57,809 nucleotides of DNA from an uncultured Candidatus Saccharibacteria bacterium. Lineage in GTDB: Bacteria > Patescibacteriota > Minisyncoccia > Minisyncoccales > CG1-02-41-26. The number at the start of each line of letters is the position of its first letter. Positions within the stretch are counted from its first letter, which is position 1. The notes under the pieces were generated by a model. It was not told where the DNA came from. It saw nothing but the letters and a program-made list of their open reading frames with translations, and did no database searches. The stretch covers positions 1-57,809 of the forward strand of contig CAYQUV010000001.1 in the NCBI GenBank assembly GCA_964421005.1, read 5' to 3'. Made by a program: the position numbers and the translations under genes. This document shows positions 1 to 57,809 of the stretch, piece by piece.

Positions 1-1
1 T

Positions 2-610
2 TATGATGTTTGTGCCGACCCTATCAATAGTGAATATCTTCATATAAGAAACAAAGCAGCTGATGCTTATAAGGGATTGGCAGCCAGCAAGCTCTATATT
101 GCTAACTCTAATACCTATATTACCAGTTCGGGCGCTTCTCTTTTTATACAAGATAGTGTAGTTATCGGTGGCAACCTCCTTCCCAGTGGTAGTACATATA
201 ATCTAGGTTCCGCTACATACAAGTGGAATAAATTAACCGTCAATACCATTGACCCTGTTTACGAAATTGATGGAAAGAAATACAGTACTTATGTTGCAGA
301 TTTTGCTGGAGGAGTAAGAACGGAGACCAGCGGAATTGTCCGATTAAATTCTGAGGGTAAATATATAATTGATTTCAATGATTTAGAGAAAGGAAGTGAT
401 TTGTGGCTCTTTTGGGAAACCTCAAACAAAAAAATGAGTGATTTGGTTGTTCTTTTGACTCCCGGTTTTGGTGGCAAGACCTGGTATCAAAAAGACGGAG
501 AAAAACTGATTATTCAGGGAGAAAAATCAGGTGAAGTCTCTTATAGATTAACCCTTCCTCGTATTGATGCTGAAGATTGGACAAATTTAGTAAATCCTGA
601 TAGTGATTAA
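2..610 (+). CDS. C-terminal part of a larger secreted/surface protein. The frame is open to the left window edge, so the listed M at 77 is not the true start.
   Basis: The frame of ORF 77..610 has no stop back to nt 2. The sequence is Ser/Thr/Asn/Gly-rich and beta-type (LYIANSNTYITSSGASLFIQDSVVIGGNLLPSGSTYNLGSATYKWNKL), resembling tail-fibre or adhesin tips. No catalytic motif seen. Confidence 0.55.
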   Translation, partial: YDVCADPINSEYLHIRNKAADAYKGLAASKLYIANSNTYITSSGASLFIQDSVVIGGNLLPSGSTYNLGSATYKWNKLTVNTIDPVYEIDGKKYSTYVADFAGGVRTETSGIVRLNSEGKYIIDFNDLEKGSDLWLFWETSNKKMSDLVVLLTPGFGGKTWYQKDGEKLIIQGEKSGEVSYRLTLPRIDAEDWTNLVNPDSD

Positions 611-643
611 AAGCTAAAAGTCATTATTAAAAACTGATTATCA

Positions 644-1144
644 ATGTCTAAACAAAAAATTATTTTATTTCCCATAATCGCAATAACTTTTATTGGAATA
701 GTAATTTTGGCTATTTCAATTCTCCTCAAAGCCGAACGACCTCCCGAAGGAGAAATTTGGGAAGAAACTCCCGTCAGAGGCCTGCCGGTTGAGCCGGTCA
801 ATTGGCAAAATCCCGATAAACCGATGTCATCACCTCCTTTAGAGGAAGCTGAAATTCCAGAAGAAGCAATTAGGATAGAGATAAGCGCAGAAGGTTTTGA
901 ACCGTCAACTTTTGAAGTTAATGAAGAAGAAAAAGTAATTCTTATTGTGACCAGTCAGGACAAATGGACTCATATTTTTAAGTTTGAAGACGAAATTTTA
1001 TCTAAGGTCGCAGTTGGAGTAGGTCCCGGTGAAACAAGAGCAATTACTTTTTACGCTCCTTCAGAAATCGGAGAATATGAGTTTTTCTGTGATATCCCCG
1101 GGCATAAAGGTCGGGGTGAGAAAGGAAAAATGATTGTAAAATAA
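644..1144 (+). CDS. Membrane-anchored single-domain cupredoxin (blue-copper-like protein)
   Basis: N-terminal TM helix (IILFPIIAITFIGIVILAISILL). The C-terminal motif YEFFCDIPGHKGRGEKGKMIV plus upstream WTHIF gives a His...Cys-x4-His...Met type-1 copper ligand pattern. Confidence 0.7.
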   Translation: MSKQKIILFPIIAITFIGIVILAISILLKAERPPEGEIWEETPVRGLPVEPVNWQNPDKPMSSPPLEEAEIPEEAIRIEISAEGFEPSTFEVNEEEKVILIVTSQDKWTHIFKFEDEILSKVAVGVGPGETRAITFYAPSEIGEYEFFCDIPGHKGRGEKGKMIVK

Positions 1145-1156
1145 ATTTCAGAGAAT

Positions 1157-1744
1157 ATGTCTAAAAAAACAATTATTCTTAGTGTCGGTATTCTGAGTAT
1201 AATGGCAACTTACTTTCTTGTCCAACAGGTTTTCGGGGTAACTTTGGGCGGCAACATAAACATGAACGGTTACAGGATAACTAATCTCGGCGCTCCCTCT
1301 CTGGATTCCGATGCTGTCACCCTCTCTACCGTTAAATCTATCGCCGCAGAAAATGTCATATGCAATGGCTGTGTCGATTCCACCGATATAAACACTAATA
1401 CCAGGCTGTCGGGCACCCATGCTTACCAAAAAAGCGGAACAATAGCTAACGGGTTAGTTTACTGTAGTGAGATTTATTTCTATACAAGTTATTTTCGCTG
1501 CGAAAACCCCAAGGTCAGATATTGGTATAACGGTGCTGAAAGGAATCGGAATATTGCAGCTTTCACCGAAAGCTTAAGGAATATTTGTTTTGCCCTCCAT
1601 GGACACTATTATACTCACTCCAGTGCCAGCCGAACCCAACAGTACTACGCATTTTTCCAGACCTATGGTGATGATTATTATAGATGGCAGGATTACAGTA
1701 ATCCGAATTACTATGTCACCAGAATCTATTGTTATTACGAATAG
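1157..1744 (+). CDS. Secreted/anchored hypothetical protein with a tail-fibre-like N-terminal motif and a Tyr/Cys-rich C-terminus
   Basis: Signal/TM segment (IILSVGILSIMATYFLV). The motif LGGNINMNGYRITNLGAPSLDSDAVTLSTV resembles the L-x-M-N-G-x-x-I-x-N-L-x-x-P-x-x-x-x-D-A-x-T motif of phage tail-fibre-type proteins. The C-terminus is extremely Tyr-rich (QQYYAFFQTYGDDYYRWQDYSNPNYYVTRIYCYYE). Confidence 0.5.
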   Translation: MSKKTIILSVGILSIMATYFLVQQVFGVTLGGNINMNGYRITNLGAPSLDSDAVTLSTVKSIAAENVICNGCVDSTDINTNTRLSGTHAYQKSGTIANGLVYCSEIYFYTSYFRCENPKVRYWYNGAERNRNIAAFTESLRNICFALHGHYYTHSSASRTQQYYAFFQTYGDDYYRWQDYSNPNYYVTRIYCYYE

Positions 1745-1791
1745 CAGATGACTAACCGGTTTTCTTCTGCTGAGAGTTTATTGAGGTTTTT

Positions 1792-3102
1792 ATGAAAAGA
1801 AGTTTATCAACAATATTTTTGGCCTCTTTAATAACCTTAAGTATAACTTTTGGATTCTTTTTGGTCTATCAAGAAGAACCAAAAGAAGTTAGGGCCGGAA
1901 CCGATGAAAATGTTTCTGGCTGGGCCTGGTCAGAAAATATCGGCTGGGTTAGTTTTAACAATACAAGCGGCGGAGGAACAATTGATTACGGAGTAAATAT
2001 CGACTCTGACGGTGTTTTTTCCGGCTATGCTTGGTCAGAGAATATCGGCTGGATAAGTTTCAATACTGCCGACCTTTCCGGCTGTCCTTCGGGAGTCTGC
2101 CGGGCAGAAATAAATTTGGAAACCGGTGAAGTATCCGGCTGGGCAAGAATTTTAAACTTAACCGATGGATGGATACACTTGAAAGGCTCAAATTACGGCG
2201 TATCGGTTGACATAAATCCTTCCAGTCCAACTTACCAAGAGTTTTCTGGCTGGGCTTGGGGAGATACGGCTATCGGCTGGCTCAGTTTCAACTGCGAAAA
2301 CTGCGAAGGTGGAGCTTGTGACAGTTACCCGGACTGCGGAGACCCGACTCATCCTGATTATAAAGTGAAAACTTCTTTCAGTTTTAACCGAGCCCCAACC
2401 GCCCACACTCTTTCAGTTGACCAGGGAAATTATTGTACCGCTCCTTTACATCCGACTTTCTCCTGGACTTTTTCCGACCCGGATGATGATAACCAAGGGG
2501 CTTATCAAATCCAGGTAGATAACAACTTTGGCTTCACTTCACCCGAAATAGATTCAGGCAAGGTTTATTCTGCCTCAAATAGTTATTCCCCTTCAAATCC
2601 TCTATCTTACAACACAACTTATTACTGGAGATTAAAAGTTTGGGATGAGAGAGAAATGGAATCTGATGATTGGATTTATCCCCCTTCTCCCGAAGGCAAT
2701 CCTACCCTTCCTCCAGGAGATTCATTCACCACCCCAGATCATGCCTATCCTGACCCTGATTTCACCTGGTCACCTGCTTCTCCATCAGTAGAAGAGTTTG
2801 TTCAGTTTTGCGCCATTGAAGAATCAGGTGTTTGCTCCGAAGATCCAAGCACCTGTTATGATATAAGCGGAGAAATTCCTTCTCCTTCCTGCACTACAAC
2901 AGATTTTCTCTGGATCTTTCCTCCCGGAACCGAATTTGCTAGCGGAAGTTCGGCTACCGTACCAAATCCTGAAGTAAGATTTACCACAACCGGCGACAAA
3001 AATGTTTATCTCAATATCACCGACGATGTAGGTTCCTGTACCAGAACCCGGATTATCGGGGTAAGTTATCCTCTTCCAAAATGGAAAGAAATAGAACCAT
3101 AG
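1792..3102 (+). CDS. Secreted multi-domain surface protein: four Trp-rich SGWAWSENIGWISFN-type repeats, then an FN3-like and a PKD-like module
   Basis: N-terminal TM/signal. Four ~35-38 aa repeats. The segment PTFSWTFSDPDDDNQGAYQIQV...SGKVYS...YNTTYYWRLKVWD matches the FN3-like module seen at the N-terminus of bacterial alpha-L-rhamnosidase-type proteins. The C-terminal PDFTWSP...VRFTTTGDKNVYLNITDDVG looks PKD-like. Confidence 0.65.
   Translation: MKRSLSTIFLASLITLSITFGFFLVYQEEPKEVRAGTDENVSGWAWSENIGWVSFNNTSGGGTIDYGVNIDSDGVFSGYAWSENIGWISFNTADLSGCPSGVCRAEINLETGEVSGWARILNLTDGWIHLKGSNYGVSVDINPSSPTYQEFSGWAWGDTAIGWLSFNCENCEGGACDSYPDCGDPTHPDYKVKTSFSFNRAPTAHTLSVDQGNYCTAPLHPTFSWTFSDPDDDNQGAYQIQVDNNFGFTSPEIDSGKVYSASNSYSPSNPLSYNTTYYWRLKVWDEREMESDDWIYPPSPEGNPTLPPGDSFTTPDHAYPDPDFTWSPASPSVEEFVQFCAIEESGVCSEDPSTCYDISGEIPSPSCTTTDFLWIFPPGTEFASGSSATVPNPEVRFTTTGDKNVYLNITDDVGSCTRTRIIGVSYPLPKWKEIEP
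1915..2292 (+). repeat. Four in-frame Trp-rich repeats (consensus S-G-[WY]-A-W-S-E-N-I-G-W-[IVL]-S-F-N) inside the 1792..3102 CDS
   Basis: Repeat starts at residues S42, S77, S115 and S152: SGWAWSENIGWVSFN / SGYAWSENIGWISFN / SGWARILNLTDGWIHLK / SGWAWGDTAIGWLSFN. Confidence 0.85.
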
Positions 3103-3187
3103 AACCATTCAACAAATACTTTTCAACGGTCACTTTTCGAGATTAAAAGGTGCCCGATATTTTTGTTTAGATTTACTTCTCTTTTAT

Positions 3188-3216
3188 AATTCCCTTTACA
3201 AGGGAGTTCTTTTTTG
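3188..3216 (+). terminator. Rho-independent terminator after the surface-protein genes
   Basis: Hairpin aattccct-ttaca-agggagtt followed by cttttttg. Confidence 0.6.
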
Positions 3217-3352
3217 TTAAACTAAAGTATAGAAAATAACCAATGAAATTTGGTGTCTAATTTTAGAAGCAAACATTAAGAAAATTCTACGGCTTCTATT
3301 AATTAAAGAATATGCTTCTATATTATGATTAACCAAATTTTCAGTTTAAAAT

Positions 3353-4882
3353 ATGAATCAACTAATCCTACTCGGTGTAGGCATTATTGCGTTAATTTTA
3401 GGATCAATTTTAGGATACTATGCCAGACAATCAATTGCTAGAAAACAGAAAGGAACAATAGAAGCTAAACTCCAAAAGAAATCTCAGCAAGCCAAAAAAG
3501 AGGCTGAAGAGATCATTTCCCAGGCTCAGGAAAAAGCAAATAAAATCTTATCCAAATCACAGGAAGAAACCGACGAAAGAAGAAAAGAGCTTCTAAAAAC
3601 AGAAAGATTGCTTTTCAGAAGAGAACATATCTTGGAGAAAAAAATTTCTAATTTTGAAGAAAAAGAAAGGGAATTTGAAGAAAAGTTAAAAAAACTAAAG
3701 GAAATAAAAGAAAGATTGGAAAGAGCAAAAGGTGAGATTGAAAAGAATTTAGAAAAGGTTTCCGGTCTTTCCAAAAGAGAGGCAAAAGAGGAACTTTTTA
3801 AAGAAGTTGAAAAAGAACATCAGAGAGAATTGTTCGAGCAAATGAAAAAATTGAAACAAGAAGGAAAAGAGGCCCTGAATAAAAAAGCTCAGGAAATTTT
3901 AGCCTTAGCCATCCAGAAATATGCCCTTCCCCAGGCTCAAGAACTGACAACAACCACTGTTTCTTTACCTTCAGATGAAATTAAAGGAAGAATTATCGGA
4001 AAAGAAGGAAGAAATATTAAAGCTTTCGAAAAATTAACCGGGGTTGAAGTAGTAGTTGATGACACACCGGAAGCAGTAATTATTTCGGCTTTCAATCCTA
4101 TACGGCGGCAAATTGCCAAAGTTGCTCTCGAAAAATTAATTCAGGACGGAAGAATACAGCCTGCCAGAATTGAAGAAACAATAGAAAAAGCAAAAGAAGA
4201 GGTCGAAAACCAAATAGAAGAATTTGGGAAAAATGCCCTTTATGAAACAGGTATAGTTGACTTGCCGTCGAAAATAGTAAAACTCTTGGGAAGATTGTAT
4301 TTTAGAACAAGTTACGGCCAGAACGTCCTCTTACACTCAATTGAAGTATCCCACCTGGCTGCCGTCTTGGCCGAAGAATTGGGAGCAGATGTAAAAACTG
4401 CCAAAAAAGCCGGCCTTTTACATGACATCGGCAAAGCGGTAGATAGGGAAATAGAAGGCTCTCACGTTGATATTGGGATTAAAATTTTAGAGAAATTCGA
4501 GCAGCCTCAGGAAATAATCGACGCCATGAAAGCTCATCATGAAGAATATGAAGCAGAAAGTTTGGAAGCAATTTTGGTTAAAGTGGCTGACCAGATATCA
4601 GGAGCAAGACCGGGAGCCAGAAAAGACACGGTTGAAAATTATCTCAAGAGATTGGAGGAACTGGAAAAAATCGCTTTATCTTTTGAGGGAGTGGAAAAAG
4701 CGTATGCTATTCAGGCTGGAAGAGAAGTCAGAATCTTTGTTCATCCGGAAGAAGTGGGGGACCTGGAAGCTTACAAACTGGCTAAAGATATAGCCGGCAG
4801 AATACAGCAAGAAGTTAATTATCCCGGGGAAATAAAAGTTAACGTCATAAGAGAAACAAGAGTAATAGAATACGCCAGATAA
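3353..4882 (+). CDS. rny: Ribonuclease Y
   Basis: N-terminal TM helix, long Lys/Glu coiled coil, KH domain (GRIIGKEGRNIKAFEKLTGVEV) and HD domain (LLHDIGKAVD...HHEE). This is the canonical RNase Y architecture. Confidence 0.95.
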   Translation: MNQLILLGVGIIALILGSILGYYARQSIARKQKGTIEAKLQKKSQQAKKEAEEIISQAQEKANKILSKSQEETDERRKELLKTERLLFRREHILEKKISNFEEKEREFEEKLKKLKEIKERLERAKGEIEKNLEKVSGLSKREAKEELFKEVEKEHQRELFEQMKKLKQEGKEALNKKAQEILALAIQKYALPQAQELTTTTVSLPSDEIKGRIIGKEGRNIKAFEKLTGVEVVVDDTPEAVIISAFNPIRRQIAKVALEKLIQDGRIQPARIEETIEKAKEEVENQIEEFGKNALYETGIVDLPSKIVKLLGRLYFRTSYGQNVLLHSIEVSHLAAVLAEELGADVKTAKKAGLLHDIGKAVDREIEGSHVDIGIKILEKFEQPQEIIDAMKAHHEEYEAESLEAILVKVADQISGARPGARKDTVENYLKRLEELEKIALSFEGVEKAYAIQAGREVRIFVHPEEVGDLEAYKLAKDIAGRIQQEVNYPGEIKVNVIRETRVIEYAR

Positions 4883-4983
4883 TTTTTCTCTAAAAAATCC
4901 GGTTATTGTTGCTCTTGCCATCTCGGACATTACATTTGCCCACCGTATTCATTGCCGCTGTATTATATATATGGCTATATTGC

Positions 4984-5011
4984 TTGGTATTTACGCCAAA
5001 AGTGGTATAAT
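4984..5011 (+). promoter_or_regulatory. Putative sigma-70 promoter for hup (TTGGTA, 16 nt spacer, extended -10 TGgTATAAT)
   Basis: The sequence ttggtatttacgccaaaagtggtataat lies about 55 nt upstream of the hup ATG. Confidence 0.4.
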
Positions 5012-5066
5012 GAGATATAGAAAAATAAAAAAGGTCGATAAGATTTTAAATTAAACTAACAAAAAA

Positions 5067-5348
5067 ATGGCAAAAGTAACAAAAGAAGATTTAGTCGAAG
5101 CACTGGCAAAAGCTGCTGATTGCTCAAAAAAATGTGCTGGCGATTGTTTAAATACTCTTTTAGAAGAGATTGAAAAAGGGCTTAAAGCAGGAAAGGATGT
5201 TGTTTTGACAGGCTTCGGTACTTTCACCGTCAGCAAAAGAAAAGCTAGAACCGGAAGAAACCCTCAAACCGGAGCTACCATTAAAATTCCAGCTAAGAAA
5301 GTAGCAAGATTTAAAGCCGGTAAATCTCTAAAAGACGCTATAAAATAA
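5067..5348 (+). CDS. hup: HU-family DNA-binding protein
   Basis: 93 aa with GFGTFTVSKRKARTGRNPQTGATIKIPAKKVARFKAGKSLKDA, the typical HU/IHF beta-arm signature. Confidence 0.95.
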   Translation: MAKVTKEDLVEALAKAADCSKKCAGDCLNTLLEEIEKGLKAGKDVVLTGFGTFTVSKRKARTGRNPQTGATIKIPAKKVARFKAGKSLKDAIK

Positions 5349-5381
5349 AGCACATAAAGCAGTAATAAATCTTATAAGAAT

Positions 5382-5413
5382 CCAAAAGTTCCGCTAATAA
5401 GCGGAGCTTTTGG
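5382..5413 (+). terminator. hup terminator hairpin
   Basis: ccaaaagttccgc-taataa-gcggagcttttgg, a 13-bp stem with one G-U pair. Confidence 0.6.
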
Positions 5414-5560
5414 TTAAGAACAATCAAATTTTTTGAAGTTGTTTTCCTATAAAGCGCAAGCGAACATCAGCAAATATCAGTGGATGCCACCAGTAGACAT
5501 CAGCAAATGAATTGGCTGTTTTTTTTCATCTCACCCTTTTATCTCCCTTAGTAATATTTC

Positions 5561-7036
5561 TTATTTCTTTTCAATAATATTTCTTAATTCCTTTATTTTT
5601 TCTTTCATTAAATGTTCGGAGTCAGATTCTACTACTATTCTCAAAAGGTCCTCGGTATTTGAAGGGCGAGCATTAAACCACCAATTTGGAAAATTGATTC
5701 TTAAACCATCTAAATGGGAAATAACTTTTTTCTCGGCAATACCCGGAATTAATTTAAGTTTGGCTTTATATATCCTTTCGAGCTCTTCCAATTTCTTCTT
5801 CTTGTTTTGAACCTCCAAATTTATCTGGCCAGAATTGAAATATTTTTTATATTTCACCAGTATTTTTGAAATTGGTTTTCCAGAAAGAGATATTTCTTCC
5901 AAGATTTTCAGCAAGATAAAAAGAGGCGCTTCGCAAAAATGATGATTTCTCAAAAAATAATGACCAGAATACTCCCCGGCAAAAATTGCTCCTGTCTTTT
6001 GCATTTTTTCTTTAACAAAAGTATGACCAACTTTCCAGGCAATAGCTTCTCCACCGTTCTTTTCAACCACTTCTTTGATTATATTACTTGAACAAATATT
6101 ATAGACAATTTTTTTCTTTCTATTCTTTTTGTTGCTGGCTTTCAAAACTGGGCTATCGGATTTTTTAAAAGCGTTTTTCTCTTTTTTTAAAAGTATTTCC
6201 GAAATCAGACAGGTTATAAAATCGGGCGGAATAGTTTCCCCTTTTTCATCAATAAAAACAATTCTATCTCCGTCTCCATCAAAAGCTACACCAAGAGAAG
6301 CTTTTTTCTTTCTAACAAAATTCTTCAAGTCTTTTATGTTTTTTTCTTCTAAAGGATTTGGCAAATGATTGGGAAAATCTCCCGAAAGTTCCGGAAAAAG
6401 ATGATAAATTTTAAAAGGGAGATATTTTTCAAGCTCTTTTATCCAAACCCCAGGAACAGCATTGCCGGTATCAATAACTATCTTTAAATCTCTGAGTTTT
6501 TTAAGATTTATATCCTGAAAATTAAATTCTAAATACTCTTTTAAAATACTTTTCTTTCTCAATTTCCCCCAACCGGAGATTCTCTTTTTCGAAACCCCTG
6601 AGGCAATCTTAAAGGCTATTTTTTTGATTTCTTCCAGGCCACTATTTATACCGAGCATCTTTGCGCCTTTGCCAACTATTTTTAGGCCGTTATATTCCGG
6701 AGGATTATGAGAAGCTGTAATTTCGGCTCCTCCATCAAAACCAGAACTCCAAACAGCGAAATAAAACATTGGCGTTGGAGCTAAACCTATATCAATCACA
6801 TCTTGACCTTCCTTTAAAATCCCTTTTTTAAAAGCCGAAAAAAGAGGTTTTGAAGAACTTCTTGTATCCCTGCCAATAACAATTTTCAGCTTGCCGGGCA
6901 AACGCTTTTTTGATTTATTTATTAAAAATCTAACCAGAGCTCTCCCTATAATTTCAGCAGAATCTTCATTGATTTCTGTTGGGTAGATTCCTCTAATATC
7001 GTAAGCTTTAAAAATTTTGGGATTAATCTCTGACAT
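5561..7036 (-). CDS. Phosphomannomutase/phosphoglucomutase family protein with a Lys-rich insertion
   Basis: Active-site loop TASHNPPEYNGLK, metal loop FDGDGDR and sugar loop GEYSGH. There is an extra basic segment KKSDSPVLKASNKKNRKKK. Confidence 0.9.
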   Translation of the reverse strand: MSEINPKIFKAYDIRGIYPTEINEDSAEIIGRALVRFLINKSKKRLPGKLKIVIGRDTRSSSKPLFSAFKKGILKEGQDVIDIGLAPTPMFYFAVWSSGFDGGAEITASHNPPEYNGLKIVGKGAKMLGINSGLEEIKKIAFKIASGVSKKRISGWGKLRKKSILKEYLEFNFQDINLKKLRDLKIVIDTGNAVPGVWIKELEKYLPFKIYHLFPELSGDFPNHLPNPLEEKNIKDLKNFVRKKKASLGVAFDGDGDRIVFIDEKGETIPPDFITCLISEILLKKEKNAFKKSDSPVLKASNKKNRKKKIVYNICSSNIIKEVVEKNGGEAIAWKVGHTFVKEKMQKTGAIFAGEYSGHYFLRNHHFCEAPLFILLKILEEISLSGKPISKILVKYKKYFNSGQINLEVQNKKKKLEELERIYKAKLKLIPGIAEKKVISHLDGLRINFPNWWFNARPSNTEDLLRIVVESDSEHLMKEKIKELRNIIEKK

Positions 7037-7084
7037 AGAAATAAAAACATATCCAATAATTTATAGTTAATTTTAGCAAAGAAA

Positions 7085-7112
7085 TTGACATTTTAAAAGA
7101 TATTGTTAAAAT
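7085..7112 (+). promoter_or_regulatory. Putative sigma-70 promoter of the rpsF-ssb-rpsR operon (TTGACA, 16 nt spacer, TAAAAT)
   Basis: The sequence reads ttgacattttaaaagatattgttaaaat. It overlaps the listed alternative start at 7103, which argues for ATG 7121 as the real start. Confidence 0.5.
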
Positions 7113-7120
7113 GTATTTAT

Positions 7121-7582
7121 ATGACATCAGAATCAACAGAAGACAAAAAAATCTATCAATTGAATTTTTTAATTTCTCCTCAGTTGGATTCATCTCAAAG
7201 TGAAGATTTTTTGAATGAGATTAAATCTTTAGTTTCAAGATTCGGAGAAGTTTTAAATGAAGAGTTGCCAAAAAGAATTAGATTAAGTTATCCTATTAAT
7301 AAGAAAAAAGAAGCATTTTTTTGTTTTGTTGAATTTCAAGGGAAACCCGAACAGATTGATGAATTAAAAAAAGAGCTTGAAAAAGAAAAGAATATCCTTC
7401 GGTATTTATTAACAATAAAAAAAGATGGTATCAAGAAAAAAAGCAAGGAGGCAAGAAGAATCAAAAAGAAACCTGCCTTCTCTCAAAGCGAGATTAAAGA
7501 AAAAGAAGAAGAAACTGACAAAGAGAAAAAAGTCGAGCTTAAAGAAATTGAAAAGAAATTAGGCAAAATTCTCGATAAATAA
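7121..7582 (+). CDS. rpsF: 30S ribosomal protein S6 with a Lys/Glu-rich C-terminal extension
   Basis: First position of the conserved S6-SSB-S18 gene order. S6-like N-terminal core (YQLNFLISP...). Start trimmed to ATG 7121 because 7103 lies inside the predicted promoter. Confidence 0.8.
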   Translation: MTSESTEDKKIYQLNFLISPQLDSSQSEDFLNEIKSLVSRFGEVLNEELPKRIRLSYPINKKKEAFFCFVEFQGKPEQIDELKKELEKEKNILRYLLTIKKDGIKKKSKEARRIKKKPAFSQSEIKEKEEETDKEKKVELKEIEKKLGKILDK

Positions 7583-7593
7583 ATTAATATTTT

Positions 7594-8106
7594 ATGAATT
7601 TGAATAAAGTATTTATTTTAGGAAATTTAACCCGCGATCCAGAAAAAAGAAATCTGCCTTCGGGTCAGCCTGTTGTTTCTTTCGGAGTTGCTACCAATCG
7701 TTTCTTTACCAACCAGCAAGGCGAAAGGCAACAGGATACAGAGTTCCACAATATAACTGCCTTTGGTAAATTGGCAGATATTGCTTCTCAATATTTAAGA
7801 AAGGGTTCTATGGTCTTAATTGAAGGCCGGTTAAGAACCAGGTCCTGGCAGGATTCTTCGGGAGAAAAACGTTTCAAAACCGAAATCATTGCCGATGCCC
7901 TTCAACTCGGCCCGAAGGGACAGGAACAAACCGAGTTTAGAGAAAAACCAAGAGATAATAAAAAAAGTGAAGAAAAAATAGAAGAGGACGATATTCCTGT
8001 AATCGAAGAAGAATCCTCTTCTGTTCCGGCAAAAGAATCAGAAGAAAATGCGGAAGAAGAAGATGAAAAGGAAGAAGAAATAGACGTAAAAGATATTCCT
8101 TTTTAA
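7594..8106 (+). CDS. ssb: Single-stranded DNA-binding protein
   Basis: OB fold (NKVFILGNLTRDPE...FHNITAFGKLAD...LIEGRLRTRSW), acidic tail ending in the canonical tip DIPF. Confidence 0.95.
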   Translation: MNLNKVFILGNLTRDPEKRNLPSGQPVVSFGVATNRFFTNQQGERQQDTEFHNITAFGKLADIASQYLRKGSMVLIEGRLRTRSWQDSSGEKRFKTEIIADALQLGPKGQEQTEFREKPRDNKKSEEKIEEDDIPVIEEESSSVPAKESEENAEEEDEKEEEIDVKDIPF

Positions 8107-8107
8107 A

Positions 8108-8209
8108 AATTATGCATTGTTATTTTTGTCAGAGAAATATGCCTTCCGCTAAAGCTACAGGATATTTCTCTTAATGAATTATGCATTGTTATTTTTGTCA
8201 GAGAAATAT
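8108..8209 (+). promoter_or_regulatory. Exact 33-bp direct duplication of the rpsR start region, with a 20-codon upstream ORF and alternative hairpins
   Basis: aattatgcattgttatttttgtcagagaaatat occurs at 8108-8140 and 8177-8209. uORF 8112-8174 encodes MHCYFCQRNMPSAKATGYFS. The segment atatttctct (8162-8171) is complementary to agagaaatat at both 8131-8140 and 8200-8209. Confidence 0.6.
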
Positions 8210-8378
8210 AAAAGAGATTGATTTCAAAGATACCAAGACGCTGGAACAGTTTATTTCGGCTTCTGGAAAAATAAAACCCAGAAAAAAAACCGGGCTCTGT
8301 TCCTTTCATCAGAGAAGACTTTCACAAGCAATAAAAAGAGCCCGTTTTCTGGCTCTTTTACCATATGTCAGAGAGTAA
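8181..8378 (+). CDS. rpsR: 30S ribosomal protein S18
   Basis: 65 aa following ssb. S18-like motifs IDFKDTKTLEQFIS..GKIKPRKKTGLC..HQRRLSQAIKRARFLALLPY. Confidence 0.9.
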   Translation: MHCYFCQRNIKEIDFKDTKTLEQFISASGKIKPRKKTGLCSFHQRRLSQAIKRARFLALLPYVRE

Positions 8379-8431
8379 GAATTAACAATGACAGAGAATA
8401 ACAGAACTGAAGAACAACAAAAATTCAACAA

Positions 8432-9436
8432 TTATTCTTTTTCTTCTCTGATTTTATCCATTATTGCTTTTTTTATCTCTGTTTCAAATTTAGAATTATC
8501 TCTTAAAAACCTCTTGGCTCCTTCCATTCCCTGACCAATTCTTTTCTCTCCGTATTGATACCAACTGCCGCTTGTTTTAATCAAACCGCACTTCAAACCG
8601 GTATTTATAATATCGGCTGTTTTTGAAATACCTTCATTGTAATAAATATCAAATTCAGCCGTTTTGAAGGGAGCGGCAACTTTATTTTTAACAATTTTTG
8701 CTTTGATTCTCGACCCTATAATTTGGTCTTTTTGTTTTATCTGAGCAATCCTCTTCAATTGAACACGCACTGAAGAATAAAACTTTAAAGCCATTCCTCC
8801 CGGTGTTGTTTCCGGATTTCCAAACATCACGCCGATTTTCATTCTAGTTTGATTTAAGAAAATAATTAAGCTTTTAGTTTTAGAAACAATCCCGGCTAAT
8901 TTTCGAAGTGCCTGGCTCATCAAACGGGCCTGTAGGGCAATGTTCTGGTCGCCTATCTCACCTTCAATTTCCATCCGGGGAGTTAAAGCAGCTACTGAAT
9001 CCACAACAATCACATCAACCGCTCTTGACCTGATTAAAGTTTCAACTATTTGAAGAGCTTGTTCGCCTGAATCGGGCTGGGAAATCAACAAGTCATTAAC
9101 ATCAACCCCGATTCTTCTGGCATAATCAGGGTCCAGAGCATGTTCGGCATCTACGAAAGCGCCTGTCCCTCCCTTTTTTTGGGATTCAGCTAAAATATGT
9201 AAAGCAAGAGAAGTTTTCCCCGTAGCCTCGGGGCCATAAATCTCAATAACTCTTCCTCGAGGCATTCCCCCAACTCCCAGAGCTAAATCCAGAGAAAGAG
9301 AACCTGTTGGAATTACATCAACATCAACCGGCTTTATACCGGTCAACTTCATAATTGCTCCCTCTCCAAATCTCTGTTTTATTTCTTCCAATGCTTCGTC
9401 CAGCCCTTCTTTAGATTTTGTTCTCTTTTTTGTCAT
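8432..9436 (-). CDS. recA: Recombinase RecA
   Basis: Walker [13 protein letters not shown], and [19 protein letters not shown] with L1/L2-type regions. Full length, 334 aa. Confidence 0.97.
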
Positions 9437-9528
9437 ACTTTTTTGTCAAGTAATTTTTTTGTTATTCTCTGTTATTCTAACTTAAAAATAATATTTTGAA
9501 AAGTAAAAGTCAAATATTCAATCAGAAA

Positions 9529-11736
9529 TCAGAAATTATTATTCAGATTTTGATACTCGCCGCTTTCCTCCTCTCCAATATAAACATCTCTCGGTTTTGC
9601 TCCATCGGCTGGCCCCACTACTCCTTTTTCTTCCAACATATCAAGAAGCCGGGCAGCCCTGGCATAACCGATTTTTAATCTTCTTTGTAAAAGAGAGGCA
9701 GAAGCTTTTTTATATTCTAAAACCACTTTTTTCGCTTCTTCGTACAACGGGTCTTCAAAGCCGGACACTTCCCCTCCGCTCTCCGGAGAAGGTTTTTCAA
9801 GTTCCTCTTCTAATTTTTCTTCAATTTCTTCTCTATCGGTAATAATATTCTCTTTGCTGATGAAATCAATAATTTTTTTGATATCTTTCTGGACTACATA
9901 ACAGCCCTGAATTCTCTTCGGTTTACCGAATTCAGAAGACAAATAGAGCATATCTCCTCTTCCCAGAAGAGTTTCTGCTCCGGCTGTATCCAGAATTGTC
10001 CTTGAGTCAACCTGGGAGGCTGTCTGAAAAGCAACCCTTGAGGTAAGATTCGCTTTAATCAGACCGGTAATAACATCTACCGAAGGTCTCTGAGTGGCGA
10101 CAACCAGATGAATTCCAACCGCTCTTGCAAGCTGGCTTAACCTGACAATCCCCGCCTCCACATCTCTGCCCTTGGCTGCCATTAAATCGGCAAGTTCATC
10201 AATCACTAAAAGAATATAAGGCATTATCCCGTATTCGGATTTCAATTTAGAATTTTTACTTATGATGTTATTAAAACTGGAAATATCTCTGGCTTTAACC
10301 TCGCTGAGTATTTCAAATCTTCTTTCCATTTCTCCGACCAGCCAATTCAAAAGGTTGACTGTTTTTGGGGCAGAGAAAATAACCGGAGTCAAAAGATGGG
10401 GGAGTTTATTGTAAATAGGAAATTCTACTCTTTTGGGGTCAACTAAGATTAATCTTAAAATCCGGGGTGAATTTCGATAAATCAAACTCACTATCAAATT
10501 CTGGAGGAATATTGTCTTTCCGGAGCCAGTGCTCCCGGCGACCAAAAGATGGGGCATTCTTTCTAAATCTGCAAAAACTGAATTTCCGGAAACATCTTTT
10601 CCCAGTGGAAAATACAAAGGCGAAGAAGCCTCTTGAAATTTTTGTTGAGAAAGTAAATCCTTTAAAGTAACGGGAGCCCTGGTTTTATTCGGAACTTCAA
10701 TTCCAACCAAGGACCTACCCGGAATTGGGGCTTCTATTCTGATAGGGTGAGAAGCCAAAGCCAAGGCTAAATTATTAGTCAAGCCGGTAATTTTTGTCAG
10801 TTTTACCCCCTCGGCCGGCTTTAATGTATATTGGGTAACAGTGGGACCAACATTAACCTCTCCCATTTCAACTTGAATGCCAAAATTTGCCAAAGTTCTC
10901 TGAATAATCAGAGAGGTGTTCTCAATATCACCGGCAGTAGGAGTCTCTTTCTGGGCAGACAAAAGCCCAATCGGCGGAGTTTTATACTCTCCTTTAAGAG
11001 AAGAAGGGAACCCCTCTTTTTCGGGTTTAACCTTCGGAGAAACTTGTTCTTCTTCTTCTTTCTCTTCTTTCTCAATTTCTCCGACTTTTTTAATTTCAAA
11101 TTCAGGAGGTTTTACTATTTCAACCGGTTTTTTAATCACTTTTTTTGCTTTCTCTTTCTCTTTTTCTTCAAGTTTTTTTTCTAAAACTTTCGGCATTTTC
11201 CCAGAGAAAGGAGTTTTCTTAAGCTCTTTGGGAATAAACTCCCACAGTATTATAAGAGAAATTAATATCAAAGCAGAAAACAAAATGCTTGTCACCAAAT
11301 TCCCAAAGAAACTAACCAATGGCCAGCTTAACATCGAGCCAAGAATACCCCCTGCCTTTTCCTCCGTTATTAGAACTTCAAAAAGTCCGGCTATTCCTAA
11401 AATTAAGAGAAAAATACCGCCGAAAATAGGAGCGTAAACCCTTTTTTTCTGGGGCTTTAAAAATAAAATTCCTCCCAGAACTAAAAGCAGAGGAACGGAA
11501 GAAGTAGCTTTGCCCAAAAGCCGGATAAGAAATTCCAAAATAATTTGCCCTCCCTTACCTGCTTTTCCGAAAAAAGAAACAGAAATTATTAAAGCCAGGA
11601 CAAACATTAAAACACTGGTAATCCAGCGCTTGACCCTGGCAGTTAAAAGGGGATATTTTGTTCTTTTAACTTCGCTCTTGTAAGTTCTTTTTTTCTTTTT
11701 TCCTATTTTTTTTGTCCTTTTCTTCTTTTTAACCAT
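9529..11736 (-). CDS. ftsK: DNA translocase FtsK/SpoIIIE
   Basis: N-terminal TM segments, Lys/Glu linker, motor domain with Walker A GSTGSGKT and Walker B LVIDELADL, and a C-terminal gamma winged helix (LLQRRLKIGYARAARLLDMLEEKGVVGP). Confidence 0.95.
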   Translation of the reverse strand: MVKKKKRTKKIGKKKKRTYKSEVKRTKYPLLTARVKRWITSVLMFVLALIISVSFFGKAGKGGQIILEFLIRLLGKATSSVPLLLVLGGILFLKPQKKRVYAPIFGGIFLLILGIAGLFEVLITEEKAGGILGSMLSWPLVSFFGNLVTSILFSALILISLIILWEFIPKELKKTPFSGKMPKVLEKKLEEKEKEKAKKVIKKPVEIVKPPEFEIKKVGEIEKEEKEEEEQVSPKVKPEKEGFPSSLKGEYKTPPIGLLSAQKETPTAGDIENTSLIIQRTLANFGIQVEMGEVNVGPTVTQYTLKPAEGVKLTKITGLTNNLALALASHPIRIEAPIPGRSLVGIEVPNKTRAPVTLKDLLSQQKFQEASSPLYFPLGKDVSGNSVFADLERMPHLLVAGSTGSGKTIFLQNLIVSLIYRNSPRILRLILVDPKRVEFPIYNKLPHLLTPVIFSAPKTVNLLNWLVGEMERRFEILSEVKARDISSFNNIISKNSKLKSEYGIMPYILLVIDELADLMAAKGRDVEAGIVRLSQLARAVGIHLVVATQRPSVDVITGLIKANLTSRVAFQTASQVDSRTILDTAGAETLLGRGDMLYLSSEFGKPKRIQGCYVVQKDIKKIIDFISKENIITDREEIEEKLEEELEKPSPESGGEVSGFEDPLYEEAKKVVLEYKKASASLLQRRLKIGYARAARLLDMLEEKGVVGPADGAKPRDVYIGEEESGEYQNLNNNF

Positions 11737-11804
11737 TAAGAATAGCCGCGCTCACCTTTTTGGCTCTGCGCTTTTATTTCTATTGAAAAAAACAGTTCAA
11801 ATTT

Positions 11805-14800
11805 TTATTTCCGGAAACCGGTTCCTGCCGGTATCATTCTACCTATTATAACATTTTCTTTAAGACCTTGAAGTCTATCTTCCTTTCCTTGAAGAGCAGC
11901 TTTTATTAAAACCCTAGAGGTTTCCTGGAAAGAAGCAGCAGATAAGAAACTGTCAGAAGTCAAAGAAACCCTTGAAATACCGAGTAAAACAGGTTGAGAA
12001 GTGGCTTTTTTCTTCTTTTCTTTTTGGAGAGCAATTTGAACTTCTTCAAATTCTGCCCGGGAAACAATCTGACCCGGAACCCAAGGGCTATCTCCCGGAT
12101 CAACAATTTTTACCCGAGAAAACATTTGTCTAATTATCACTTCCAGATGTTTATCATGAATGTTAATTCCCTCTCCAACATAAACTCTCTGAACTTCTTT
12201 GATAATATAACGCTGAGTTTTAGAAATGCCCGAGAATTTAAAAAGTTTTTTCAAATCCAAGGGGCCTGAAGAGAGAGCCTGACCAGGAGCAACTTTATCT
12301 CCTTTTTTTACATAAATTTCTGATTTTGGCGGAACTGTATATCTGATTTCCTGTGCTTTTTTTGATTTACCAGATTTTTTCTGAGAAGAAGAAATAATAA
12401 TCTCTCCTTTTTCCAAGTCAATTTTTTTAACAATCCCTTCGGTTAAACTTATCGCTCCTTCCTCTTTCAGCCCTCTCAATTCAAATATTTCTTCAACCCG
12501 GGGCAAACCTCTAGTTATATCTCCGCCTCCGGCTACACCTCCCAGATGAAAAGTTCTCATTGTCAACTGAGTACCCGGTTCTCCGATTGATTGAGAAGCA
12601 ATAATTCCAACCGCATCTCCAAGTTCTGCCATCTTATTCCTGCCCATCTCCCAACCATAACACTTTTTACAAACCCCTCTTAATGTTCTACAACTTAAAG
12701 GAGAACGAACTCTTACTTTTTTAATATTCCCTTCCTCAATTTTCCGGGCTGCCTCCCAATCTATCACCTCATCTTTTTTTACTATTGTTGCCTTTGAGTC
12801 GGGATCTCGAACATTCTCCAGAGCCACCCTGCCAACAATCTTGAAAATAAAATCTTGGTTAATATCATCGGCATCCTCTCTGAAAATCTCTCTTCCTTCT
12901 TTATCTCCGCAGTCATCTTCAGTAACAATTACTTCATGGGAAACATCAGCCAATCTTCTGGTCAAATAACCGGAGGCTGATGTTCTCAAAGCGGTATCAA
13001 CCGTTCCTTTTCTTGCTCCATGACAGGAAAGGAAAAACTCCAAAACATCAAACCCTTCCTTGAAAGAATTTTTAACCGGTAATTCAATTATTTTGCCGGT
13101 AGGAGAAGTAACAAGCCCTTTCATTCCACATATCTGAACCGATTGACCCCAAGAACCCCTGGCGCCGGAATCCACAATTAAAGAAATAGGGCCATCCTTG
13201 GGAAGAGTTTCAACAACAAGTTTTTCAATTCTTTCTTTGGCTTCCTGCCAGCTTTCAATTATTTTGGAACTTCTTTCTTCCCGAGATAAAAGCCCTTTTT
13301 TAAACTGGCTATCTATCATATCTATTTCTTTTTCTTTCTCTTCCATAATTTTTTCTTTCTCTTTGGGAACTATAAAATCGTCCATACCTAAAGTTATTCC
13401 CGATAGAGTTGCGTATTCAAACCCTAAATCTTTAATTTTATCCAACGTTTCCTCAACTGTTTCCCCTGAATACTTTCCAATCATTTCACTTATTATTTTT
13501 GAAAGTTTTTTTGAATCTATTCTTTCGTTTATGAAAGGGAAATCTTCCGGCAAAGCGTTATTAAAGATAATTCTGCCGCAGGTTGTCTCTATTATTTGAG
13601 AAGAGTTATTTTCAGTAAGAGGAACTTTAATCCGCGCTCGAATATTAATCTTGCCCAATTGTTCTGCCATAATAACTTCTTCAAAATTTGAAAATGCTTT
13701 TCCCTGGCCCTGAGCCTTATCTTCTTCTCCGGTTAACCAATAACAGCCGAGGATAATATCAAGAGTAGGAGTAACAATCGGCAAACCAGTAGCCGGTTTA
13801 AGATAATTCCTATCAGCCCTCATTAATTCCTGAGCTTCCTTCTGAGCTTCGGCTGAGAGAGGAATATAAACTGCCATCTGGTCTCCATCAAAATCAGCAT
13901 TATATCCCTTACAAACTAGAGGATGAATTTTTATCGCCTCTCCTTCTATCAAAACCGGTTCAAACGCTTGAATCCCTAAACGATGAAGCGTAGGCGCACG
14001 ATTCAAAAGAACCAATTTATCCTTAACCACTTCTTCAAGGGCTGTAAAAACTTCGGGTATTTTATCATCAATAAGCCGCGAGGCTCCTCTTATATTAAAA
14101 GCCAATTCTTTGTCCAGGAGTTTTTTGATTATAAACGGCCGGAAGAGTTCAAGAGCCATAATCTTGGGAATACCGCATTGATGAAGCCGGAGTTCCGGGC
14201 CAGAAGCAATAACCGACCTTCCAGAATAATCAACCCTTTTACCTAAAAGATTTCTCCTAAACCTGCCCTGTTTTCCTGATAAAATATCGGCTAAAGATTT
14301 AAGTGACCTCTTTCCGCCGGTGGTGGCAACGGTTACCTGAGTTTTTCTCATTCCATTATCTAAAAGGCTGTCAACTGCTTCCTGTAACATTCTTTTCTCG
14401 TTACGGACAATTGCTTCAGGGGCTGAAATTTCCAATAAATATTTCAACCTATTGTTTCGGTTGATTACTCTTCGATAAAGATCATTTAAATCAGAAGAGG
14501 CATATCTTCCTCCATCCAACTGAACCATCGGTCTTAAATCGGGCGGCAAAACAGGCAAAACCTTTAAAAACATCCACTCCGGCCGAATACCAGCCCTTTC
14601 CATACCCTGAAGAAATCTCAACCTTCTCAAAATCTTTCTTTTTTCCGAAGTAGGAGTTTTTGCCAGAGTTTCTTCTAATTTTTTAATTTCTTTCTTTAAA
14701 TCAATTTTTTCAAAAATTCTAACCAAGGTTTCTGCCCCAGTTCCGGCTACAAAAATTTCTCCGTATTTCAAAGAAAGTTCTTGAAATTCAATTTCTGACA

Positions 14801-15392
14801 AAACACGCAAAGGGCGAATATCTGAAATCTCTTGCTTTCTGATAGAAAACCTCTGACGAAGTTCTTCTTTTTCTTTCTTTTTTTCTTTCGGAGATAATTT
14901 TGACTTAGAAATTTCTTTAAATTTTCTCTCAAATTCTATTTCAAGCTCTTTCAATAACTTTTTCTGAGCATCACTGTCAACTTTCTCTATAATATAGTTA
15001 ACAAAATAAATTACTCTTTCCAATTTCTGAAGAGGAACATCTAAAAGAAGTCCCATTCTTGAGGGGATTCCTCTTAAAAACCAGATATGAGAGACAGGAG
15101 TAGCAAGAACTATATGGCCCATTCTTTCTCTTCTAACCTGGCTTTTTGTCACTTCCACTCCACATCTGTCGCAAACTACTCCCTTGTATCTAATCCCTTT
15201 ATATTTACCGCAGTAACATTCATAATCCCGAGAGGGACCAAAAATCTTTTCGCAAAAAAGACCATCTTTTTCCGGTCTTTGGGTCCGATAATTTATTGTC
15301 TCCGGTTTTTTAACTTCTCCATAAGACCAGCTTAGAATTTTCTCGGGAGAAGCAACTTTTATTCTTATTGATTGAAGGTCAGATACTTTCAT
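11805..15392 (-). CDS. rpoC: DNA-directed RNA polymerase subunit beta prime
   Basis: Zn finger CYCGKY..C..CGV, catalytic [11 protein letters not shown], 1195 aa. Confidence 0.98.
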
Positions 15393-15479
15393 AAATATTA
15401 AATATTAAAACTTTAATATATTAAAAATTAAATTTTCATGTTCGATCAAAAACTTACCAAAAGCAAAGATAAAAGATTC

Positions 15480-18400
15480 TTACTTTTCTTTAGTTTCTTC
15501 CTTTTCTTCTCTAATAACTTTATTCACCTCAACATCCAATCCTAAAGATTTCAATTCACTGAGCAATAAATTAAAAGAGGCAGGAATATTCGGTTTTTTA
15601 ATTTCTTCGCCTTTTAAAATTGCCTCATAAGTTGCCGTCCTTCCGGGAACATCATCGGATTTGATGGTTAACATCTCTTGTAAAGAATGGGATGCTCCAT
15701 ATCCTTCCAAAGCCCAAACTTCCATTTCTCCAAATCTCTGACCGCCAAACTGAGCTTTTCCTCCCAAGGGCTGCTGGGTAATCAGAGAGTAAGGACCTAT
15801 ACTTCTCATATGAATTTTGTCTTCAACCATATGAATCAGTTTCATAATATACATATAACCTACCATCACCTGACGAGGAAAAGGTTCTCCCGTTTTTCCA
15901 TCATATAAAGTTACCTTGCCCGATTTCGGCAAACCGGCAAGAAGAAGCTCTTCTTTAATATCGTCTTCGGTTGCTCCAAATAAAGCAGGGGTAACAGCGT
16001 GATAACCTAATTTTTTAGCCGCCCAGCCAAGATGAGTTTCTAAAATCTGACCGATATTCATTCTTGAAATAACTCCCAGAGGATTTAAGATAACATCAAC
16101 CGGAGTACCATCTTCAAGAAATGGCATCTCAGCCTCCGGTAAGATTTTAGCAATCACACCTTTATTGCCATGACGTCCGGCTAACTTATCACCTACTTTT
16201 ATTTTCCTGATTTCCGCCACTTCCACATTGACTCTTTTGATTATTCCGGGTTCCAATTTATCGCCTTTTTCTCTGGAAAATATTTTAACCTTGACCACTC
16301 TTCCTCTTTTTCCGTGTTCCAATCTCAAGGAACTGTCTTTTACTTCTTTTGCTTTTTCACCGAAAATAGCTTTCAATAACCTTTCTTCGGCAGTTAAAGA
16401 TTTTTCCCCTCCCGGAGAAATCTTGCCCACCAATATATCGCCCGGCCCAACTTCTGCTCCGATCCTAACAATTCCTTCTTCGTCCAAATCCTTCAACTTT
16501 TCTTCAGAAACATTCGGGATATCACAGGTAGTAATCTCGGGTCCGAGCTTTGTCTCCCGAACATCGCAGGTAAAATCCTCAATATGGACGCTGGTGAAAG
16601 TATCTTTTTTAACAAGTCTCTCGGAAAGAACAATTGCATCTTCAAAATTGCCTCCTCGGAAGGAAAGAAAAGCAACCAAAACATTTTTTCCCAGAGACAG
16701 TTTTCCTTCGGAAATTGCTGTTCCGTCAGCCAAAATATCTCCTTTCTTTACTTTTTGGCCTTTTCTAACCGTCGGCCTTTGATGATAAGCAGTATACTGG
16801 TTCCCTCGGCTAAATTTTTTAAGTTTATAAACAATGGGTTTTGAATCATTGGGTTTGAATTTGATATGAGAAGCATCAACCTCTTGAATAACTCCTTGGG
16901 ATTCGGCAATTATTTGTTCACCACAATCTCTGGCTACTGCTTCTTCCATTCCCGTTTGAACCAACGGGGGCTCGGGCAAAATCAGAGGAGAGGCTTGGCG
17001 TTGCATGTTAGACCCCATTAAAGCCCGGTTGGCATCATCGTTCTGGAGAAAGGGTATTAGAGAAGTAGCTACGCTAATCAGTTGATTCGGAGAAACATCC
17101 ATAAAATCAACTTTCTCTCTCTCTACAGTTTGCGGTTCTCCTCCTTTTCTGACTTTAACCTCTCTGGGAACAATTCTGTTGTTTTTATCGAGTTCAACTC
17201 CAGCATGAGTAATGTTGTATTTCTCTTCTTCGATCGCCGTAAGATAAACAACTTCATCTGTTACTTTCCCGTTTTTAACTTTGAAATAAGGGGTCTCTAA
17301 AAAACCAAAGGGGTTAATTTTGGCATAAGAAGAAAGATGAGAAATTAGTCCCACATTTTGACCTTCCGGTGTTTGAATAGGACATATTCTCCCATAATGA
17401 GAAGGTTGGACATCTCTTACTTCAAATCCGGCTCTTTCTTTTGTTAAACCGCCAGGACCAGTTGCCGTTAATCTTCTCTTGTGCTCAACCCCTGAGAGGG
17501 GATTTTCCCCGTCCATAAATTGGGAAAGCTGGGAGGAGGCAAAAAATTCCTGGACTACTGCCATTACCGGCCTCGGATTTATAAGCTGGGAAGGAGTTAA
17601 AGTGGCAGAATCAAGGGTGGACATTCTGTCCTGAATAACTCTTTTTAATCTCATTAAACCTACCCTGATTCTTGACTCTAAAAGTTCAGAAACATTCTTT
17701 ACTCTCCGGTTTCCCAGATGGTCAATATGATCCGGTTGCGCTCCCGGAGTGTTGTTTAATCTGATTATTTCTTTGATAGTAAATAAAACATCTTCCGGCT
17801 TCAAAACTCTATCTTCAAACGGAATTTCTTCTTCTTTTCTGCTCGGTTTTTTCAACTTCTCTTTGAGTTCAGGCAATCTCTGGAGCGTTTTCCATCTCCC
17901 CACTTTACTAAAATCGTATCTCTGGAAATTAAAAAACATATTCCAAATCAAATCTTTGGCAGCATCAGGACTGGCTAAATCTCCGGGTCTAAGCTTTCTG
18001 TAAATCTCGACTAATGCCTCTTCCTGGTTTGAAGCCATGTCCCGAGAAAGAGTTTTTTTGAGATACTTAATTTCGCCCGTATCTATCTCTGAAAGCGCCT
18101 TTTTTATCTTCTCGGTTGAGTCGTAGCCAAAAGCTCGCAACAGGGTTGTCGCGGCAACTTTCCTCTGGCGGTTAATCTTTACCCCTATGAAACCAGAAGG
18201 ATCTGTTTCAAACTCAAGCCAGGCGCCCCGAGATGGGATAATTTTCGCGCCAAAAAGATTTCTGCCCTGGAACACCCGGGAAGTAAAAAAAACACCGGGG
18301 GAACGGGTCAGTTGGAAAACCACCACTCTCTCTACCCCGTTGATTACAAATGTTCCATTTTCTGTCATCAAGGGAATGTCCGTTAAAAAAACTTCTTGTT

Positions 18401-18695
18401 CTTTTATCTCTCCTGTCTTCAGATTGCGAAGTTTCGCCTTAACTTTCAGGGGAGCTTCAAAAGTATCATTATTTTCTTTGGCATCGTCCCCTGATTTATA
18501 TTTTGGTTTGCCCAATATATAGTTTACAAAATCAATTTCAAACTGCCCTCCGGTATAATCCTGAATAGGAAAAATCTCTCTAAAAACTTCCATTAATCCT
18601 TCCTGCCAGAACTGTTTCCAGCTTTCTTGTTGATAAATCAACAGAGGAGGAAGAAGAAGAACCTTTTTTGTTTTTGAGAAATCTTTAATTCTCAT
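15480..18695 (-). CDS. rpoB: DNA-directed RNA polymerase subunit beta
   Basis: Conserved GGQRFGEMEVWALEGYGA and GRHGNKGV, 1071 aa, directly upstream of rpoC. Confidence 0.98.
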   Translation of the reverse strand: MRIKDFSKTKKVLLLPPLLIYQQESWKQFWQEGLMEVFREIFPIQDYTGGQFEIDFVNYILGKPKYKSGDDAKENNDTFEAPLKVKAKLRNLKTGEIKEQEVFLTDIPLMTENGTFVINGVERVVVFQLTRSPGVFFTSRVFQGRNLFGAKIIPSRGAWLEFETDPSGFIGVKINRQRKVAATTLLRAFGYDSTEKIKKALSEIDTGEIKYLKKTLSRDMASNQEEALVEIYRKLRPGDLASPDAAKDLIWNMFFNFQRYDFSKVGRWKTLQRLPELKEKLKKPSRKEEEIPFEDRVLKPEDVLFTIKEIIRLNNTPGAQPDHIDHLGNRRVKNVSELLESRIRVGLMRLKRVIQDRMSTLDSATLTPSQLINPRPVMAVVQEFFASSQLSQFMDGENPLSGVEHKRRLTATGPGGLTKERAGFEVRDVQPSHYGRICPIQTPEGQNVGLISHLSSYAKINPFGFLETPYFKVKNGKVTDEVVYLTAIEEEKYNITHAGVELDKNNRIVPREVKVRKGGEPQTVEREKVDFMDVSPNQLISVATSLIPFLQNDDANRALMGSNMQRQASPLILPEPPLVQTGMEEAVARDCGEQIIAESQGVIQEVDASHIKFKPNDSKPIVYKLKKFSRGNQYTAYHQRPTVRKGQKVKKGDILADGTAISEGKLSLGKNVLVAFLSFRGGNFEDAIVLSERLVKKDTFTSVHIEDFTCDVRETKLGPEITTCDIPNVSEEKLKDLDEEGIVRIGAEVGPGDILVGKISPGGEKSLTAEERLLKAIFGEKAKEVKDSSLRLEHGKRGRVVKVKIFSREKGDKLEPGIIKRVNVEVAEIRKIKVGDKLAGRHGNKGVIAKILPEAEMPFLEDGTPVDVILNPLGVISRMNIGQILETHLGWAAKKLGYHAVTPALFGATEDDIKEELLLAGLPKSGKVTLYDGKTGEPFPRQVMVGYMYIMKLIHMVEDKIHMRSIGPYSLITQQPLGGKAQFGGQRFGEMEVWALEGYGASHSLQEMLTIKSDDVPGRTATYEAILKGEEIKKPNIPASFNLLLSELKSLGLDVEVNKVIREEKEETKEK

Positions 18696-18955
18696 AATTA
18701 ATTAAAAACCAAAAACACAAAAACAAATAAATATAATTAAAAACTCCGCCAGATACCAAAACATCCCTCCAAAGAAGGAAGCTTAACAGATTTTATTTTA
18801 TTTTCCAGAAAGAGAAAAAAGTTTAAAAAACAATGTTTTTTAAAAATTTAATGGATTTCACAAGATTCTTTTTGGTATATTTAGAATTTTATTCTCTTTT
18901 CAAAAATTTGTCAAGTGTTTTGTACCTCATTGTATCCAATCCTATTTAATTATCA

Positions 18956-20050
18956 CTAATTTTCTGGCTTGGCTAAACTCACCAAAATTCCAAGCCCTAA
19001 ATAAAAAGCCAAGAGTTGAGAACCTCCGTAACTAACAAAAGGCAGAGGAATACCGATTATCGGGAAAAGTCCCAGGCACATGCCGATATTAATAAAACTC
19101 TGGGACAGCAATAAAAAGCCAAACCCCGAAGCAAATAATCTGTTAAAATTATATTCAGAAAAAAGAGCAATTTTCATTATCTTCCAGAAAAGAAATCCGA
19201 GAGAAAGCATCAAAACAAGAACTCCAAAAAATCCTGTTTCTTCAGCTATTGAAGAGAAGATAAAGTCGGTCTGGGGTTCAGGCAAAAAACCATACTGAGA
19301 TTGAGAACCTTTACCAATCCCTTTACCAAAAAGACCGCCTGATCCTATGGCAATTTTTGATTGGTTAATATTCCAAGAAATTCCTCGAGGATCAACTTCC
19401 GGATTCAAAAAACTCATAATTCTTTCTTTTTGATAATCTTTCAACCAAAACTGCCAACCAAAAACAACCAGCAGTAAAAAAACAAGGCATAAAATTAAAA
19501 AATGGCGAAGTTCTATTCCGGAAAAAATAACAATGCCCAGCCAGACGAAAATCAGAACAAGAGAGGAACCAAGGTCAGGCTGAGCCAGAACCAAAATCAA
19601 AGGGAATAAAAGATAAAAAAAAGAAAAGAAAATCGGCCTAAATCTCTTAGTCTCAACATGACGGGTTGCAAAATATTTACTCAAAAGAATAATCAAAAAA
19701 ATGGCCGAAAAGGGAACAGGGTCAAAAGAAAAAGGTCCTATTTTATACCATCCTTTAACTCCTCTTATTTCGGTCCCTAAAAAAATTAAACCGAAAAGAG
19801 ATAAAAGAGAAACAAAATATAAAATTAGAACAAAATAAGAATTCTTCTTTAAAAATCTGAAATCAAGAAAATTTAAAACAACCAATAAAGAAACAGATAA
19901 AATAAAAAAAATCAATTGTTTTTTAAAATTAAAAAAATCTCCTCTCTCCAGGGAAATGCTATAAATGCTCAGCAATCCCAAAAAAGTTAACAGAAAGGCA
20001 GGCAAAATTAAAGACCAGTTAAATTTTTTTAAAAAATTTAGGATTCTCAT
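18956..20050 (-). CDS. SEDS-family peptidoglycan glycosyltransferase (FtsW/RodA/SpoVE)
   Basis: About 10 TM helices. Motifs QPDLGSSLV, IAIGSGGLFGKG, PEPQTDFIFS..EE.G and PLPFVSYGGS. Confidence 0.9.
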   Translation of the reverse strand: MRILNFLKKFNWSLILPAFLLTFLGLLSIYSISLERGDFFNFKKQLIFFILSVSLLVVLNFLDFRFLKKNSYFVLILYFVSLLSLFGLIFLGTEIRGVKGWYKIGPFSFDPVPFSAIFLIILLSKYFATRHVETKRFRPIFFSFFYLLFPLILVLAQPDLGSSLVLIFVWLGIVIFSGIELRHFLILCLVFLLLVVFGWQFWLKDYQKERIMSFLNPEVDPRGISWNINQSKIAIGSGGLFGKGIGKGSQSQYGFLPEPQTDFIFSSIAEETGFFGVLVLMLSLGFLFWKIMKIALFSEYNFNRLFASGFGFLLLSQSFINIGMCLGLFPIIGIPLPFVSYGGSQLLAFYLGLGILVSLAKPEN

Positions 20051-20096
20051 AATTGGGTTAGCATCAAGTTATCATTTGCTTATTATTAACTTATCG

Positions 20097-22410
<2,314 letters not shown>

Positions 22411-22448
22411 GTCATTTTAGAAATCGGTTATATTAAAGATTTAACAAT

Positions 22449-22793
22449 TCAGAAAGTCGACTCAATTGCTCTGTTTGTTTTTTTATAACTGCCAATGGAT
22501 TTGAGACAATAATAATTATCAGGAGCACAGCCGGATTCTCCACCCGGCGTCACAGTGACAGTATAAGAATTACCGTTAAGATTCCCCGAAAATCCGCTGT
22601 AATTGCCCTCTTTTCTGATTCTATACAAACAATGTTCAATACCCGTATCGGCTACAAAAAAAGCAGTTATTGAATCTCCGAGTGTCCAGATTATTCTTAT
22701 CTGACTCATTGAAATAGTAACCAGAGCCAGAAGAGTAGTAGTTAAAACGGAAAGAATAACGATAGCCAAATAAAGAGAAACACCTTTTTTCAT
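22449..22793 (-). CDS. PilX-like minor pilus protein (hydrophobic N-terminus, no prepilin cleavage motif)
   Basis: KKGVSLYLAIVILSVLTTTLLALV resembles the PilX N-terminal domain. It is the last gene of the pilin operon. Confidence 0.5.
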   Translation of the reverse strand: MKKGVSLYLAIVILSVLTTTLLALVTISMSQIRIIWTLGDSITAFFVADTGIEHCLYRIRKEGNYSGFSGNLNGNSYTVTVTPGGESGCAPDNYYCLKSIGSYKKTNRAIESTF

Positions 22794-22812
22794 AGAGAAT
22801 TAATATTAAGAA

Positions 22813-23394
22813 TTAATATTTAACATCTAAATCCCTCTGAGAAATTGTGGTTTGAATGTTTAATTCTTGAGGTTCTATTTCCGTTGTTTTAAACAATAAA
22901 GTAAAAATTACTCTTGGTTGAATGGAATCATCTTGACTTTCGCCTATTACTTGAAACCTCAAACTCTCTACTGAAAGATTTAAGGGAGTCAAAACCTGGG
23001 TAACTCCGTCTTTTCTTACCTTTAAGACATTATTCTCAAGAAAGAATTCCTGACATTCTTTGTTATAATTTAAGAATTTTATGTGACTCTGAAGAGGGAT
23101 TTCGAAATTATGGTTTTGGGCAATACAAGCCGATTGAGTATCTTTTTTAGCCATTCTTAAACTACGAGCAATATATTCTGTAACGTAGGATGCCTCACTT
23201 AAAAGATAAGCGGATTCTGTACTCTTTTTTTGTTCTTTGAAAGCGGATGTAAAAAGATTCAACGAAGCTAAAATAACGATAGAAAAAATGGTAACAGTAA
23301 TTAGAAGCTCAATAAGAGTAAAACCCGATTTTCGGAACGGTTTTGACTCCGGATTATTTCTCAAACAGTTAAAATTAAAAAATAATTTTTCCAT
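22813..23394 (-). CDS. Type IV minor pilin (prepilin-type N-terminal cleavage/methylation domain)
   Basis: RKSG/FTLIELLITVTIFSIV class III signal peptide. Confidence 0.8.
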   Translation of the reverse strand: MEKLFFNFNCLRNNPESKPFRKSGFTLIELLITVTIFSIVILASLNLFTSAFKEQKKSTESAYLLSEASYVTEYIARSLRMAKKDTQSACIAQNHNFEIPLQSHIKFLNYNKECQEFFLENNVLKVRKDGVTQVLTPLNLSVESLRFQVIGESQDDSIQPRVIFTLLFKTTEIEPQELNIQTTISQRDLDVKY

Positions 23395-23406
23395 AAGTTA
23401 TACAAA

Positions 23407-23931
23407 TTATTGCCAGTCATATAAATTTTCTTCGGCCACAAAAGACGCTCTCTCTCCTGGCCAAGTTATTTTAACTTTTACATTTAAAATATAATCATTA
23501 ATTTTTTTAATGATAATTTCTCTTTTTATTCCGGTGTCCACTCCACCGCTGTAGCCGAATTTCCCATTGTAACCGTAAAAGCCCTCAGCGTTAAACTGAA
23601 GAGGGACTGAACCGTAATTATCTATTAATGAATCTCCGTTATATTGAACTCCGTAATTTTCTCCCTGCTCCAGGCCCGTATCAAAAGATCGACCCTGGAG
23701 CCAGTTGGTATCTCTGATATTTCTTACCACCTCAATTCCTTCTCTGGCAAGTTGGGAAACAATGAATCTATTGGCATTGGCCGAGGTAATAGAAACTATC
23801 CTGGGGACTAGATTATAAATCCCAATAATTCCTATGGTAATCACGGAAATAGCCACTATTACCTCAATCAGAGTAAAACCTTTTCTCATATTTTTCTGGA
23901 AATTTTTCTGGAAAAAATTAATATTAATCAT
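23407..23931 (-). CDS. Type IV minor pilin (PilV-like)
   Basis: MRKG/FTLIEVIVAISVITIGIIG prepilin motif. Confidence 0.8.
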   Translation of the reverse strand: MININFFQKNFQKNMRKGFTLIEVIVAISVITIGIIGIYNLVPRIVSITSANANRFIVSQLAREGIEVVRNIRDTNWLQGRSFDTGLEQGENYGVQYNGDSLIDNYGSVPLQFNAEGFYGYNGKFGYSGGVDTGIKREIIIKKINDYILNVKVKITWPGERASFVAEENLYDWQ

Positions 23932-24009
23932 CTTATTCTATACTCCGGGATGAGCCTGAGTGAATCTAAACTAAATCTCGGACAAATCCCGATTGAATTC
24001 TTGATGAAT

Positions 24010-24519
24010 TTAATCTAATATTTCTATTCTCCCAGCCGAGTTTATCTTAACTTGTCTCATATTGGTTTCAAAAGAGAGAGTTACTATTCCTTCGCTTCCC
24101 CAACCCTCTCCGTTTATGTAGCAAATGGGATCAGGTGGAGAAAAAACAACACTCAAAGGGGAAGAAGGCAATAAACTCTGAATCTGAACCCCTTTTTCTA
24201 ATTCAATCTCTTTCAAGAGTTTGTCGTTGAGAGAATTGTAAATTTTGTCATTGTTACAGTCAGCGAAAAGATAATAAGCGGTAGAGGCAACCTCAAAATA
24301 AATACCGAAATTATATGTTTTTGTTCCGTCGCAATCTTTTTCTTCAGCTCCCATTGCCATCTCCTGGGCTTCTCTTAAATTCTGGGCTAACTGATAAGTT
24401 GACCTTTCTAAAACCAATTTTTGCTCTTCGCCGCTTTTTCCCAAAAATAATACAGAAGAAAGAATGGCGATAATAGCTATAACCACCAAAAGTTCAATTA
24501 AAGTAAGGCCCTGGTTCAT
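24010..24519 (-). CDS. Type IV minor pilin (FimT/GspH-like)
   Basis: MNQG/LTLIELLVVIAIIAIL prepilin motif. Confidence 0.8.
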   Translation of the reverse strand: MNQGLTLIELLVVIAIIAILSSVLFLGKSGEEQKLVLERSTYQLAQNLREAQEMAMGAEEKDCDGTKTYNFGIYFEVASTAYYLFADCNNDKIYNSLNDKLLKEIELEKGVQIQSLLPSSPLSVVFSPPDPICYINGEGWGSEGIVTLSFETNMRQVKINSAGRIEILD

Positions 24520-24526
24520 AATAATT

Positions 24527-25330
24527 CTATAATAAATTGAGATACCAATTAATTAAATTTTGTCCCCAGAATAAAGCAATAAAAGTTCCTGTTACCAGAA
24601 AGGGACCAAAAGGGACTTGGCTTTGTAAATTTTTTTTACGAAAAATTATCAGTATCAGTCCTATTATAGCACCGATAAAAAAAGCTGAAAATAAGCTTAC
24701 CACAACCTGAGGAAATCCCAGAAAAAGACCTATTAAAAAAGATAACTTGACATCACCGAAACCCATCCATTTACCCCGGGATATGAGCCAGATTAAAAAG
24801 AAAAAACCAGCCGCTAAAAAAGCAGTTAAGAAAGAAGAGTAGAAATTAGCGCTTTGAAAACATAAACGAGCAGGAGGCAGATTGAAAATTATTTGATATA
24901 AAAAAACTATCAAAATAGCAGAATAAACTATCTTATCCGGAATAATATAGTGTTTTAAATCATATACAAAAATAATAATTAAAAGGCAAGAAATAATCAA
25001 CAAATAACTGAGATTAACAAGGTTTTGGAAATTAAAATCGGTGATTGATAACTGACTAAAAACAAGGAGAAATACAACTCCGGTGGCTATTTCAACCAGA
25101 GGGTACTGTAAAGATATATTTTTGCCACAATACCTGCACCTACCTCTTAAAAATAGAAAACTTAAAATAGGGATCAAATCAAAAAATCCCAACCGATGAC
25201 AACAGTAGGGACAAAAAGACCGGCCTCTTAAAAAACTTTTTTTCTCTTTTAACCGATAAATTACACAATTCAAAAAACTGCCGCAAGAGATCCCAAAAAT
25301 AAAAACAATTAAATAAAGAATAATACTCAT
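24527..25330 (-). CDS. pilD: Prepilin peptidase / N-methyltransferase (A24 family)
   Basis: Cys motif CPYCCH..CRYCGK. The two catalytic Asp contexts are FVYDLKHYIIPD and GFGDVKL. Polytopic membrane protein. Confidence 0.92.
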   Translation of the reverse strand: MSIILYLIVFIFGISCGSFLNCVIYRLKEKKSFLRGRSFCPYCCHRLGFFDLIPILSFLFLRGRCRYCGKNISLQYPLVEIATGVVFLLVFSQLSITDFNFQNLVNLSYLLIISCLLIIIFVYDLKHYIIPDKIVYSAILIVFLYQIIFNLPPARLCFQSANFYSSFLTAFLAAGFFFLIWLISRGKWMGFGDVKLSFLIGLFLGFPQVVVSLFSAFFIGAIIGLILIIFRKKNLQSQVPFGPFLVTGTFIALFWGQNLINWYLNLL

Positions 25331-25443
25331 TTTTTTATTATTGGCAACGAGAAAGAAGTGGAAAAATTTATTTTTACATTTCGACCGAGTGAACCAATAA
25401 TATAGTAGAAAGATATTCTTTTTCTACTCTATTCTAACAAAAA

Positions 25444-25470
25444 TTGCCCAGAAGAAAAACTTCTGGGCAA
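25444..25470 (-). terminator. Strong terminator after the major pilin gene
   Basis: Perfect 11-bp stem ttgcccagaag-aaaaa-cttctgggcaa. A U-run follows on the minus strand (A-run 25437-25443 on plus). Confidence 0.75.
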
Positions 25471-25525
25471 TCTTAATAAACCATTTAGCCGACAATATTA
25501 ATATTAACAGCTAACCGTAATAAAA

Positions 25526-25969
25526 TTAACCCTTGACTTCCTGACAGAGCGCTTCACCGGTAGCAGGACAAGGAGTTGTACTGGTGGTGACGCCGGCTCT
25601 TCCGGAACTGTCAGCGCAGTAGTAACCTCCGGCATTCAAAGCAGAATATATACAGGTTGTCGTAGAATTGGTTGCTGGATTATACTGAAAAGTCGGATTA
25701 GTTCCATCGGGATTATTATTGGCAATCTCTGCACAAAGAGCAGACATATCCTCATGAGAACAGTTGAAATTATCATAATCTCCATCATTGGCGTAAATAT
25801 AAGTCATTACTGTTCTTGCCTGGGCAATAGCAGAAATTATTCTTGAATCTTTTGCTTTTTTGGTAGCGCCCGGAAAACTGACTAAAACAATCGAAGCTAA
25901 AATACCGATAATAGCAATAACTACTAACAATTCAATCAAAGTAAAACCTCTTGATTTTTGTAATTTCAT
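25526..25969 (-). CDS. pilA: Major type IV pilin
   Basis: KSRG/FTLIELLVVIAIIGILASIVLVSF. 147 aa with six Cys in the C-terminal half. It has its own long upstream region and its own terminator. Confidence 0.9.
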   Translation of the reverse strand: MKLQKSRGFTLIELLVVIAIIGILASIVLVSFPGATKKAKDSRIISAIAQARTVMTYIYANDGDYDNFNCSHEDMSALCAEIANNNPDGTNPTFQYNPATNSTTTCIYSALNAGGYYCADSSGRAGVTTSTTPCPATGEALCQEVKG

Positions 25970-26273
25970 TTTATTTTTTAAGTTTTAATTAAAATCGACC
26001 TTTTTCAATTTTACTCCCAATCGAGCCATTGATTTATTTAAAGGCTCGCCAAGGAATACAAAATTGGTTTTTTGTTACATATTACTTACTTAAACGAGAT
26101 TCCAAAAGGACAAACATTCAGAGTTCTCAAGATCCAGCGAGCGAAACTGGCATGTTCTTAGACAATGGCTTGCCGAAGGCAAACATTCAAGGTTTTGCGA
26201 ACTTTGCTGACAGAGTCTTATTTTATTTTCAAATGTTAAACAACAAAAGTCAACCGATACTTTTCCACAGTCT

Positions 26274-27491
26274 TTAAGTACCTATTCCTCCAAGACCAAT
26301 TTTGAACAGAGGAATAAAAATTGAAAATACTAAAACAGCTATTCCTATCCCCAAGACGAGAATTATAAGGGGTTCTATAATACTGAAAATGGTTGAAGTT
26401 AATCTGTCTATCTCTTCTCTGTAAAATCTGACTACTTCCATCAAAGTTTCATCCAATTTTCCTGCTTTTTCTCCGGTTGAAATCATTTGAAGCAAGAAGG
26501 CAGGAATTTCTTCCGGATAGCGGGAAAATACAGAACTTATACTTTCACCTTTTGCCACTCTTTCCTTTGTCTCTTTTATAATCTCTTGATAAACATAATT
26601 GTTTATAATATCCTGGGTGATTTTCAAAGCCTGGGTAATCGGTAAACCGGTAGCAAGAGAAACAGATAGATTTTCAGCAAACCTTGTTAAGTAAACTTTT
26701 TTGGTCAAATCACCGATAATCGGAATTTTCAGCAGAAATCTGTCATAGAAACGTTTTGAAACTTCCGAACGTTTAAGATAGAAAGGAAGAAAAAACAAAA
26801 CTGCCAGTACTCCAACTATTATTAACCAGCCACCCTTTTTGAAGAAATCTGTGAACGATATAACCAGCCTTGTTATCAAAGGAAGTTCTCCTCCAAATGC
26901 TTCTAAAACTTCAATCAATTTTGGAATAATAAAGAAAATTGCTAAAAGGAAAACGGCTATGAAAACAAGAATAACAAAAATAGGATAAATCATAGCGTTT
27001 CTTAACTTCTGGTTAAGATTATATTCTCTTTCCAAATGTTCCGCCAAATAACCTAAAGAATCTGCCAGTTTCCCGGTAACTTCTCCAGATTTAATCACTC
27101 CTATGTAAAAGGGGTCAAAAACATCGGGAAACATAGAAAAAGCCCGGCTCAAGCTCTCTCCTCCTTCTACTAATTCTGATATTCTCAGGATTTTCTCACG
27201 GAACCGAGGATTTTCAATTTGAGTTACCTGAGCCCTCAACGCCTCAACCGGTGAAATAGCCGATTTTAACATCACCCCAAGCTGGCGGGTAAAGGTAACT
27301 AAATCTTCAGAAGAAATTCCCCGAAAAAAAATTTCCTTCCCTAAAATCCCTGCTTTTTCAGTTTCTTTCAAAGAAGTTACATACAAACCATATTTTTCTA
27401 AAATAGAAAGAGCGGCTTTCCGGGAAGAAGCCTCAATCATTCCTTTTTGAAGTTTTCCCTCTTTTGTCCTGGCTTTATATTTATAACGCAT
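26274..27491 (-). CDS. pilC: Type IV pilus platform protein PilC (T2SS F family)
   Basis: Duplicated T2SSF domains and three TM segments. Start set at ATG 27491 (MRYKYKARTKEGK...), five codons inside the listed ORF. Confidence 0.9.
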   Translation of the reverse strand: MRYKYKARTKEGKLQKGMIEASSRKAALSILEKYGLYVTSLKETEKAGILGKEIFFRGISSEDLVTFTRQLGVMLKSAISPVEALRAQVTQIENPRFREKILRISELVEGGESLSRAFSMFPDVFDPFYIGVIKSGEVTGKLADSLGYLAEHLEREYNLNQKLRNAMIYPIFVILVFIAVFLLAIFFIIPKLIEVLEAFGGELPLITRLVISFTDFFKKGGWLIIVGVLAVLFFLPFYLKRSEVSKRFYDRFLLKIPIIGDLTKKVYLTRFAENLSVSLATGLPITQALKITQDIINNYVYQEIIKETKERVAKGESISSVFSRYPEEIPAFLLQMISTGEKAGKLDETLMEVVRFYREEIDRLTSTIFSIIEPLIILVLGIGIAVLVFSIFIPLFKIGLGGIGT

Positions 27492-27542
27492 AAAAAAAGG
27501 AAGCAAACAACCGAAAAAAAAGCGAGCGATTTCTGGAAAGTA

Positions 27543-28625
27543 CTATCGGCGAGCTTTCCCTAATCTGCTTTTCAAATCCTGAGGGTTAAGAGAATAAGCT
27601 ATAGCGGTATTTTCTTCAATTTTTCCTTTTCTTACCAAATCAGCCAAAGATTTGTTAAATGGAATCATTCCCTCAGTTGCCGAAGTTTCAATTACTGCCG
27701 GAATCTCATGGATTTTATTCTCCCGGATTAAATTACTAATTGCCGGATTATTAAACATTACCTCGCAAGCCGGAACAATTTCTTTTTTAACTGTTAATAT
27801 TAATCTCTGGGCAACCACAGCCAGCAAAGAGCCTGACAATTGCGCCCGGATTTGATTCTGCTGATGAGGAGGAAAAACATCAATTACCCGATGAATAGTC
27901 TGACTGGCTGAATTAGTATGTAATGTTGCAAAAACTAAATGCCCTGTTTCAGCTGCCGTCAGAGCGGTTGAAATAGTTTCCAAATCCCTCATTTCTCCGA
28001 CCATAATTACATCCGGGTCTTCCCTTAATGTTGATCTCAACGCTCTGGCAAAACTCAGCGTGTCGCTGAAAACTTCTCTCTGGTCAACCAACGATTTATC
28101 ATCCTTGAAGACATATTCAATCGGGTCTTCAATGGTAATTATATGCTCCCTTCTTTTGTGATTTATTTCGTCTATCAGAGCAGCTAAAGTTGTGGACTTA
28201 CCCTGAGAAGAAGCGCCTGTGATTAAAACAAACCCCTGGGAAGCCTCGGTTAAAGAATGTAAAATTGGGGGAAGATTCAATTCATCGATTGTCCGGATTT
28301 CCCGAGGTATAAGCCGCAAAGCAATACTCACATTTCCGCTTTGAAAATAAATATTTGTCCGAAATCTGGCCTTTCTCTCAAAATTATAACCAAAATCAAT
28401 TTCTTTTTCCCTTAAAAACTTTTCAATCTGGTTATCCCCCATCAGTTTGAAAGCCAGACCCTGAGAATCTTCAGGAGTAATTACTTTTTCCTCTTTTAAG
28501 GGGACAAGGCTCCTGTTAATTCTTAAAACCGGCGGGTGACCGACGGAAATGTGTAAATCGGAAGCACCCTTTTCGAGAGCCACTTCCAGAAGTTTTCTAA
28601 GTTGTGTTTTATAATCCATATTCAA
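27543..28625 (-). CDS. pilT: Twitching-motility retraction ATPase PilT
   Basis: Walker A GASSQGKSTT, Asp box, Walker B IMVGEMRD, His box ATLHTNSA. 360 aa, the size typical of PilT. Confidence 0.92.
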   Translation of the reverse strand: MNMDYKTQLRKLLEVALEKGASDLHISVGHPPVLRINRSLVPLKEEKVITPEDSQGLAFKLMGDNQIEKFLREKEIDFGYNFERKARFRTNIYFQSGNVSIALRLIPREIRTIDELNLPPILHSLTEASQGFVLITGASSQGKSTTLAALIDEINHKRREHIITIEDPIEYVFKDDKSLVDQREVFSDTLSFARALRSTLREDPDVIMVGEMRDLETISTALTAAETGHLVFATLHTNSASQTIHRVIDVFPPHQQNQIRAQLSGSLLAVVAQRLILTVKKEIVPACEVMFNNPAISNLIRENKIHEIPAVIETSATEGMIPFNKSLADLVRKGKIEENTAIAYSLNPQDLKSRLGKARR

Positions 28626-28652
28626 AATTCAATCCGCTAAAAAATTTGTTAA

Positions 28653-30386
28653 CTATATGCCCATTTCTTCGGTTACTCTCATCACCTCTTCAAGCGATGT
28701 CTCTCCTTTCAAAACCTTTAAGATTCCATCATCTTCCATTGAAACCATTCTCTGATTTTTTGCCTCTTTCAAAATTTCTCCCTCGGTTGGTTTCTCAACA
28801 ATAATTTCAGCCAGAGAAGGTGTCATCTTTAACATCTCAAATATTCCGATTCTCCCTAAATATCCTTTAAAATTGCATTTTTTACAACCTTTCGGCTGAT
28901 AGATAAAGATAGGTTCTTTAAGTTTTAAATCTTTTATCACTTCTTTGGGCAAATTTTTAATTCTGTCTAAAATATACTTTTTCTTTTTTCCTTTAAGTTC
29001 CACCTTTCGTTTACAATAGGGACAGAGAGTCCTGACAAGCCGCTGGCTGACTGCCAAGGTTAGGGTTGGTGGAATCAAAAACGGTCTGACTCTCATATCA
29101 ATTAATCTTGGAATAACTCCTATGGCATTATTGGCATGGAGAGTTGAGAGAACAAGATGACCGGTTAAAGCGGCATGAATAGCCAGAGAAGCGGTTTCCG
29201 CATCCCGAATCTCACCAACCATAATAATGTCGGGGCTTTGCCTGAGAATATGGCGAAGACCTCTGGCAAAAGTATAATTAATTTCCGTGTTTATCTGTGA
29301 CTGATTGATGCCGTCAACGAAATATTCCACCGGGTCCTCCAGAGTTATAATATTTACGTCGGTTTTATTTAAAATTCTTAAAATGGCGTATAAGGTAGTG
29401 GTTTTACCACAACCCGTAGGACCCGTTGCTAAAATAAGACCATAAGGTTTTTCAATAGTTTCGCTAAGAGTTTTATAATTCTTTTCGCTAAGACCCAATT
29501 TATCCAGAGGTTTCATTCCTTCTTCCGGATCAAGAACACGGAGAGCCACTTTTTCTCCTAAACTTGTGGGAAAAGTTGAAACTCGAAAATCAATTTTTTT
29601 CTCTCCGATAATGGTAGAAAATCTTCCGTCCTGCGGCAACCGGGTTTCATCAATTTTCAAACCGCTCAAAATTTTAATCCTGGTTATGATAGCCGGGTGA
29701 ACTTTCATCGGCAAAAATAGAGAGGTATATAAAATCCCGTCTAACCTATATCTAACTCTCAGATTTTCTCGGGTTGGCTCAATATGGATATCGGAGGCAC
29801 CTCCTTCAACAGCCTGCCGTAAAATAACGGCAACCATTTTAATAACCGGCGCTTCTTCAACCAATCTTTCAAATTCTCTAACTCCTGCTTTTCTTTCCGG
29901 TTCCACCTCTAATTCTTCTTCCAATCTTCCCAATGCTTTTTCCATTTCTTTCTCCGGGACAAGATAACTTCTTAGACATTTTTCAAAATCGGAAAAGGTA
30001 ATCAAAAAAACTTCAGGGGTTAATTTCTGTTGTCTGGTTAAAAACTTAAGCGCTTCTTGTGCTCGGGGATCTTCGGGAAAAACCATTCCCACTTCTAAAA
30101 CTTTCTTTGCTTTCTTCAGGGCCAGAGGAATCATCTTGTAAAATTCAGCTGATTCTCTGGGAATAATAGAAAGAACCTCCACCGAAATTCTTTCAGCAGG
30201 AGTCTCGTGAAGAGGAATTTTCAAAGCTTCGCTTTTTAAGTTAAAAAGCTGTTTTTCACCGATAAGTTTCCCCTTTAAAATTACTTCTTCGGGACTCAAA
30301 CCGGTTTTCTTAACTTTACCTCTAAGCTTAATACCCTGCTCTTTTTTTAGAATTTTTCTTTCAATTAAATATTGAATTAAATCCAT
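28653..30386 (-). CDS. pilB: Type IV pilus assembly ATPase PilB (GspE family)
   Basis: Walker A GPTGCGKTTT, IMVGEIRD, STLHANNA, tetracysteine CPYC..CKKC, and an N-terminal GspE_N-type domain. Confidence 0.93.
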   Translation of the reverse strand: MDLIQYLIERKILKKEQGIKLRGKVKKTGLSPEEVILKGKLIGEKQLFNLKSEALKIPLHETPAERISVEVLSIIPRESAEFYKMIPLALKKAKKVLEVGMVFPEDPRAQEALKFLTRQQKLTPEVFLITFSDFEKCLRSYLVPEKEMEKALGRLEEELEVEPERKAGVREFERLVEEAPVIKMVAVILRQAVEGGASDIHIEPTRENLRVRYRLDGILYTSLFLPMKVHPAIITRIKILSGLKIDETRLPQDGRFSTIIGEKKIDFRVSTFPTSLGEKVALRVLDPEEGMKPLDKLGLSEKNYKTLSETIEKPYGLILATGPTGCGKTTTLYAILRILNKTDVNIITLEDPVEYFVDGINQSQINTEINYTFARGLRHILRQSPDIIMVGEIRDAETASLAIHAALTGHLVLSTLHANNAIGVIPRLIDMRVRPFLIPPTLTLAVSQRLVRTLCPYCKRKVELKGKKKKYILDRIKNLPKEVIKDLKLKEPIFIYQPKGCKKCNFKGYLGRIGIFEMLKMTPSLAEIIVEKPTEGEILKEAKNQRMVSMEDDGILKVLKGETSLEEVMRVTEEMGI

Positions 30387-30474
30387 AAAAATTTACCGGA
30401 ATAAATTAAAGACATAAGTCAGATTTTCTTTTTCAGCTTACAATTTTTTTTATCGCTTTTTAATAAAATCCGGG

Positions 30475-30732
30475 CTAATAGGGTTCAAAAGGATTTTCTC
30501 TACCAACTTCTTCCGGCAAAGAAATCTCTTCAAAAATGGAAAGTTTTTCAATCTCCGGACTTTCCAAAAGTTTGAAGTCAATCTCAATTTTGGTAAAAGA
30601 AGGAATTATCTTAGGAACTTCCAGTGGAGCCGGTTTTAAGATTATTTCTTTGAACAAAATAATCAAAGAAACGAGAACAACCCCTAAAATTAAGTATCTG
30701 ACATTCTTTTTTTTGTAATATTCTTCAAACAT
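30475..30732 (-). CDS. Small single-pass membrane protein, PilP-like
   Basis: One TM (YLILGVVLVSLIILF). C-terminal GRENPFEPY resembles the R-D/N-P-F motif of PilP-type proteins. It sits between pilO and pilB. Confidence 0.4.
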   Translation of the reverse strand: MFEEYYKKKNVRYLILGVVLVSLIILFKEIILKPAPLEVPKIIPSFTKIEIDFKLLESPEIEKLSIFEEISLPEEVGRENPFEPY

Positions 30733-30752
30733 CTTTCAAATCAATTTTTTAG

Positions 30753-31277
30753 TTAATAGGAATGGACCTTCAACCTAAGAGTGATTGCCAGAGAACCCTC
30801 CTCGGTTGTTGTCAGAGAAATATTTTCAACTTCAATCATCCTTGACGAATTTTCAATAACCTTCAAAAAGTTTTCCAGAGAAGAAAGCGTACCAACAACA
30901 GAAAGGGAAAAATAACTTTCTTTAATTCCTGCCGTTTCTTCTTCTGCTCCAACTTCCTGAGCTTTGATTATGCCCATACTTCCAACTGCCAAACCGCTCT
31001 CCGAAGCTTTTTCCTGAAGGAAACTTAATAAAGAAGCAGGGGACATCCTTAAGGGCAGAGCCGAATTAATTTTCTCCAGAGATTCAGCATATTTTTCAAG
31101 TTTGTTTGATGCTTCTTCAAGATTTGAAAAATAGATATTTCTTTCTTGAATCAGAGATTCTTTTTGTGAAATTTTACTTCTCAAAAGTTTAAAATCCGAG
31201 TATTGAGGAAGAATAAAATAAACAACCGCTAAAAAACAAATAAAGAGTAAAATTGTAGTAGCTAAAATTCGTTTCAT
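30753..31277 (-). CDS. pilO: Pilus assembly protein PilO
   Basis: N-terminal TM, coiled coil, ferredoxin-like C-terminus. Follows pilN with a 4-nt overlap. Confidence 0.7.
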   Translation of the reverse strand: MKRILATTILLFICFLAVVYFILPQYSDFKLLRSKISQKESLIQERNIYFSNLEEASNKLEKYAESLEKINSALPLRMSPASLLSFLQEKASESGLAVGSMGIIKAQEVGAEEETAGIKESYFSLSVVGTLSSLENFLKVIENSSRMIEVENISLTTTEEGSLAITLRLKVHSY

Positions 31278-31828
31278 TTTTTAATAAGATTTTCGGAGAA
31301 AGTAAAAGCTAAATCAAAATTAACTTTTCCCTCCCTGTCCAAAGATACTCTGGAAAGTCGGAGACCTTTAATTTCTTCTTTTTCCTGAAGGACTAAAATT
31401 TGTTCTCCCAGAGTATAAAAGCTTTCCGTTATTCCCGACAAGATCACTTTGGATTCTTGAGTGTCTATTTCAAGAGAAGTAAACTGAACCTGAGGATGAC
31501 AGAATTCTTTTAAAAAATCAAAAAGGTTGGAAGTAAACTTGTGTTTTGCTAAAAGCTGAGGGAAATCATTAATTCTTTTAGAGAGAAAAAGCATTTCCTC
31601 CTCAAGCATTTTCTGACTTTCGGAAGGCTTAAGATCCGTTTCCAATTTTTTTATCTTTTTTTCTAAAGATGGAATTTGGTTATCCAGAAAAAAGTAAAGA
31701 CCGACCAGAGCAAGCAAGAGAATCACGGAAAGCCAGAAAAACAAGTTAACATAAAAGGGCGCCTTCGGTTTTGCTCTCGGAATAATTTTTACTAAATCTT
31801 CTTTTGCCATATTACTTAATTTTATCAA
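31274..31828 (-). CDS. pilN: Pilus assembly protein PilN
   Basis: Short cytoplasmic N-terminus, TM (LFFWLSVILLLALVGLYFF) and coiled coil. Lies between pilM and pilO. Confidence 0.7.
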   Translation of the reverse strand: MIKLSNMAKEDLVKIIPRAKPKAPFYVNLFFWLSVILLLALVGLYFFLDNQIPSLEKKIKKLETDLKPSESQKMLEEEMLFLSKRINDFPQLLAKHKFTSNLFDFLKEFCHPQVQFTSLEIDTQESKVILSGITESFYTLGEQILVLQEKEEIKGLRLSRVSLDREGKVNFDLAFTFSENLIKK

Positions 31829-31853
31829 TAAATTAAAATTTAGAAAAGGGTGA

Positions 31854-32909
31854 TTAACTTTCCAAACCCATTAAAGCCACACCTACGGCTACGGCAAACG
31901 AAGGACCCAATTCTTTCAAACGCTCTTTAAGGGAAGCAGGGAAAGAAATACTTGAAAAAGGGTCGGCCAGAATAATCTTCTTTTTCATTTTGCTCTCCAG
32001 ATAATCACGGAGCCCAAAAAGAGTTGCTGTTCCTCCGGCAATTATAACATGATTCACATTTCTGCCTTCTTTCTGGTAGTAATTCCGACAAATTTTTTCT
32101 ATCTCAAAAACAAGAGAGTCAATTTGAGAGAGAAGAATCTGAGCGATATCTTTTCTTTTCGGGTCTAAACCATATTTCGTTTTAAGTTCTTCCGCCTCTT
32201 TTAAATCAACACTGAGTTCTTTGCTCAAAGATCTTGTTAAACTCTGGCTGGAAACGTCAAAGCTGTGACTAAGCCGGAGTATTTCTTTCTCAACAATACT
32301 GACGCTTGTACTTTGCCAACCAATATCCACCAAACATATCGGCTCTTTTGCAAGTGCTTTTGGAATCGATGACCTGATAAGTCCGAAAACTTCTGCTTCC
32401 ATGCTTTTCAGTTCAATCTGGATCAGATTTGCTGCTCTTTGATAACTTGCCAGAACTTTATTGGGAACGGCAACTAACAATACCTTAAGTTCTACTCCCG
32501 GGAATATCTCCTTTTTTTCGATTATCTGCCAATCAAAAGTCACTTCGGATAAGGGAACGGGAATGTAATGACGAGCTTCAAACTCAATTGCCTGAGGAAC
32601 TTCTTCTCTACTCATTGGTGGCAGAGAAAAAGAAGTAAAAAAAGTAGAAAAATCGGGTAGCGAGAAGGCGGATTTTTTTTCTTTAATTTTGGCTTCTTTT
32701 AAAAGCGCCTCTAAAATTTCGGAGGCCCTATCGCTTGAAAGGGTTAAACTTTCTCCTTGAAATGTTTTTAAAGCAGGAGTCTCGGAAGGAATAGTAAATT
32801 CAACGTAATTTTTCAATTTTTTTCTTTTAGCAAAACTGGAAATTTCAACAATCTTTATTGAAGAGGCTCCAATATCTATACCTAAACAACTTTTTGAAAA
32901 AATACCCAT
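31854..32909 (-). CDS. pilM: Pilus assembly ATPase-like protein PilM (actin-like fold)
   Basis: LGIDIGASSIKIVE phosphate-1 motif and IIAGGTATLFGL. First gene of the pil operon. Confidence 0.85.
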   Translation of the reverse strand: MGIFSKSCLGIDIGASSIKIVEISSFAKRKKLKNYVEFTIPSETPALKTFQGESLTLSSDRASEILEALLKEAKIKEKKSAFSLPDFSTFFTSFSLPPMSREEVPQAIEFEARHYIPVPLSEVTFDWQIIEKKEIFPGVELKVLLVAVPNKVLASYQRAANLIQIELKSMEAEVFGLIRSSIPKALAKEPICLVDIGWQSTSVSIVEKEILRLSHSFDVSSQSLTRSLSKELSVDLKEAEELKTKYGLDPKRKDIAQILLSQIDSLVFEIEKICRNYYQKEGRNVNHVIIAGGTATLFGLRDYLESKMKKKIILADPFSSISFPASLKERLKELGPSFAVAVGVALMGLES

Positions 32910-33044
32910 AATGGTTTAGAAATATTTTTTTTATTATACTATAGATTTCACATTTTGGTATAATAACAGGAAATCTCCATGCAGAAATTATACCAGCGGA
33001 AACCACCATCGGAGAAATTGCCCTCGGAGAGATTATTATATAAT

Positions 33045-33806
33045 ATGCGGAAAAAATTTCCTCTTGGCAAAAAGTCATTTCTATTCCTTAAAGAGCTCCT
33101 CTTGGACATTCTTTTCCCTCAATTTTGTCTGCGCTGCGGCAAAGAAGGAAATTTAATCTGCCAGGATTGTCTAAGCACAATTGAAATATCAGAATATCAG
33201 TTCTGTCCTTTTTGTAAAAAGCCAAACAGGGTCAGGATAGAAGACACCGAAAAAAAGGGGAAATGTAAAGCTCATCAGAAAATGAATCTCGATGGACTTT
33301 TCTCGGCTACATCCTACGAAAACAGTCTAGTAAGAAATCTTATCAGAAAATTTAAATATCAGCCTTTTCTAAAAACCCTCCGGGAACCTTTGGCTTTTTT
33401 AATAATAGCACATTTCTTTCTAAGCGGGAACAAAAACTTTTTCGAAAAATCCGGAAGTTCTCTTTTTCTGCCTGTTCCTCTTTATTATAAAAGAGAAAAG
33501 TGGAGAGGATTCAATCAATCAAGCGAAATCGCAAAAATTCTTTCAGAATTTTTTAAAATTCCTCTCCAGACTAATAATCTCATAAAAATTAAAAGGACTC
33601 AACCGCAGGCGAATCTCTCCAGAGAAGAAAGAAAAAAGAATGTCAAAGATGCGTTTTTAATAAAAAATCATCAGACAATCAAAGGAAAAAGAATATTTTT
33701 GGTTGACGATGTTTTTACCACCGGTCAGACCCTAGAAGGATGTAGTAAAGTTCTGAAAGAAGCGGGGGCTAAAGAGGTCTGGGGAATTGTTATAGCCAGA
33801 GAATAA
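33045..33806 (+). CDS. comFC: ComF-family phosphoribosyltransferase-like competence protein
   Basis: N-terminal Zn-ribbon (FPQFCLRCG...CQDC...CPFC) and a C-terminal PRTase motif IFLVDDVFTTGQT. The start is uncertain: ATG 32979 or 33045. Confidence 0.85.
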   Translation: MRKKFPLGKKSFLFLKELLLDILFPQFCLRCGKEGNLICQDCLSTIEISEYQFCPFCKKPNRVRIEDTEKKGKCKAHQKMNLDGLFSATSYENSLVRNLIRKFKYQPFLKTLREPLAFLIIAHFFLSGNKNFFEKSGSSLFLPVPLYYKREKWRGFNQSSEIAKILSEFFKIPLQTNNLIKIKRTQPQANLSREERKKNVKDAFLIKNHQTIKGKRIFLVDDVFTTGQTLEGCSKVLKEAGAKEVWGIVIARE

Positions 33807-33853
33807 ATAATTTATAATCGAAACATAGCTGAAAATAATTGATATTGAGAATC

Positions 33854-33895
33854 AAAAAAACCCCGCCGGAAACAGAATCTCCAACGGGGTTTTTT
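33854..33895. terminator. Bidirectional terminator between convergent comFC and the holin-like gene
   Basis: aaaaaaa-ccccgccgga...tccaacgggg-tttttt, with A- and T-runs on either side. Confidence 0.65.
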
Positions 33896-33899
33896 AGTT

Positions 33900-34220
33900 T
33901 TATTTCTTTAAACTTCTCGGTAAAGGTAATCCGATTCTTCCTAAATTTCCAATTATGGAAGCCAATAAAGCAATTATTATTAAAACAAAAGCTACTGGTA
34001 CGATAAAATCTAAACTGGGCAAAGCCTGCCCTACTATTTGAATAACAGCAAAGCCAAGAACATAGCCCAGAAGCGGCCCTTTCATAAAATTAGCCAATTT
34101 TCTGAAAAGAAAATCTTTTTTAACAATAGCGCCGATAATTCCAAAGACAATATCAATCATTAATAAAATTACAATCCACTGCATCTGGTTAGTTGCAAAC
34201 AAAGGAACAAGATTTTCCAT
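33900..34220 (-). CDS. Small 3-TM membrane protein resembling phage holin family proteins
   Basis: QWIVILLMIDIVFGIIGAIVKKDF..RKL..GPLLGYVLGFAVIQIV resembles my recollection of the holin 4_1-type family (I-x-D-x-x-x-G-x-x-x-A followed by a basic patch). 106 aa. Confidence 0.4.
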   Translation of the reverse strand: MENLVPLFATNQMQWIVILLMIDIVFGIIGAIVKKDFLFRKLANFMKGPLLGYVLGFAVIQIVGQALPSLDFIVPVAFVLIIIALLASIIGNLGRIGLPLPRSLKK

Positions 34221-34486
34221 AGGTTTAATTTTCGTTTCTTAATTTTAATTTACGACCTTTATTAATACCCTCCTTATAAGAGGTTTAGGATTATTACTTT
34301 TTCTTAATCTTCTTTTTACCCAAACTCTCTCTTTTCCGCCGTGGGAGAGAATCTTTTTTCGGTGTTAACGTCCCGAATTTCGAATCAACTTTATCCCAAA
34401 TCGACCCATTTATTCGGAAACTAAGAAAAATTTATCAAGATAACCCTGATTATTTTAAAGTCCCTAAACTTGCTCTTTATTAATTA

Positions 34487-34900
34487 TTAACTTATTTTTC
34501 CCAAATCGCCATTTAAGATAATCGGTTGCATCGCTTCTAATTCATCTCTGTATGAAACTTCTGGGATTGGATTAAGTAAGAAAATTGTTTTATTAAGCAC
34601 ATACGCAAATCCCATCTCAAGAAATGAGTTGCCCCCAATATAATTCTTAATACCGCTTTTATCCTCATTAATAACCAAGATTGCATCAGCGTTGCTAATC
34701 TCCTTAAAGTAATCTCTAATTAAATCATGATCTATTTTATTTTTAACTGACTCAGAATGAATTTCATCTAAATTATCCATTCTAGCATATTCCTCTGTAA
34801 ACTTTGGCAAAATTATTTCATGATTCAATTTTCTGAGACCATTGCCAATCTCTGTCATTTTCTTTACAAAGGTCATGCTTCCACAAATAACTATTTTCAT
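34487..34900 (-). CDS. Nucleoside 2-deoxyribosyltransferase-like protein
   Basis: The N-terminal KIVICGSM and GGNSFLEMGFAYVLNKTIFLL resemble the Rossmann-like NDT fold motif (G-T-x-x-E-x-G-x-A-x-x-x-x-K). Confidence 0.4.
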   Translation of the reverse strand: MKIVICGSMTFVKKMTEIGNGLRKLNHEIILPKFTEEYARMDNLDEIHSESVKNKIDHDLIRDYFKEISNADAILVINEDKSGIKNYIGGNSFLEMGFAYVLNKTIFLLNPIPEVSYRDELEAMQPIILNGDLGKIS

Positions 34901-34934
34901 AATTTAAACTTAATTTGGTTCGAAGTTGGACATC

Positions 34935-35024
34935 TGGCGGAGGGAGTGGGACTCGAACCCACACGCCAATTTCTTGGCACCGGTTTTCAAGACCGGCTCC
35001 TTAGCCAATTCGGAACACCCCTCC
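34935..35024 (-). tRNA. tRNA-Ser (anticodon UGA), CCA encoded
   Basis: Cloverleaf read by hand: acceptor ggagggg/tccctcc, anticodon arm ccggt-cuUGAaa-accgg, long variable arm, T-loop ttcgagt. Confidence 0.9.
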
Positions 35025-35027
35025 AAC

Positions 35028-35119
35028 TGGCGGTGGGTGCAGGATTCGAACCTGCGGGGGACTTTTTAAATCCCCGGAGTTTAGCAAACTCCTGCTTTGG
35101 ACCACTCAGCCAACCCACC
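35028..35119 (-). tRNA. tRNA-Ser (anticodon GCU), CCA encoded
   Basis: Acceptor ggtgggt/acccacc, anticodon arm ggagt-uuGCUaa-actcc, long variable arm, T-loop ttcgaat. Confidence 0.9.
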
Positions 35120-35198
35120 TTATGGTTATAATTTAACAATTTAAATTCTACCATCAAAAATTAGAAAAATCAATCAAAAAGAGAATTTATTCTCAGGC

Positions 35199-35227
35199 TT
35201 GACATTTTTCCTTTCCTGGATTATCTT
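35199..35227 (+). promoter_or_regulatory. Putative sigma-70 promoter (TTGACA, 17 nt spacer, TATCTT) for the 3D-domain gene
   Basis: ttgacatttttcctttcctggattatctt lies 17 nt upstream of ATG 35244. Confidence 0.4.
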
Positions 35228-35243
35228 AAGAGAATATTATTAA

Positions 35244-35759
35244 ATGTTAAAGCCCAACAATCTACACTTTCTGACTCTCTTGGTCTTAACGGTAACTCTT
35301 ATTTTTTCCCCGATTTTTCTGCTCAAAAAAGAAAAAGTAATGGCAGATGAGTTTTTTATTACAGATAAAATGAATGAGGGAGAATTCTCAACTTTCCCAA
35401 TTTACCAAGAAACAACCCTCCTCCCCTTAACATCCCCGATTCTCCGGGAAGATTCCGAAAAGATAAAAAGAATAAAAGTATTAGTCACTGCTTACTCTTC
35501 CTCTGTTTGGGAAACTCAGGGCGACCCTTTTATTACAGCTTCAGGAAACAAAGTAAGAGATGGAATTGTCGCAAATAATAAGTATCCTTTTGGGACAAAG
35601 GTTAGGTTCCCCGAGATCTACGGAGATAAAATTTTCATAGTCGAGGACAGAATGCACAGTAGAAAAGGGCCTTATCAATTTGATATTTGGATGGATTCCT
35701 ATGAGAAAGCGAAAAATTTCGGAGCAAAAATAGTCGAAGCTGAAATTTTTATTGATTAA
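35244..35759 (+). CDS. 3D-domain (MltA/RlpA-like double-psi beta-barrel) cell-wall-binding or lytic protein
   Basis: N-terminal TM. VTAYSS...ETQGDPFITASG..V.DGIVA......FGTKV.......IFIVEDRM......QFDIWM matches the 3D-domain pattern with conserved Asp residues. Confidence 0.8.
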   Translation: MLKPNNLHFLTLLVLTVTLIFSPIFLLKKEKVMADEFFITDKMNEGEFSTFPIYQETTLLPLTSPILREDSEKIKRIKVLVTAYSSSVWETQGDPFITASGNKVRDGIVANNKYPFGTKVRFPEIYGDKIFIVEDRMHSRKGPYQFDIWMDSYEKAKNFGAKIVEAEIFID

Positions 35760-35790
35760 AAAGTTCTCGCGAAATTTTCTCAATTAAAAA

Positions 35791-35816
35791 CCCACAGCCA
35801 AGCAGTGGGGTTTTTT
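35791..35816 (+). terminator. Terminator after the 3D-domain gene
   Basis: cccacagc-caa-gcagtggg followed by gttttttg. Confidence 0.6.
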
Positions 35817-35941
35817 GTTTCTAAGAGAAGAGCAAAAAAGAGCAGGGCGGATATTAAAAAATTGGTTTTGAAAACAATAGTTAAAATTGTTCGAACAATC
35901 TTTTGAAGATAGTGCACCAACGAAAAAACAATAATTGGTAG

Positions 35942-36025
35942 TGCCGCGGGTGGGACTCGAACCCACACGGGAAAATTCCCAACGGATTTTAAGTCCGTCT
36001 CGGTTACCAATTACGACACCGCGGC
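35942..36025 (-). tRNA. tRNA-Leu (anticodon UAA), no encoded CCA
   Basis: Acceptor gccgcgg/ccgcggc, anticodon arm acgga-cuUAAaa-tccgt, long variable arm, T-loop ttcgagt. Confidence 0.88.
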
Positions 36026-36033
36026 AAAATTTG

Positions 36034-36105
36034 AGGCCAGGGCGGGATTTGCACCCGCGTATATTGGTTTTGCAGACCAATGCCTTGCTGCTTGGCTACC
36101 TGGCC
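36034..36105 (-). tRNA. tRNA-Cys (anticodon GCA), no encoded CCA
   Basis: Acceptor ggccagg/cctggcc, anticodon arm ttggt-cuGCAaa-accaa. T arm gcggg-tgcaaat-cccgc, so the T-loop reads UGC rather than the usual UUC. Confidence 0.85.
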
Positions 36106-36132
36106 AAAACTGTTTATCACATTAATTAAATC

Positions 36133-36495
36133 TTAATTTCTCTGGTTTTTCAAGGTTCGATTTTCTTCAAGTTCGCTCAAAATTCTATCAACTTTCTGCT
36201 CTCTTTGCAATTCTTTATCCTCAAAGAATTCTATTTTCGGCACAAATTTAATTTCCAGACGTTTGTTTAAAATCTGCTGGATATTGTAAATTTCTCTGTT
36301 TAAAGCTACCAAAACTTTTTTAGCTTCTTTCTCGGGGAAAACGGAAATAAAAACTTTGCTCTGGCTTAAATCTTTTGAGGTTTCAACCTCGGTTACGGTA
36401 ACCAGAATATTTTTTGCCAGACTTAGTTCTTTCAATATAATTTTACCTAATTCTTTTTTTATTAAACTGTTTATTTTTTTGATTCTTTCTGACAT
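36133..36495 (-). CDS. rbfA: Ribosome-binding factor A
   Basis: 120 aa, immediately downstream of infB, which is the conserved order. KH-like RbfA pattern (VTVTEVETSKDLSQSKVFISV). Confidence 0.85.
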   Translation of the reverse strand: MSERIKKINSLIKKELGKIILKELSLAKNILVTVTEVETSKDLSQSKVFISVFPEKEAKKVLVALNREIYNIQQILNKRLEIKFVPKIEFFEDKELQREQKVDRILSELEENRTLKNQRN

Positions 36496-36513
36496 CAGTT
36501 GAAATTAAAATTT

Positions 36514-38034
36514 TTACAGGGCTTTTTTGACTTTTTCGGTCTTGAAAACAGCCAATACATCCCCTTCTTCAATATCCGGCCCCTCCTCAAACAGAATCCC
36601 GATTTCTTTCCCCTTGCCGGCCGTAGCAATTTCTTTCTTTTCCTGCTCAATGCTCCTGATTCTCCCTTTGCCTATTACTTCTCCATCTCTTAAAACCTCG
36701 CCTTCTGTTTCTTTTGTTATCTCTCCTTCAATCACCCTGCCGCCGACAATCTGTTTGTCCTTATTTTTTTTAAACAAAACTAAAATTTTAACCTTACCCA
36801 GGTCAATTCTCTTTGTTTCTGGAGTCAAAAGTTTTTCCATTTCTTTTCTTACCTCTTCAACAAGTTCGTAAACTACTTCAAAAATTTTAGGAGAAAGTTT
36901 TTTTTGCCGGCTGAAAAAGCGAGCGTTCTCATCCATTTTTACCCTGAAGCCGAAAATTTTAGCTCTTGAGTTTTCGGCAAGTTGAATATCAGAAACCCCG
37001 ATATTACCAACTTCACTCTTTATAATTCTCAAAATTACCTCTTCCTGAGGAATACTCCCCAAAACATCTTCAATTGCCTCCAAGGAACCTAGAACATCGG
37101 CTCTCAAAATAATGTTTAAAACTTTTTTCCCCTCAGATATTGAGAGAACCCGAGATTCTTTTTCTTTCTCCTTTTCTTTTTCCTTTTGAATTTCTTCTCT
37201 GGCTGCTTCAAGTTCAGAGAAAACTCTGAATTTTTCTCCGACTTTAGGAACTTTTTCAAACCCCAAAACCTGAACCGGCTGTGAGGGGAAAGCTTCTCTT
37301 ATCGTTTTTCCCTGAAAATCGGTTAAACTTTTAACCCTGCCGCAAGCAGAGGAAGTACCTAAAACATCATTTTCTTTCAAGATTCCTTTTCTTATGAGCA
37401 AAGTAGCAACCGGTCCTTTTTTGGCATCAAGAAGGCTTTCAATAACTGTTCCTTCAGCTTTACCCGAAATAACTGTTTTCAAATCTTCAATTTCGGCCAC
37501 CAAAAGAATAGTTTCTAAAAGATCTTCTATTCCTTCGCCTGTTTTGCCGGAAGTGAGAATAGACGGAACTTTTCCTCCCAAAGATTCGACTAAAACTCCG
37601 TTTTCAGAAAGTTCTTTCTTTACTTTTTCCACCTGGGCTTCCGGTCTGTCGATTTTATTCAAGCTAACAATTATTGGAATCTGGGCTTTTTTACAGGCTA
37701 AAATTGCCTCTTTTGTCTGAGCTTTTACTCCTTCAGTCGCATCAACCACCAGAACAGCTATATCAGCCACCTTAGCCCCTCTGCTTCTCATTGCCGAAAA
37801 AACTTCATGACCGGGAGTATCAATGAAAGTAATTTTTTTACCGCCTTTCTCAATTTCATAAGCTCCGATATGCTGAGTGATTCCTCCTGCTTCTTTTTCG
37901 GTTATTTTTATGTCTTTAATCTTTTCAATCAAAGTGCTTTTACCGTGATCAACATGGCCTAGAACAACCACTACCGGCGGCTTGGTTATTTCTTCTTTTT
38001 CAATTTTTTCTTTTTCTTCAACCATATAAAGCAT
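36514..38034 (-). CDS. infB: Translation initiation factor IF-2 (short form, no long N-terminal region)
   Basis: G domain VLGHVDHGKSTL, DTPGH, NKID. C-terminal IF2 domains follow. 506 aa. Confidence 0.95.
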   Translation of the reverse strand: MLYMVEEKEKIEKEEITKPPVVVVLGHVDHGKSTLIEKIKDIKITEKEAGGITQHIGAYEIEKGGKKITFIDTPGHEVFSAMRSRGAKVADIAVLVVDATEGVKAQTKEAILACKKAQIPIIVSLNKIDRPEAQVEKVKKELSENGVLVESLGGKVPSILTSGKTGEGIEDLLETILLVAEIEDLKTVISGKAEGTVIESLLDAKKGPVATLLIRKGILKENDVLGTSSACGRVKSLTDFQGKTIREAFPSQPVQVLGFEKVPKVGEKFRVFSELEAAREEIQKEKEKEKEKESRVLSISEGKKVLNIILRADVLGSLEAIEDVLGSIPQEEVILRIIKSEVGNIGVSDIQLAENSRAKIFGFRVKMDENARFFSRQKKLSPKIFEVVYELVEEVRKEMEKLLTPETKRIDLGKVKILVLFKKNKDKQIVGGRVIEGEITKETEGEVLRDGEVIGKGRIRSIEQEKKEIATAGKGKEIGILFEEGPDIEEGDVLAVFKTEKVKKAL

Positions 38035-38073
38035 CTTATCTCATTATTTTTCTTATTTCAAGCAAAAAATTTT

Positions 38074-38100
38074 AAAAAACCGCCCCGAAAGGGCGTTTTT
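38074..38100. terminator. Small GC hairpin flanked by A- and T-runs, 40-60 nt upstream of the infB start
   Basis: aaaaaac-cgccc-cgaaa-gggcg-ttttt. On the minus strand it would terminate a transcript coming from the 38.1-38.3 kb island just before infB. Confidence 0.5.
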
Positions 38101-38331
38101 ACTAGTAACTTTTCGTGATACCTTTTTGGAAAAAAGCGGTGTGTATTTGAAAAAATCCGAACTGATTTTGCGCGCGATTGGCTCGGCGGGCGGAATTCCT
38201 CCCGGGCTCCCTTTCTGCTCGCTTCGCTTTGAAGCGGAAGCAAAAAGCAAACCGCCAAAGAACCTGAAAAAATGTTGGCTCGAACTTTATTTTGAAAGAC
38301 AAAAAATTCAATTTTGCGCCTAAATAAAATC

Positions 38332-38364
38332 GGCTGGCGAGCCCTCGCAGAGGGCGAGCCAGCC
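38332..38364 (-). terminator. Terminator hairpin just downstream of tRNA-Ser(CGA)
   Basis: ggctggcgagccctc-gca-gagggcgagccagcc: 13 of 15 positions pair. A U-rich run follows on the minus strand. Confidence 0.65.
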
Positions 38365-38379
38365 TCAATGCTTTCCAAC

Positions 38380-38470
38380 TGGCGGAGAGGGTGGGATTTG
38401 AACCCACGTGTCCTTACGGACCATCGGTTTTCGAAACCGCGCCGTTATGTCCAAACTTCGGTACCTCTCC
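38380..38470 (-). tRNA. tRNA-Ser (anticodon CGA), CCA encoded
   Basis: Acceptor ggagagg/cctctcc, anticodon loop uuCGAaa, long variable arm, T-loop ttcaaat. Confidence 0.88.
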
Positions 38471-38588
38471 ATATTTACTTCTAAAAAATTGTTTAAATTT
38501 ATTTAGATGTTTTGGATTAGAAAACCCTATTATCCGAAAGTAATCAATAATTTCTTTTTCTCTTCTTAAAAAAACACTAAATTTTGTA

Positions 38589-39182
38589 TTACGAGTTGGA
38601 TGAAGTCCAAATTGTTCTAATTTTGTTTTGAAAAAATAGAATCGGAAGAGATCGATTTGTAAAATTCATTGCGCAGTTAAAATAAACTTTATCTTTATAA
38701 GGATGTCCATCAATATAGAGACATCCATCGGTATCAAATAAACCTTTTAAACATGATTTAGTAAAAAATTCCGACTTCCTAATCCAATAAGGCGCCCTTA
38801 TCTGTTGCCTGACCTTCTCTCCTATTTTTAATCCTACACTAAGCATAAACTCCACTAGTTCAGTTTTTGAGACAACAATATTTACTATATTTTCTCCTTT
38901 TATTTCTCGCACTGAAGGTTTTAATTTAAAAAGTTTTTGAAAAAGATTATTAACGTACTGTATAAAATCTCTATCATCAAACTTATGAAGAACTATTGTC
39001 GCTTGTCTTGGTGTAATATTTCCATCTCCTAAAACAATACCAACAAACTCAGCCAAATCTTCAGAAAACTCTGGCTTCTTGATAGGTTTTCTTTTAAAGA
39101 ATTTGCTTCTATCAATAAACTTTCCTTTACTTTCCCACCATTCACACCATTTCTTCTTACGATATTCCGGGTCTCCGCCCAT
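38589..39182 (-). CDS. LAGLIDADG-family homing-endonuclease-like protein (two-motif, single-chain type)
   Basis: Two dodecapeptide motifs: LAEFVGIVLGDGNI and LKGLFDTDGCLYI. Confidence 0.85.
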   Translation of the reverse strand: MGGDPEYRKKKWCEWWESKGKFIDRSKFFKRKPIKKPEFSEDLAEFVGIVLGDGNITPRQATIVLHKFDDRDFIQYVNNLFQKLFKLKPSVREIKGENIVNIVVSKTELVEFMLSVGLKIGEKVRQQIRAPYWIRKSEFFTKSCLKGLFDTDGCLYIDGHPYKDKVYFNCAMNFTNRSLPILFFQNKIRTIWTSSNS

Positions 39183-39238
39183 CCTACCATATTTTTATGT
39201 GCAGATAATCCGCCAACTTTAGCGCCTTTATTGACATA

Positions 39239-39583
39239 TCAAAACGGTTCTTTTATTTTAATATCTTTTGGTAAAGGAATTCCTGCTTTTTGACAGCGTT
39301 TTTTTAAACCAGGTAATGAAATTAAAAATTTTTCTCTTTTCCAATCAGTCATCGACCTTGCATGGATTCCAGCAAGTGCGGCAAATTCTTTTAAGCTTAA
39401 ACCTAATTGATTTTGGATTCTTTTCAAAAAAATTCTTTGTCCTCCTTTAAGGAATACAACCCGTTTATAACATTTATATTTTATTTCCAAATCAGCCATA
39501 TCACTATCATAAATAAGATACACAAGCAATCTTAGACAATCCAATATTTGCTTCTCTACAGGTAAAACAATTCTCTCAGCCAA
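39239..39583 (-). CDS. Helix-turn-helix (XRE-like) protein, possibly the detached N-terminal DNA-binding module of the downstream LAGLIDADG gene
   Basis: LGLSLKEFAALAGIHARSMTDWKREK is a classic HTH. It ends 56 nt upstream of the LAGLIDADG ORF, on the same strand but in a different frame. It begins with an alternative TTG start. Confidence 0.6.
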   Translation of the reverse strand: MAERIVLPVEKQILDCLRLLVYLIYDSDMADLEIKYKCYKRVVFLKGGQRIFLKRIQNQLGLSLKEFAALAGIHARSMTDWKREKFLISLPGLKKRCQKAGIPLPKDIKIKEPF

Positions 39584-39681
39584 TTAGAAGCACTCCTCCA
39601 ATTTTTAAGATACCATTAAATTAAAATTAAGTCAAAATAAGAACCTTTCGTATGTTTGCCTTCGGGCAAGTTATTAAATAA

Positions 39682-39711
39682 AAATTTGCGGAGAACCTTC
39701 TCCGCAAATTT
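39682..39711 (-). terminator. Terminator after the histidine kinase gene
   Basis: Perfect 12-bp stem aaatttgcggag-aacctt-ctccgcaaattt, T-rich downstream on the minus strand. A second UUCG hairpin (ttgcc-ttcg-ggcaa) lies at 39656-39669. Confidence 0.7.
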
Positions 39712-39745
39712 AATGATTACGAAACTTTAGAATAAATTTGAAAAC

Positions 39746-40957
39746 TCAAAGAGTCAAGGGAAATCTCATTAAAAAAGATGTTTTTTCTTCATCGCTCTGG
39801 CAGTAAATTTCAGCATCATGAAGGTCTAAAATCTGATAAACCACTGAAAGTCCAAGACCGGTACTTTCTTTTTTTGTCGTGAAAAAAGGCTCAAAGATTT
39901 TGTCCAATATTTCTCCCGGGATCTTTTGGCCAAAAGAAGAATTACTGATTTCCACACAAACAAAATTATTTTCCCGCCATGTCCTCACCCAGATAAAACT
40001 TTTTTCAACTTTTCCTCCTTCCATTGCTTCTTGGGCGTTCTTGAAAATGTTGAGGAATACTTTTTTCAACTGGAAGGAACTGGCTAAAACAGGAGAAAAT
40101 TGACTGGAAAACTCAATTTCTATCTGTTCTTTGGGAAAATTTGATTGTTTTTTGAAATCATTGAGAGAATCAAGAATTAAAGAGTTAAGGTCAAGAGGTG
40201 CTAAAGGAGTTTCTTCACGACCAAACTCCAGATGGTTTTTCAGACATTCTTCCATTCTTTTTACTTCTCTCACAATTATTTCAGCTATTTCCTTTCGAGA
40301 GTCGCCTTCTGAGAATGACCCGGCTAATCTCTCGGCAAAACCTCCGAGAGTTGCCAGAGGATTTCTTAATTCATGGGCTAATTTCAACCACTCTTCACCT
40401 AAAGTAGCTAATCTCACCGCTTTAGCCAATGCCCTTTCCTTTCTCTGCAATTTTTCATAGGTTGTGGCATTAACAATAGCCCAAGCAATATGAGAAGTGA
40501 TTTGTTGGACCAGGTCAATCTCTTCTCCGGATATTTCATCATCTCTAAGAATATCCAGAACTACAATTCCTAAAACTTCTCCCAAAAACATTATAGGAAC
40601 AAACAATATTGATTTGGTCTCTTCTCCCCGAGACCATTCTTTCTGTTCCCTGGTTAAAAGAGAACTGGTTTCTATATCTTCTATTAAAACAGATTTCTTT
40701 TCTCTCAATACTTTTTCCAGAGGACGGTGCTCGTCAAAAGAAAATTTCTTTCCTATTCCGTGGTATTCTTTTGGATGGCCGGCCAACAAATAAAAATAAC
40801 GTTTTTCGTTCTCGTTTACCATATAGATACAACATCTCTTCTTCAAAAGTTTGTTAATTCTTTCACTGAGAACTTGAAGTCTTTCTTTCACAGATAGACC
40901 GGTATGAGAAAGCTCATCGGAAATTTCAAGAATCTCCAGATTTGTTTCTCTTTCCAT
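39746..40957 (-). CDS. Cytoplasmic GAF-domain sensor histidine kinase
   Basis: GAF-like region (FYLLAGHP...LFVPIMFLGEVLGIVVLD). H-box HELRNPLATLGGF, N-box FKNAQEAM, G-box TGLGLSVVYQI. No TM segment. Confidence 0.88.
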   Translation of the reverse strand: MERETNLEILEISDELSHTGLSVKERLQVLSERINKLLKKRCCIYMVNENEKRYFYLLAGHPKEYHGIGKKFSFDEHRPLEKVLREKKSVLIEDIETSSLLTREQKEWSRGEETKSILFVPIMFLGEVLGIVVLDILRDDEISGEEIDLVQQITSHIAWAIVNATTYEKLQRKERALAKAVRLATLGEEWLKLAHELRNPLATLGGFAERLAGSFSEGDSRKEIAEIIVREVKRMEECLKNHLEFGREETPLAPLDLNSLILDSLNDFKKQSNFPKEQIEIEFSSQFSPVLASSFQLKKVFLNIFKNAQEAMEGGKVEKSFIWVRTWRENNFVCVEISNSSFGQKIPGEILDKIFEPFFTTKKESTGLGLSVVYQILDLHDAEIYCQSDEEKTSFLMRFPLTL

Positions 40958-41107
40958 TTTTTTCTCCTTTTTAATGTACCAAATCTAATTTTGTTAATTT
41001 TTAGTATCTCTTTCAGGGACAGGTCAATAGACAAAATCCTCTGAATTTTGCTCAAAGAAAGTTCTGACATCGTCCAGCAGACACCACATTTGACATGTTG
41101 CGAAATG

Positions 41108-41181
41108 TGGACCCAGTGGGAGTCGAACCCACGACCTCCCGCATGCCGAGCGGACGCTCTAGCCAGCTGAGCTATGGGCCC
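41108..41181 (-). tRNA. tRNA-Ala (anticodon GGC as read), no encoded CCA
   Basis: Acceptor gggccca/tgggtcc contains the G3:U70 Ala identity pair. Anticodon arm tccgc-ucGGCau-gcggg. Position 33 reads C rather than U. Confidence 0.75.
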
Positions 41182-41196
41182 TTAAAAATTAAAACT

Positions 41197-41272
41197 TGGA
41201 GCGGGAGACGGGATTCGAACCCGCGATCTTTTCGTTGGCAACGAAACGCTCTACCAGCTGAGCTACTCCCGC
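41197..41272 (-). tRNA. tRNA-Gly (anticodon GCC), CCA encoded
   Basis: Acceptor gcgggag/ctcccgc, anticodon arm tttcg-uuGCCaa-cgaaa, T-loop ttcgaat. Confidence 0.9.
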
Positions 41273-41291
41273 AAATTTTTTTCTTGTTTTG

Positions 41292-41364
41292 TGCCGCGGT
41301 CCGGAGTCGAACCGGAATCTCATGTTTTTCAGACATGCGCCGTGACCACCTTGGCTACCGCGGC
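41292..41364 (-). tRNA. tRNA-Phe (anticodon GAA), no encoded CCA
   Basis: Acceptor gccgcgg/ccgcggc, anticodon arm catgt-cuGAAaa-acatg, T arm tccgg-ttcgact-ccgga. Confidence 0.85.
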
Positions 41365-41368
41365 ATAG

Positions 41369-41442
41369 TGGGCGATGTAGGACTCGAACCTACGACCTCC
41401 TCGGTGTAAACGAGACGCTCTAGCCAGCTGAGCTAATCGCCC
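41369..41442 (-). tRNA. tRNA-Val (anticodon UAC), no encoded CCA
   Basis: Acceptor gggcgat/atcgccc, anticodon arm tctcg-uuUACac-cgagg, T arm gtagg-ttcgagt-cctac. Confidence 0.88.
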
Positions 41443-41455
41443 CAATTAAAATTTG

Positions 41456-41541
41456 TGCCCAGGGTGGGACTTGAACCCACACGCCCAAAAATTGAGCATA
41501 GCTCCTCAAGCTATCGCGTATACCGATTCCGCCACCTGGGC
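41456..41541 (-). tRNA. tRNA-Leu (anticodon GAG), no encoded CCA
   Basis: Acceptor gcccagg/cctgggc, anticodon arm atagc-uuGAGga-gctat, long variable arm, T arm gtggg-ttcaagt-cccac. Confidence 0.88.
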
Positions 41542-41555
41542 TTTTATTCTTATTA

Positions 41556-41954
41556 TTATTTCTTTTCCTTAAACTCTCTTGTTTTTAATTTTGCTTTCTT
41601 GCCCACTCTCTTTCTTAAGTAATAAAGTTTTGCCCTTCTTACTTTTCCTCTAGAAACTATTTCAATTTTTTCAACAGAAGGGGAATGTAAAGGAAAAATT
41701 CTCTCCACCCCGACGCCGTCAATAATTCTTCTGACGGTAATGGTTGAAGAAATTCCTTTGCCGTGTTTTTTGGCTAAAACCACTCCTTCAAAAATCTGGG
41801 TTCTTTCCCTTTCCTCTTCTTTTGACCCTTTACCCTTTTTAGGTTTGGTAATTTCTTTGATTTTCTGGTAAACCCGGACGGTATCACCCGGCCTGATGTC
41901 CGGCAAATCTTCTTTCAAATACGGTTTTAAAAATGTTTTAACTGCTTTTATCAT
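41556..41954 (-). CDS. rplS: 50S ribosomal protein L19 with basic insertion and tail
   Basis: [14 protein letters not shown]....[48 protein letters not shown] is the L19 signature. Confidence 0.92.
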
Positions 41955-42008
41955 ATGATAATTATCTTATCTCAATTCTTATTCAAAGTAAAGTTTAACT
42001 CAATTTTG

Positions 42009-42082
42009 TGTCCCTACCCCGATTTGAACGGGGAACCTTGACCTCCGCAGGGTCACGCTCTATCCAATTGAGCTATAGGGAC
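42009..42082 (-). tRNA. tRNA-Arg (anticodon GCG), no encoded CCA
   Basis: Acceptor gtcccta/tagggac, anticodon arm tgacc-cuGCGga-ggtca with G37, T arm ccccg-ttcaaat-cgggg. Confidence 0.85.
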
Positions 42083-42188
42083 ATCTATTATATTGTATAG
42101 AGACATCTATAAGAATATCTATAAGGATATCGGAGCACAAGTCGCATTATTCACTATTATTATATACCACTATTATATATCACAAAAC

Positions 42189-42217
42189 TTGGTCGATTTC
42201 AATTCTTGAAGTATAAT
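42189..42217 (+). promoter_or_regulatory. Putative sigma-70 promoter for iorAB (TTGGTC, 17 nt spacer, TATAAT)
   Basis: The sequence reads ttggtcgatttcaattcttgaagtataat. It overlaps the listed TTG start at 42206, so ATG 42233 is the preferred start. Confidence 0.45.
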
Positions 42218-42232
42218 GAAATCTATAATACA

Positions 42233-43900
42233 ATGAAAAAAATTATGACTGACATTTTAAAAAATAAAGGAGAGTTGATTTTGCTCGGCAACGAAGCAAT
42301 AGTCCGGGGAGCTCTGGAATCAGGAGTTAAATTTGTTTCAACTTACCCGGGCACCCCGGCTTCTGAAATCGGGAATACTTTTTCAAAAATAGCAAAAGAA
42401 GCCAAGGTTTACTTTGAATTTTCAACCAACGAGAAAGTTGCTATGGAAGCTGCTGCCGGAGCGGCTTTTTCCGGGATAAGGAGTTTAGTGGCAATGAAAC
42501 ACTTCGGCTTAAATGTTGCCTCTGATTTTTTAATGCCTCTCGTTTATTCAGGAGTCAAAACCGGCATGGTAATTGCTATTGCCGACGATCCGGGCTGTTC
42601 AAGCTCGGCTCAATCCGAACAAGATTCGAGGGCTCTAAGTTTATTGGCCCATATTCCAACTCTTACTCCAGCCACTCCCCAGGAATGTAAAGATTTTACA
42701 AAACTTGCTTTTGAAATTTCTGAAAAATATAAAATCCCGGTGATGCTTCTGGAAACAACAAGGGTAGCTTTACAGGCGGCTCCGGTTAAGTTGGAAAAAA
42801 TCTCTCCTTCTGCTAAAAAAGCGAAATTCGTCAAAAACCCTCACCAGTTCGTAACCATGCCGCCCCGAGTTCTTGAAATGAAAAAAGAGCTTCTCGAAAA
42901 AATTGAGAAAATTAAAAAAGAATATTCTGAAAAAAATTATTTAAATAAAACCTCCAAAACAAAATCTTCTAAATCCCAAATTGGAATAATTGCTTCTGGT
43001 GTTTCTTATTTATATACAAAAGAAGCATTAGAAGAACTCGGGTTGAATTTGCCAATTCTAAAGATTAATTTCTTTTATCCTCTACCTGAAAAGAAAATAA
43101 AAGATTTCGTTAAAAAGCTGAAAAAGGTTCTGGTAGTTGAAGAACTTGAACCTTATTTGGAGAAAGAAGTCAAGAGACTAGCTTGTGAAGTTAATCCGAA
43201 TCTTGAAATTTCCGGAAAAAATCTTTTGCCTGTTATAGGTGAACTAAAACCGGAATATGTAATTGAGGCAGTAGCAAAAGTAACTGGTAAAAGATGGGCT
43301 CTACCCATCAACCAGTCTAATTCCAAACCAAAACTTCCTGCTTTCCCGAAAAGGCTCCCCCAACTCTGTCCCGGCTGCCCTTACTGGCTGGTGTTTCAGG
43401 GAGTAAAAAACGCAGTTGATAAAAAAGAGGTGATTTTTGGAGGAGAAATTGGCTGTTATATGTTAGCCGGTTTGCCCCCTCATAACATTCAGGATTATCT
43501 TTATTGTATGGGTTCTTCTGTAGGGATAGCTCACGGAATTAAAAAAACAACAAATCAAAAACTTATCACTTTTGTTGGTGACTCTTCTTTTTTCCACGCC
43601 GGCATCCCGGCTTTGATAAACGCCGTTAACAACAAATCAAATCCTTTAATTATTATTATGGATAACAAAACAACGGCAATGACCGGTCATCAGCCTCATC
43701 CCGGGCTTAGTAAAACCGGGATGGGAGAGGAAACAACAATAATAAAAATTGAAGACATTGTCAGGGCTTGCGGTGTCAAAAATCTAAAAATTATTGACCC
43801 AATAAACCAGAAAGAATTTATAAAAACTATCAAACAGTTCATAAAAAATAAAGAAATATCTGTTATAATCGCCAGAAGGCCGTGCATATTCGTTAAATAA
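42233..43900 (+). CDS. iorA: Indolepyruvate:ferredoxin oxidoreductase alpha subunit (TPP-dependent 2-oxoacid oxidoreductase)
   Basis: POR N-terminal domain (GNEAIVRGALESGVKFVSTYPGTPASEI). TPP-binding region (GDSSFFHAGIPALINAVNN...IIIMDN). CPGCPY motif. Paired with iorB. Confidence 0.88.
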   Translation: MKKIMTDILKNKGELILLGNEAIVRGALESGVKFVSTYPGTPASEIGNTFSKIAKEAKVYFEFSTNEKVAMEAAAGAAFSGIRSLVAMKHFGLNVASDFLMPLVYSGVKTGMVIAIADDPGCSSSAQSEQDSRALSLLAHIPTLTPATPQECKDFTKLAFEISEKYKIPVMLLETTRVALQAAPVKLEKISPSAKKAKFVKNPHQFVTMPPRVLEMKKELLEKIEKIKKEYSEKNYLNKTSKTKSSKSQIGIIASGVSYLYTKEALEELGLNLPILKINFFYPLPEKKIKDFVKKLKKVLVVEELEPYLEKEVKRLACEVNPNLEISGKNLLPVIGELKPEYVIEAVAKVTGKRWALPINQSNSKPKLPAFPKRLPQLCPGCPYWLVFQGVKNAVDKKEVIFGGEIGCYMLAGLPPHNIQDYLYCMGSSVGIAHGIKKTTNQKLITFVGDSSFFHAGIPALINAVNNKSNPLIIIMDNKTTAMTGHQPHPGLSKTGMGEETTIIKIEDIVRACGVKNLKIIDPINQKEFIKTIKQFIKNKEISVIIARRPCIFVK

Positions 43901-43918
43901 TAAATTCATCAATTAAAA

Positions 43919-44530
43919 ATGACTAAAAATGTTAAACAATTTAATATTTTGCTTTCCGGAGTGGGAGGACAGGGAATAATTACTTTAACTCGGATTTTAG
44001 CCATCGCCAGCTTAACAGAAAAAAAAGATATCAAAACTTCGGAGCTCCATGGATTATCCCAGAGAGGTGGCTCGGTTGAAACCCATATTCGCTTTGGCAA
44101 GAAAATATATTCTCCTTTAGTCAGACAAGGAGGAGCAGATTTGATAATTTCTCTTGAAACTCAAGAGGCTTTGAAAGCCTGCCGGTATGGCTCAAAGAAA
44201 CAAACAATATTTTTAATTAACGACTTTATCAAGCCGATTCTCGGCGCTAAAAAAACTCCTTCCAGCCAAGAAGTAAAAAAAGAAGTCAAAAAATTCTCAA
44301 AAAAAGTTTTTTTAGTCCCGGCAACAGAAATTACCAAAAAAGAATTGGATAAGCCGGTATTGGCCGGAACGTATCTCTTAGGTTATGGAGTTTTTAAAAA
44401 AATAATTCCCTTAAAAGAAAAATCGGTTCTCGGAGCAATGAAAGAAGTTCTTCCCCAAAAATATTGGAGTTTGAATTTTAAAGCTTTTTCATTGGCAAAA
44501 AAGACAAATAATAATTACCTCCGGAATTAA
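43919..44530 (+). CDS. iorB: Indolepyruvate oxidoreductase beta subunit (POR gamma-type domain)
   Basis: LSGVGGQGIITLTRILA...SELHGLSQRGGSVETHIRFG is the typical oxidoreductase gamma-domain motif. Confidence 0.88.
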   Translation: MTKNVKQFNILLSGVGGQGIITLTRILAIASLTEKKDIKTSELHGLSQRGGSVETHIRFGKKIYSPLVRQGGADLIISLETQEALKACRYGSKKQTIFLINDFIKPILGAKKTPSSQEVKKEVKKFSKKVFLVPATEITKKELDKPVLAGTYLLGYGVFKKIIPLKEKSVLGAMKEVLPQKYWSLNFKAFSLAKKTNNNYLRN

Positions 44531-44557
44531 AAAGCCCACCCTTAAAAGATGGGCTTT
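44531..44557. terminator. Bidirectional terminator between convergent iorB and the GCS2-like gene
   Basis: aaagccca-cccttaaaaga-tgggcttt, an 8-bp stem. Confidence 0.6.
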
Positions 44558-44561
44558 TAAT

Positions 44562-45323
44562 TTAGAGTTCAATGAACTCTCTTGCTTTTTCTATCCAGTT
44601 TAAAACTTCTTCCAAATCGTCAGTTGTTCCAAACATCCTTAGTTCAATTGTCCCATGAATACTTATCCTGATAAGATGCCAGCAATTTCTGGGATTCTCA
44701 CTAAAACCCTGCTGGCGCGCAACTTCAAAAAAGTGCTCAACATTTCGGTATTGAGGCGGTTTCCAGTTTGGAGCCATTTTTTTATACAAAGCTAACCGTC
44801 TGCCTTGGGAATGGTCGCCAAGCCGACAAAGCAAGGGAAGATATTCTCTCACTATATTGGATTTCTCAATCGCTGTTTCCAAATCGGGCATACCAAAATG
44901 TATTTGGATACTGGCAACCCTACAACCGGCCGACAAACGCTCACGGCTGATTTTAGAAACAATCCTCAAATAACGGGGGTCAGGATAAACTGTCAGGGGC
45001 ATATCTTCTGGGCCAACTTCAATCGCTTGAAGATGCAAACTGAGTTTCTCAGCCACATTTTTCCCTAAATTATCGTTTTCAACCAGAGCATCTCTGACTT
45101 TTTTGATTTCTTTAAAAGGTTTTGTTCTGTCTTCAATTTGACAAGCAGAAAGTTCATAGGTCCAAAGGGAATTGCTTATCGCTGAAAGAAAATTTTCCGC
45201 CTGAGGAACAAAACCGTTATCTGAATTGGTTAAAAAACGCTCTCTCTCAATACCAACAAATCCTTTCATCTCTTTCTGAAAATTAAACCGGGAAAGAAAT
45301 CTTTGCTCTTCGTTCGTTTTCAT
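44562..45323 (-). CDS. Short glutamate-cysteine-ligase-like (GCS2 / carboxylate-amine ligase family) protein
   Basis: GIERERFL, ELSACQIEDRT, SIQIHFGMPD and GTIELRMFGTTDD resemble the conserved Glu/His/Arg strands of the GCS2 (YbdK-like) family. It is shorter than typical members. Confidence 0.45.
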   Translation of the reverse strand: MKTNEEQRFLSRFNFQKEMKGFVGIERERFLTNSDNGFVPQAENFLSAISNSLWTYELSACQIEDRTKPFKEIKKVRDALVENDNLGKNVAEKLSLHLQAIEVGPEDMPLTVYPDPRYLRIVSKISRERLSAGCRVASIQIHFGMPDLETAIEKSNIVREYLPLLCRLGDHSQGRRLALYKKMAPNWKPPQYRNVEHFFEVARQQGFSENPRNCWHLIRISIHGTIELRMFGTTDDLEEVLNWIEKAREFIEL

Positions 45324-45394
45324 CTTTTTCTCCTTTCTCTTTTTATTCTGTTTTCAATGAACTATTGGATTTTCTTCTTTTTTAAAGAACTAAA

Positions 45395-45492
45395 AACCTC
45401 TCCTGTAAAGTTCTGGAGAGGTTAAGTATTTTTTATTTTTATAATCTCTACATTAAAAATAGAACTTTACAGGAACTTCGCTGTAAAGTTCT
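45395..45492 (-). promoter_or_regulatory. Three-segment alternative-pairing element upstream of the GCS2-like gene and downstream of the serpin
   Basis: ctgtaaagttct at 45403-45414 and 45481-45492; its exact complement agaactttacag at 45461-45472. An outer stem aacctctcc/ggagaggtt (45395-45403 / 45415-45423) encloses the first copy. Confidence 0.5.
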
Positions 45493-45612
45493 TCCACCAA
45501 TCAATTTGATTTTTTTTGGAATATTTTTCCATAAAACTATCTGTTTAAGACTCTAAATTAAATTAAATAACTTGTCAATCAAATCTTGTAAACAGTGTCC
45601 TTGATTGAGTTT

Positions 45613-46872
45613 TTATTCTGTCGGGTCAACTAACCTGCCAAAAAACAGGATATTCCCGGTCTCTTTTTCCTGGATTATAAATATAAAAGGATGGTCTGCT
45701 CTGAAAACATTTGCCGGTTCAATGGCGGTTAGTTTCATACCAACGGCAGTTGCCGCTGCTGCCTCTGTTCCTTCTTCATCAACCTTGACATAGGCTTGAT
45801 GAATAACAAAATCAATAAACAAATCTCTTTCCCCTGTCATTCCGGAAAAATCAGCATTTTGGGAAAAAGCGGTCGGCATTCCCAAGGCGCTCAAAGTTTT
45901 CTTCATGAAATATTTAGTATCAAACTCAAATTTAGGAATTGATATTAAATCCATCTTCGTTTTTTTCATCTGGGACTTGTACTCATCAAGTTTTTCTGCT
46001 GTGAGAGTTGATTCTATGACATCAAGATTTTCACTTGGCAGCAATATTAGCATTGAAATTTTGCCGCCTTTGTACGGCAGTTCCAAAATCCGTAAATCTC
46101 CTATATCAGCATAGTTAAACATCGCCTTATCCGGTCTCATATTCATCATTTGGGTTTTTACAATATTATCATGCGCTATCTTAAAATCTCCCTCCCGAGT
46201 ATCAGATTCATCAAATTGCCACTCCCAAATCCCTTTAAAATAAATGGCATTGGTCAAGACAAGTCTTGTTATAGAGTCCAGAAACCCGGCAGGAATCAAA
46301 TCTTTAATTTTATTGTTTGTCTGCTCCGCTATGAAACTGTTGATAGTCTCTCTTGATTTTTCGGTTTCTTTGACAAAATCCACATTTGCTGCCTTCCCAC
46401 CATAATATCTCTCAACCCTGTTCATATAATCCTCAAGAAAAGGATAATCGTATTGAACCCATAAAGCATTGCCTGTTTTCAATTCGTAATCTTCAGCGCC
46501 CTCATTGATATTATTATAAATTGCGGCAAAATTCGGCCTCAAAATATCGCTTTCCGGAAAATGAAAAACGGATTTCATTTCATCTGCTGTCTGCCCTTTT
46601 GCTCCTTCATAAGTCATTGCCAGGGCAGCAAAAATGCTGTACGGAGAATAAAAAATATTTCCATCTTCAGATTTATCCATTTCAGAGTAGAGGTCAAAAG
46701 CAAATTTGTTATTGGCATCGACTACATCCAGTATGCCCTGCTGAGTTGAGCCGGTATCATCTGCTTGAAGAGGCTGGTCCGGCTGATAAGGAAAAAGAAA
46801 CAGCACTGCCGCAGCAGATACACCCGCCAATAGAATAAATACCAACGCAACTAACAAAAATTTTTGAGTCAT
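45613..46872 (-). CDS. Secreted or membrane-anchored serpin-family protease inhibitor
   Basis: N-terminal signal/anchor (LLVALVFILLAGVSAAAV). Canonical inhibitory hinge EEGTEAAAATAV. C-terminal ADHPFIFIIQEKETGNILFFGRLVDP. Confidence 0.9.
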   Translation of the reverse strand: MTQKFLLVALVFILLAGVSAAAVLFLFPYQPDQPLQADDTGSTQQGILDVVDANNKFAFDLYSEMDKSEDGNIFYSPYSIFAALAMTYEGAKGQTADEMKSVFHFPESDILRPNFAAIYNNINEGAEDYELKTGNALWVQYDYPFLEDYMNRVERYYGGKAANVDFVKETEKSRETINSFIAEQTNNKIKDLIPAGFLDSITRLVLTNAIYFKGIWEWQFDESDTREGDFKIAHDNIVKTQMMNMRPDKAMFNYADIGDLRILELPYKGGKISMLILLPSENLDVIESTLTAEKLDEYKSQMKKTKMDLISIPKFEFDTKYFMKKTLSALGMPTAFSQNADFSGMTGERDLFIDFVIHQAYVKVDEEGTEAAAATAVGMKLTAIEPANVFRADHPFIFIIQEKETGNILFFGRLVDPTE

Positions 46873-47028
46873 AGCTTTAAAACTTATTTGATTTTTTATA
46901 GGCTATTCTTTACAATGTCACTCTCATTGCAAAAAACAATTTTGTCTGGTCGCAATTTTTGGACGAATCTTTTTTGAGCGGCGCGGAGCGAGCCATCTCC
47001 TTTCCCCAGCAATCGGGAAAGTTGCATT

Positions 47029-47105
47029 TGGTCGGGGCACTCGGACTCGAACCGAGAATCCTACGCTCCCAAAGCGCATATGTTAACCAATTACACTATG
47101 CCCCG
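47029..47105 (-). tRNA. tRNA-Pro (anticodon UGG), CCA encoded
   Basis: Acceptor cggggca/tgccccg, anticodon arm tgcgc-uuUGGga-gcgta, T arm ctcgg-ttcgagt-ccgag. Confidence 0.9.
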
Positions 47106-47206
47106 AAAAGTAATCTCTGTTCATTTTAATAGTTTTATTTTTAAAGTCAATTATCAGGCTTTAAATAAGAACCCTTGAATAAAGGACTCTCAACAAAGGA
47201 GTAGGC

Positions 47207-47234
47207 TTGATATTTTTTTCTGCTATGTTATATT
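47207..47234 (+). promoter_or_regulatory. Putative promoter of the Rrf2-nifS-nifU-mnmA operon (TTGATA, 16 nt spacer, extended -10 TGtTATATT)
   Basis: ttgatatttttttctgctatgttatatt, followed by the hairpin ccgac-caaaaaa-gtcgg just before the ATG. Confidence 0.4.
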
Positions 47235-47270
47235 AAAACCGACCAAAAAAGTCGGGTTTAAGTTCAATCT

Positions 47271-47675
47271 ATGAAAATCTCAGCCAAAACTAGATACGGT
47301 TTGAGGGCAATGGTTTTTCTGGCTAAGAATTACAAAGAAAAAGAATTTTCCAGTTCAAAAGAAATTTCAAAAAAAGAAGGAATTCCCCGGGACTATCTTG
47401 AAAAAATAATGGAAAAATTAAAAGGAAAAAGATTGGTCAGAGCCAAAAAAGGGAAAGGAGGCGGCTATATCTTGGCCCGTTCCCCGGGAAAAATAAAAGT
47501 AAAAGAGATTGTGGAAATTTTAGAAAAAGACTCCAGGCTGGTTTTTTGTTTAGCCAAGAACAAAAAAATAATATGCCCGAGAGAAAAAGATTGTTTAAGT
47601 AAAAAGGTCTGGTTAAAAATTCAAAAAGCAATAAATACTGCCTTGGATTCAATTAGGTTAGAAGACTTAATTTAA
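47271..47675 (+). CDS. Rrf2-family transcriptional regulator (IscR-like)
   Basis: MKISAKTRYGLRAMVFLA wHTH. Cys residues C93, C102 and C108 (counted from the translation) in the region where IscR-type regulators ligate a cluster. Lies upstream of nifS/nifU. Confidence 0.88.
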   Translation: MKISAKTRYGLRAMVFLAKNYKEKEFSSSKEISKKEGIPRDYLEKIMEKLKGKRLVRAKKGKGGGYILARSPGKIKVKEIVEILEKDSRLVFCLAKNKKIICPREKDCLSKKVWLKIQKAINTALDSIRLEDLI

Positions 47676-47679
47676 AAAT

Positions 47680-48888
47680 ATGCCCGAGAATAAAAAAATA
47701 TATCTTGATTATGCGGCAACCACTCCTTTGGCAAAAGAGGTTCTAAAGGAAATGTTCCCTTTTTTGGAAAAGGATTTTGGCAACCCTTCTTCAATTCACA
47801 GTTTTGGCCAAAAAGCAAAAGAGGGAATAGATAAATCCAGAGAAAGAATTTCTAACTTTTTAAATTGCTCTCTCTCCGAAATTTTTTTTACCGGTTCGGC
47901 AACCGAAGCTAACAACCTGGCAATCTTCGGAGTTGTCAGGGCTGCTCAAAAAAGAGAAGAGAGACCTCACATTATTACAACTCAAATTGAACATCATGCC
48001 GTTTTAGAACCCTGTCGCCAATTGGAAAAAGAAGGAGTTGAGGTTACTTATCTGCCGGTTGACAAAGAGGGTTTAATTAAAATTTCTGAACTCAAAAAAG
48101 CAATCAAAGATAATACTCTTTTGGTTTCCATAATGTACGCAAACAACGAAATAGGAACAATTCAGCCAATTACTGAAATAGGAAACCTTATCAAGAAAAT
48201 AAACTCACGTTCCAAACCCCAGAGTTCAGCCATCGGGATTTATTTCCATACCGACGCTGTTCAGGCAATAAATTATCTGGACTGCGATGTCAAAAAATTA
48301 GGAGTCGATCTCTTAACCCTTTCCGCTCATAAGATTTACGGACCAAAAGGAGTTGGTGCTTTATATGTCAAAACAGGAACTCAAATTGTCCCTTTAATTT
48401 ATGGGGGAGGACACGAAAGAGGGTTGAGGTCAGGAACCGAAAACGTGGCTTCTATTGTAGGATTTGGCAAAGCAATTGAAGGAATTGAAAAATCAAAAAG
48501 TGGAATTGAAAGAATTAAAAAATTGAGAGATAAGCTAATTGATAACATTCTTAAAAACATTCCCGGGACAAAACTGATGGGAGCAAGGGATAAGCGTTTA
48601 CCAAACAATGTCAACGTTTCTATTTCCGGAGCTGAAGGAGAAAGTATGGTAATCGCCCTGGATAAAGAAGGTATTGCTGCTTCAACCGGTTCAGCTTGTT
48701 CTTCTCAAAGCCTGGAACCATCCCATGTTCTTCGAGCCCTGGGTCTATCTTCTGCGGAAGCTCATTGTTCTTTAAGATTATCTCTCGGCAAATATACCAA
48801 AGAAGAAGAAGTTGATAAAGTTTCGGAAATTTTGCCAAAAATCGTCAAAAGATTGAGAAAAATTTCAGGGTACAAAACAGAGTTATGA
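47680..48888 (+). CDS. nifS: Cysteine desulfurase (NifS/IscS class I)
   Basis: PLP lysine context SAHKIYGPKGVGALYV. Active-site loop ASTGSACSS. 402 aa. Confidence 0.95.
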   Translation: MPENKKIYLDYAATTPLAKEVLKEMFPFLEKDFGNPSSIHSFGQKAKEGIDKSRERISNFLNCSLSEIFFTGSATEANNLAIFGVVRAAQKREERPHIITTQIEHHAVLEPCRQLEKEGVEVTYLPVDKEGLIKISELKKAIKDNTLLVSIMYANNEIGTIQPITEIGNLIKKINSRSKPQSSAIGIYFHTDAVQAINYLDCDVKKLGVDLLTLSAHKIYGPKGVGALYVKTGTQIVPLIYGGGHERGLRSGTENVASIVGFGKAIEGIEKSKSGIERIKKLRDKLIDNILKNIPGTKLMGARDKRLPNNVNVSISGAEGESMVIALDKEGIAASTGSACSSQSLEPSHVLRALGLSSAEAHCSLRLSLGKYTKEEEVDKVSEILPKIVKRLRKISGYKTEL

Positions 48889-49274
48889 AAGATTACTATT
48901 CAAAAAAAATAATCGACCGCTTTTTAAACCCAAAAAATCTGGGAAAAATAAAAAATCCTGACGGCATAGGAGATACCGAAAATTTGAGATGCGGAGATAT
49001 AATGAAAATCTATATTAAGGTCAGCAAAAAGAAAGAAGAATACATCAAAGAAATAAAATTTGAAACAATGGGATGCCCTGTTGCAATAGCCAGTTCTGAT
49101 ATAATTTGTAGTTTAGCCAAAGGAAAAACATTGGACGAAGCCAGAAAAATCAGTTTTAAAAATATTGCCGATAAATTGGGGCCTTTGCCTCCTCAAAAAA
49201 TGCATTGCACCAACCTGGCCGAAAGGGCTTTAAGAATGGCAATAAAAGATTATGAAGATAAAAAGAAAAAATAA
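48885..49274 (+). CDS. nifU: Fe-S cluster scaffold protein (NifU N-terminal / IscU type)
   Basis: Three ligand Cys in LRCGDIM, GCPVAIASS and MHCTNLA. Start overlaps the nifS stop (ATGA). Confidence 0.93.
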   Translation: MKDYYSKKIIDRFLNPKNLGKIKNPDGIGDTENLRCGDIMKIYIKVSKKKEEYIKEIKFETMGCPVAIASSDIICSLAKGKTLDEARKISFKNIADKLGPLPPQKMHCTNLAERALRMAIKDYEDKKKK

Positions 49275-50325
49275 AAAAGTTGTAATGGCAATGTCCGGAG
49301 GAATTGATTCTTCGGTAGGGGCAGCCCTCTTAAAGAAAGAGGGGTTTGATGTAAGAGGTATTTTTATGGAACTTTGGCAAGACCCTTCAAAATTCTCAAA
49401 AAAAAGAGCGGAGAAAGCGGCTAAACTTCTGGAAATTCCTTTTCAAGTACTCGATTTAAAAAAAGAATTCAAAAGAAAAGTTATCGGCTATTTTCTAAAA
49501 GAGTATAAAAGCGGCAGAACTCCAAATCCCTGTGTCGTCTGTAACAAGGAAATTAAATTTAGTTTCCTTTTAAAAAAGGCTCGAGAACTCGGGGCAGATT
49601 TCATCGCTACTGGTCATTACGCCGTAAAACAGGAGAAAAAAAGAAACAAAAAAGAAAAAACAGAATATAAATTGTTAAAAGGCAGAGACAAAGAAAAGGA
49701 CCAATCATATTTTCTCTGGCAACTAAATCAAAAAACTCTCAAAAAAGTTTTATTTCCTCTTGGAACTTTAAAAAAGAAAAAGGTTAAAAATTTGGCAAAG
49801 AAGTTCGGCTTGCCGGTCAAAAATATCGGAGAGTCCCAGGAAATCTGTTTTGTCAAAACATCAATTAATGATTTTCTCAAACAATATATCGGAGCGAGAC
49901 CAGGAAACATCGTAGACGAAAAAGGCAATCTAATCGGCAAACATCGGGGGCTCCATTTTTATACAATCGGTCAAAGAAAGGGACTTGGGATTTCAGGTGG
50001 CCCCTGGTATGTTTTAAGCAAAGATTTGAAAAAAAATATTCTGATTGTCACCAAAAATGAAGAAAATCTGAAAAAAAAGAAACTAATTGTAGAAAATGTT
50101 AACTGGATTTCAGGAAGAGCACCGAAATTGCCTTTGAAAATTAAAACTAAAATAAGATATAAGTCTCCTTTGAGAGAAGCCGAGATGAAAAAGAAAAAAG
50201 GAGAGAAATTTTTTAAGGTGGTTTTTTCAAAGAAACAGAAATCTATTACTCCCGGTCAGTCAATAGTTTTTTACAAAGACGAAGAAGTTTTAGGAGGAGG
50301 AATAATAAGAAAAACAGAAGATTGA
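49252..50325 (+). CDS. mnmA: tRNA 2-thiouridine(34) synthase MnmA
   Basis: PP-loop AMSGGIDSS. Catalytic Cys context NPCVVCNK and ESQEICF. Contains a Lys-rich insertion. Confidence 0.93.
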   Translation: MKIKRKNKKVVMAMSGGIDSSVGAALLKKEGFDVRGIFMELWQDPSKFSKKRAEKAAKLLEIPFQVLDLKKEFKRKVIGYFLKEYKSGRTPNPCVVCNKEIKFSFLLKKARELGADFIATGHYAVKQEKKRNKKEKTEYKLLKGRDKEKDQSYFLWQLNQKTLKKVLFPLGTLKKKKVKNLAKKFGLPVKNIGESQEICFVKTSINDFLKQYIGARPGNIVDEKGNLIGKHRGLHFYTIGQRKGLGISGGPWYVLSKDLKKNILIVTKNEENLKKKKLIVENVNWISGRAPKLPLKIKTKIRYKSPLREAEMKKKKGEKFFKVVFSKKQKSITPGQSIVFYKDEEVLGGGIIRKTED

Positions 50326-50411
50326 CAGAGGCGAAATCTCAGAGGTATACTCAAAATATGAGTTCTCTAAAGGTCAAATTATCTTGCTAAAATTAAAATA
50401 AATTATTATTT

Positions 50412-50693
50412 ATGTCACCATTAAGAAATGGAACGGGCCCCGGGGGGCAAGATCCGGGGATAGGCAGAGGCGCTGGCAGAGGAGCAGGACAGGGCAGAGG
50501 AGCCGGCCAAGGTAGAAGAGCCGGACAGGGTCGAGGTTTAAACCGTCAGCCGGGCGGTTTCGGTTTAGGCCCCGGGGATTTCTGTATTTGTACCAATCCC
50601 GATTGCCAGCATAAAGTTCCTCATCAAAGAGGAGTCCCCTGTTACACCCTGAAATGCCCGAAGTGCGGGAGTCCAATGATAAGAGAAAGATAA
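50412..50693 (+). CDS. DUF5320-like small protein: Gly/Arg-rich N-terminus plus a C-terminal 4-Cys knuckle
   Basis: RNGTGPGGQDPGIGRGAGRGAGQGRGAGQGRRAGQGRG resembles the GTGP..G.G..TGRG start of DUF5320-type proteins (from memory). C-terminus CICTNPDC...CPKCG. Confidence 0.55.
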   Translation: MSPLRNGTGPGGQDPGIGRGAGRGAGQGRGAGQGRRAGQGRGLNRQPGGFGLGPGDFCICTNPDCQHKVPHQRGVPCYTLKCPKCGSPMIRER

Positions 50694-50742
50694 ACTTTAC
50701 AAAATAATACTTTTCAATTTCAGTATTATTTTCCATTTCTCT

Positions 50743-51237
50743 ATGCGTATTTGTATTACATCAATTGGCCCAGATTTAGATTCTCAAGTAGACCCTCGTT
50801 TCGGCAGAGCCCAATATTTTTTGATTCTTGATGAAAAAGGGAAATTAAAAGAAGCCCTAAGAAATCCAGGAATCAGAGCTATGAGAGGAGCCGGAATATC
50901 GGCTGCTCAAGAAATTTCAAATAAAGGAATAAATATCCTAATCACCGGAAACATCGGGCCAAATGCTATCGGGGTACTAATGACAACCGGAATAAAGGTC
51001 TTTTTGGCAAATTCGGCAAACTCTGCCAAAGAAGCTTTCAAAATGTGGAAGGCCAATAAATTGTCTGAAATTAAATCTCCCTCGATCGGAGGCCATTTTG
51101 GCATAGGAGCCGGCGGCAGTGGCAGAGGGGCCAGGGGTGGCAGAGGTCCCGGTAGTGGCAGAGGTCCCGGTAGTGGCAGAGGTCCCGGTAGTGGCAGAGG
51201 AGCCGGAGGTAGCAGCGGCAGAAATCTCGGAAGATAA
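50743..51237 (+). CDS. NifX/NifB-C-terminal-like (dinitrogenase Fe-Mo cofactor family fold) protein with a Gly/Arg-repeat tail
   Basis: MRICITS...VDPRFGRAQYFLILD......GAGISAAQEISNKGINILITGNIGPNA...L...GIKVF is the H/R-F-G-R-A..F.I.D hallmark of the Nitro_FeMo-Co domain. Tail: GRGARGGRGPGSGRGPGSGRGPGSGRGAGG. Confidence 0.75.
   Translation: MRICITSIGPDLDSQVDPRFGRAQYFLILDEKGKLKEALRNPGIRAMRGAGISAAQEISNKGINILITGNIGPNAIGVLMTTGIKVFLANSANSAKEAFKMWKANKLSEIKSPSIGGHFGIGAGGSGRGARGGRGPGSGRGPGSGRGPGSGRGAGGSSGRNLGR
51139..51200 (+). repeat. Perfect 18-bp tandem repeat (ggcagaggtcccggtagt, 3 full copies plus a partial one) encoding GRGPGS repeats
   Basis: Read directly: units at 51139-51156, 51157-51174 and 51175-51192, with a partial fourth copy. 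Confidence 0.9.
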
Positions 51238-52475
51238 TGTCAGATATATTTAAACAAGGACAAAAAACAAGTTTGCTCGCAGCTTCAATAACAGTTTCTT
51301 TAGCAGCAGCTAAAGGAATAGTCGGTTTTATTTCGGGCAGCGTGGTTTTAATGGGTGATGCCGTACATAGTTTCGCTGATTCTTTTTCAAGTTTTGCTGC
51401 CTGGTTGGGGCTGAAAATTGCTAAAAAAGAACCTACTCAAAAATTTCCTTACGGTTTTTATAAAGCAGAAAGTATAACTGCTTTTTTGATTTCTCTGTTA
51501 ATCTTCTTTGCCGGATATACTATTGTTAAAGAAAGTATTGGCAAGCTATTTTTGAAATACCAATTAAATATTCCTTTGGTAGCAATAGGAGTAGCTTTGC
51601 TGGATGCGGTTGTGATGTTCGGTATGGGAACTTACGAAATAAAAATAGGAAGAAGCATAAATTCCCAAAGTCTAATCGCAGACGGCAAAGAATCAAGAAT
51701 GCACATTTTCTCTTCTCTTATTGTTTTAGTGGGTCTTGTTTCGACCCTGCTTGATATTTCTTATCTGGAAGGAATTGCTGGAATTTTAATATCACTTTTT
51801 ATTTTTGAGGCGGGCTTTGAATCAGCAAGAGACTCAATATTTTCTCTAATGGATGTATCCCCGGATCCTTTGATAGAGAAAAAAATAAAAGATATATTAA
51901 GTAAAATCTCCGGACTTCGCGGATTTGAAAATTTAAAGTTAAGAAAATCAGGGCCTTTTGTTTTTGGAGAAGTTGAAGGGAAAATAGGAAAAGCTCTCAG
52001 TGTAAAAAGAGCCAGTGAAATTTCAGAAAGTATTGAAAAAGAAATAAAAAACAAAGTTAAAACAGTAGATTCTTTCACGGTTTCTCTTCGGCCTTTTGAA
52101 ACAAAGAAACAGAAAATTTGCATTCCGATAGAAAAAGACAAAGGATTGGAGTCGGAAATCTCATTACATTTTGGAAGAGCCCCTTTATTTATTTTTTTAG
52201 AATTAGAACAAGGGATAGTAAAGCGATTTTACATTAAAGAAAACCCTTTTAAAAAAGAGAAAATAAGAGCAGGGCTCAAAGCATGCGATTTCGTTATCAA
52301 GGAAAAAATTGATTCCATAATCACTAAAGAAATGGGACCTATTTCCCTCCATACTCTAAGAGATAATATTGTAGATGTTTATCAGGGAGTTGACAAAACA
52401 GTAAACGAAGCTATCAAGAATTTTTCTCAAAAAAAATTAAATCTTCTTAAAACTCCGACGAGAGTAAAAACATAA
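51237..52475 (+). CDS. Cation diffusion facilitator (CDF) transporter fused to a C-terminal NifX-like domain
   Basis: CDF core (AAKGIVGFISGSVVLMGDAVHSFADSFSS... six TM helices, and a cytoplasmic domain ending around residue 288). A second Nitro_FeMo-Co-like module follows (KICIPIEKD....ISLHFGRAPLFIFLE...) from about nt 52101. Start overlaps the upstream stop (TAATG). Confidence 0.8.
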   Translation: MSDIFKQGQKTSLLAASITVSLAAAKGIVGFISGSVVLMGDAVHSFADSFSSFAAWLGLKIAKKEPTQKFPYGFYKAESITAFLISLLIFFAGYTIVKESIGKLFLKYQLNIPLVAIGVALLDAVVMFGMGTYEIKIGRSINSQSLIADGKESRMHIFSSLIVLVGLVSTLLDISYLEGIAGILISLFIFEAGFESARDSIFSLMDVSPDPLIEKKIKDILSKISGLRGFENLKLRKSGPFVFGEVEGKIGKALSVKRASEISESIEKEIKNKVKTVDSFTVSLRPFETKKQKICIPIEKDKGLESEISLHFGRAPLFIFLELEQGIVKRFYIKENPFKKEKIRAGLKACDFVIKEKIDSIITKEMGPISLHTLRDNIVDVYQGVDKTVNEAIKNFSQKKLNLLKTPTRVKT

Positions 52476-53384
52476 ATGAGAAAACTCTTAAAGAAAATTG
52501 CTATAACCGGAGGCAAGGGCGGCACCGGTAAATCAACGGTAGCTGTTCTGCTGGCAAGTAAATTATCAAAGGAGGGCAAAAAGGTAATTCTCTGCGATTG
52601 TGATGTTGAGTGCCCTAATGACTACTTGTTAACCGGGCAAAAATTAAAAAAACCAGCAAGCCGAGTTTATGCTGAGTTTCCAAAATTAATTAAAGAAAAA
52701 TGCAAAAAGTGCGGCCTATGCGCCAAAACTTGCCGAAACAATGCTATCTTTCAGGCGCCGGGGGAATATCCAATTTTCATAAAAGATTTATGCTCTGGCT
52801 GCGGAGCTTGCTGGACAGTTTGTCCTTTCGGAGCAATCCGTCCCTACAAAGAGGAAATTGGAAAAATCTATCAAAACAAAGTAAATATTCCCCAAAGCAA
52901 CCGGCATTCATCAGAAAGTAAACAGAAATCAAAAGCAAAAGATAAAAATCAAAATTCAAAAAACTTCTATCTAGTAACGGGAGTAGCAAAAGCAGGATTA
53001 GAGGAAACGGGCCAGGTGGTCAGAGAGAGCAAAAAATTCGCTCTGGATTTAGCTAAAAAAATCAGGGCTGACGTTGTTCTTTTTGATACGGCAGCCGGTA
53101 CTCACTGCCCGGTGATCAATGCTTTATTAGATGTTAACGAGGCTCTTGCCGTAACCGAACCAACTCCAATGGGTGCTCTGGATTTAAATTTAATTCTGAG
53201 TTTGTGTAAAAAACTAAAAATTCCCAGTAAAATAATTGTAAACCAAGCAGATTTAGGAAATAGAAAAAAAATTGAAAATATTGCCAAAAAATTCAAAATA
53301 AAAATCAAAAAAGAGATTCTTTATTCAAAAAATTTAGTTGAAGCTTATTCTAAAGGTCAACTTTTAACTCAAGCATTAAACTGA
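52476..53384 (+). CDS. MinD/ParA/Mrp-superfamily P-loop ATPase with an inserted 2x[4Fe-4S] ferredoxin domain
   Basis: Deviant Walker A GGKGGTGKST. CKKCGLCAKTCRNNAI and CSGCGACWTVCPFGAI inserted after the P-loop. Walker B VLFDTAAG. Confidence 0.85.
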   Translation: MRKLLKKIAITGGKGGTGKSTVAVLLASKLSKEGKKVILCDCDVECPNDYLLTGQKLKKPASRVYAEFPKLIKEKCKKCGLCAKTCRNNAIFQAPGEYPIFIKDLCSGCGACWTVCPFGAIRPYKEEIGKIYQNKVNIPQSNRHSSESKQKSKAKDKNQNSKNFYLVTGVAKAGLEETGQVVRESKKFALDLAKKIRADVVLFDTAAGTHCPVINALLDVNEALAVTEPTPMGALDLNLILSLCKKLKIPSKIIVNQADLGNRKKIENIAKKFKIKIKKEILYSKNLVEAYSKGQLLTQALN

Positions 53385-53899
53385 TGGCTATAATTAAACC
53401 TTTAAAAAAAGAAGAAGTTGCTGAAATAGCAAAAGAAATATATCAGGATTTTGAAAACCAGGGGAAAAAAGTTCCGGAATGGGTTAAGGTTATGGCTCAC
53501 CGGCCAGAAATCCTAAAAGAATTTTTTGAATTGTTTAAAACGATAATGGCAGAAGGAAAAATAGAAAAATTATTAAAATGGAAAATTGCTTATACTGTTT
53601 CCCAAACATTAAAATGTCCATTCTGCGTTGATGTAACCAGCAAGATGTTAAAAAAATTCGGAGCAAAAGAAGAAGAAATAAAAAATGCTGAAAAGTTGGA
53701 AAACTTGTCTGAGAAAGAAAAAGAGATACTACAATTGGTAAAAGAAATAACCCAAAAAGCCCATGTTTGCAGCCCGGAGTTGTTTGAAAAAATGAAAAAA
53801 GATTTCACCGAACCCGAAATGGTAGAAATTGTCTCAATTATCGGTTTGTTCAATTATATCAACAGATTCAACAATACATTCTGTATCCTCCCCGAATAA
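53384..53899 (+). CDS. AhpD-like / carboxymuconolactone decarboxylase-family protein with a CxxC motif
   Basis: All-helical, 171 aa, with LKCPFCVDVTSKML (CxxC in the position typical of AhpD-like peroxidase folds). Start overlaps the upstream stop (TGATG). Confidence 0.6.
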   Translation: MAIIKPLKKEEVAEIAKEIYQDFENQGKKVPEWVKVMAHRPEILKEFFELFKTIMAEGKIEKLLKWKIAYTVSQTLKCPFCVDVTSKMLKKFGAKEEEIKNAEKLENLSEKEKEILQLVKEITQKAHVCSPELFEKMKKDFTEPEMVEIVSIIGLFNYINRFNNTFCILPE

Positions 53900-53923
53900 A
53901 ATATATTTTTAATTTATTAATTT

Positions 53924-55387
53924 ATGAGAAAAATAGTTTTTTTTACGGTTATATTCCTTACTCTAATATCAACTGCTTCTAATTTTGCTTCTGCTTCTGA
54001 AGTTCCCCAAACCGACTTCACTTGTGCTGTCTACTTTACAGGAGTCGGCTGCCCGCATTGTGCTAAGACCGACCCCCTTATTTTTGAAGATTTGCTCCCA
54101 GAATATCCAAATCTCGTTGTTATTGAGTACGAGATTTACCAACAGAAAGAAAATGCCCTCTTGTTAAATGAATATTGCAAAGTATACGAACTTCCTTATT
54201 GCAGACCGGGGATTCCATCGCCCTGCTGCGGTCTCCCTTTAATTTTTCTTGGCAAATCTCATCAAGAGATTATCTCCGGAGACAGCCCAATTTTAAATAA
54301 TGTCAGGGAAACAATTAAAGAAGTTGAAAATAAATGTCCTTTAATTGACGGGGGGTTGATTGATTTCAAGGAGCTAAACCTTGTCGCTTTACCAGGTTTT
54401 CCTAAAATCTGGACCGAAAATAAGATTTTAATGAAAAAAGGGCCAGGGGGAAACAGTGATTTACTAAAAAACTTATTGACAACTAAAAATTTACCCCAAG
54501 TTTTACGAAGAACAGAATTCAGAAAAATAGAGCCGATAAAAGTTGCTCTCTCCGGGAAATATGTGGAGTTTGAAAACGCTATAGAAATCAAGGGGTGGAT
54601 TTTCCAATGGAACGGCAGAGAATTTGAAATTTCTGGCTATCCCTCAAAAGAAGAACCTCTCTTAGAGAAAGAAACTACTTCAAAAAATAATTTACCCTTC
54701 CAGGAAATCGGAACAAGTCTCACTCTAGCTCAGATTTCATCCTTGGCTGCAGTAGATGCGATCAATCCTTGTGCTTTAGCAGTTTTGAGTTTAATGTTGA
54801 TTGCCATTTTGGCTTATAATCCAGAAAAGAAGAAAAACCTTCTCCTGGCCGGGAGTGCTTTTATTATTTCGGTTTTCGTAATGTATCTTGTTTATGGATT
54901 GATAATTGTCAAATCTTTCCAACTCATTCAGGCATTAACTTCAGTTAGGGTTTATCTTTATAAAATTCTTGGTGGAGTAGCTATAATCCTTGGTTGTTTC
55001 AAGTTAAGAGATTTCTTCAGAGCCGGAGGAGTTTGTAAAGTTTCACCGAGGGTAAATAAAATTATCTCCAAAGTAACCAGTACCAAAGGAGCTTTTTTGG
55101 TAGGCGCTTTTGTTGCCATATTTTTGCTTCCCTGTACCATCGGACCTTATATTATCTGCGGGGGAATTCTTTCCGGTCTCTGTCTATCAAAATCTTTACC
55201 GCTTCTGTTGCTTTATAATTTAATATTTGTCCTGCCAATGGTTATATTGGTTTGGATAATTTACCTTGGCCTCAGTAAAGTTGAAGATATTTCCAAGTGG
55301 CAGGCAAAAAATATAAAATATTTAGACCTGGCTTCCGGATTAGTTATTTTAGGATTAGGAATAGCTATGATTTCAGGGTTAGTTTAG
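53924..55387 (+). CDS. Fusion of an extracytoplasmic thioredoxin-like domain (CPHC) with a CcdA/DsbD-type thiol:disulfide electron-transfer membrane domain
   Basis: Signal peptide. YFTGVGCPHCAK. Six C-terminal TM helices with the two DsbD-family Cys contexts AINPCALAVL and LLPCTIGPY. Confidence 0.75.
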   Translation: MRKIVFFTVIFLTLISTASNFASASEVPQTDFTCAVYFTGVGCPHCAKTDPLIFEDLLPEYPNLVVIEYEIYQQKENALLLNEYCKVYELPYCRPGIPSPCCGLPLIFLGKSHQEIISGDSPILNNVRETIKEVENKCPLIDGGLIDFKELNLVALPGFPKIWTENKILMKKGPGGNSDLLKNLLTTKNLPQVLRRTEFRKIEPIKVALSGKYVEFENAIEIKGWIFQWNGREFEISGYPSKEEPLLEKETTSKNNLPFQEIGTSLTLAQISSLAAVDAINPCALAVLSLMLIAILAYNPEKKKNLLLAGSAFIISVFVMYLVYGLIIVKSFQLIQALTSVRVYLYKILGGVAIILGCFKLRDFFRAGGVCKVSPRVNKIISKVTSTKGAFLVGAFVAIFLLPCTIGPYIICGGILSGLCLSKSLPLLLLYNLIFVLPMVILVWIIYLGLSKVEDISKWQAKNIKYLDLASGLVILGLGIAMISGLV

Positions 55388-55413
55388 AATATCAATAAAC
55401 TAATTTAAAAGTT

Positions 55414-55734
55414 ATGTACAAAATAAATAAACAAAAATGTACGGGTCGCGGAGTTTGCATGGCTAATTGTCCCGGCGCAACTGAACTCGAAGCAGAGGGA
55501 AAAGCCAAGGTAATTGATCAAGATAAACTGGAAAAATGCGGAGGAGAAAATCTCTGTCCGTTTGGGGCAATAGAAAAAATCCCAGAAGAAGTAAAACGAA
55601 AACAACAAACACCTTTAACATCTCCACTTTATAGCTCTCCCTCATCATCTTTTCTTAAGGAAAGAGAGTCTGGCAAGAGTAGAGGCTTCGGACGGTCAAG
55701 AGGAATAAAGAAAAAGCGAAGAAGAAGAGATTAG
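55414..55734 (+). CDS. Small ferredoxin-like protein with an Arg/Lys-rich C-terminal tail
   Basis: KCTGRGVCMANCPG ... CGGENLCPFGAI, followed by GKSRGFGRSRGIKKKRRRRD. Confidence 0.6.
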   Translation: MYKINKQKCTGRGVCMANCPGATELEAEGKAKVIDQDKLEKCGGENLCPFGAIEKIPEEVKRKQQTPLTSPLYSSPSSSFLKERESGKSRGFGRSRGIKKKRRRRD

Positions 55735-55945
55735 CATTAAAAGATTGAACAATTCTTCTGGCTAAGATGAAAAACTCATAATTTAAATTATTCTACTTGC
55801 GGAGGTCAAAATTTACTCAAAAAAATCTACTCAAAAAGCTGTAATTGAACTCAGCCTGATGGATGTCTATGATTTGGATTTAATTTTGGACCCATATCAA
55901 GCCCAAAAGGAAATGCTTAATATAATGTTGAATTAACTTAAAATT

Positions 55946-57205
55946 ATGCCTAAACAAAATTTTTTCTCGGTAACCCAAAGACAATTTAGAAAAATTGCCA
56001 ACATTTTAAATATAGAACCTAAGACTATCCGGGAGTTAGAAGAACCGCAGAGGTTTGTTAAATTTCAAATTCCAGTTCGGATGGATAATGGAAAAAAAGA
56101 AATTTTCTTTGGATTTAGGTCACAACATAACAATGCTCTTGGGCCTTACAAAGGTGGGATTAGGTTTCATCCTGATCTCTCAGAAAATAGAATCAAAGCT
56201 TTATCTATTTTAATGACTTGGAAGTGTGCTTTGGCGAATTTACCTTTTGGTGGTGCTAAGGGAGGGATAATTGTTGAGCCTCGAAAATTAAGTAAAGGAG
56301 AATTAGAAAGACTTTCTCGAGGATATGTTAAAGGAATTTTTCCCTGGCTCGGGCCGGATGTAGATATCCCAGCTCCAGACATTAACACTAATCCTCAAAT
56401 TATGGCTTGGATGACAGATGAATATTCTAAACTTAAAGGTGAAAATCTCCCTGCTGCCTTTACTGGCAAGCCTCTCAAGTTTTGGGGTTTAAAGGGCAGA
56501 AAAGAAGCCACTGGCTATGGAGGAATAGTAATTCTTAAAAAACTACAACAAACATTTGGCTTCAAACCAGAAGAAACAACTTTAGCTATTCAGGGTTTTG
56601 GAAATGTCGGCTCTAATTTTGCTCATTTTGCTTTTCAGGAGGGGTACAAAATCATAGCTCTTTCTGAAGAAAAAGGAGGAATTTATGTGCCCGGAGGCCT
56701 TAATCCTGAACAAACTCTTCGATGTCGAGAAGAGAAAGGTAAAATTGCTGGATGTTATTGTACAGGTTCAGTTTGCGACGTAAATCTTGGAAAACAAATT
56801 ACCAATAAGCAACTTTTAGAGACGGAAGTTGATGTTTTAATTCCCGCAGCGGTGGAAGATGTGATTACCAAAGAGAATGCTCAAAAAATTAAGGCTAAAT
56901 ACATAATTGAGATGGCAAACAGTCCAGTCACTTCAGAAGCAGATATAGTTTTACAAGACAAGGGAATAATATCAGTACCAGATATTCTAGCTAATAGCGG
57001 TGGGGTAATTGCTTCTTATTTTGAATGGTTACAGTCAAAAGAAAAAAAGAAATGGAAGAAAGAGAAAGTACAAAACCAATTATCGGCAATTCTAGAAAGA
57101 GTATTCGATGATGTCTGGAGATTGTCAAAAAAAGAAAATATAAACTTAAGGAATGCAGCCTATTTTCTGGCTATAGATAGGGTGGTCAAGGCATTGAAGA
57201 GGTAA
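55946..57205 (+). CDS. gdhA: Glutamate dehydrogenase (Glu/Leu/Phe/Val dehydrogenase family)
   Basis: KGGIRFHP, catalytic Lys context PFGGAKGG, Rossmann motif QGFGNVG. Confidence 0.93.
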   Translation: MPKQNFFSVTQRQFRKIANILNIEPKTIRELEEPQRFVKFQIPVRMDNGKKEIFFGFRSQHNNALGPYKGGIRFHPDLSENRIKALSILMTWKCALANLPFGGAKGGIIVEPRKLSKGELERLSRGYVKGIFPWLGPDVDIPAPDINTNPQIMAWMTDEYSKLKGENLPAAFTGKPLKFWGLKGRKEATGYGGIVILKKLQQTFGFKPEETTLAIQGFGNVGSNFAHFAFQEGYKIIALSEEKGGIYVPGGLNPEQTLRCREEKGKIAGCYCTGSVCDVNLGKQITNKQLLETEVDVLIPAAVEDVITKENAQKIKAKYIIEMANSPVTSEADIVLQDKGIISVPDILANSGGVIASYFEWLQSKEKKKWKKEKVQNQLSAILERVFDDVWRLSKKENINLRNAAYFLAIDRVVKALKR

Positions 57206-57234
57206 TCAATAGTATTATAATTATAATAAATATC

Positions 57235-57555
57235 ATGTCAGAAATAATTTTAACTGATCAAAATTTTGAAGAGGAGGTTATAAAAAGTGACCAGCCTGTT
57301 TTGGTTGATTTTTGGAGTCCAACCTGTCCTCCTTGTTTAGTGCTGGGACCAATCATTGAAGAAATTGCTAGAGAATTTGAAGGCAAGGCGAAAGTTGGAA
57401 AATTGAATGTCTTTGAGAATCCAGAGATTGCCAGAAAGTACCAAATCGTCGGTATCCCAACTATTATCATTTTCAAGAATGGAGAAGTAAAAGAAAGGGC
57501 ATCTGGCTTACGGCCCAAACAGGTAATAGCAGATAGACTTAATTCACTCCTTTAA
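57235..57555 (+). CDS. trxA: Thioredoxin
   Basis: 106 aa. VLVDFWSPTCPPC active site (CPPC rather than CGPC). GIPTIIIFKNGE. Confidence 0.92.
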   Translation: MSEIILTDQNFEEEVIKSDQPVLVDFWSPTCPPCLVLGPIIEEIAREFEGKAKVGKLNVFENPEIARKYQIVGIPTIIIFKNGEVKERASGLRPKQVIADRLNSLL

Positions 57556-57809
57556 AAAGACCATAAATACATCAAAGGTTTTTCTTCTAATTGTGATTTT
57601 AGTGGGGATAACAACAATTGGTTTTGTGATAGATTATATTGAACAGTTTTCATCAACAAATCAGCCAATAAAATTGCCAATAAAAGAGAAAGATTCTGTA
57701 AAAGAGGGTGAAAAACCGGACCAAAAGAAGTGACAGAAATAAAAACGAAATAAAAACAATTACTGAAGGAAAACTATCAAATATCAAGAAAAGTCTTTTT
57801 ATTCAAAAG

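Follow-up and report, generated by a model that had tools for sequence, protein, structure and literature searches.

A conserved gene cluster of Patescibacteria and DPANN archaea that encodes a probable IssA-type protein and may buffer cytoplasmic iron-sulfur

Results

Our results indicate that a seven-gene operon (g1 to g7) from an uncultivated ultra-small bacterium is a compact Patescibacteria form of a cluster that is maintained across CPR bacteria and DPANN archaea. Its core, g1-g2-g3(CDF::NifX)-g4, is common to Patescibacteria and DPANN archaea, and g2 most likely encodes an IssA-type protein, the kind that stores iron-sulfur as thioferrate in Pyrococcus. We favour, tentatively and at somewhat less than even chances, the interpretation that the operon buffers iron-sulfur in the cytoplasm and includes a valve for efflux.

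The operon and its setting

The operon occupies positions 50412-55734 of the window, the whole 57,809-nt stretch of DNA analysed here (Table 1). All seven ORFs lie on the plus strand, at the coordinates first reported, with intergenic gaps of -1, 0, -1, 24, 26 and 49 nt. Three of the junctions overlap or abut (TAATG at 51235-51239, TGATG at 53382-53386, and TAA followed directly by ATG at 52473-52478), which supports the single operon-like unit that a preliminary description of this DNA had proposed. The domains named there were recovered above Pfam thresholds for g2, g3, g4, g5 and g7.

Table 1. Features of the operon and of its upstream region
Feature	Coordinates	Strand	Description and evidence
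Rrf2 regulator, class-V cysteine desulfurase, IscU-type scaffold, MnmA	47271..50325	+	Pfam; context outside the conserved unit
Promoter-like site (candidate)	50322..50351	+	TTGACA-18-TATACT, 86-nt mnmA-g1 gap; 11/12 consensus match
g1, 93-aa protein	50412..50693	+	Gly/Arg-rich N-terminal half, Cys6-His C-terminal module
g2, probable IssA-type protein	50743..51237	+	NifX-fold domain (IPR003731/PF02579) and 52-aa Gly/Arg tail
g3, CDF cation-efflux transporter::NifX-like	51237..52475	+	Pfam and NCBIfam matches
g4, MinD/ParA-type P-loop ATPase	52476..53384	+	Inserted 2x[4Fe-4S] ferredoxin domain
g5, AhpD/CMD-family protein	53384..53899	+	CxxC motif (KCPFC); PF02627, 4.5e-10
g6, putative Trx-like::CcdA-like membrane protein	53924..55387	+	Family, motif and fold evidence
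g7, small single-cluster-type ferredoxin	55414..55734	+	5 Cys; Fer4_15, 1.4e-5

The upstream genes had been described as a classical nifS-nifU system; a cysteine desulfurase and an IscU (NifU_N) protein are indeed present, but they belong to a generic Rrf2-cysteine desulfurase-IscU-MnmA set. In this genome the operon has iscRSU upstream and DtxR-FeoA/FeoB about 5 kb downstream. The candidate promoter is among the two best consensus matches in 11 kb, and its -10 element is overlapped by the palindrome ACTCAAAATATGAGT (50349-50363), which occurs once in the window and is not conserved in relatives.

Conservation across genomes

Synteny was examined both ways, from g6 (80 loci) and from CDF::NifX (26 well-flanked loci). 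The search seeded with g6 found the order g1-g2-g3-g4-g6 repeated in CPR and DPANN, while the loci seeded with CDF::NifX contained g2 and g4 in all cases (26/26 each) and g1 in 21/26. In support of this, unbiased ORF clustering retrieved the same core. A chance arrangement is very unlikely, since dozens of unrelated genomes share the core order. The conserved gene order thus holds for g1-g4, whereas the "self-contained machine" of seven genes proposed earlier does not, g6 and g7 being present in about half of the loci and g5 in about 15%.

The neighbourhoods are enriched for genes of metal and Fe-S metabolism (ABC-3 transporter, SufBD-core, FeoB, MnmA), which favours the Fe-S reading, and Trx and Trx::FTR fusions recur near CDF::NifX. 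Among the well-flanked CDF::NifX loci, IscS was found in 0/26 and MnmA in 4/26; the isc adjacency is therefore lineage-specific and essentially absent elsewhere, and this lack of conservation counts against the Fe-S reading.

The core proteins

The g2 protein matches Nitro_FeMo-Co (PF02579, 4e-18), and its tail, coded by an 18-nt tandem repeat whose copy number varies among strains, contains 24 Gly, 8 Arg and no acidic residues (pI 12). Its nearest solved relatives are MTH1175 (6e-21), the protein on which IssA was modelled, and then the D. gigas orange protein (ORP; 2WFB, 3e-16). Cationic Gly-rich tails on NifX-fold proteins mark IssA-type thioferrate stores (PMC5524996), and g2 shows the three operational features published for IssA, with a pI of 11.3, 1 Cys and Gly making up 48% of the final 40 aa (PMC5524996). 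A protein with these features is present in 28/43 syntenic loci, and the g2 orthologs retain Gly/Arg(/Phe/Met) tails with a pI of about 10. On these sequence features, g2 is most likely of the IssA type. Note that just 1 of the 52 tail residues is aromatic, unlike the aromatic-rich tail of Pyrococcus IssA, which counts against a storage role. IssA keeps Fe/S as thioferrate, and [4Fe-4S] ferredoxin can be rebuilt from it when reductant is given (PMC5524996). Pyrococcus without IssA grows poorly under high Fe plus sulfide (PMC8219758), and in M. voltae both FeoB and the IssA homologs respond to which Fe/S source is supplied (PMC8516115).

The g1 protein had been taken as DUF5320-like with 4 Cys. 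We rejected this assignment: the DUF5320 match (E=0.21) is confined to the N-terminal half, and the family has six invariant Cys and one His (C58, C60, C65, H71, C77, C82, C85) in the C-terminal motif CxC-x4-C-x5-H-x5-C-x4-CxxC. Pfam returned only sub-threshold zinc-ribbon and DUF5320 matches; genuine DUF5320 genes adjoin g1 orthologs in relatives. The N-terminal half is disordered (22 Gly and 8 Arg in 55 aa, pI 12). In the AF2 model the module has a pLDDT of 86-93 and the N-terminal half is below 55; a fold search gave generic zinc-ribbon matches, none of them significant. The family is large (2,112 representative clusters), and elsewhere the module is fused to NifX-like, PDZ, DUF134, Fer4 and CDF partners. 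It is joined to NifX-like domains in 19/150 top matches, follows DUF134 HTH domains, and stands in place of NifX at the CDF C-terminus in loci L034, L035 and L037. These are Rosetta-stone fusions, which argue for iron-sulfur buffering.

The g3 transporter (Cation_efflux 5e-43, ZT_dimer 3e-11, Nitro_FeMo-Co 1e-13) consists of a membrane domain, a dimerisation domain and a cytoplasmic C-terminal NifX-like domain, an architecture found in 120/120 top homolog clusters. Among NCBIfam models it scores best on MamB, MntE, MamM and FieF (97-135 bits, all below cutoff) and far lower on ZitB (zinc, 54 bits) and DmeF (Co/Ni, 27 bits). The CDF domain therefore appears most similar to the iron/manganese-type models, which supports iron as a substrate. 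Against this, the transport-site quartet aligned to YiiP, H44-D48-E152-H156, matches no characterised CDF compared; this HD-EH quartet is present in 123/139 sequences. The preliminary description envisaged a machine for acquiring a metal and for assembling, storing or trafficking a metallocluster. Storing or trafficking metal-sulfur species fits our data, but metal acquisition is unlikely to be the role of the operon, because characterised CDF transporters export cations from the cytoplasm.

The g4 ATPase matches CbiA (9e-18), ParA (6e-14) and two copies of Fer4. Its 73 homologs split into two paralog groups and keep the Walker A motif GGKGGTGKS, the eight ferredoxin Cys and C211, which together with C46 is an additional conserved Cys.

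The thiol-redox genes and the ferredoxin

The g5 protein also matches TIGR01926 (peroxidase-related, 7e-17, below its cutoff). It is an accessory gene restricted to the lineage: the order g4-g5-g6 is shared with the close relatives L012 and L074, and with L016 by co-occurrence only. For g6, no Pfam or NCBIfam family matched the protein itself, and the thioredoxin-like::CcdA assignment made earlier stands on its relatives, motifs and fold. Its full-length homologs (>1000) bear PF11139 and "CcdA/thiol-disulfide isomerase" names. The protein starts with an N-terminal anchor helix; next come a thioredoxin-like domain (GCPHC) outside the cytoplasm, a middle domain rich in beta structure, and six helices that form a CcdA-like domain carrying the NPC and LPC motifs. 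C43, C46, C283 and C404, in the CxxC, NPC and LPC motifs, are invariant. Foldseek with the AF2 model (pLDDT 76.6) placed CcdA 5VKV at the top (prob 0.99, E=0.048, TM 0.51). By family, motif and fold, g6 is thus a putative membrane thiol-reductant conduit. The g7 ferredoxin ends in a 46-aa Lys/Arg-rich tail (pI 11.9).

Discussion

In the iron-sulfur buffering interpretation, the NifX-fold domain of g2 would nucleate an anionic, thioferrate-like iron-sulfur polymer or cluster, whose charge would be neutralised by the Gly/Arg tail. A second cationic segment would come from g1, with its Cys6-His module docking on NifX-fold domains. Electrons from the ferredoxin g7 would feed g4, with its two [4Fe-4S] clusters, which would spend ATP and low-potential electrons to load the store or mobilise it reductively. 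The exporter g3 would vent surplus Fe(II), or another cation like it, out of the cytoplasm, and the cytoplasmic NifX-like domain fused to it would make efflux depend on the condition of the store. Finally, g5 and g6 would be thiol-redox accessories, g6 bringing reducing power to the cell surface.

An unlikely alternative is that the operon is composite, with the g5-g7 thiol-redox genes being independent modules merely co-transcribed with the core in this lineage. About two thirds of the 80 g6 loci are without the core, which counts against a single system; core loci carry g6 (>100 bits) in about 12/26 cases, g7 homologs in 13/26 and g5 in 4/26 (5/80 of the g6 loci). Moreover, the strain variant L002 has lost most of g7, reduced to 44 aa, together with the GDH and Trx genes, while the remainder is intact. 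However, g4 and g5 share one base, and 24-26 nt separate g5 from g6 and g6 from g7. Among the neighbours of CDF::NifX, g6-type genes rank seventh by recurrence (21/46 loci), far beyond the random-neighbourhood expectation, with strand and downstream position unchanged in both CPR and DPANN. The recurrent Trx and Trx::FTR fusions likewise speak against a composite operon.

It is rather improbable that the operon encodes an ORP-type metalloprotein complex that does not serve storage but, in a redox-dependent way, cell division, cell shape or redox signalling, the roles proposed in Desulfovibrio; the CDF and the redox genes would then be needed only for its maturation. The Desulfovibrio complex is built from MinD-ferredoxin ATPases and NifX-like proteins, and g4 has the domain make-up of Orp3/Orp4 (PMC6345978). 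Besides the match of g2 to 2WFB, related loci typically carry a pair of MinD-Fer4 paralogs, like Orp3 plus Orp4, and the archaeal cluster version L033 encloses a true Mrp/NBP35. Inactivation of OrpR causes morphological defects in D. vulgaris, but the cell-division role is itself a hypothesis (PMC8359166). Furthermore, the window has one ATPase paralog only and no sigma-54 activator, MrpORP is missing from it (score 49 bits, cutoff 450 bits), and the described ORP system has neither cationic tails nor an obligatory CDF partner.

We regard as similarly doubtful that the system detoxifies or traffics a non-iron metal (Zn, Cd, Cu, Mo or W) exported by the CDF, in which case the NifX-fold proteins would hold a thiometallate, for example Mo/W-Cu-S, and g6 would shield surface thiols against copper through its external, ScsC-like domain. 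Most characterised CDFs export Zn, Cd or Co, distant CDFs associated with the cluster bear a zinc-type HD-HD site, and the ABC-3 transporter genes recurrent nearby are of the Zn/Mn type. In addition, the g6 N-terminal domain matches ScsC/DsbA-like "copper resistance" proteins (8e-4), and the orange protein, which comes after MTH1175 among the solved relatives of g2, binds a Mo-Cu-S cluster (PMC6345978). This cluster and the [3Fe-4S] cluster bound by MrpORP through its NifX-type domain (PMC6345978) also count against the iron-sulfur buffering interpretation. Against a non-iron metal stand the low ZitB and DmeF scores of g3, the IssA features of g2 and recurrent neighbours that are SufBD, FeoB and MnmA, not copper or molybdate genes. 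CPR and DPANN genomes are also not known to encode many Mo/W enzymes.

A role in maturing the cofactor of a nitrogenase or alternative nitrogenase, in which g2 and the NifX-like domain of g3 would be NifX/NafY/NifB-type carriers, can be dismissed as highly improbable: the Pfam name Nitro_FeMo-Co and the upstream NifS/NifU-type pair suggest it, but that pair belongs to the generic set, g2 is far nearer to MTH1175 and ORP than to a "probable NifB" entry (E=0.015) with NafY unmatched in the search against solved structures, and nifH, nifD, nifK, nifE, nifN and nifB were not found among the larger ORFs of the window (no nitrogenase component among the ten largest other ORFs, in line with the first description) or in 160 clustered related loci.

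The preliminary description had considered parts of this gene set to have no assigned function, overlooking two known systems, IssA for g2 and Orp3/Orp4 for g4. IssA stores (PMC5524996) and the ORP complex (PMC6345978) have both been described, the latter with a hypothetical role (PMC8359166).

Organization of the g1-g7 operon

Our observations on gene structures, domains, IssA-type features, synteny and gene fusions suggested that the cluster serves iron-sulfur buffering with an efflux valve, a reading that we favour tentatively, at a confidence a little short of even. For the Fe-S ligand, the transported ion, the role of the ATPase and the contact between g1 and NifX-fold domains, this reading relies on inference.

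All seven ORFs that the preliminary description had placed on the plus strand were recovered at the same positions, and their junctions were also as it had claimed: TAATG at 51235-51239, TGATG at 53382-53386 and, at 52473-52478, a TAA followed directly by ATG. The remaining gaps between the genes measure 49, 24 and 26 nt. The cluster lies 86 nt downstream of mnmA, and a glutamate dehydrogenase gene follows after 211 nt. Inside the 86-nt gap there is a sigma-70-like site, TTGACA-18-TATACT, which is one of the two best matches of its kind in the surrounding 11 kb. Neither a riboswitch nor any other known RNA element was found in the gaps flanking the cluster, and the terminator scan gave sites that were not above shuffles, none of them convincing at the operon ends. 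Note that the sequence ACTCA-AAATA-TGAGT, a perfect palindrome, shares bases with the -10 element of the sigma-70-like site. As an operator it was rejected: it is unique in the window, but within chance at one mismatch and absent from five orthologous upstream regions.

Coordinates of the genes and other features in the window
Feature	Position	Strand	Description
g1	50412-50693	+	ORF
g2	50743-51237	+	ORF
g3	51237-52475	+	ORF
g4	52476-53384	+	ORF
g5	53384-53899	+	ORF
g6	53924-55387	+	ORF
g7	55414-55734	+	ORF
g3 quartet codons	51366-51380 and 51690-51704		H44, D48, E152, H156
Sigma-70-like site	50322-50351		TTGACA-18-TATACT
Palindrome	50349-50363		Upstream of g1
g1 tandem repeat	50475-50530		Encodes Gly/Arg segment
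g2 tandem repeat	51114-51215		Encodes tail
g4 insertion	52875-52964		Residues ~134-163
Serpin gene	45613-46872	-	PF00079, 2e-118
tRNA genes	34935-36105, 38380-38470, 41107-42082	-	Three groups

Several metagenome contigs from JGI and ENA contain the same locus as well, and the longest of them carries, downstream, genes for an ADP-forming acetyl-CoA synthetase, an MBL-fold protein, a DtxR-like/FeoA protein and FeoB. In one strain variant (L002, 7791-10163, compared with window 55414-57555) g7 is shortened to 44 aa, the glutamate dehydrogenase and thioredoxin genes are gone, and the acetyl-CoA synthetase gene is next in line. The source records give almost no names for the proteins of g1-g7 or for the long proteins bearing the Cys6-His module of g1.

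Conservation in Patescibacteria and DPANN

A scan of species-representative genomes seeded with g6, the thioredoxin-like::CcdA-like gene, returned 337 relatives, and 80 loci were kept. These belong to Patescibacteria and DPANN archaea (Aenigmatarchaeota, Woesearchaeota, Pacearchaeota, Nanoarchaeota, Iainarchaeia and Micrarchaeota), at 45-67% identity, and about one third of them carry homologs of g1, g2, g3 and g4 on the same strand, in the order g1-g2-g3-(NifX)-g4(-g4')-g6. The whole core cluster has the same dual distribution as the g6 family.

A metagenome scan seeded with the CDF::NifX fusion encoded by g3 also gave 80 loci, and counts were taken from the 26 with ample flanks. Both g2 and g4 were present in all 26, and g1 in 21. 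DUF5320 and DUF134 genes occurred in 18 loci each, g7 and a thioredoxin gene in 13 each, a g6-type gene (>100 bits) in about 12, and g5 and MnmA in just 4 each. Weak 'Mrp_L033' and low-score 'MinDFer4b' or 'NifX2' tblastn matches are cross-matches to P-loop proteins or paralogs and were left out of the counts. Unbiased clustering of neighbouring ORFs in the 46 loci of at least 9 kb ranked the partners in the same way, and added an MBL-fold protein, UDG, an ABC-3 metal transporter, a SufBD-core protein, FeoB and fusions of thioredoxin to ferredoxin-thioredoxin reductase. The order g4-g5-g6 recurs in L012 and L074, g5, g6 and g7 co-occur in L006, and g4 to g7 do so in L016.

Judged by synteny, the conserved core is made up of g1-g4; g6 and g7 often accompany it, and g5 is a lineage-restricted accessory. 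The gene order of the preliminary description is kept across the two groups for g1-g4. We also rejected a conserved linkage to iscRSU, since IscS was found in none of the 26 well-flanked loci and the adjacency is peculiar to this lineage. Compared with its relatives, the cluster in the window is minimal: it has neither the DUF134 regulator nor a true DUF5320 gene, and a second NifX-like gene and a second ATPase paralog are missing too. That the operon is a composite of independent modules is unlikely; this alternative is partly compatible with iron-sulfur buffering.

g2 is a probable IssA-type protein

As first proposed, g2 encodes a NifX-fold (Nitro_FeMo-Co) protein, which matches PF02579 over residues 13-103 (4e-18) above the curated threshold. 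Its closest solved relatives are MTH1175 (6e-21) and the Desulfovibrio gigas orange protein 2WFB (2.6e-16), followed by TM1290; NifB-like entries lie near 0.01 ('probable NifB' 0.015), and NafY gave no match in this search against solved structures. MTH1175 was the template for modelling IssA and is itself IssA-type (PMC5524996). IssA (PF2025) of Pyrococcus furiosus is a thioferrate iron-sulfur storage protein, whose mesophilic relatives, 'IssX', are uncharacterised; it needs a reductant to rebuild the clusters of ferredoxin (PMC5524996). A Pyrococcus mutant that lacks IssA shows poor growth at high iron plus sulfide (PMC8219758), and in M. voltae a response to the Fe/S source is seen both for the IssA homologs and for FeoB/DtxR (PMC8516115).

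In build, g2 is like IssA: behind the globular domain (IPR003731/PF02579) comes a Gly-rich tail that is cationic and disordered, the pI is high and there are few Cys. The tail has 52 residues, 24 of them Gly and 8 Arg, no acidic residue and a pI of 12. Operationally, IssA proteins have a pI of at least 9, fewer than 5 Cys and at least 20% Gly in the last 40 residues (Vaccaro et al. 2017, Supplementary Fig. 7), and g2 falls within all three limits (pI 11.3, 1 Cys, 48% Gly). It does not show the Trp/aromatic-Gly-Arg repeat pattern, having 1 aromatic among the 52 tail residues; several g2 orthologs do have Phe/Met/Trp-Gly-Arg tail repeats. In contrast to IssA, the g2 tail consists purely of Gly/Arg(/Ser/Pro) repeats, aromatics are almost absent, and there is no proline-rich linker. 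Moreover, IssA has not been described in a fixed operon like that of g2, whose partners are a CDF::NifX transporter, a Cys6-His protein and a MinD-ferredoxin ATPase, and the host of g2 is a mesophilic-type ultra-small bacterium.

The tail is encoded by an 18-nt tandem repeat, present in 4.8 copies, and the copy number varies among strains. Note that g2 of the strain variant L004 (836-1312) has one GSGRGP unit fewer (158 versus 164 aa), so the length of the tail varies within the population.

The Cys6-His module of g1 is fused elsewhere to NifX-fold domains

The preliminary description had called g1 a DUF5320-like protein with four Cys, and neither point held. Members of DUF5320 (PF17253) score above the gathering threshold along the entire model, its C-terminal coiled coil included; g1 scored 13.2 bits (E=0.21) against the 27-bit Pfam cutoff, through its N-terminal half only and over profile positions 2-60 only. 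We rejected the assignment on these grounds, and because true DUF5320 proteins (78 bits) are encoded by separate genes adjoining the g1 orthologs. Alignment of 34 homologs revealed six invariant Cys and one invariant His in place of four Cys. The C-terminal part of g1 matches no Pfam family, the AF2 model is confident for the Cys6-His module only, with the Gly/Arg half predicted to be disordered, and a fold search with the module returned only generic zinc ribbons, none significant. The Gly/Arg segment is encoded by an 18-nt tandem repeat in 3.1 copies.

An exhaustive profile search placed the module in 2,112 representative clusters. Among the best 150 of these 2,112, it was fused to NifX-like domains in 19 cases, PDZ in 16, DUF134 in 7, ferredoxin in 4 and trypsin-like protease in 3, with single cases of rhodanese, DUF5320 and magnetochrome. 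In DPANN loci it is fused behind the DUF134 HTH domain (PF02001, 1e-27), and in three loci it sits at the C-terminus of the CDF transporter, the position that the NifX-like domain has in g3. Taken as Rosetta-stone evidence, they speak for a physical partnership between the module and NifX-fold domains, and for the use of each of the two both as the cytoplasmic add-on of the transporter and as the sensor of a regulator. Note that five proteins of 600-1,500 aa (P0333, P0334, P0341, P0353 and P0476) contain 2-5 copies of the module and, in addition, PDZ, NifX-like, rhodanese or magnetochrome domains. One long module-bearing protein comes from a Planctomycetota MAG.

True DUF5320 genes lie directly upstream of g1 orthologs in L042 (6337-6729), L007 (3669-3941) and L115 (4066-4434), and their products combine a Trp/Phe/Gly/Arg-rich segment with a coiled coil. 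This segment is similar to what has been published on the IssA tail, so DUF5320 might represent a 'tail' that is encoded as a protein of its own.

The CDF transporter g3 and its H-D/E-H transport site

Curated thresholds supported the earlier assignment of g3 as a CDF transporter with a second NifX-fold domain, and showed its dimerisation domain (PF01545, 5e-43; PF16916 (ZT_dimer), 3e-11; TIGR01297, 195 bits against an 82-bit cutoff). This three-domain CDF::NifX architecture was present in all 120 homolog clusters listed. g3 falls in none of the substrate-defined subfamilies MamB (135 against 350 bits, the best), MntE (123), MamM (123), FieF (97), ZitB (54) and DmeF (27), all scores being below the equivalog cutoffs. 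MamB, MntE, MamM and FieF, the models with the highest scores, are of the iron/manganese type, and ZitB and DmeF lie far lower. With FieF/YiiP, MntE and the magnetosome proteins MamB/MamM it shares the six-helix Cation_efflux domain and ZT_dimer; unlike them, it has an H-D/E-H site and an extra NifX-like domain, and it lies far below their cutoffs.

Aligned to Shewanella YiiP, the transport-site quartet of g3 is H44-D48/E152-H156 versus D-D/H-D. The HD-EH combination occurs in 123 of the 139 sequences of the close CDF::NifX family and matches none of the characterised CDFs compared; more distant CDFs associated with the cluster have HD-HD, ED-DD or HD-ED, and archaeal ones ED-DD, HD-ED or DD-ED. 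The NifX-like domain of g3 has no conserved Cys and, by homology to YiiP, is predicted to be cytoplasmic. Our literature searches found no published description of a CDF carrying such a domain.

Characterised CDFs move cations out of the cytoplasm, which argues against the metal acquisition put forward in the preliminary description. As an alternative to iron-sulfur buffering, we regard the handling of a metal other than iron as improbable.

The g4 ATPase and the likeness to the ORP system and to magnetosomes

The earlier call of g4 also held: it encodes a P-loop ATPase of the MinD/ParA type, into which two [4Fe-4S] ferredoxin motifs are inserted (CbiA/ParA and two Fer4 domains above curated thresholds). 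The Walker A motif, the eight ferredoxin Cys and C211, a Cys seven residues after the switch-II aspartate, are conserved in 73 g4 homologs, and C46 is also conserved in the g4-type paralog. The spacing of C211 may be that of a NifH cluster ligand, which would suggest a role in ATP-gated electron transfer. Note that g4 has a low-complexity insertion of about 30 residues, rich in Lys, Ser and Asn, which separates the ferredoxin insert from the remainder of the ATPase; it is absent from orthologs such as those of L012 (280 aa) and L007 (273 aa).

By its described domain make-up (MinD-type ATPase, two [4Fe-4S] motifs), g4 matches Orp3/Orp4. Besides these ATPases, the ORP complex of D. vulgaris includes an orange protein of NifX fold and MrpORP, in which Mrp is fused to NifX (PMC6345978). 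Both that system (Orp3, Orp4, Orp5, Orp8 and MrpORP) and the g1-g7 cluster combine a single-domain NifX-fold protein (Orp8/ORP, 2WFB) with an Orp3/Orp4-type ATPase and are specific to anaerobes, and relatives of our cluster have a second ATPase paralog and sometimes Mrp/NBP35. The differences are substantial: the orp genes form two divergent operons under sigma-54/OrpR, whereas a single co-directional operon is found here, with no adjoining gene for an enhancer-binding protein; the window lacks the MrpORP fusion (at most 49 bits for any of g1-g7 against the 450-bit NCBIfam cutoff) and the second ATPase; and it adds CDF::NifX, IssA-type tails, the Cys6-His module and the Trx::CcdA-like protein. 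On this balance, an ORP-type complex with a role other than storage seems a rather poor prospect. The earlier view that these gene sets have no assigned function fails for IssA storage and for the ORP system as a known complex; it stands in that the role of ORP was still called unclear in 2021 (PMC8359166).

The magnetosome protein FmpB (DMR_41100) of Desulfovibrio magneticus joins PDZ, magnetochrome and NifX/NifB domains (PMC4287615). The Cys6-His module likewise occurs in long proteins with PDZ and NifX-like domains, one with magnetochrome, which is a resemblance of domain sets only, and CDF transporters partner both systems. In contrast, neither PDZ nor magnetochrome nor any other magnetosome gene is present in the window.

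Thiol-redox genes

The calls of g5 as an AhpD/CMD protein with a CxxC motif (KCPFC; PF02627, 4.5e-10) and of g7 as a small ferredoxin were borne out by curated thresholds; g5 scores below the cutoff of the TIGR01926 subfamily. The call of g6 as Trx-like::CcdA has indirect support from family, motifs and fold; no Pfam or NCBIfam model matches it, the DsbD families included. Full-length homologs in its family number over 1000, and many of them bear the name 'CcdA / thiol-disulfide isomerase' and carry PF11139, which presumably belongs to the LysE/DsbD clan. Invariant motifs are GCPHC after the anchor helix, and NPC and LLPCTIGP in the membrane helices, where C283 and C404, invariant in 24 sequences, lie in Pro-Cys motifs as in CcdA/DsbD. 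The N-terminal domain has a weak ScsC/DsbA-like match. A profile match of the membrane domain to CcdA (5VKV, E=3.5) is too weak to be used, so the CcdA-like call rests on motifs and fold: with the AF2 model (pLDDT 76.6), the top Foldseek match was the CcdA NMR structure 5VKV (probability 0.99, target-normalised TM 0.51, E=0.048). 'Thioredoxin-like::CcdA-like' is probably the best description of g6.

As in CcdA/DsbD/ScsB-ScsC, g6 combines two membrane-embedded Pro-Cys motifs with an extracytoplasmic Trx-fold CxxC domain. It differs in being one polypeptide with Trx-like, extra beta-rich and membrane domains, in having relatives in PF11139 (SfLAP) and not in the DsbD families, and in being mainly restricted to CPR and DPANN. 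To our knowledge, these two groups mostly lack c-type cytochromes. The g6 family (L006-L085) is common to Patescibacteria and many DPANN lineages, with 45-55% identity over its full length, a similarity that implies transfer between these ultra-small organisms. Note that thioredoxin fused to the catalytic domain of ferredoxin:thioredoxin reductase (PF02943, 6e-23) is encoded in or next to the cluster in L007 (8203-8796) and in the metagenome loci L093, L098, L103, L107 and L110; these fusions suggest that electrons pass from ferredoxin via thioredoxin to the CcdA-like protein.

Novelty and significance

The component families were already known, and the NifX/MinD-ferredoxin neighbourhood has been studied as the ORP system. 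Literature searches (CDF with NifX; NifX in CPR/DPANN; DUF134/COG1149) returned nothing describing this cluster; what we did not find there are the obligatory CDF::NifX partner, IssA-type tails in this context, the Cys6-His module family with its fusions, the frequent Trx::CcdA-like partner and the joint CPR/DPANN distribution. Clusters of NifX-like, MinD-ferredoxin ATPase, DUF134 and DUF5320 genes are widespread in anaerobes, with a function still described as unclear, and the locus bears on how anaerobes store and detoxify iron and sulfide. Around 50 syntenic relatives tie an IssA-type protein to an efflux transporter, an Fe-S ATPase and the Cys6-His module family, turning a vague neighbourhood into a defined list of parts with testable pairwise predictions. 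That the cluster is kept in very small CPR and DPANN genomes and is common to two domains suggests that it matters for life in sulfidic, iron-rich habitats.

A bolder extension of iron-sulfur buffering, which we consider quite improbable, is that CPR and DPANN share an ATP- and ferredoxin-driven system that builds and dissolves thioferrate-like iron-sulfide nanoparticles. IssA-type proteins, free-standing cationic partners (g1, DUF5320) and the Cys6-His module would be its parts, and a NifX-type sensor would gate the CDF valve. Its MamB/M-like CDF and its PDZ/magnetochrome/NifX-linked modules would share ancestry with the iron-biomineralisation machinery of magnetosomes. If true, this would give a function to the long-enigmatic ORP/COG1149/DUF134/DUF5320 clusters of anaerobes.

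Other genes of the window

The remaining genes of the window are housekeeping ones, among them RNase Y, FtsK, FtsW, NAD-ligase, type IV pilus genes, IF-2 and tRNAs. In keeping with the preliminary description, no nitrogenase component was found among the ten largest other ORFs of the window. Maturation of a nitrogenase cofactor is extremely improbable, with nifHDK, nifEN and nifB absent from the larger ORFs of the window and from the recurrent neighbours in the 46 related loci.

Just upstream of the isc genes lies a full-length serpin gene with an N-terminal hydrophobic segment, uncommon in a reduced-genome bacterium. Finally, the eleven tRNA genes fall into three groups, and in one of these five genes (Ala, Gly, Phe, Val and Leu) are packed closely within 450 bases.
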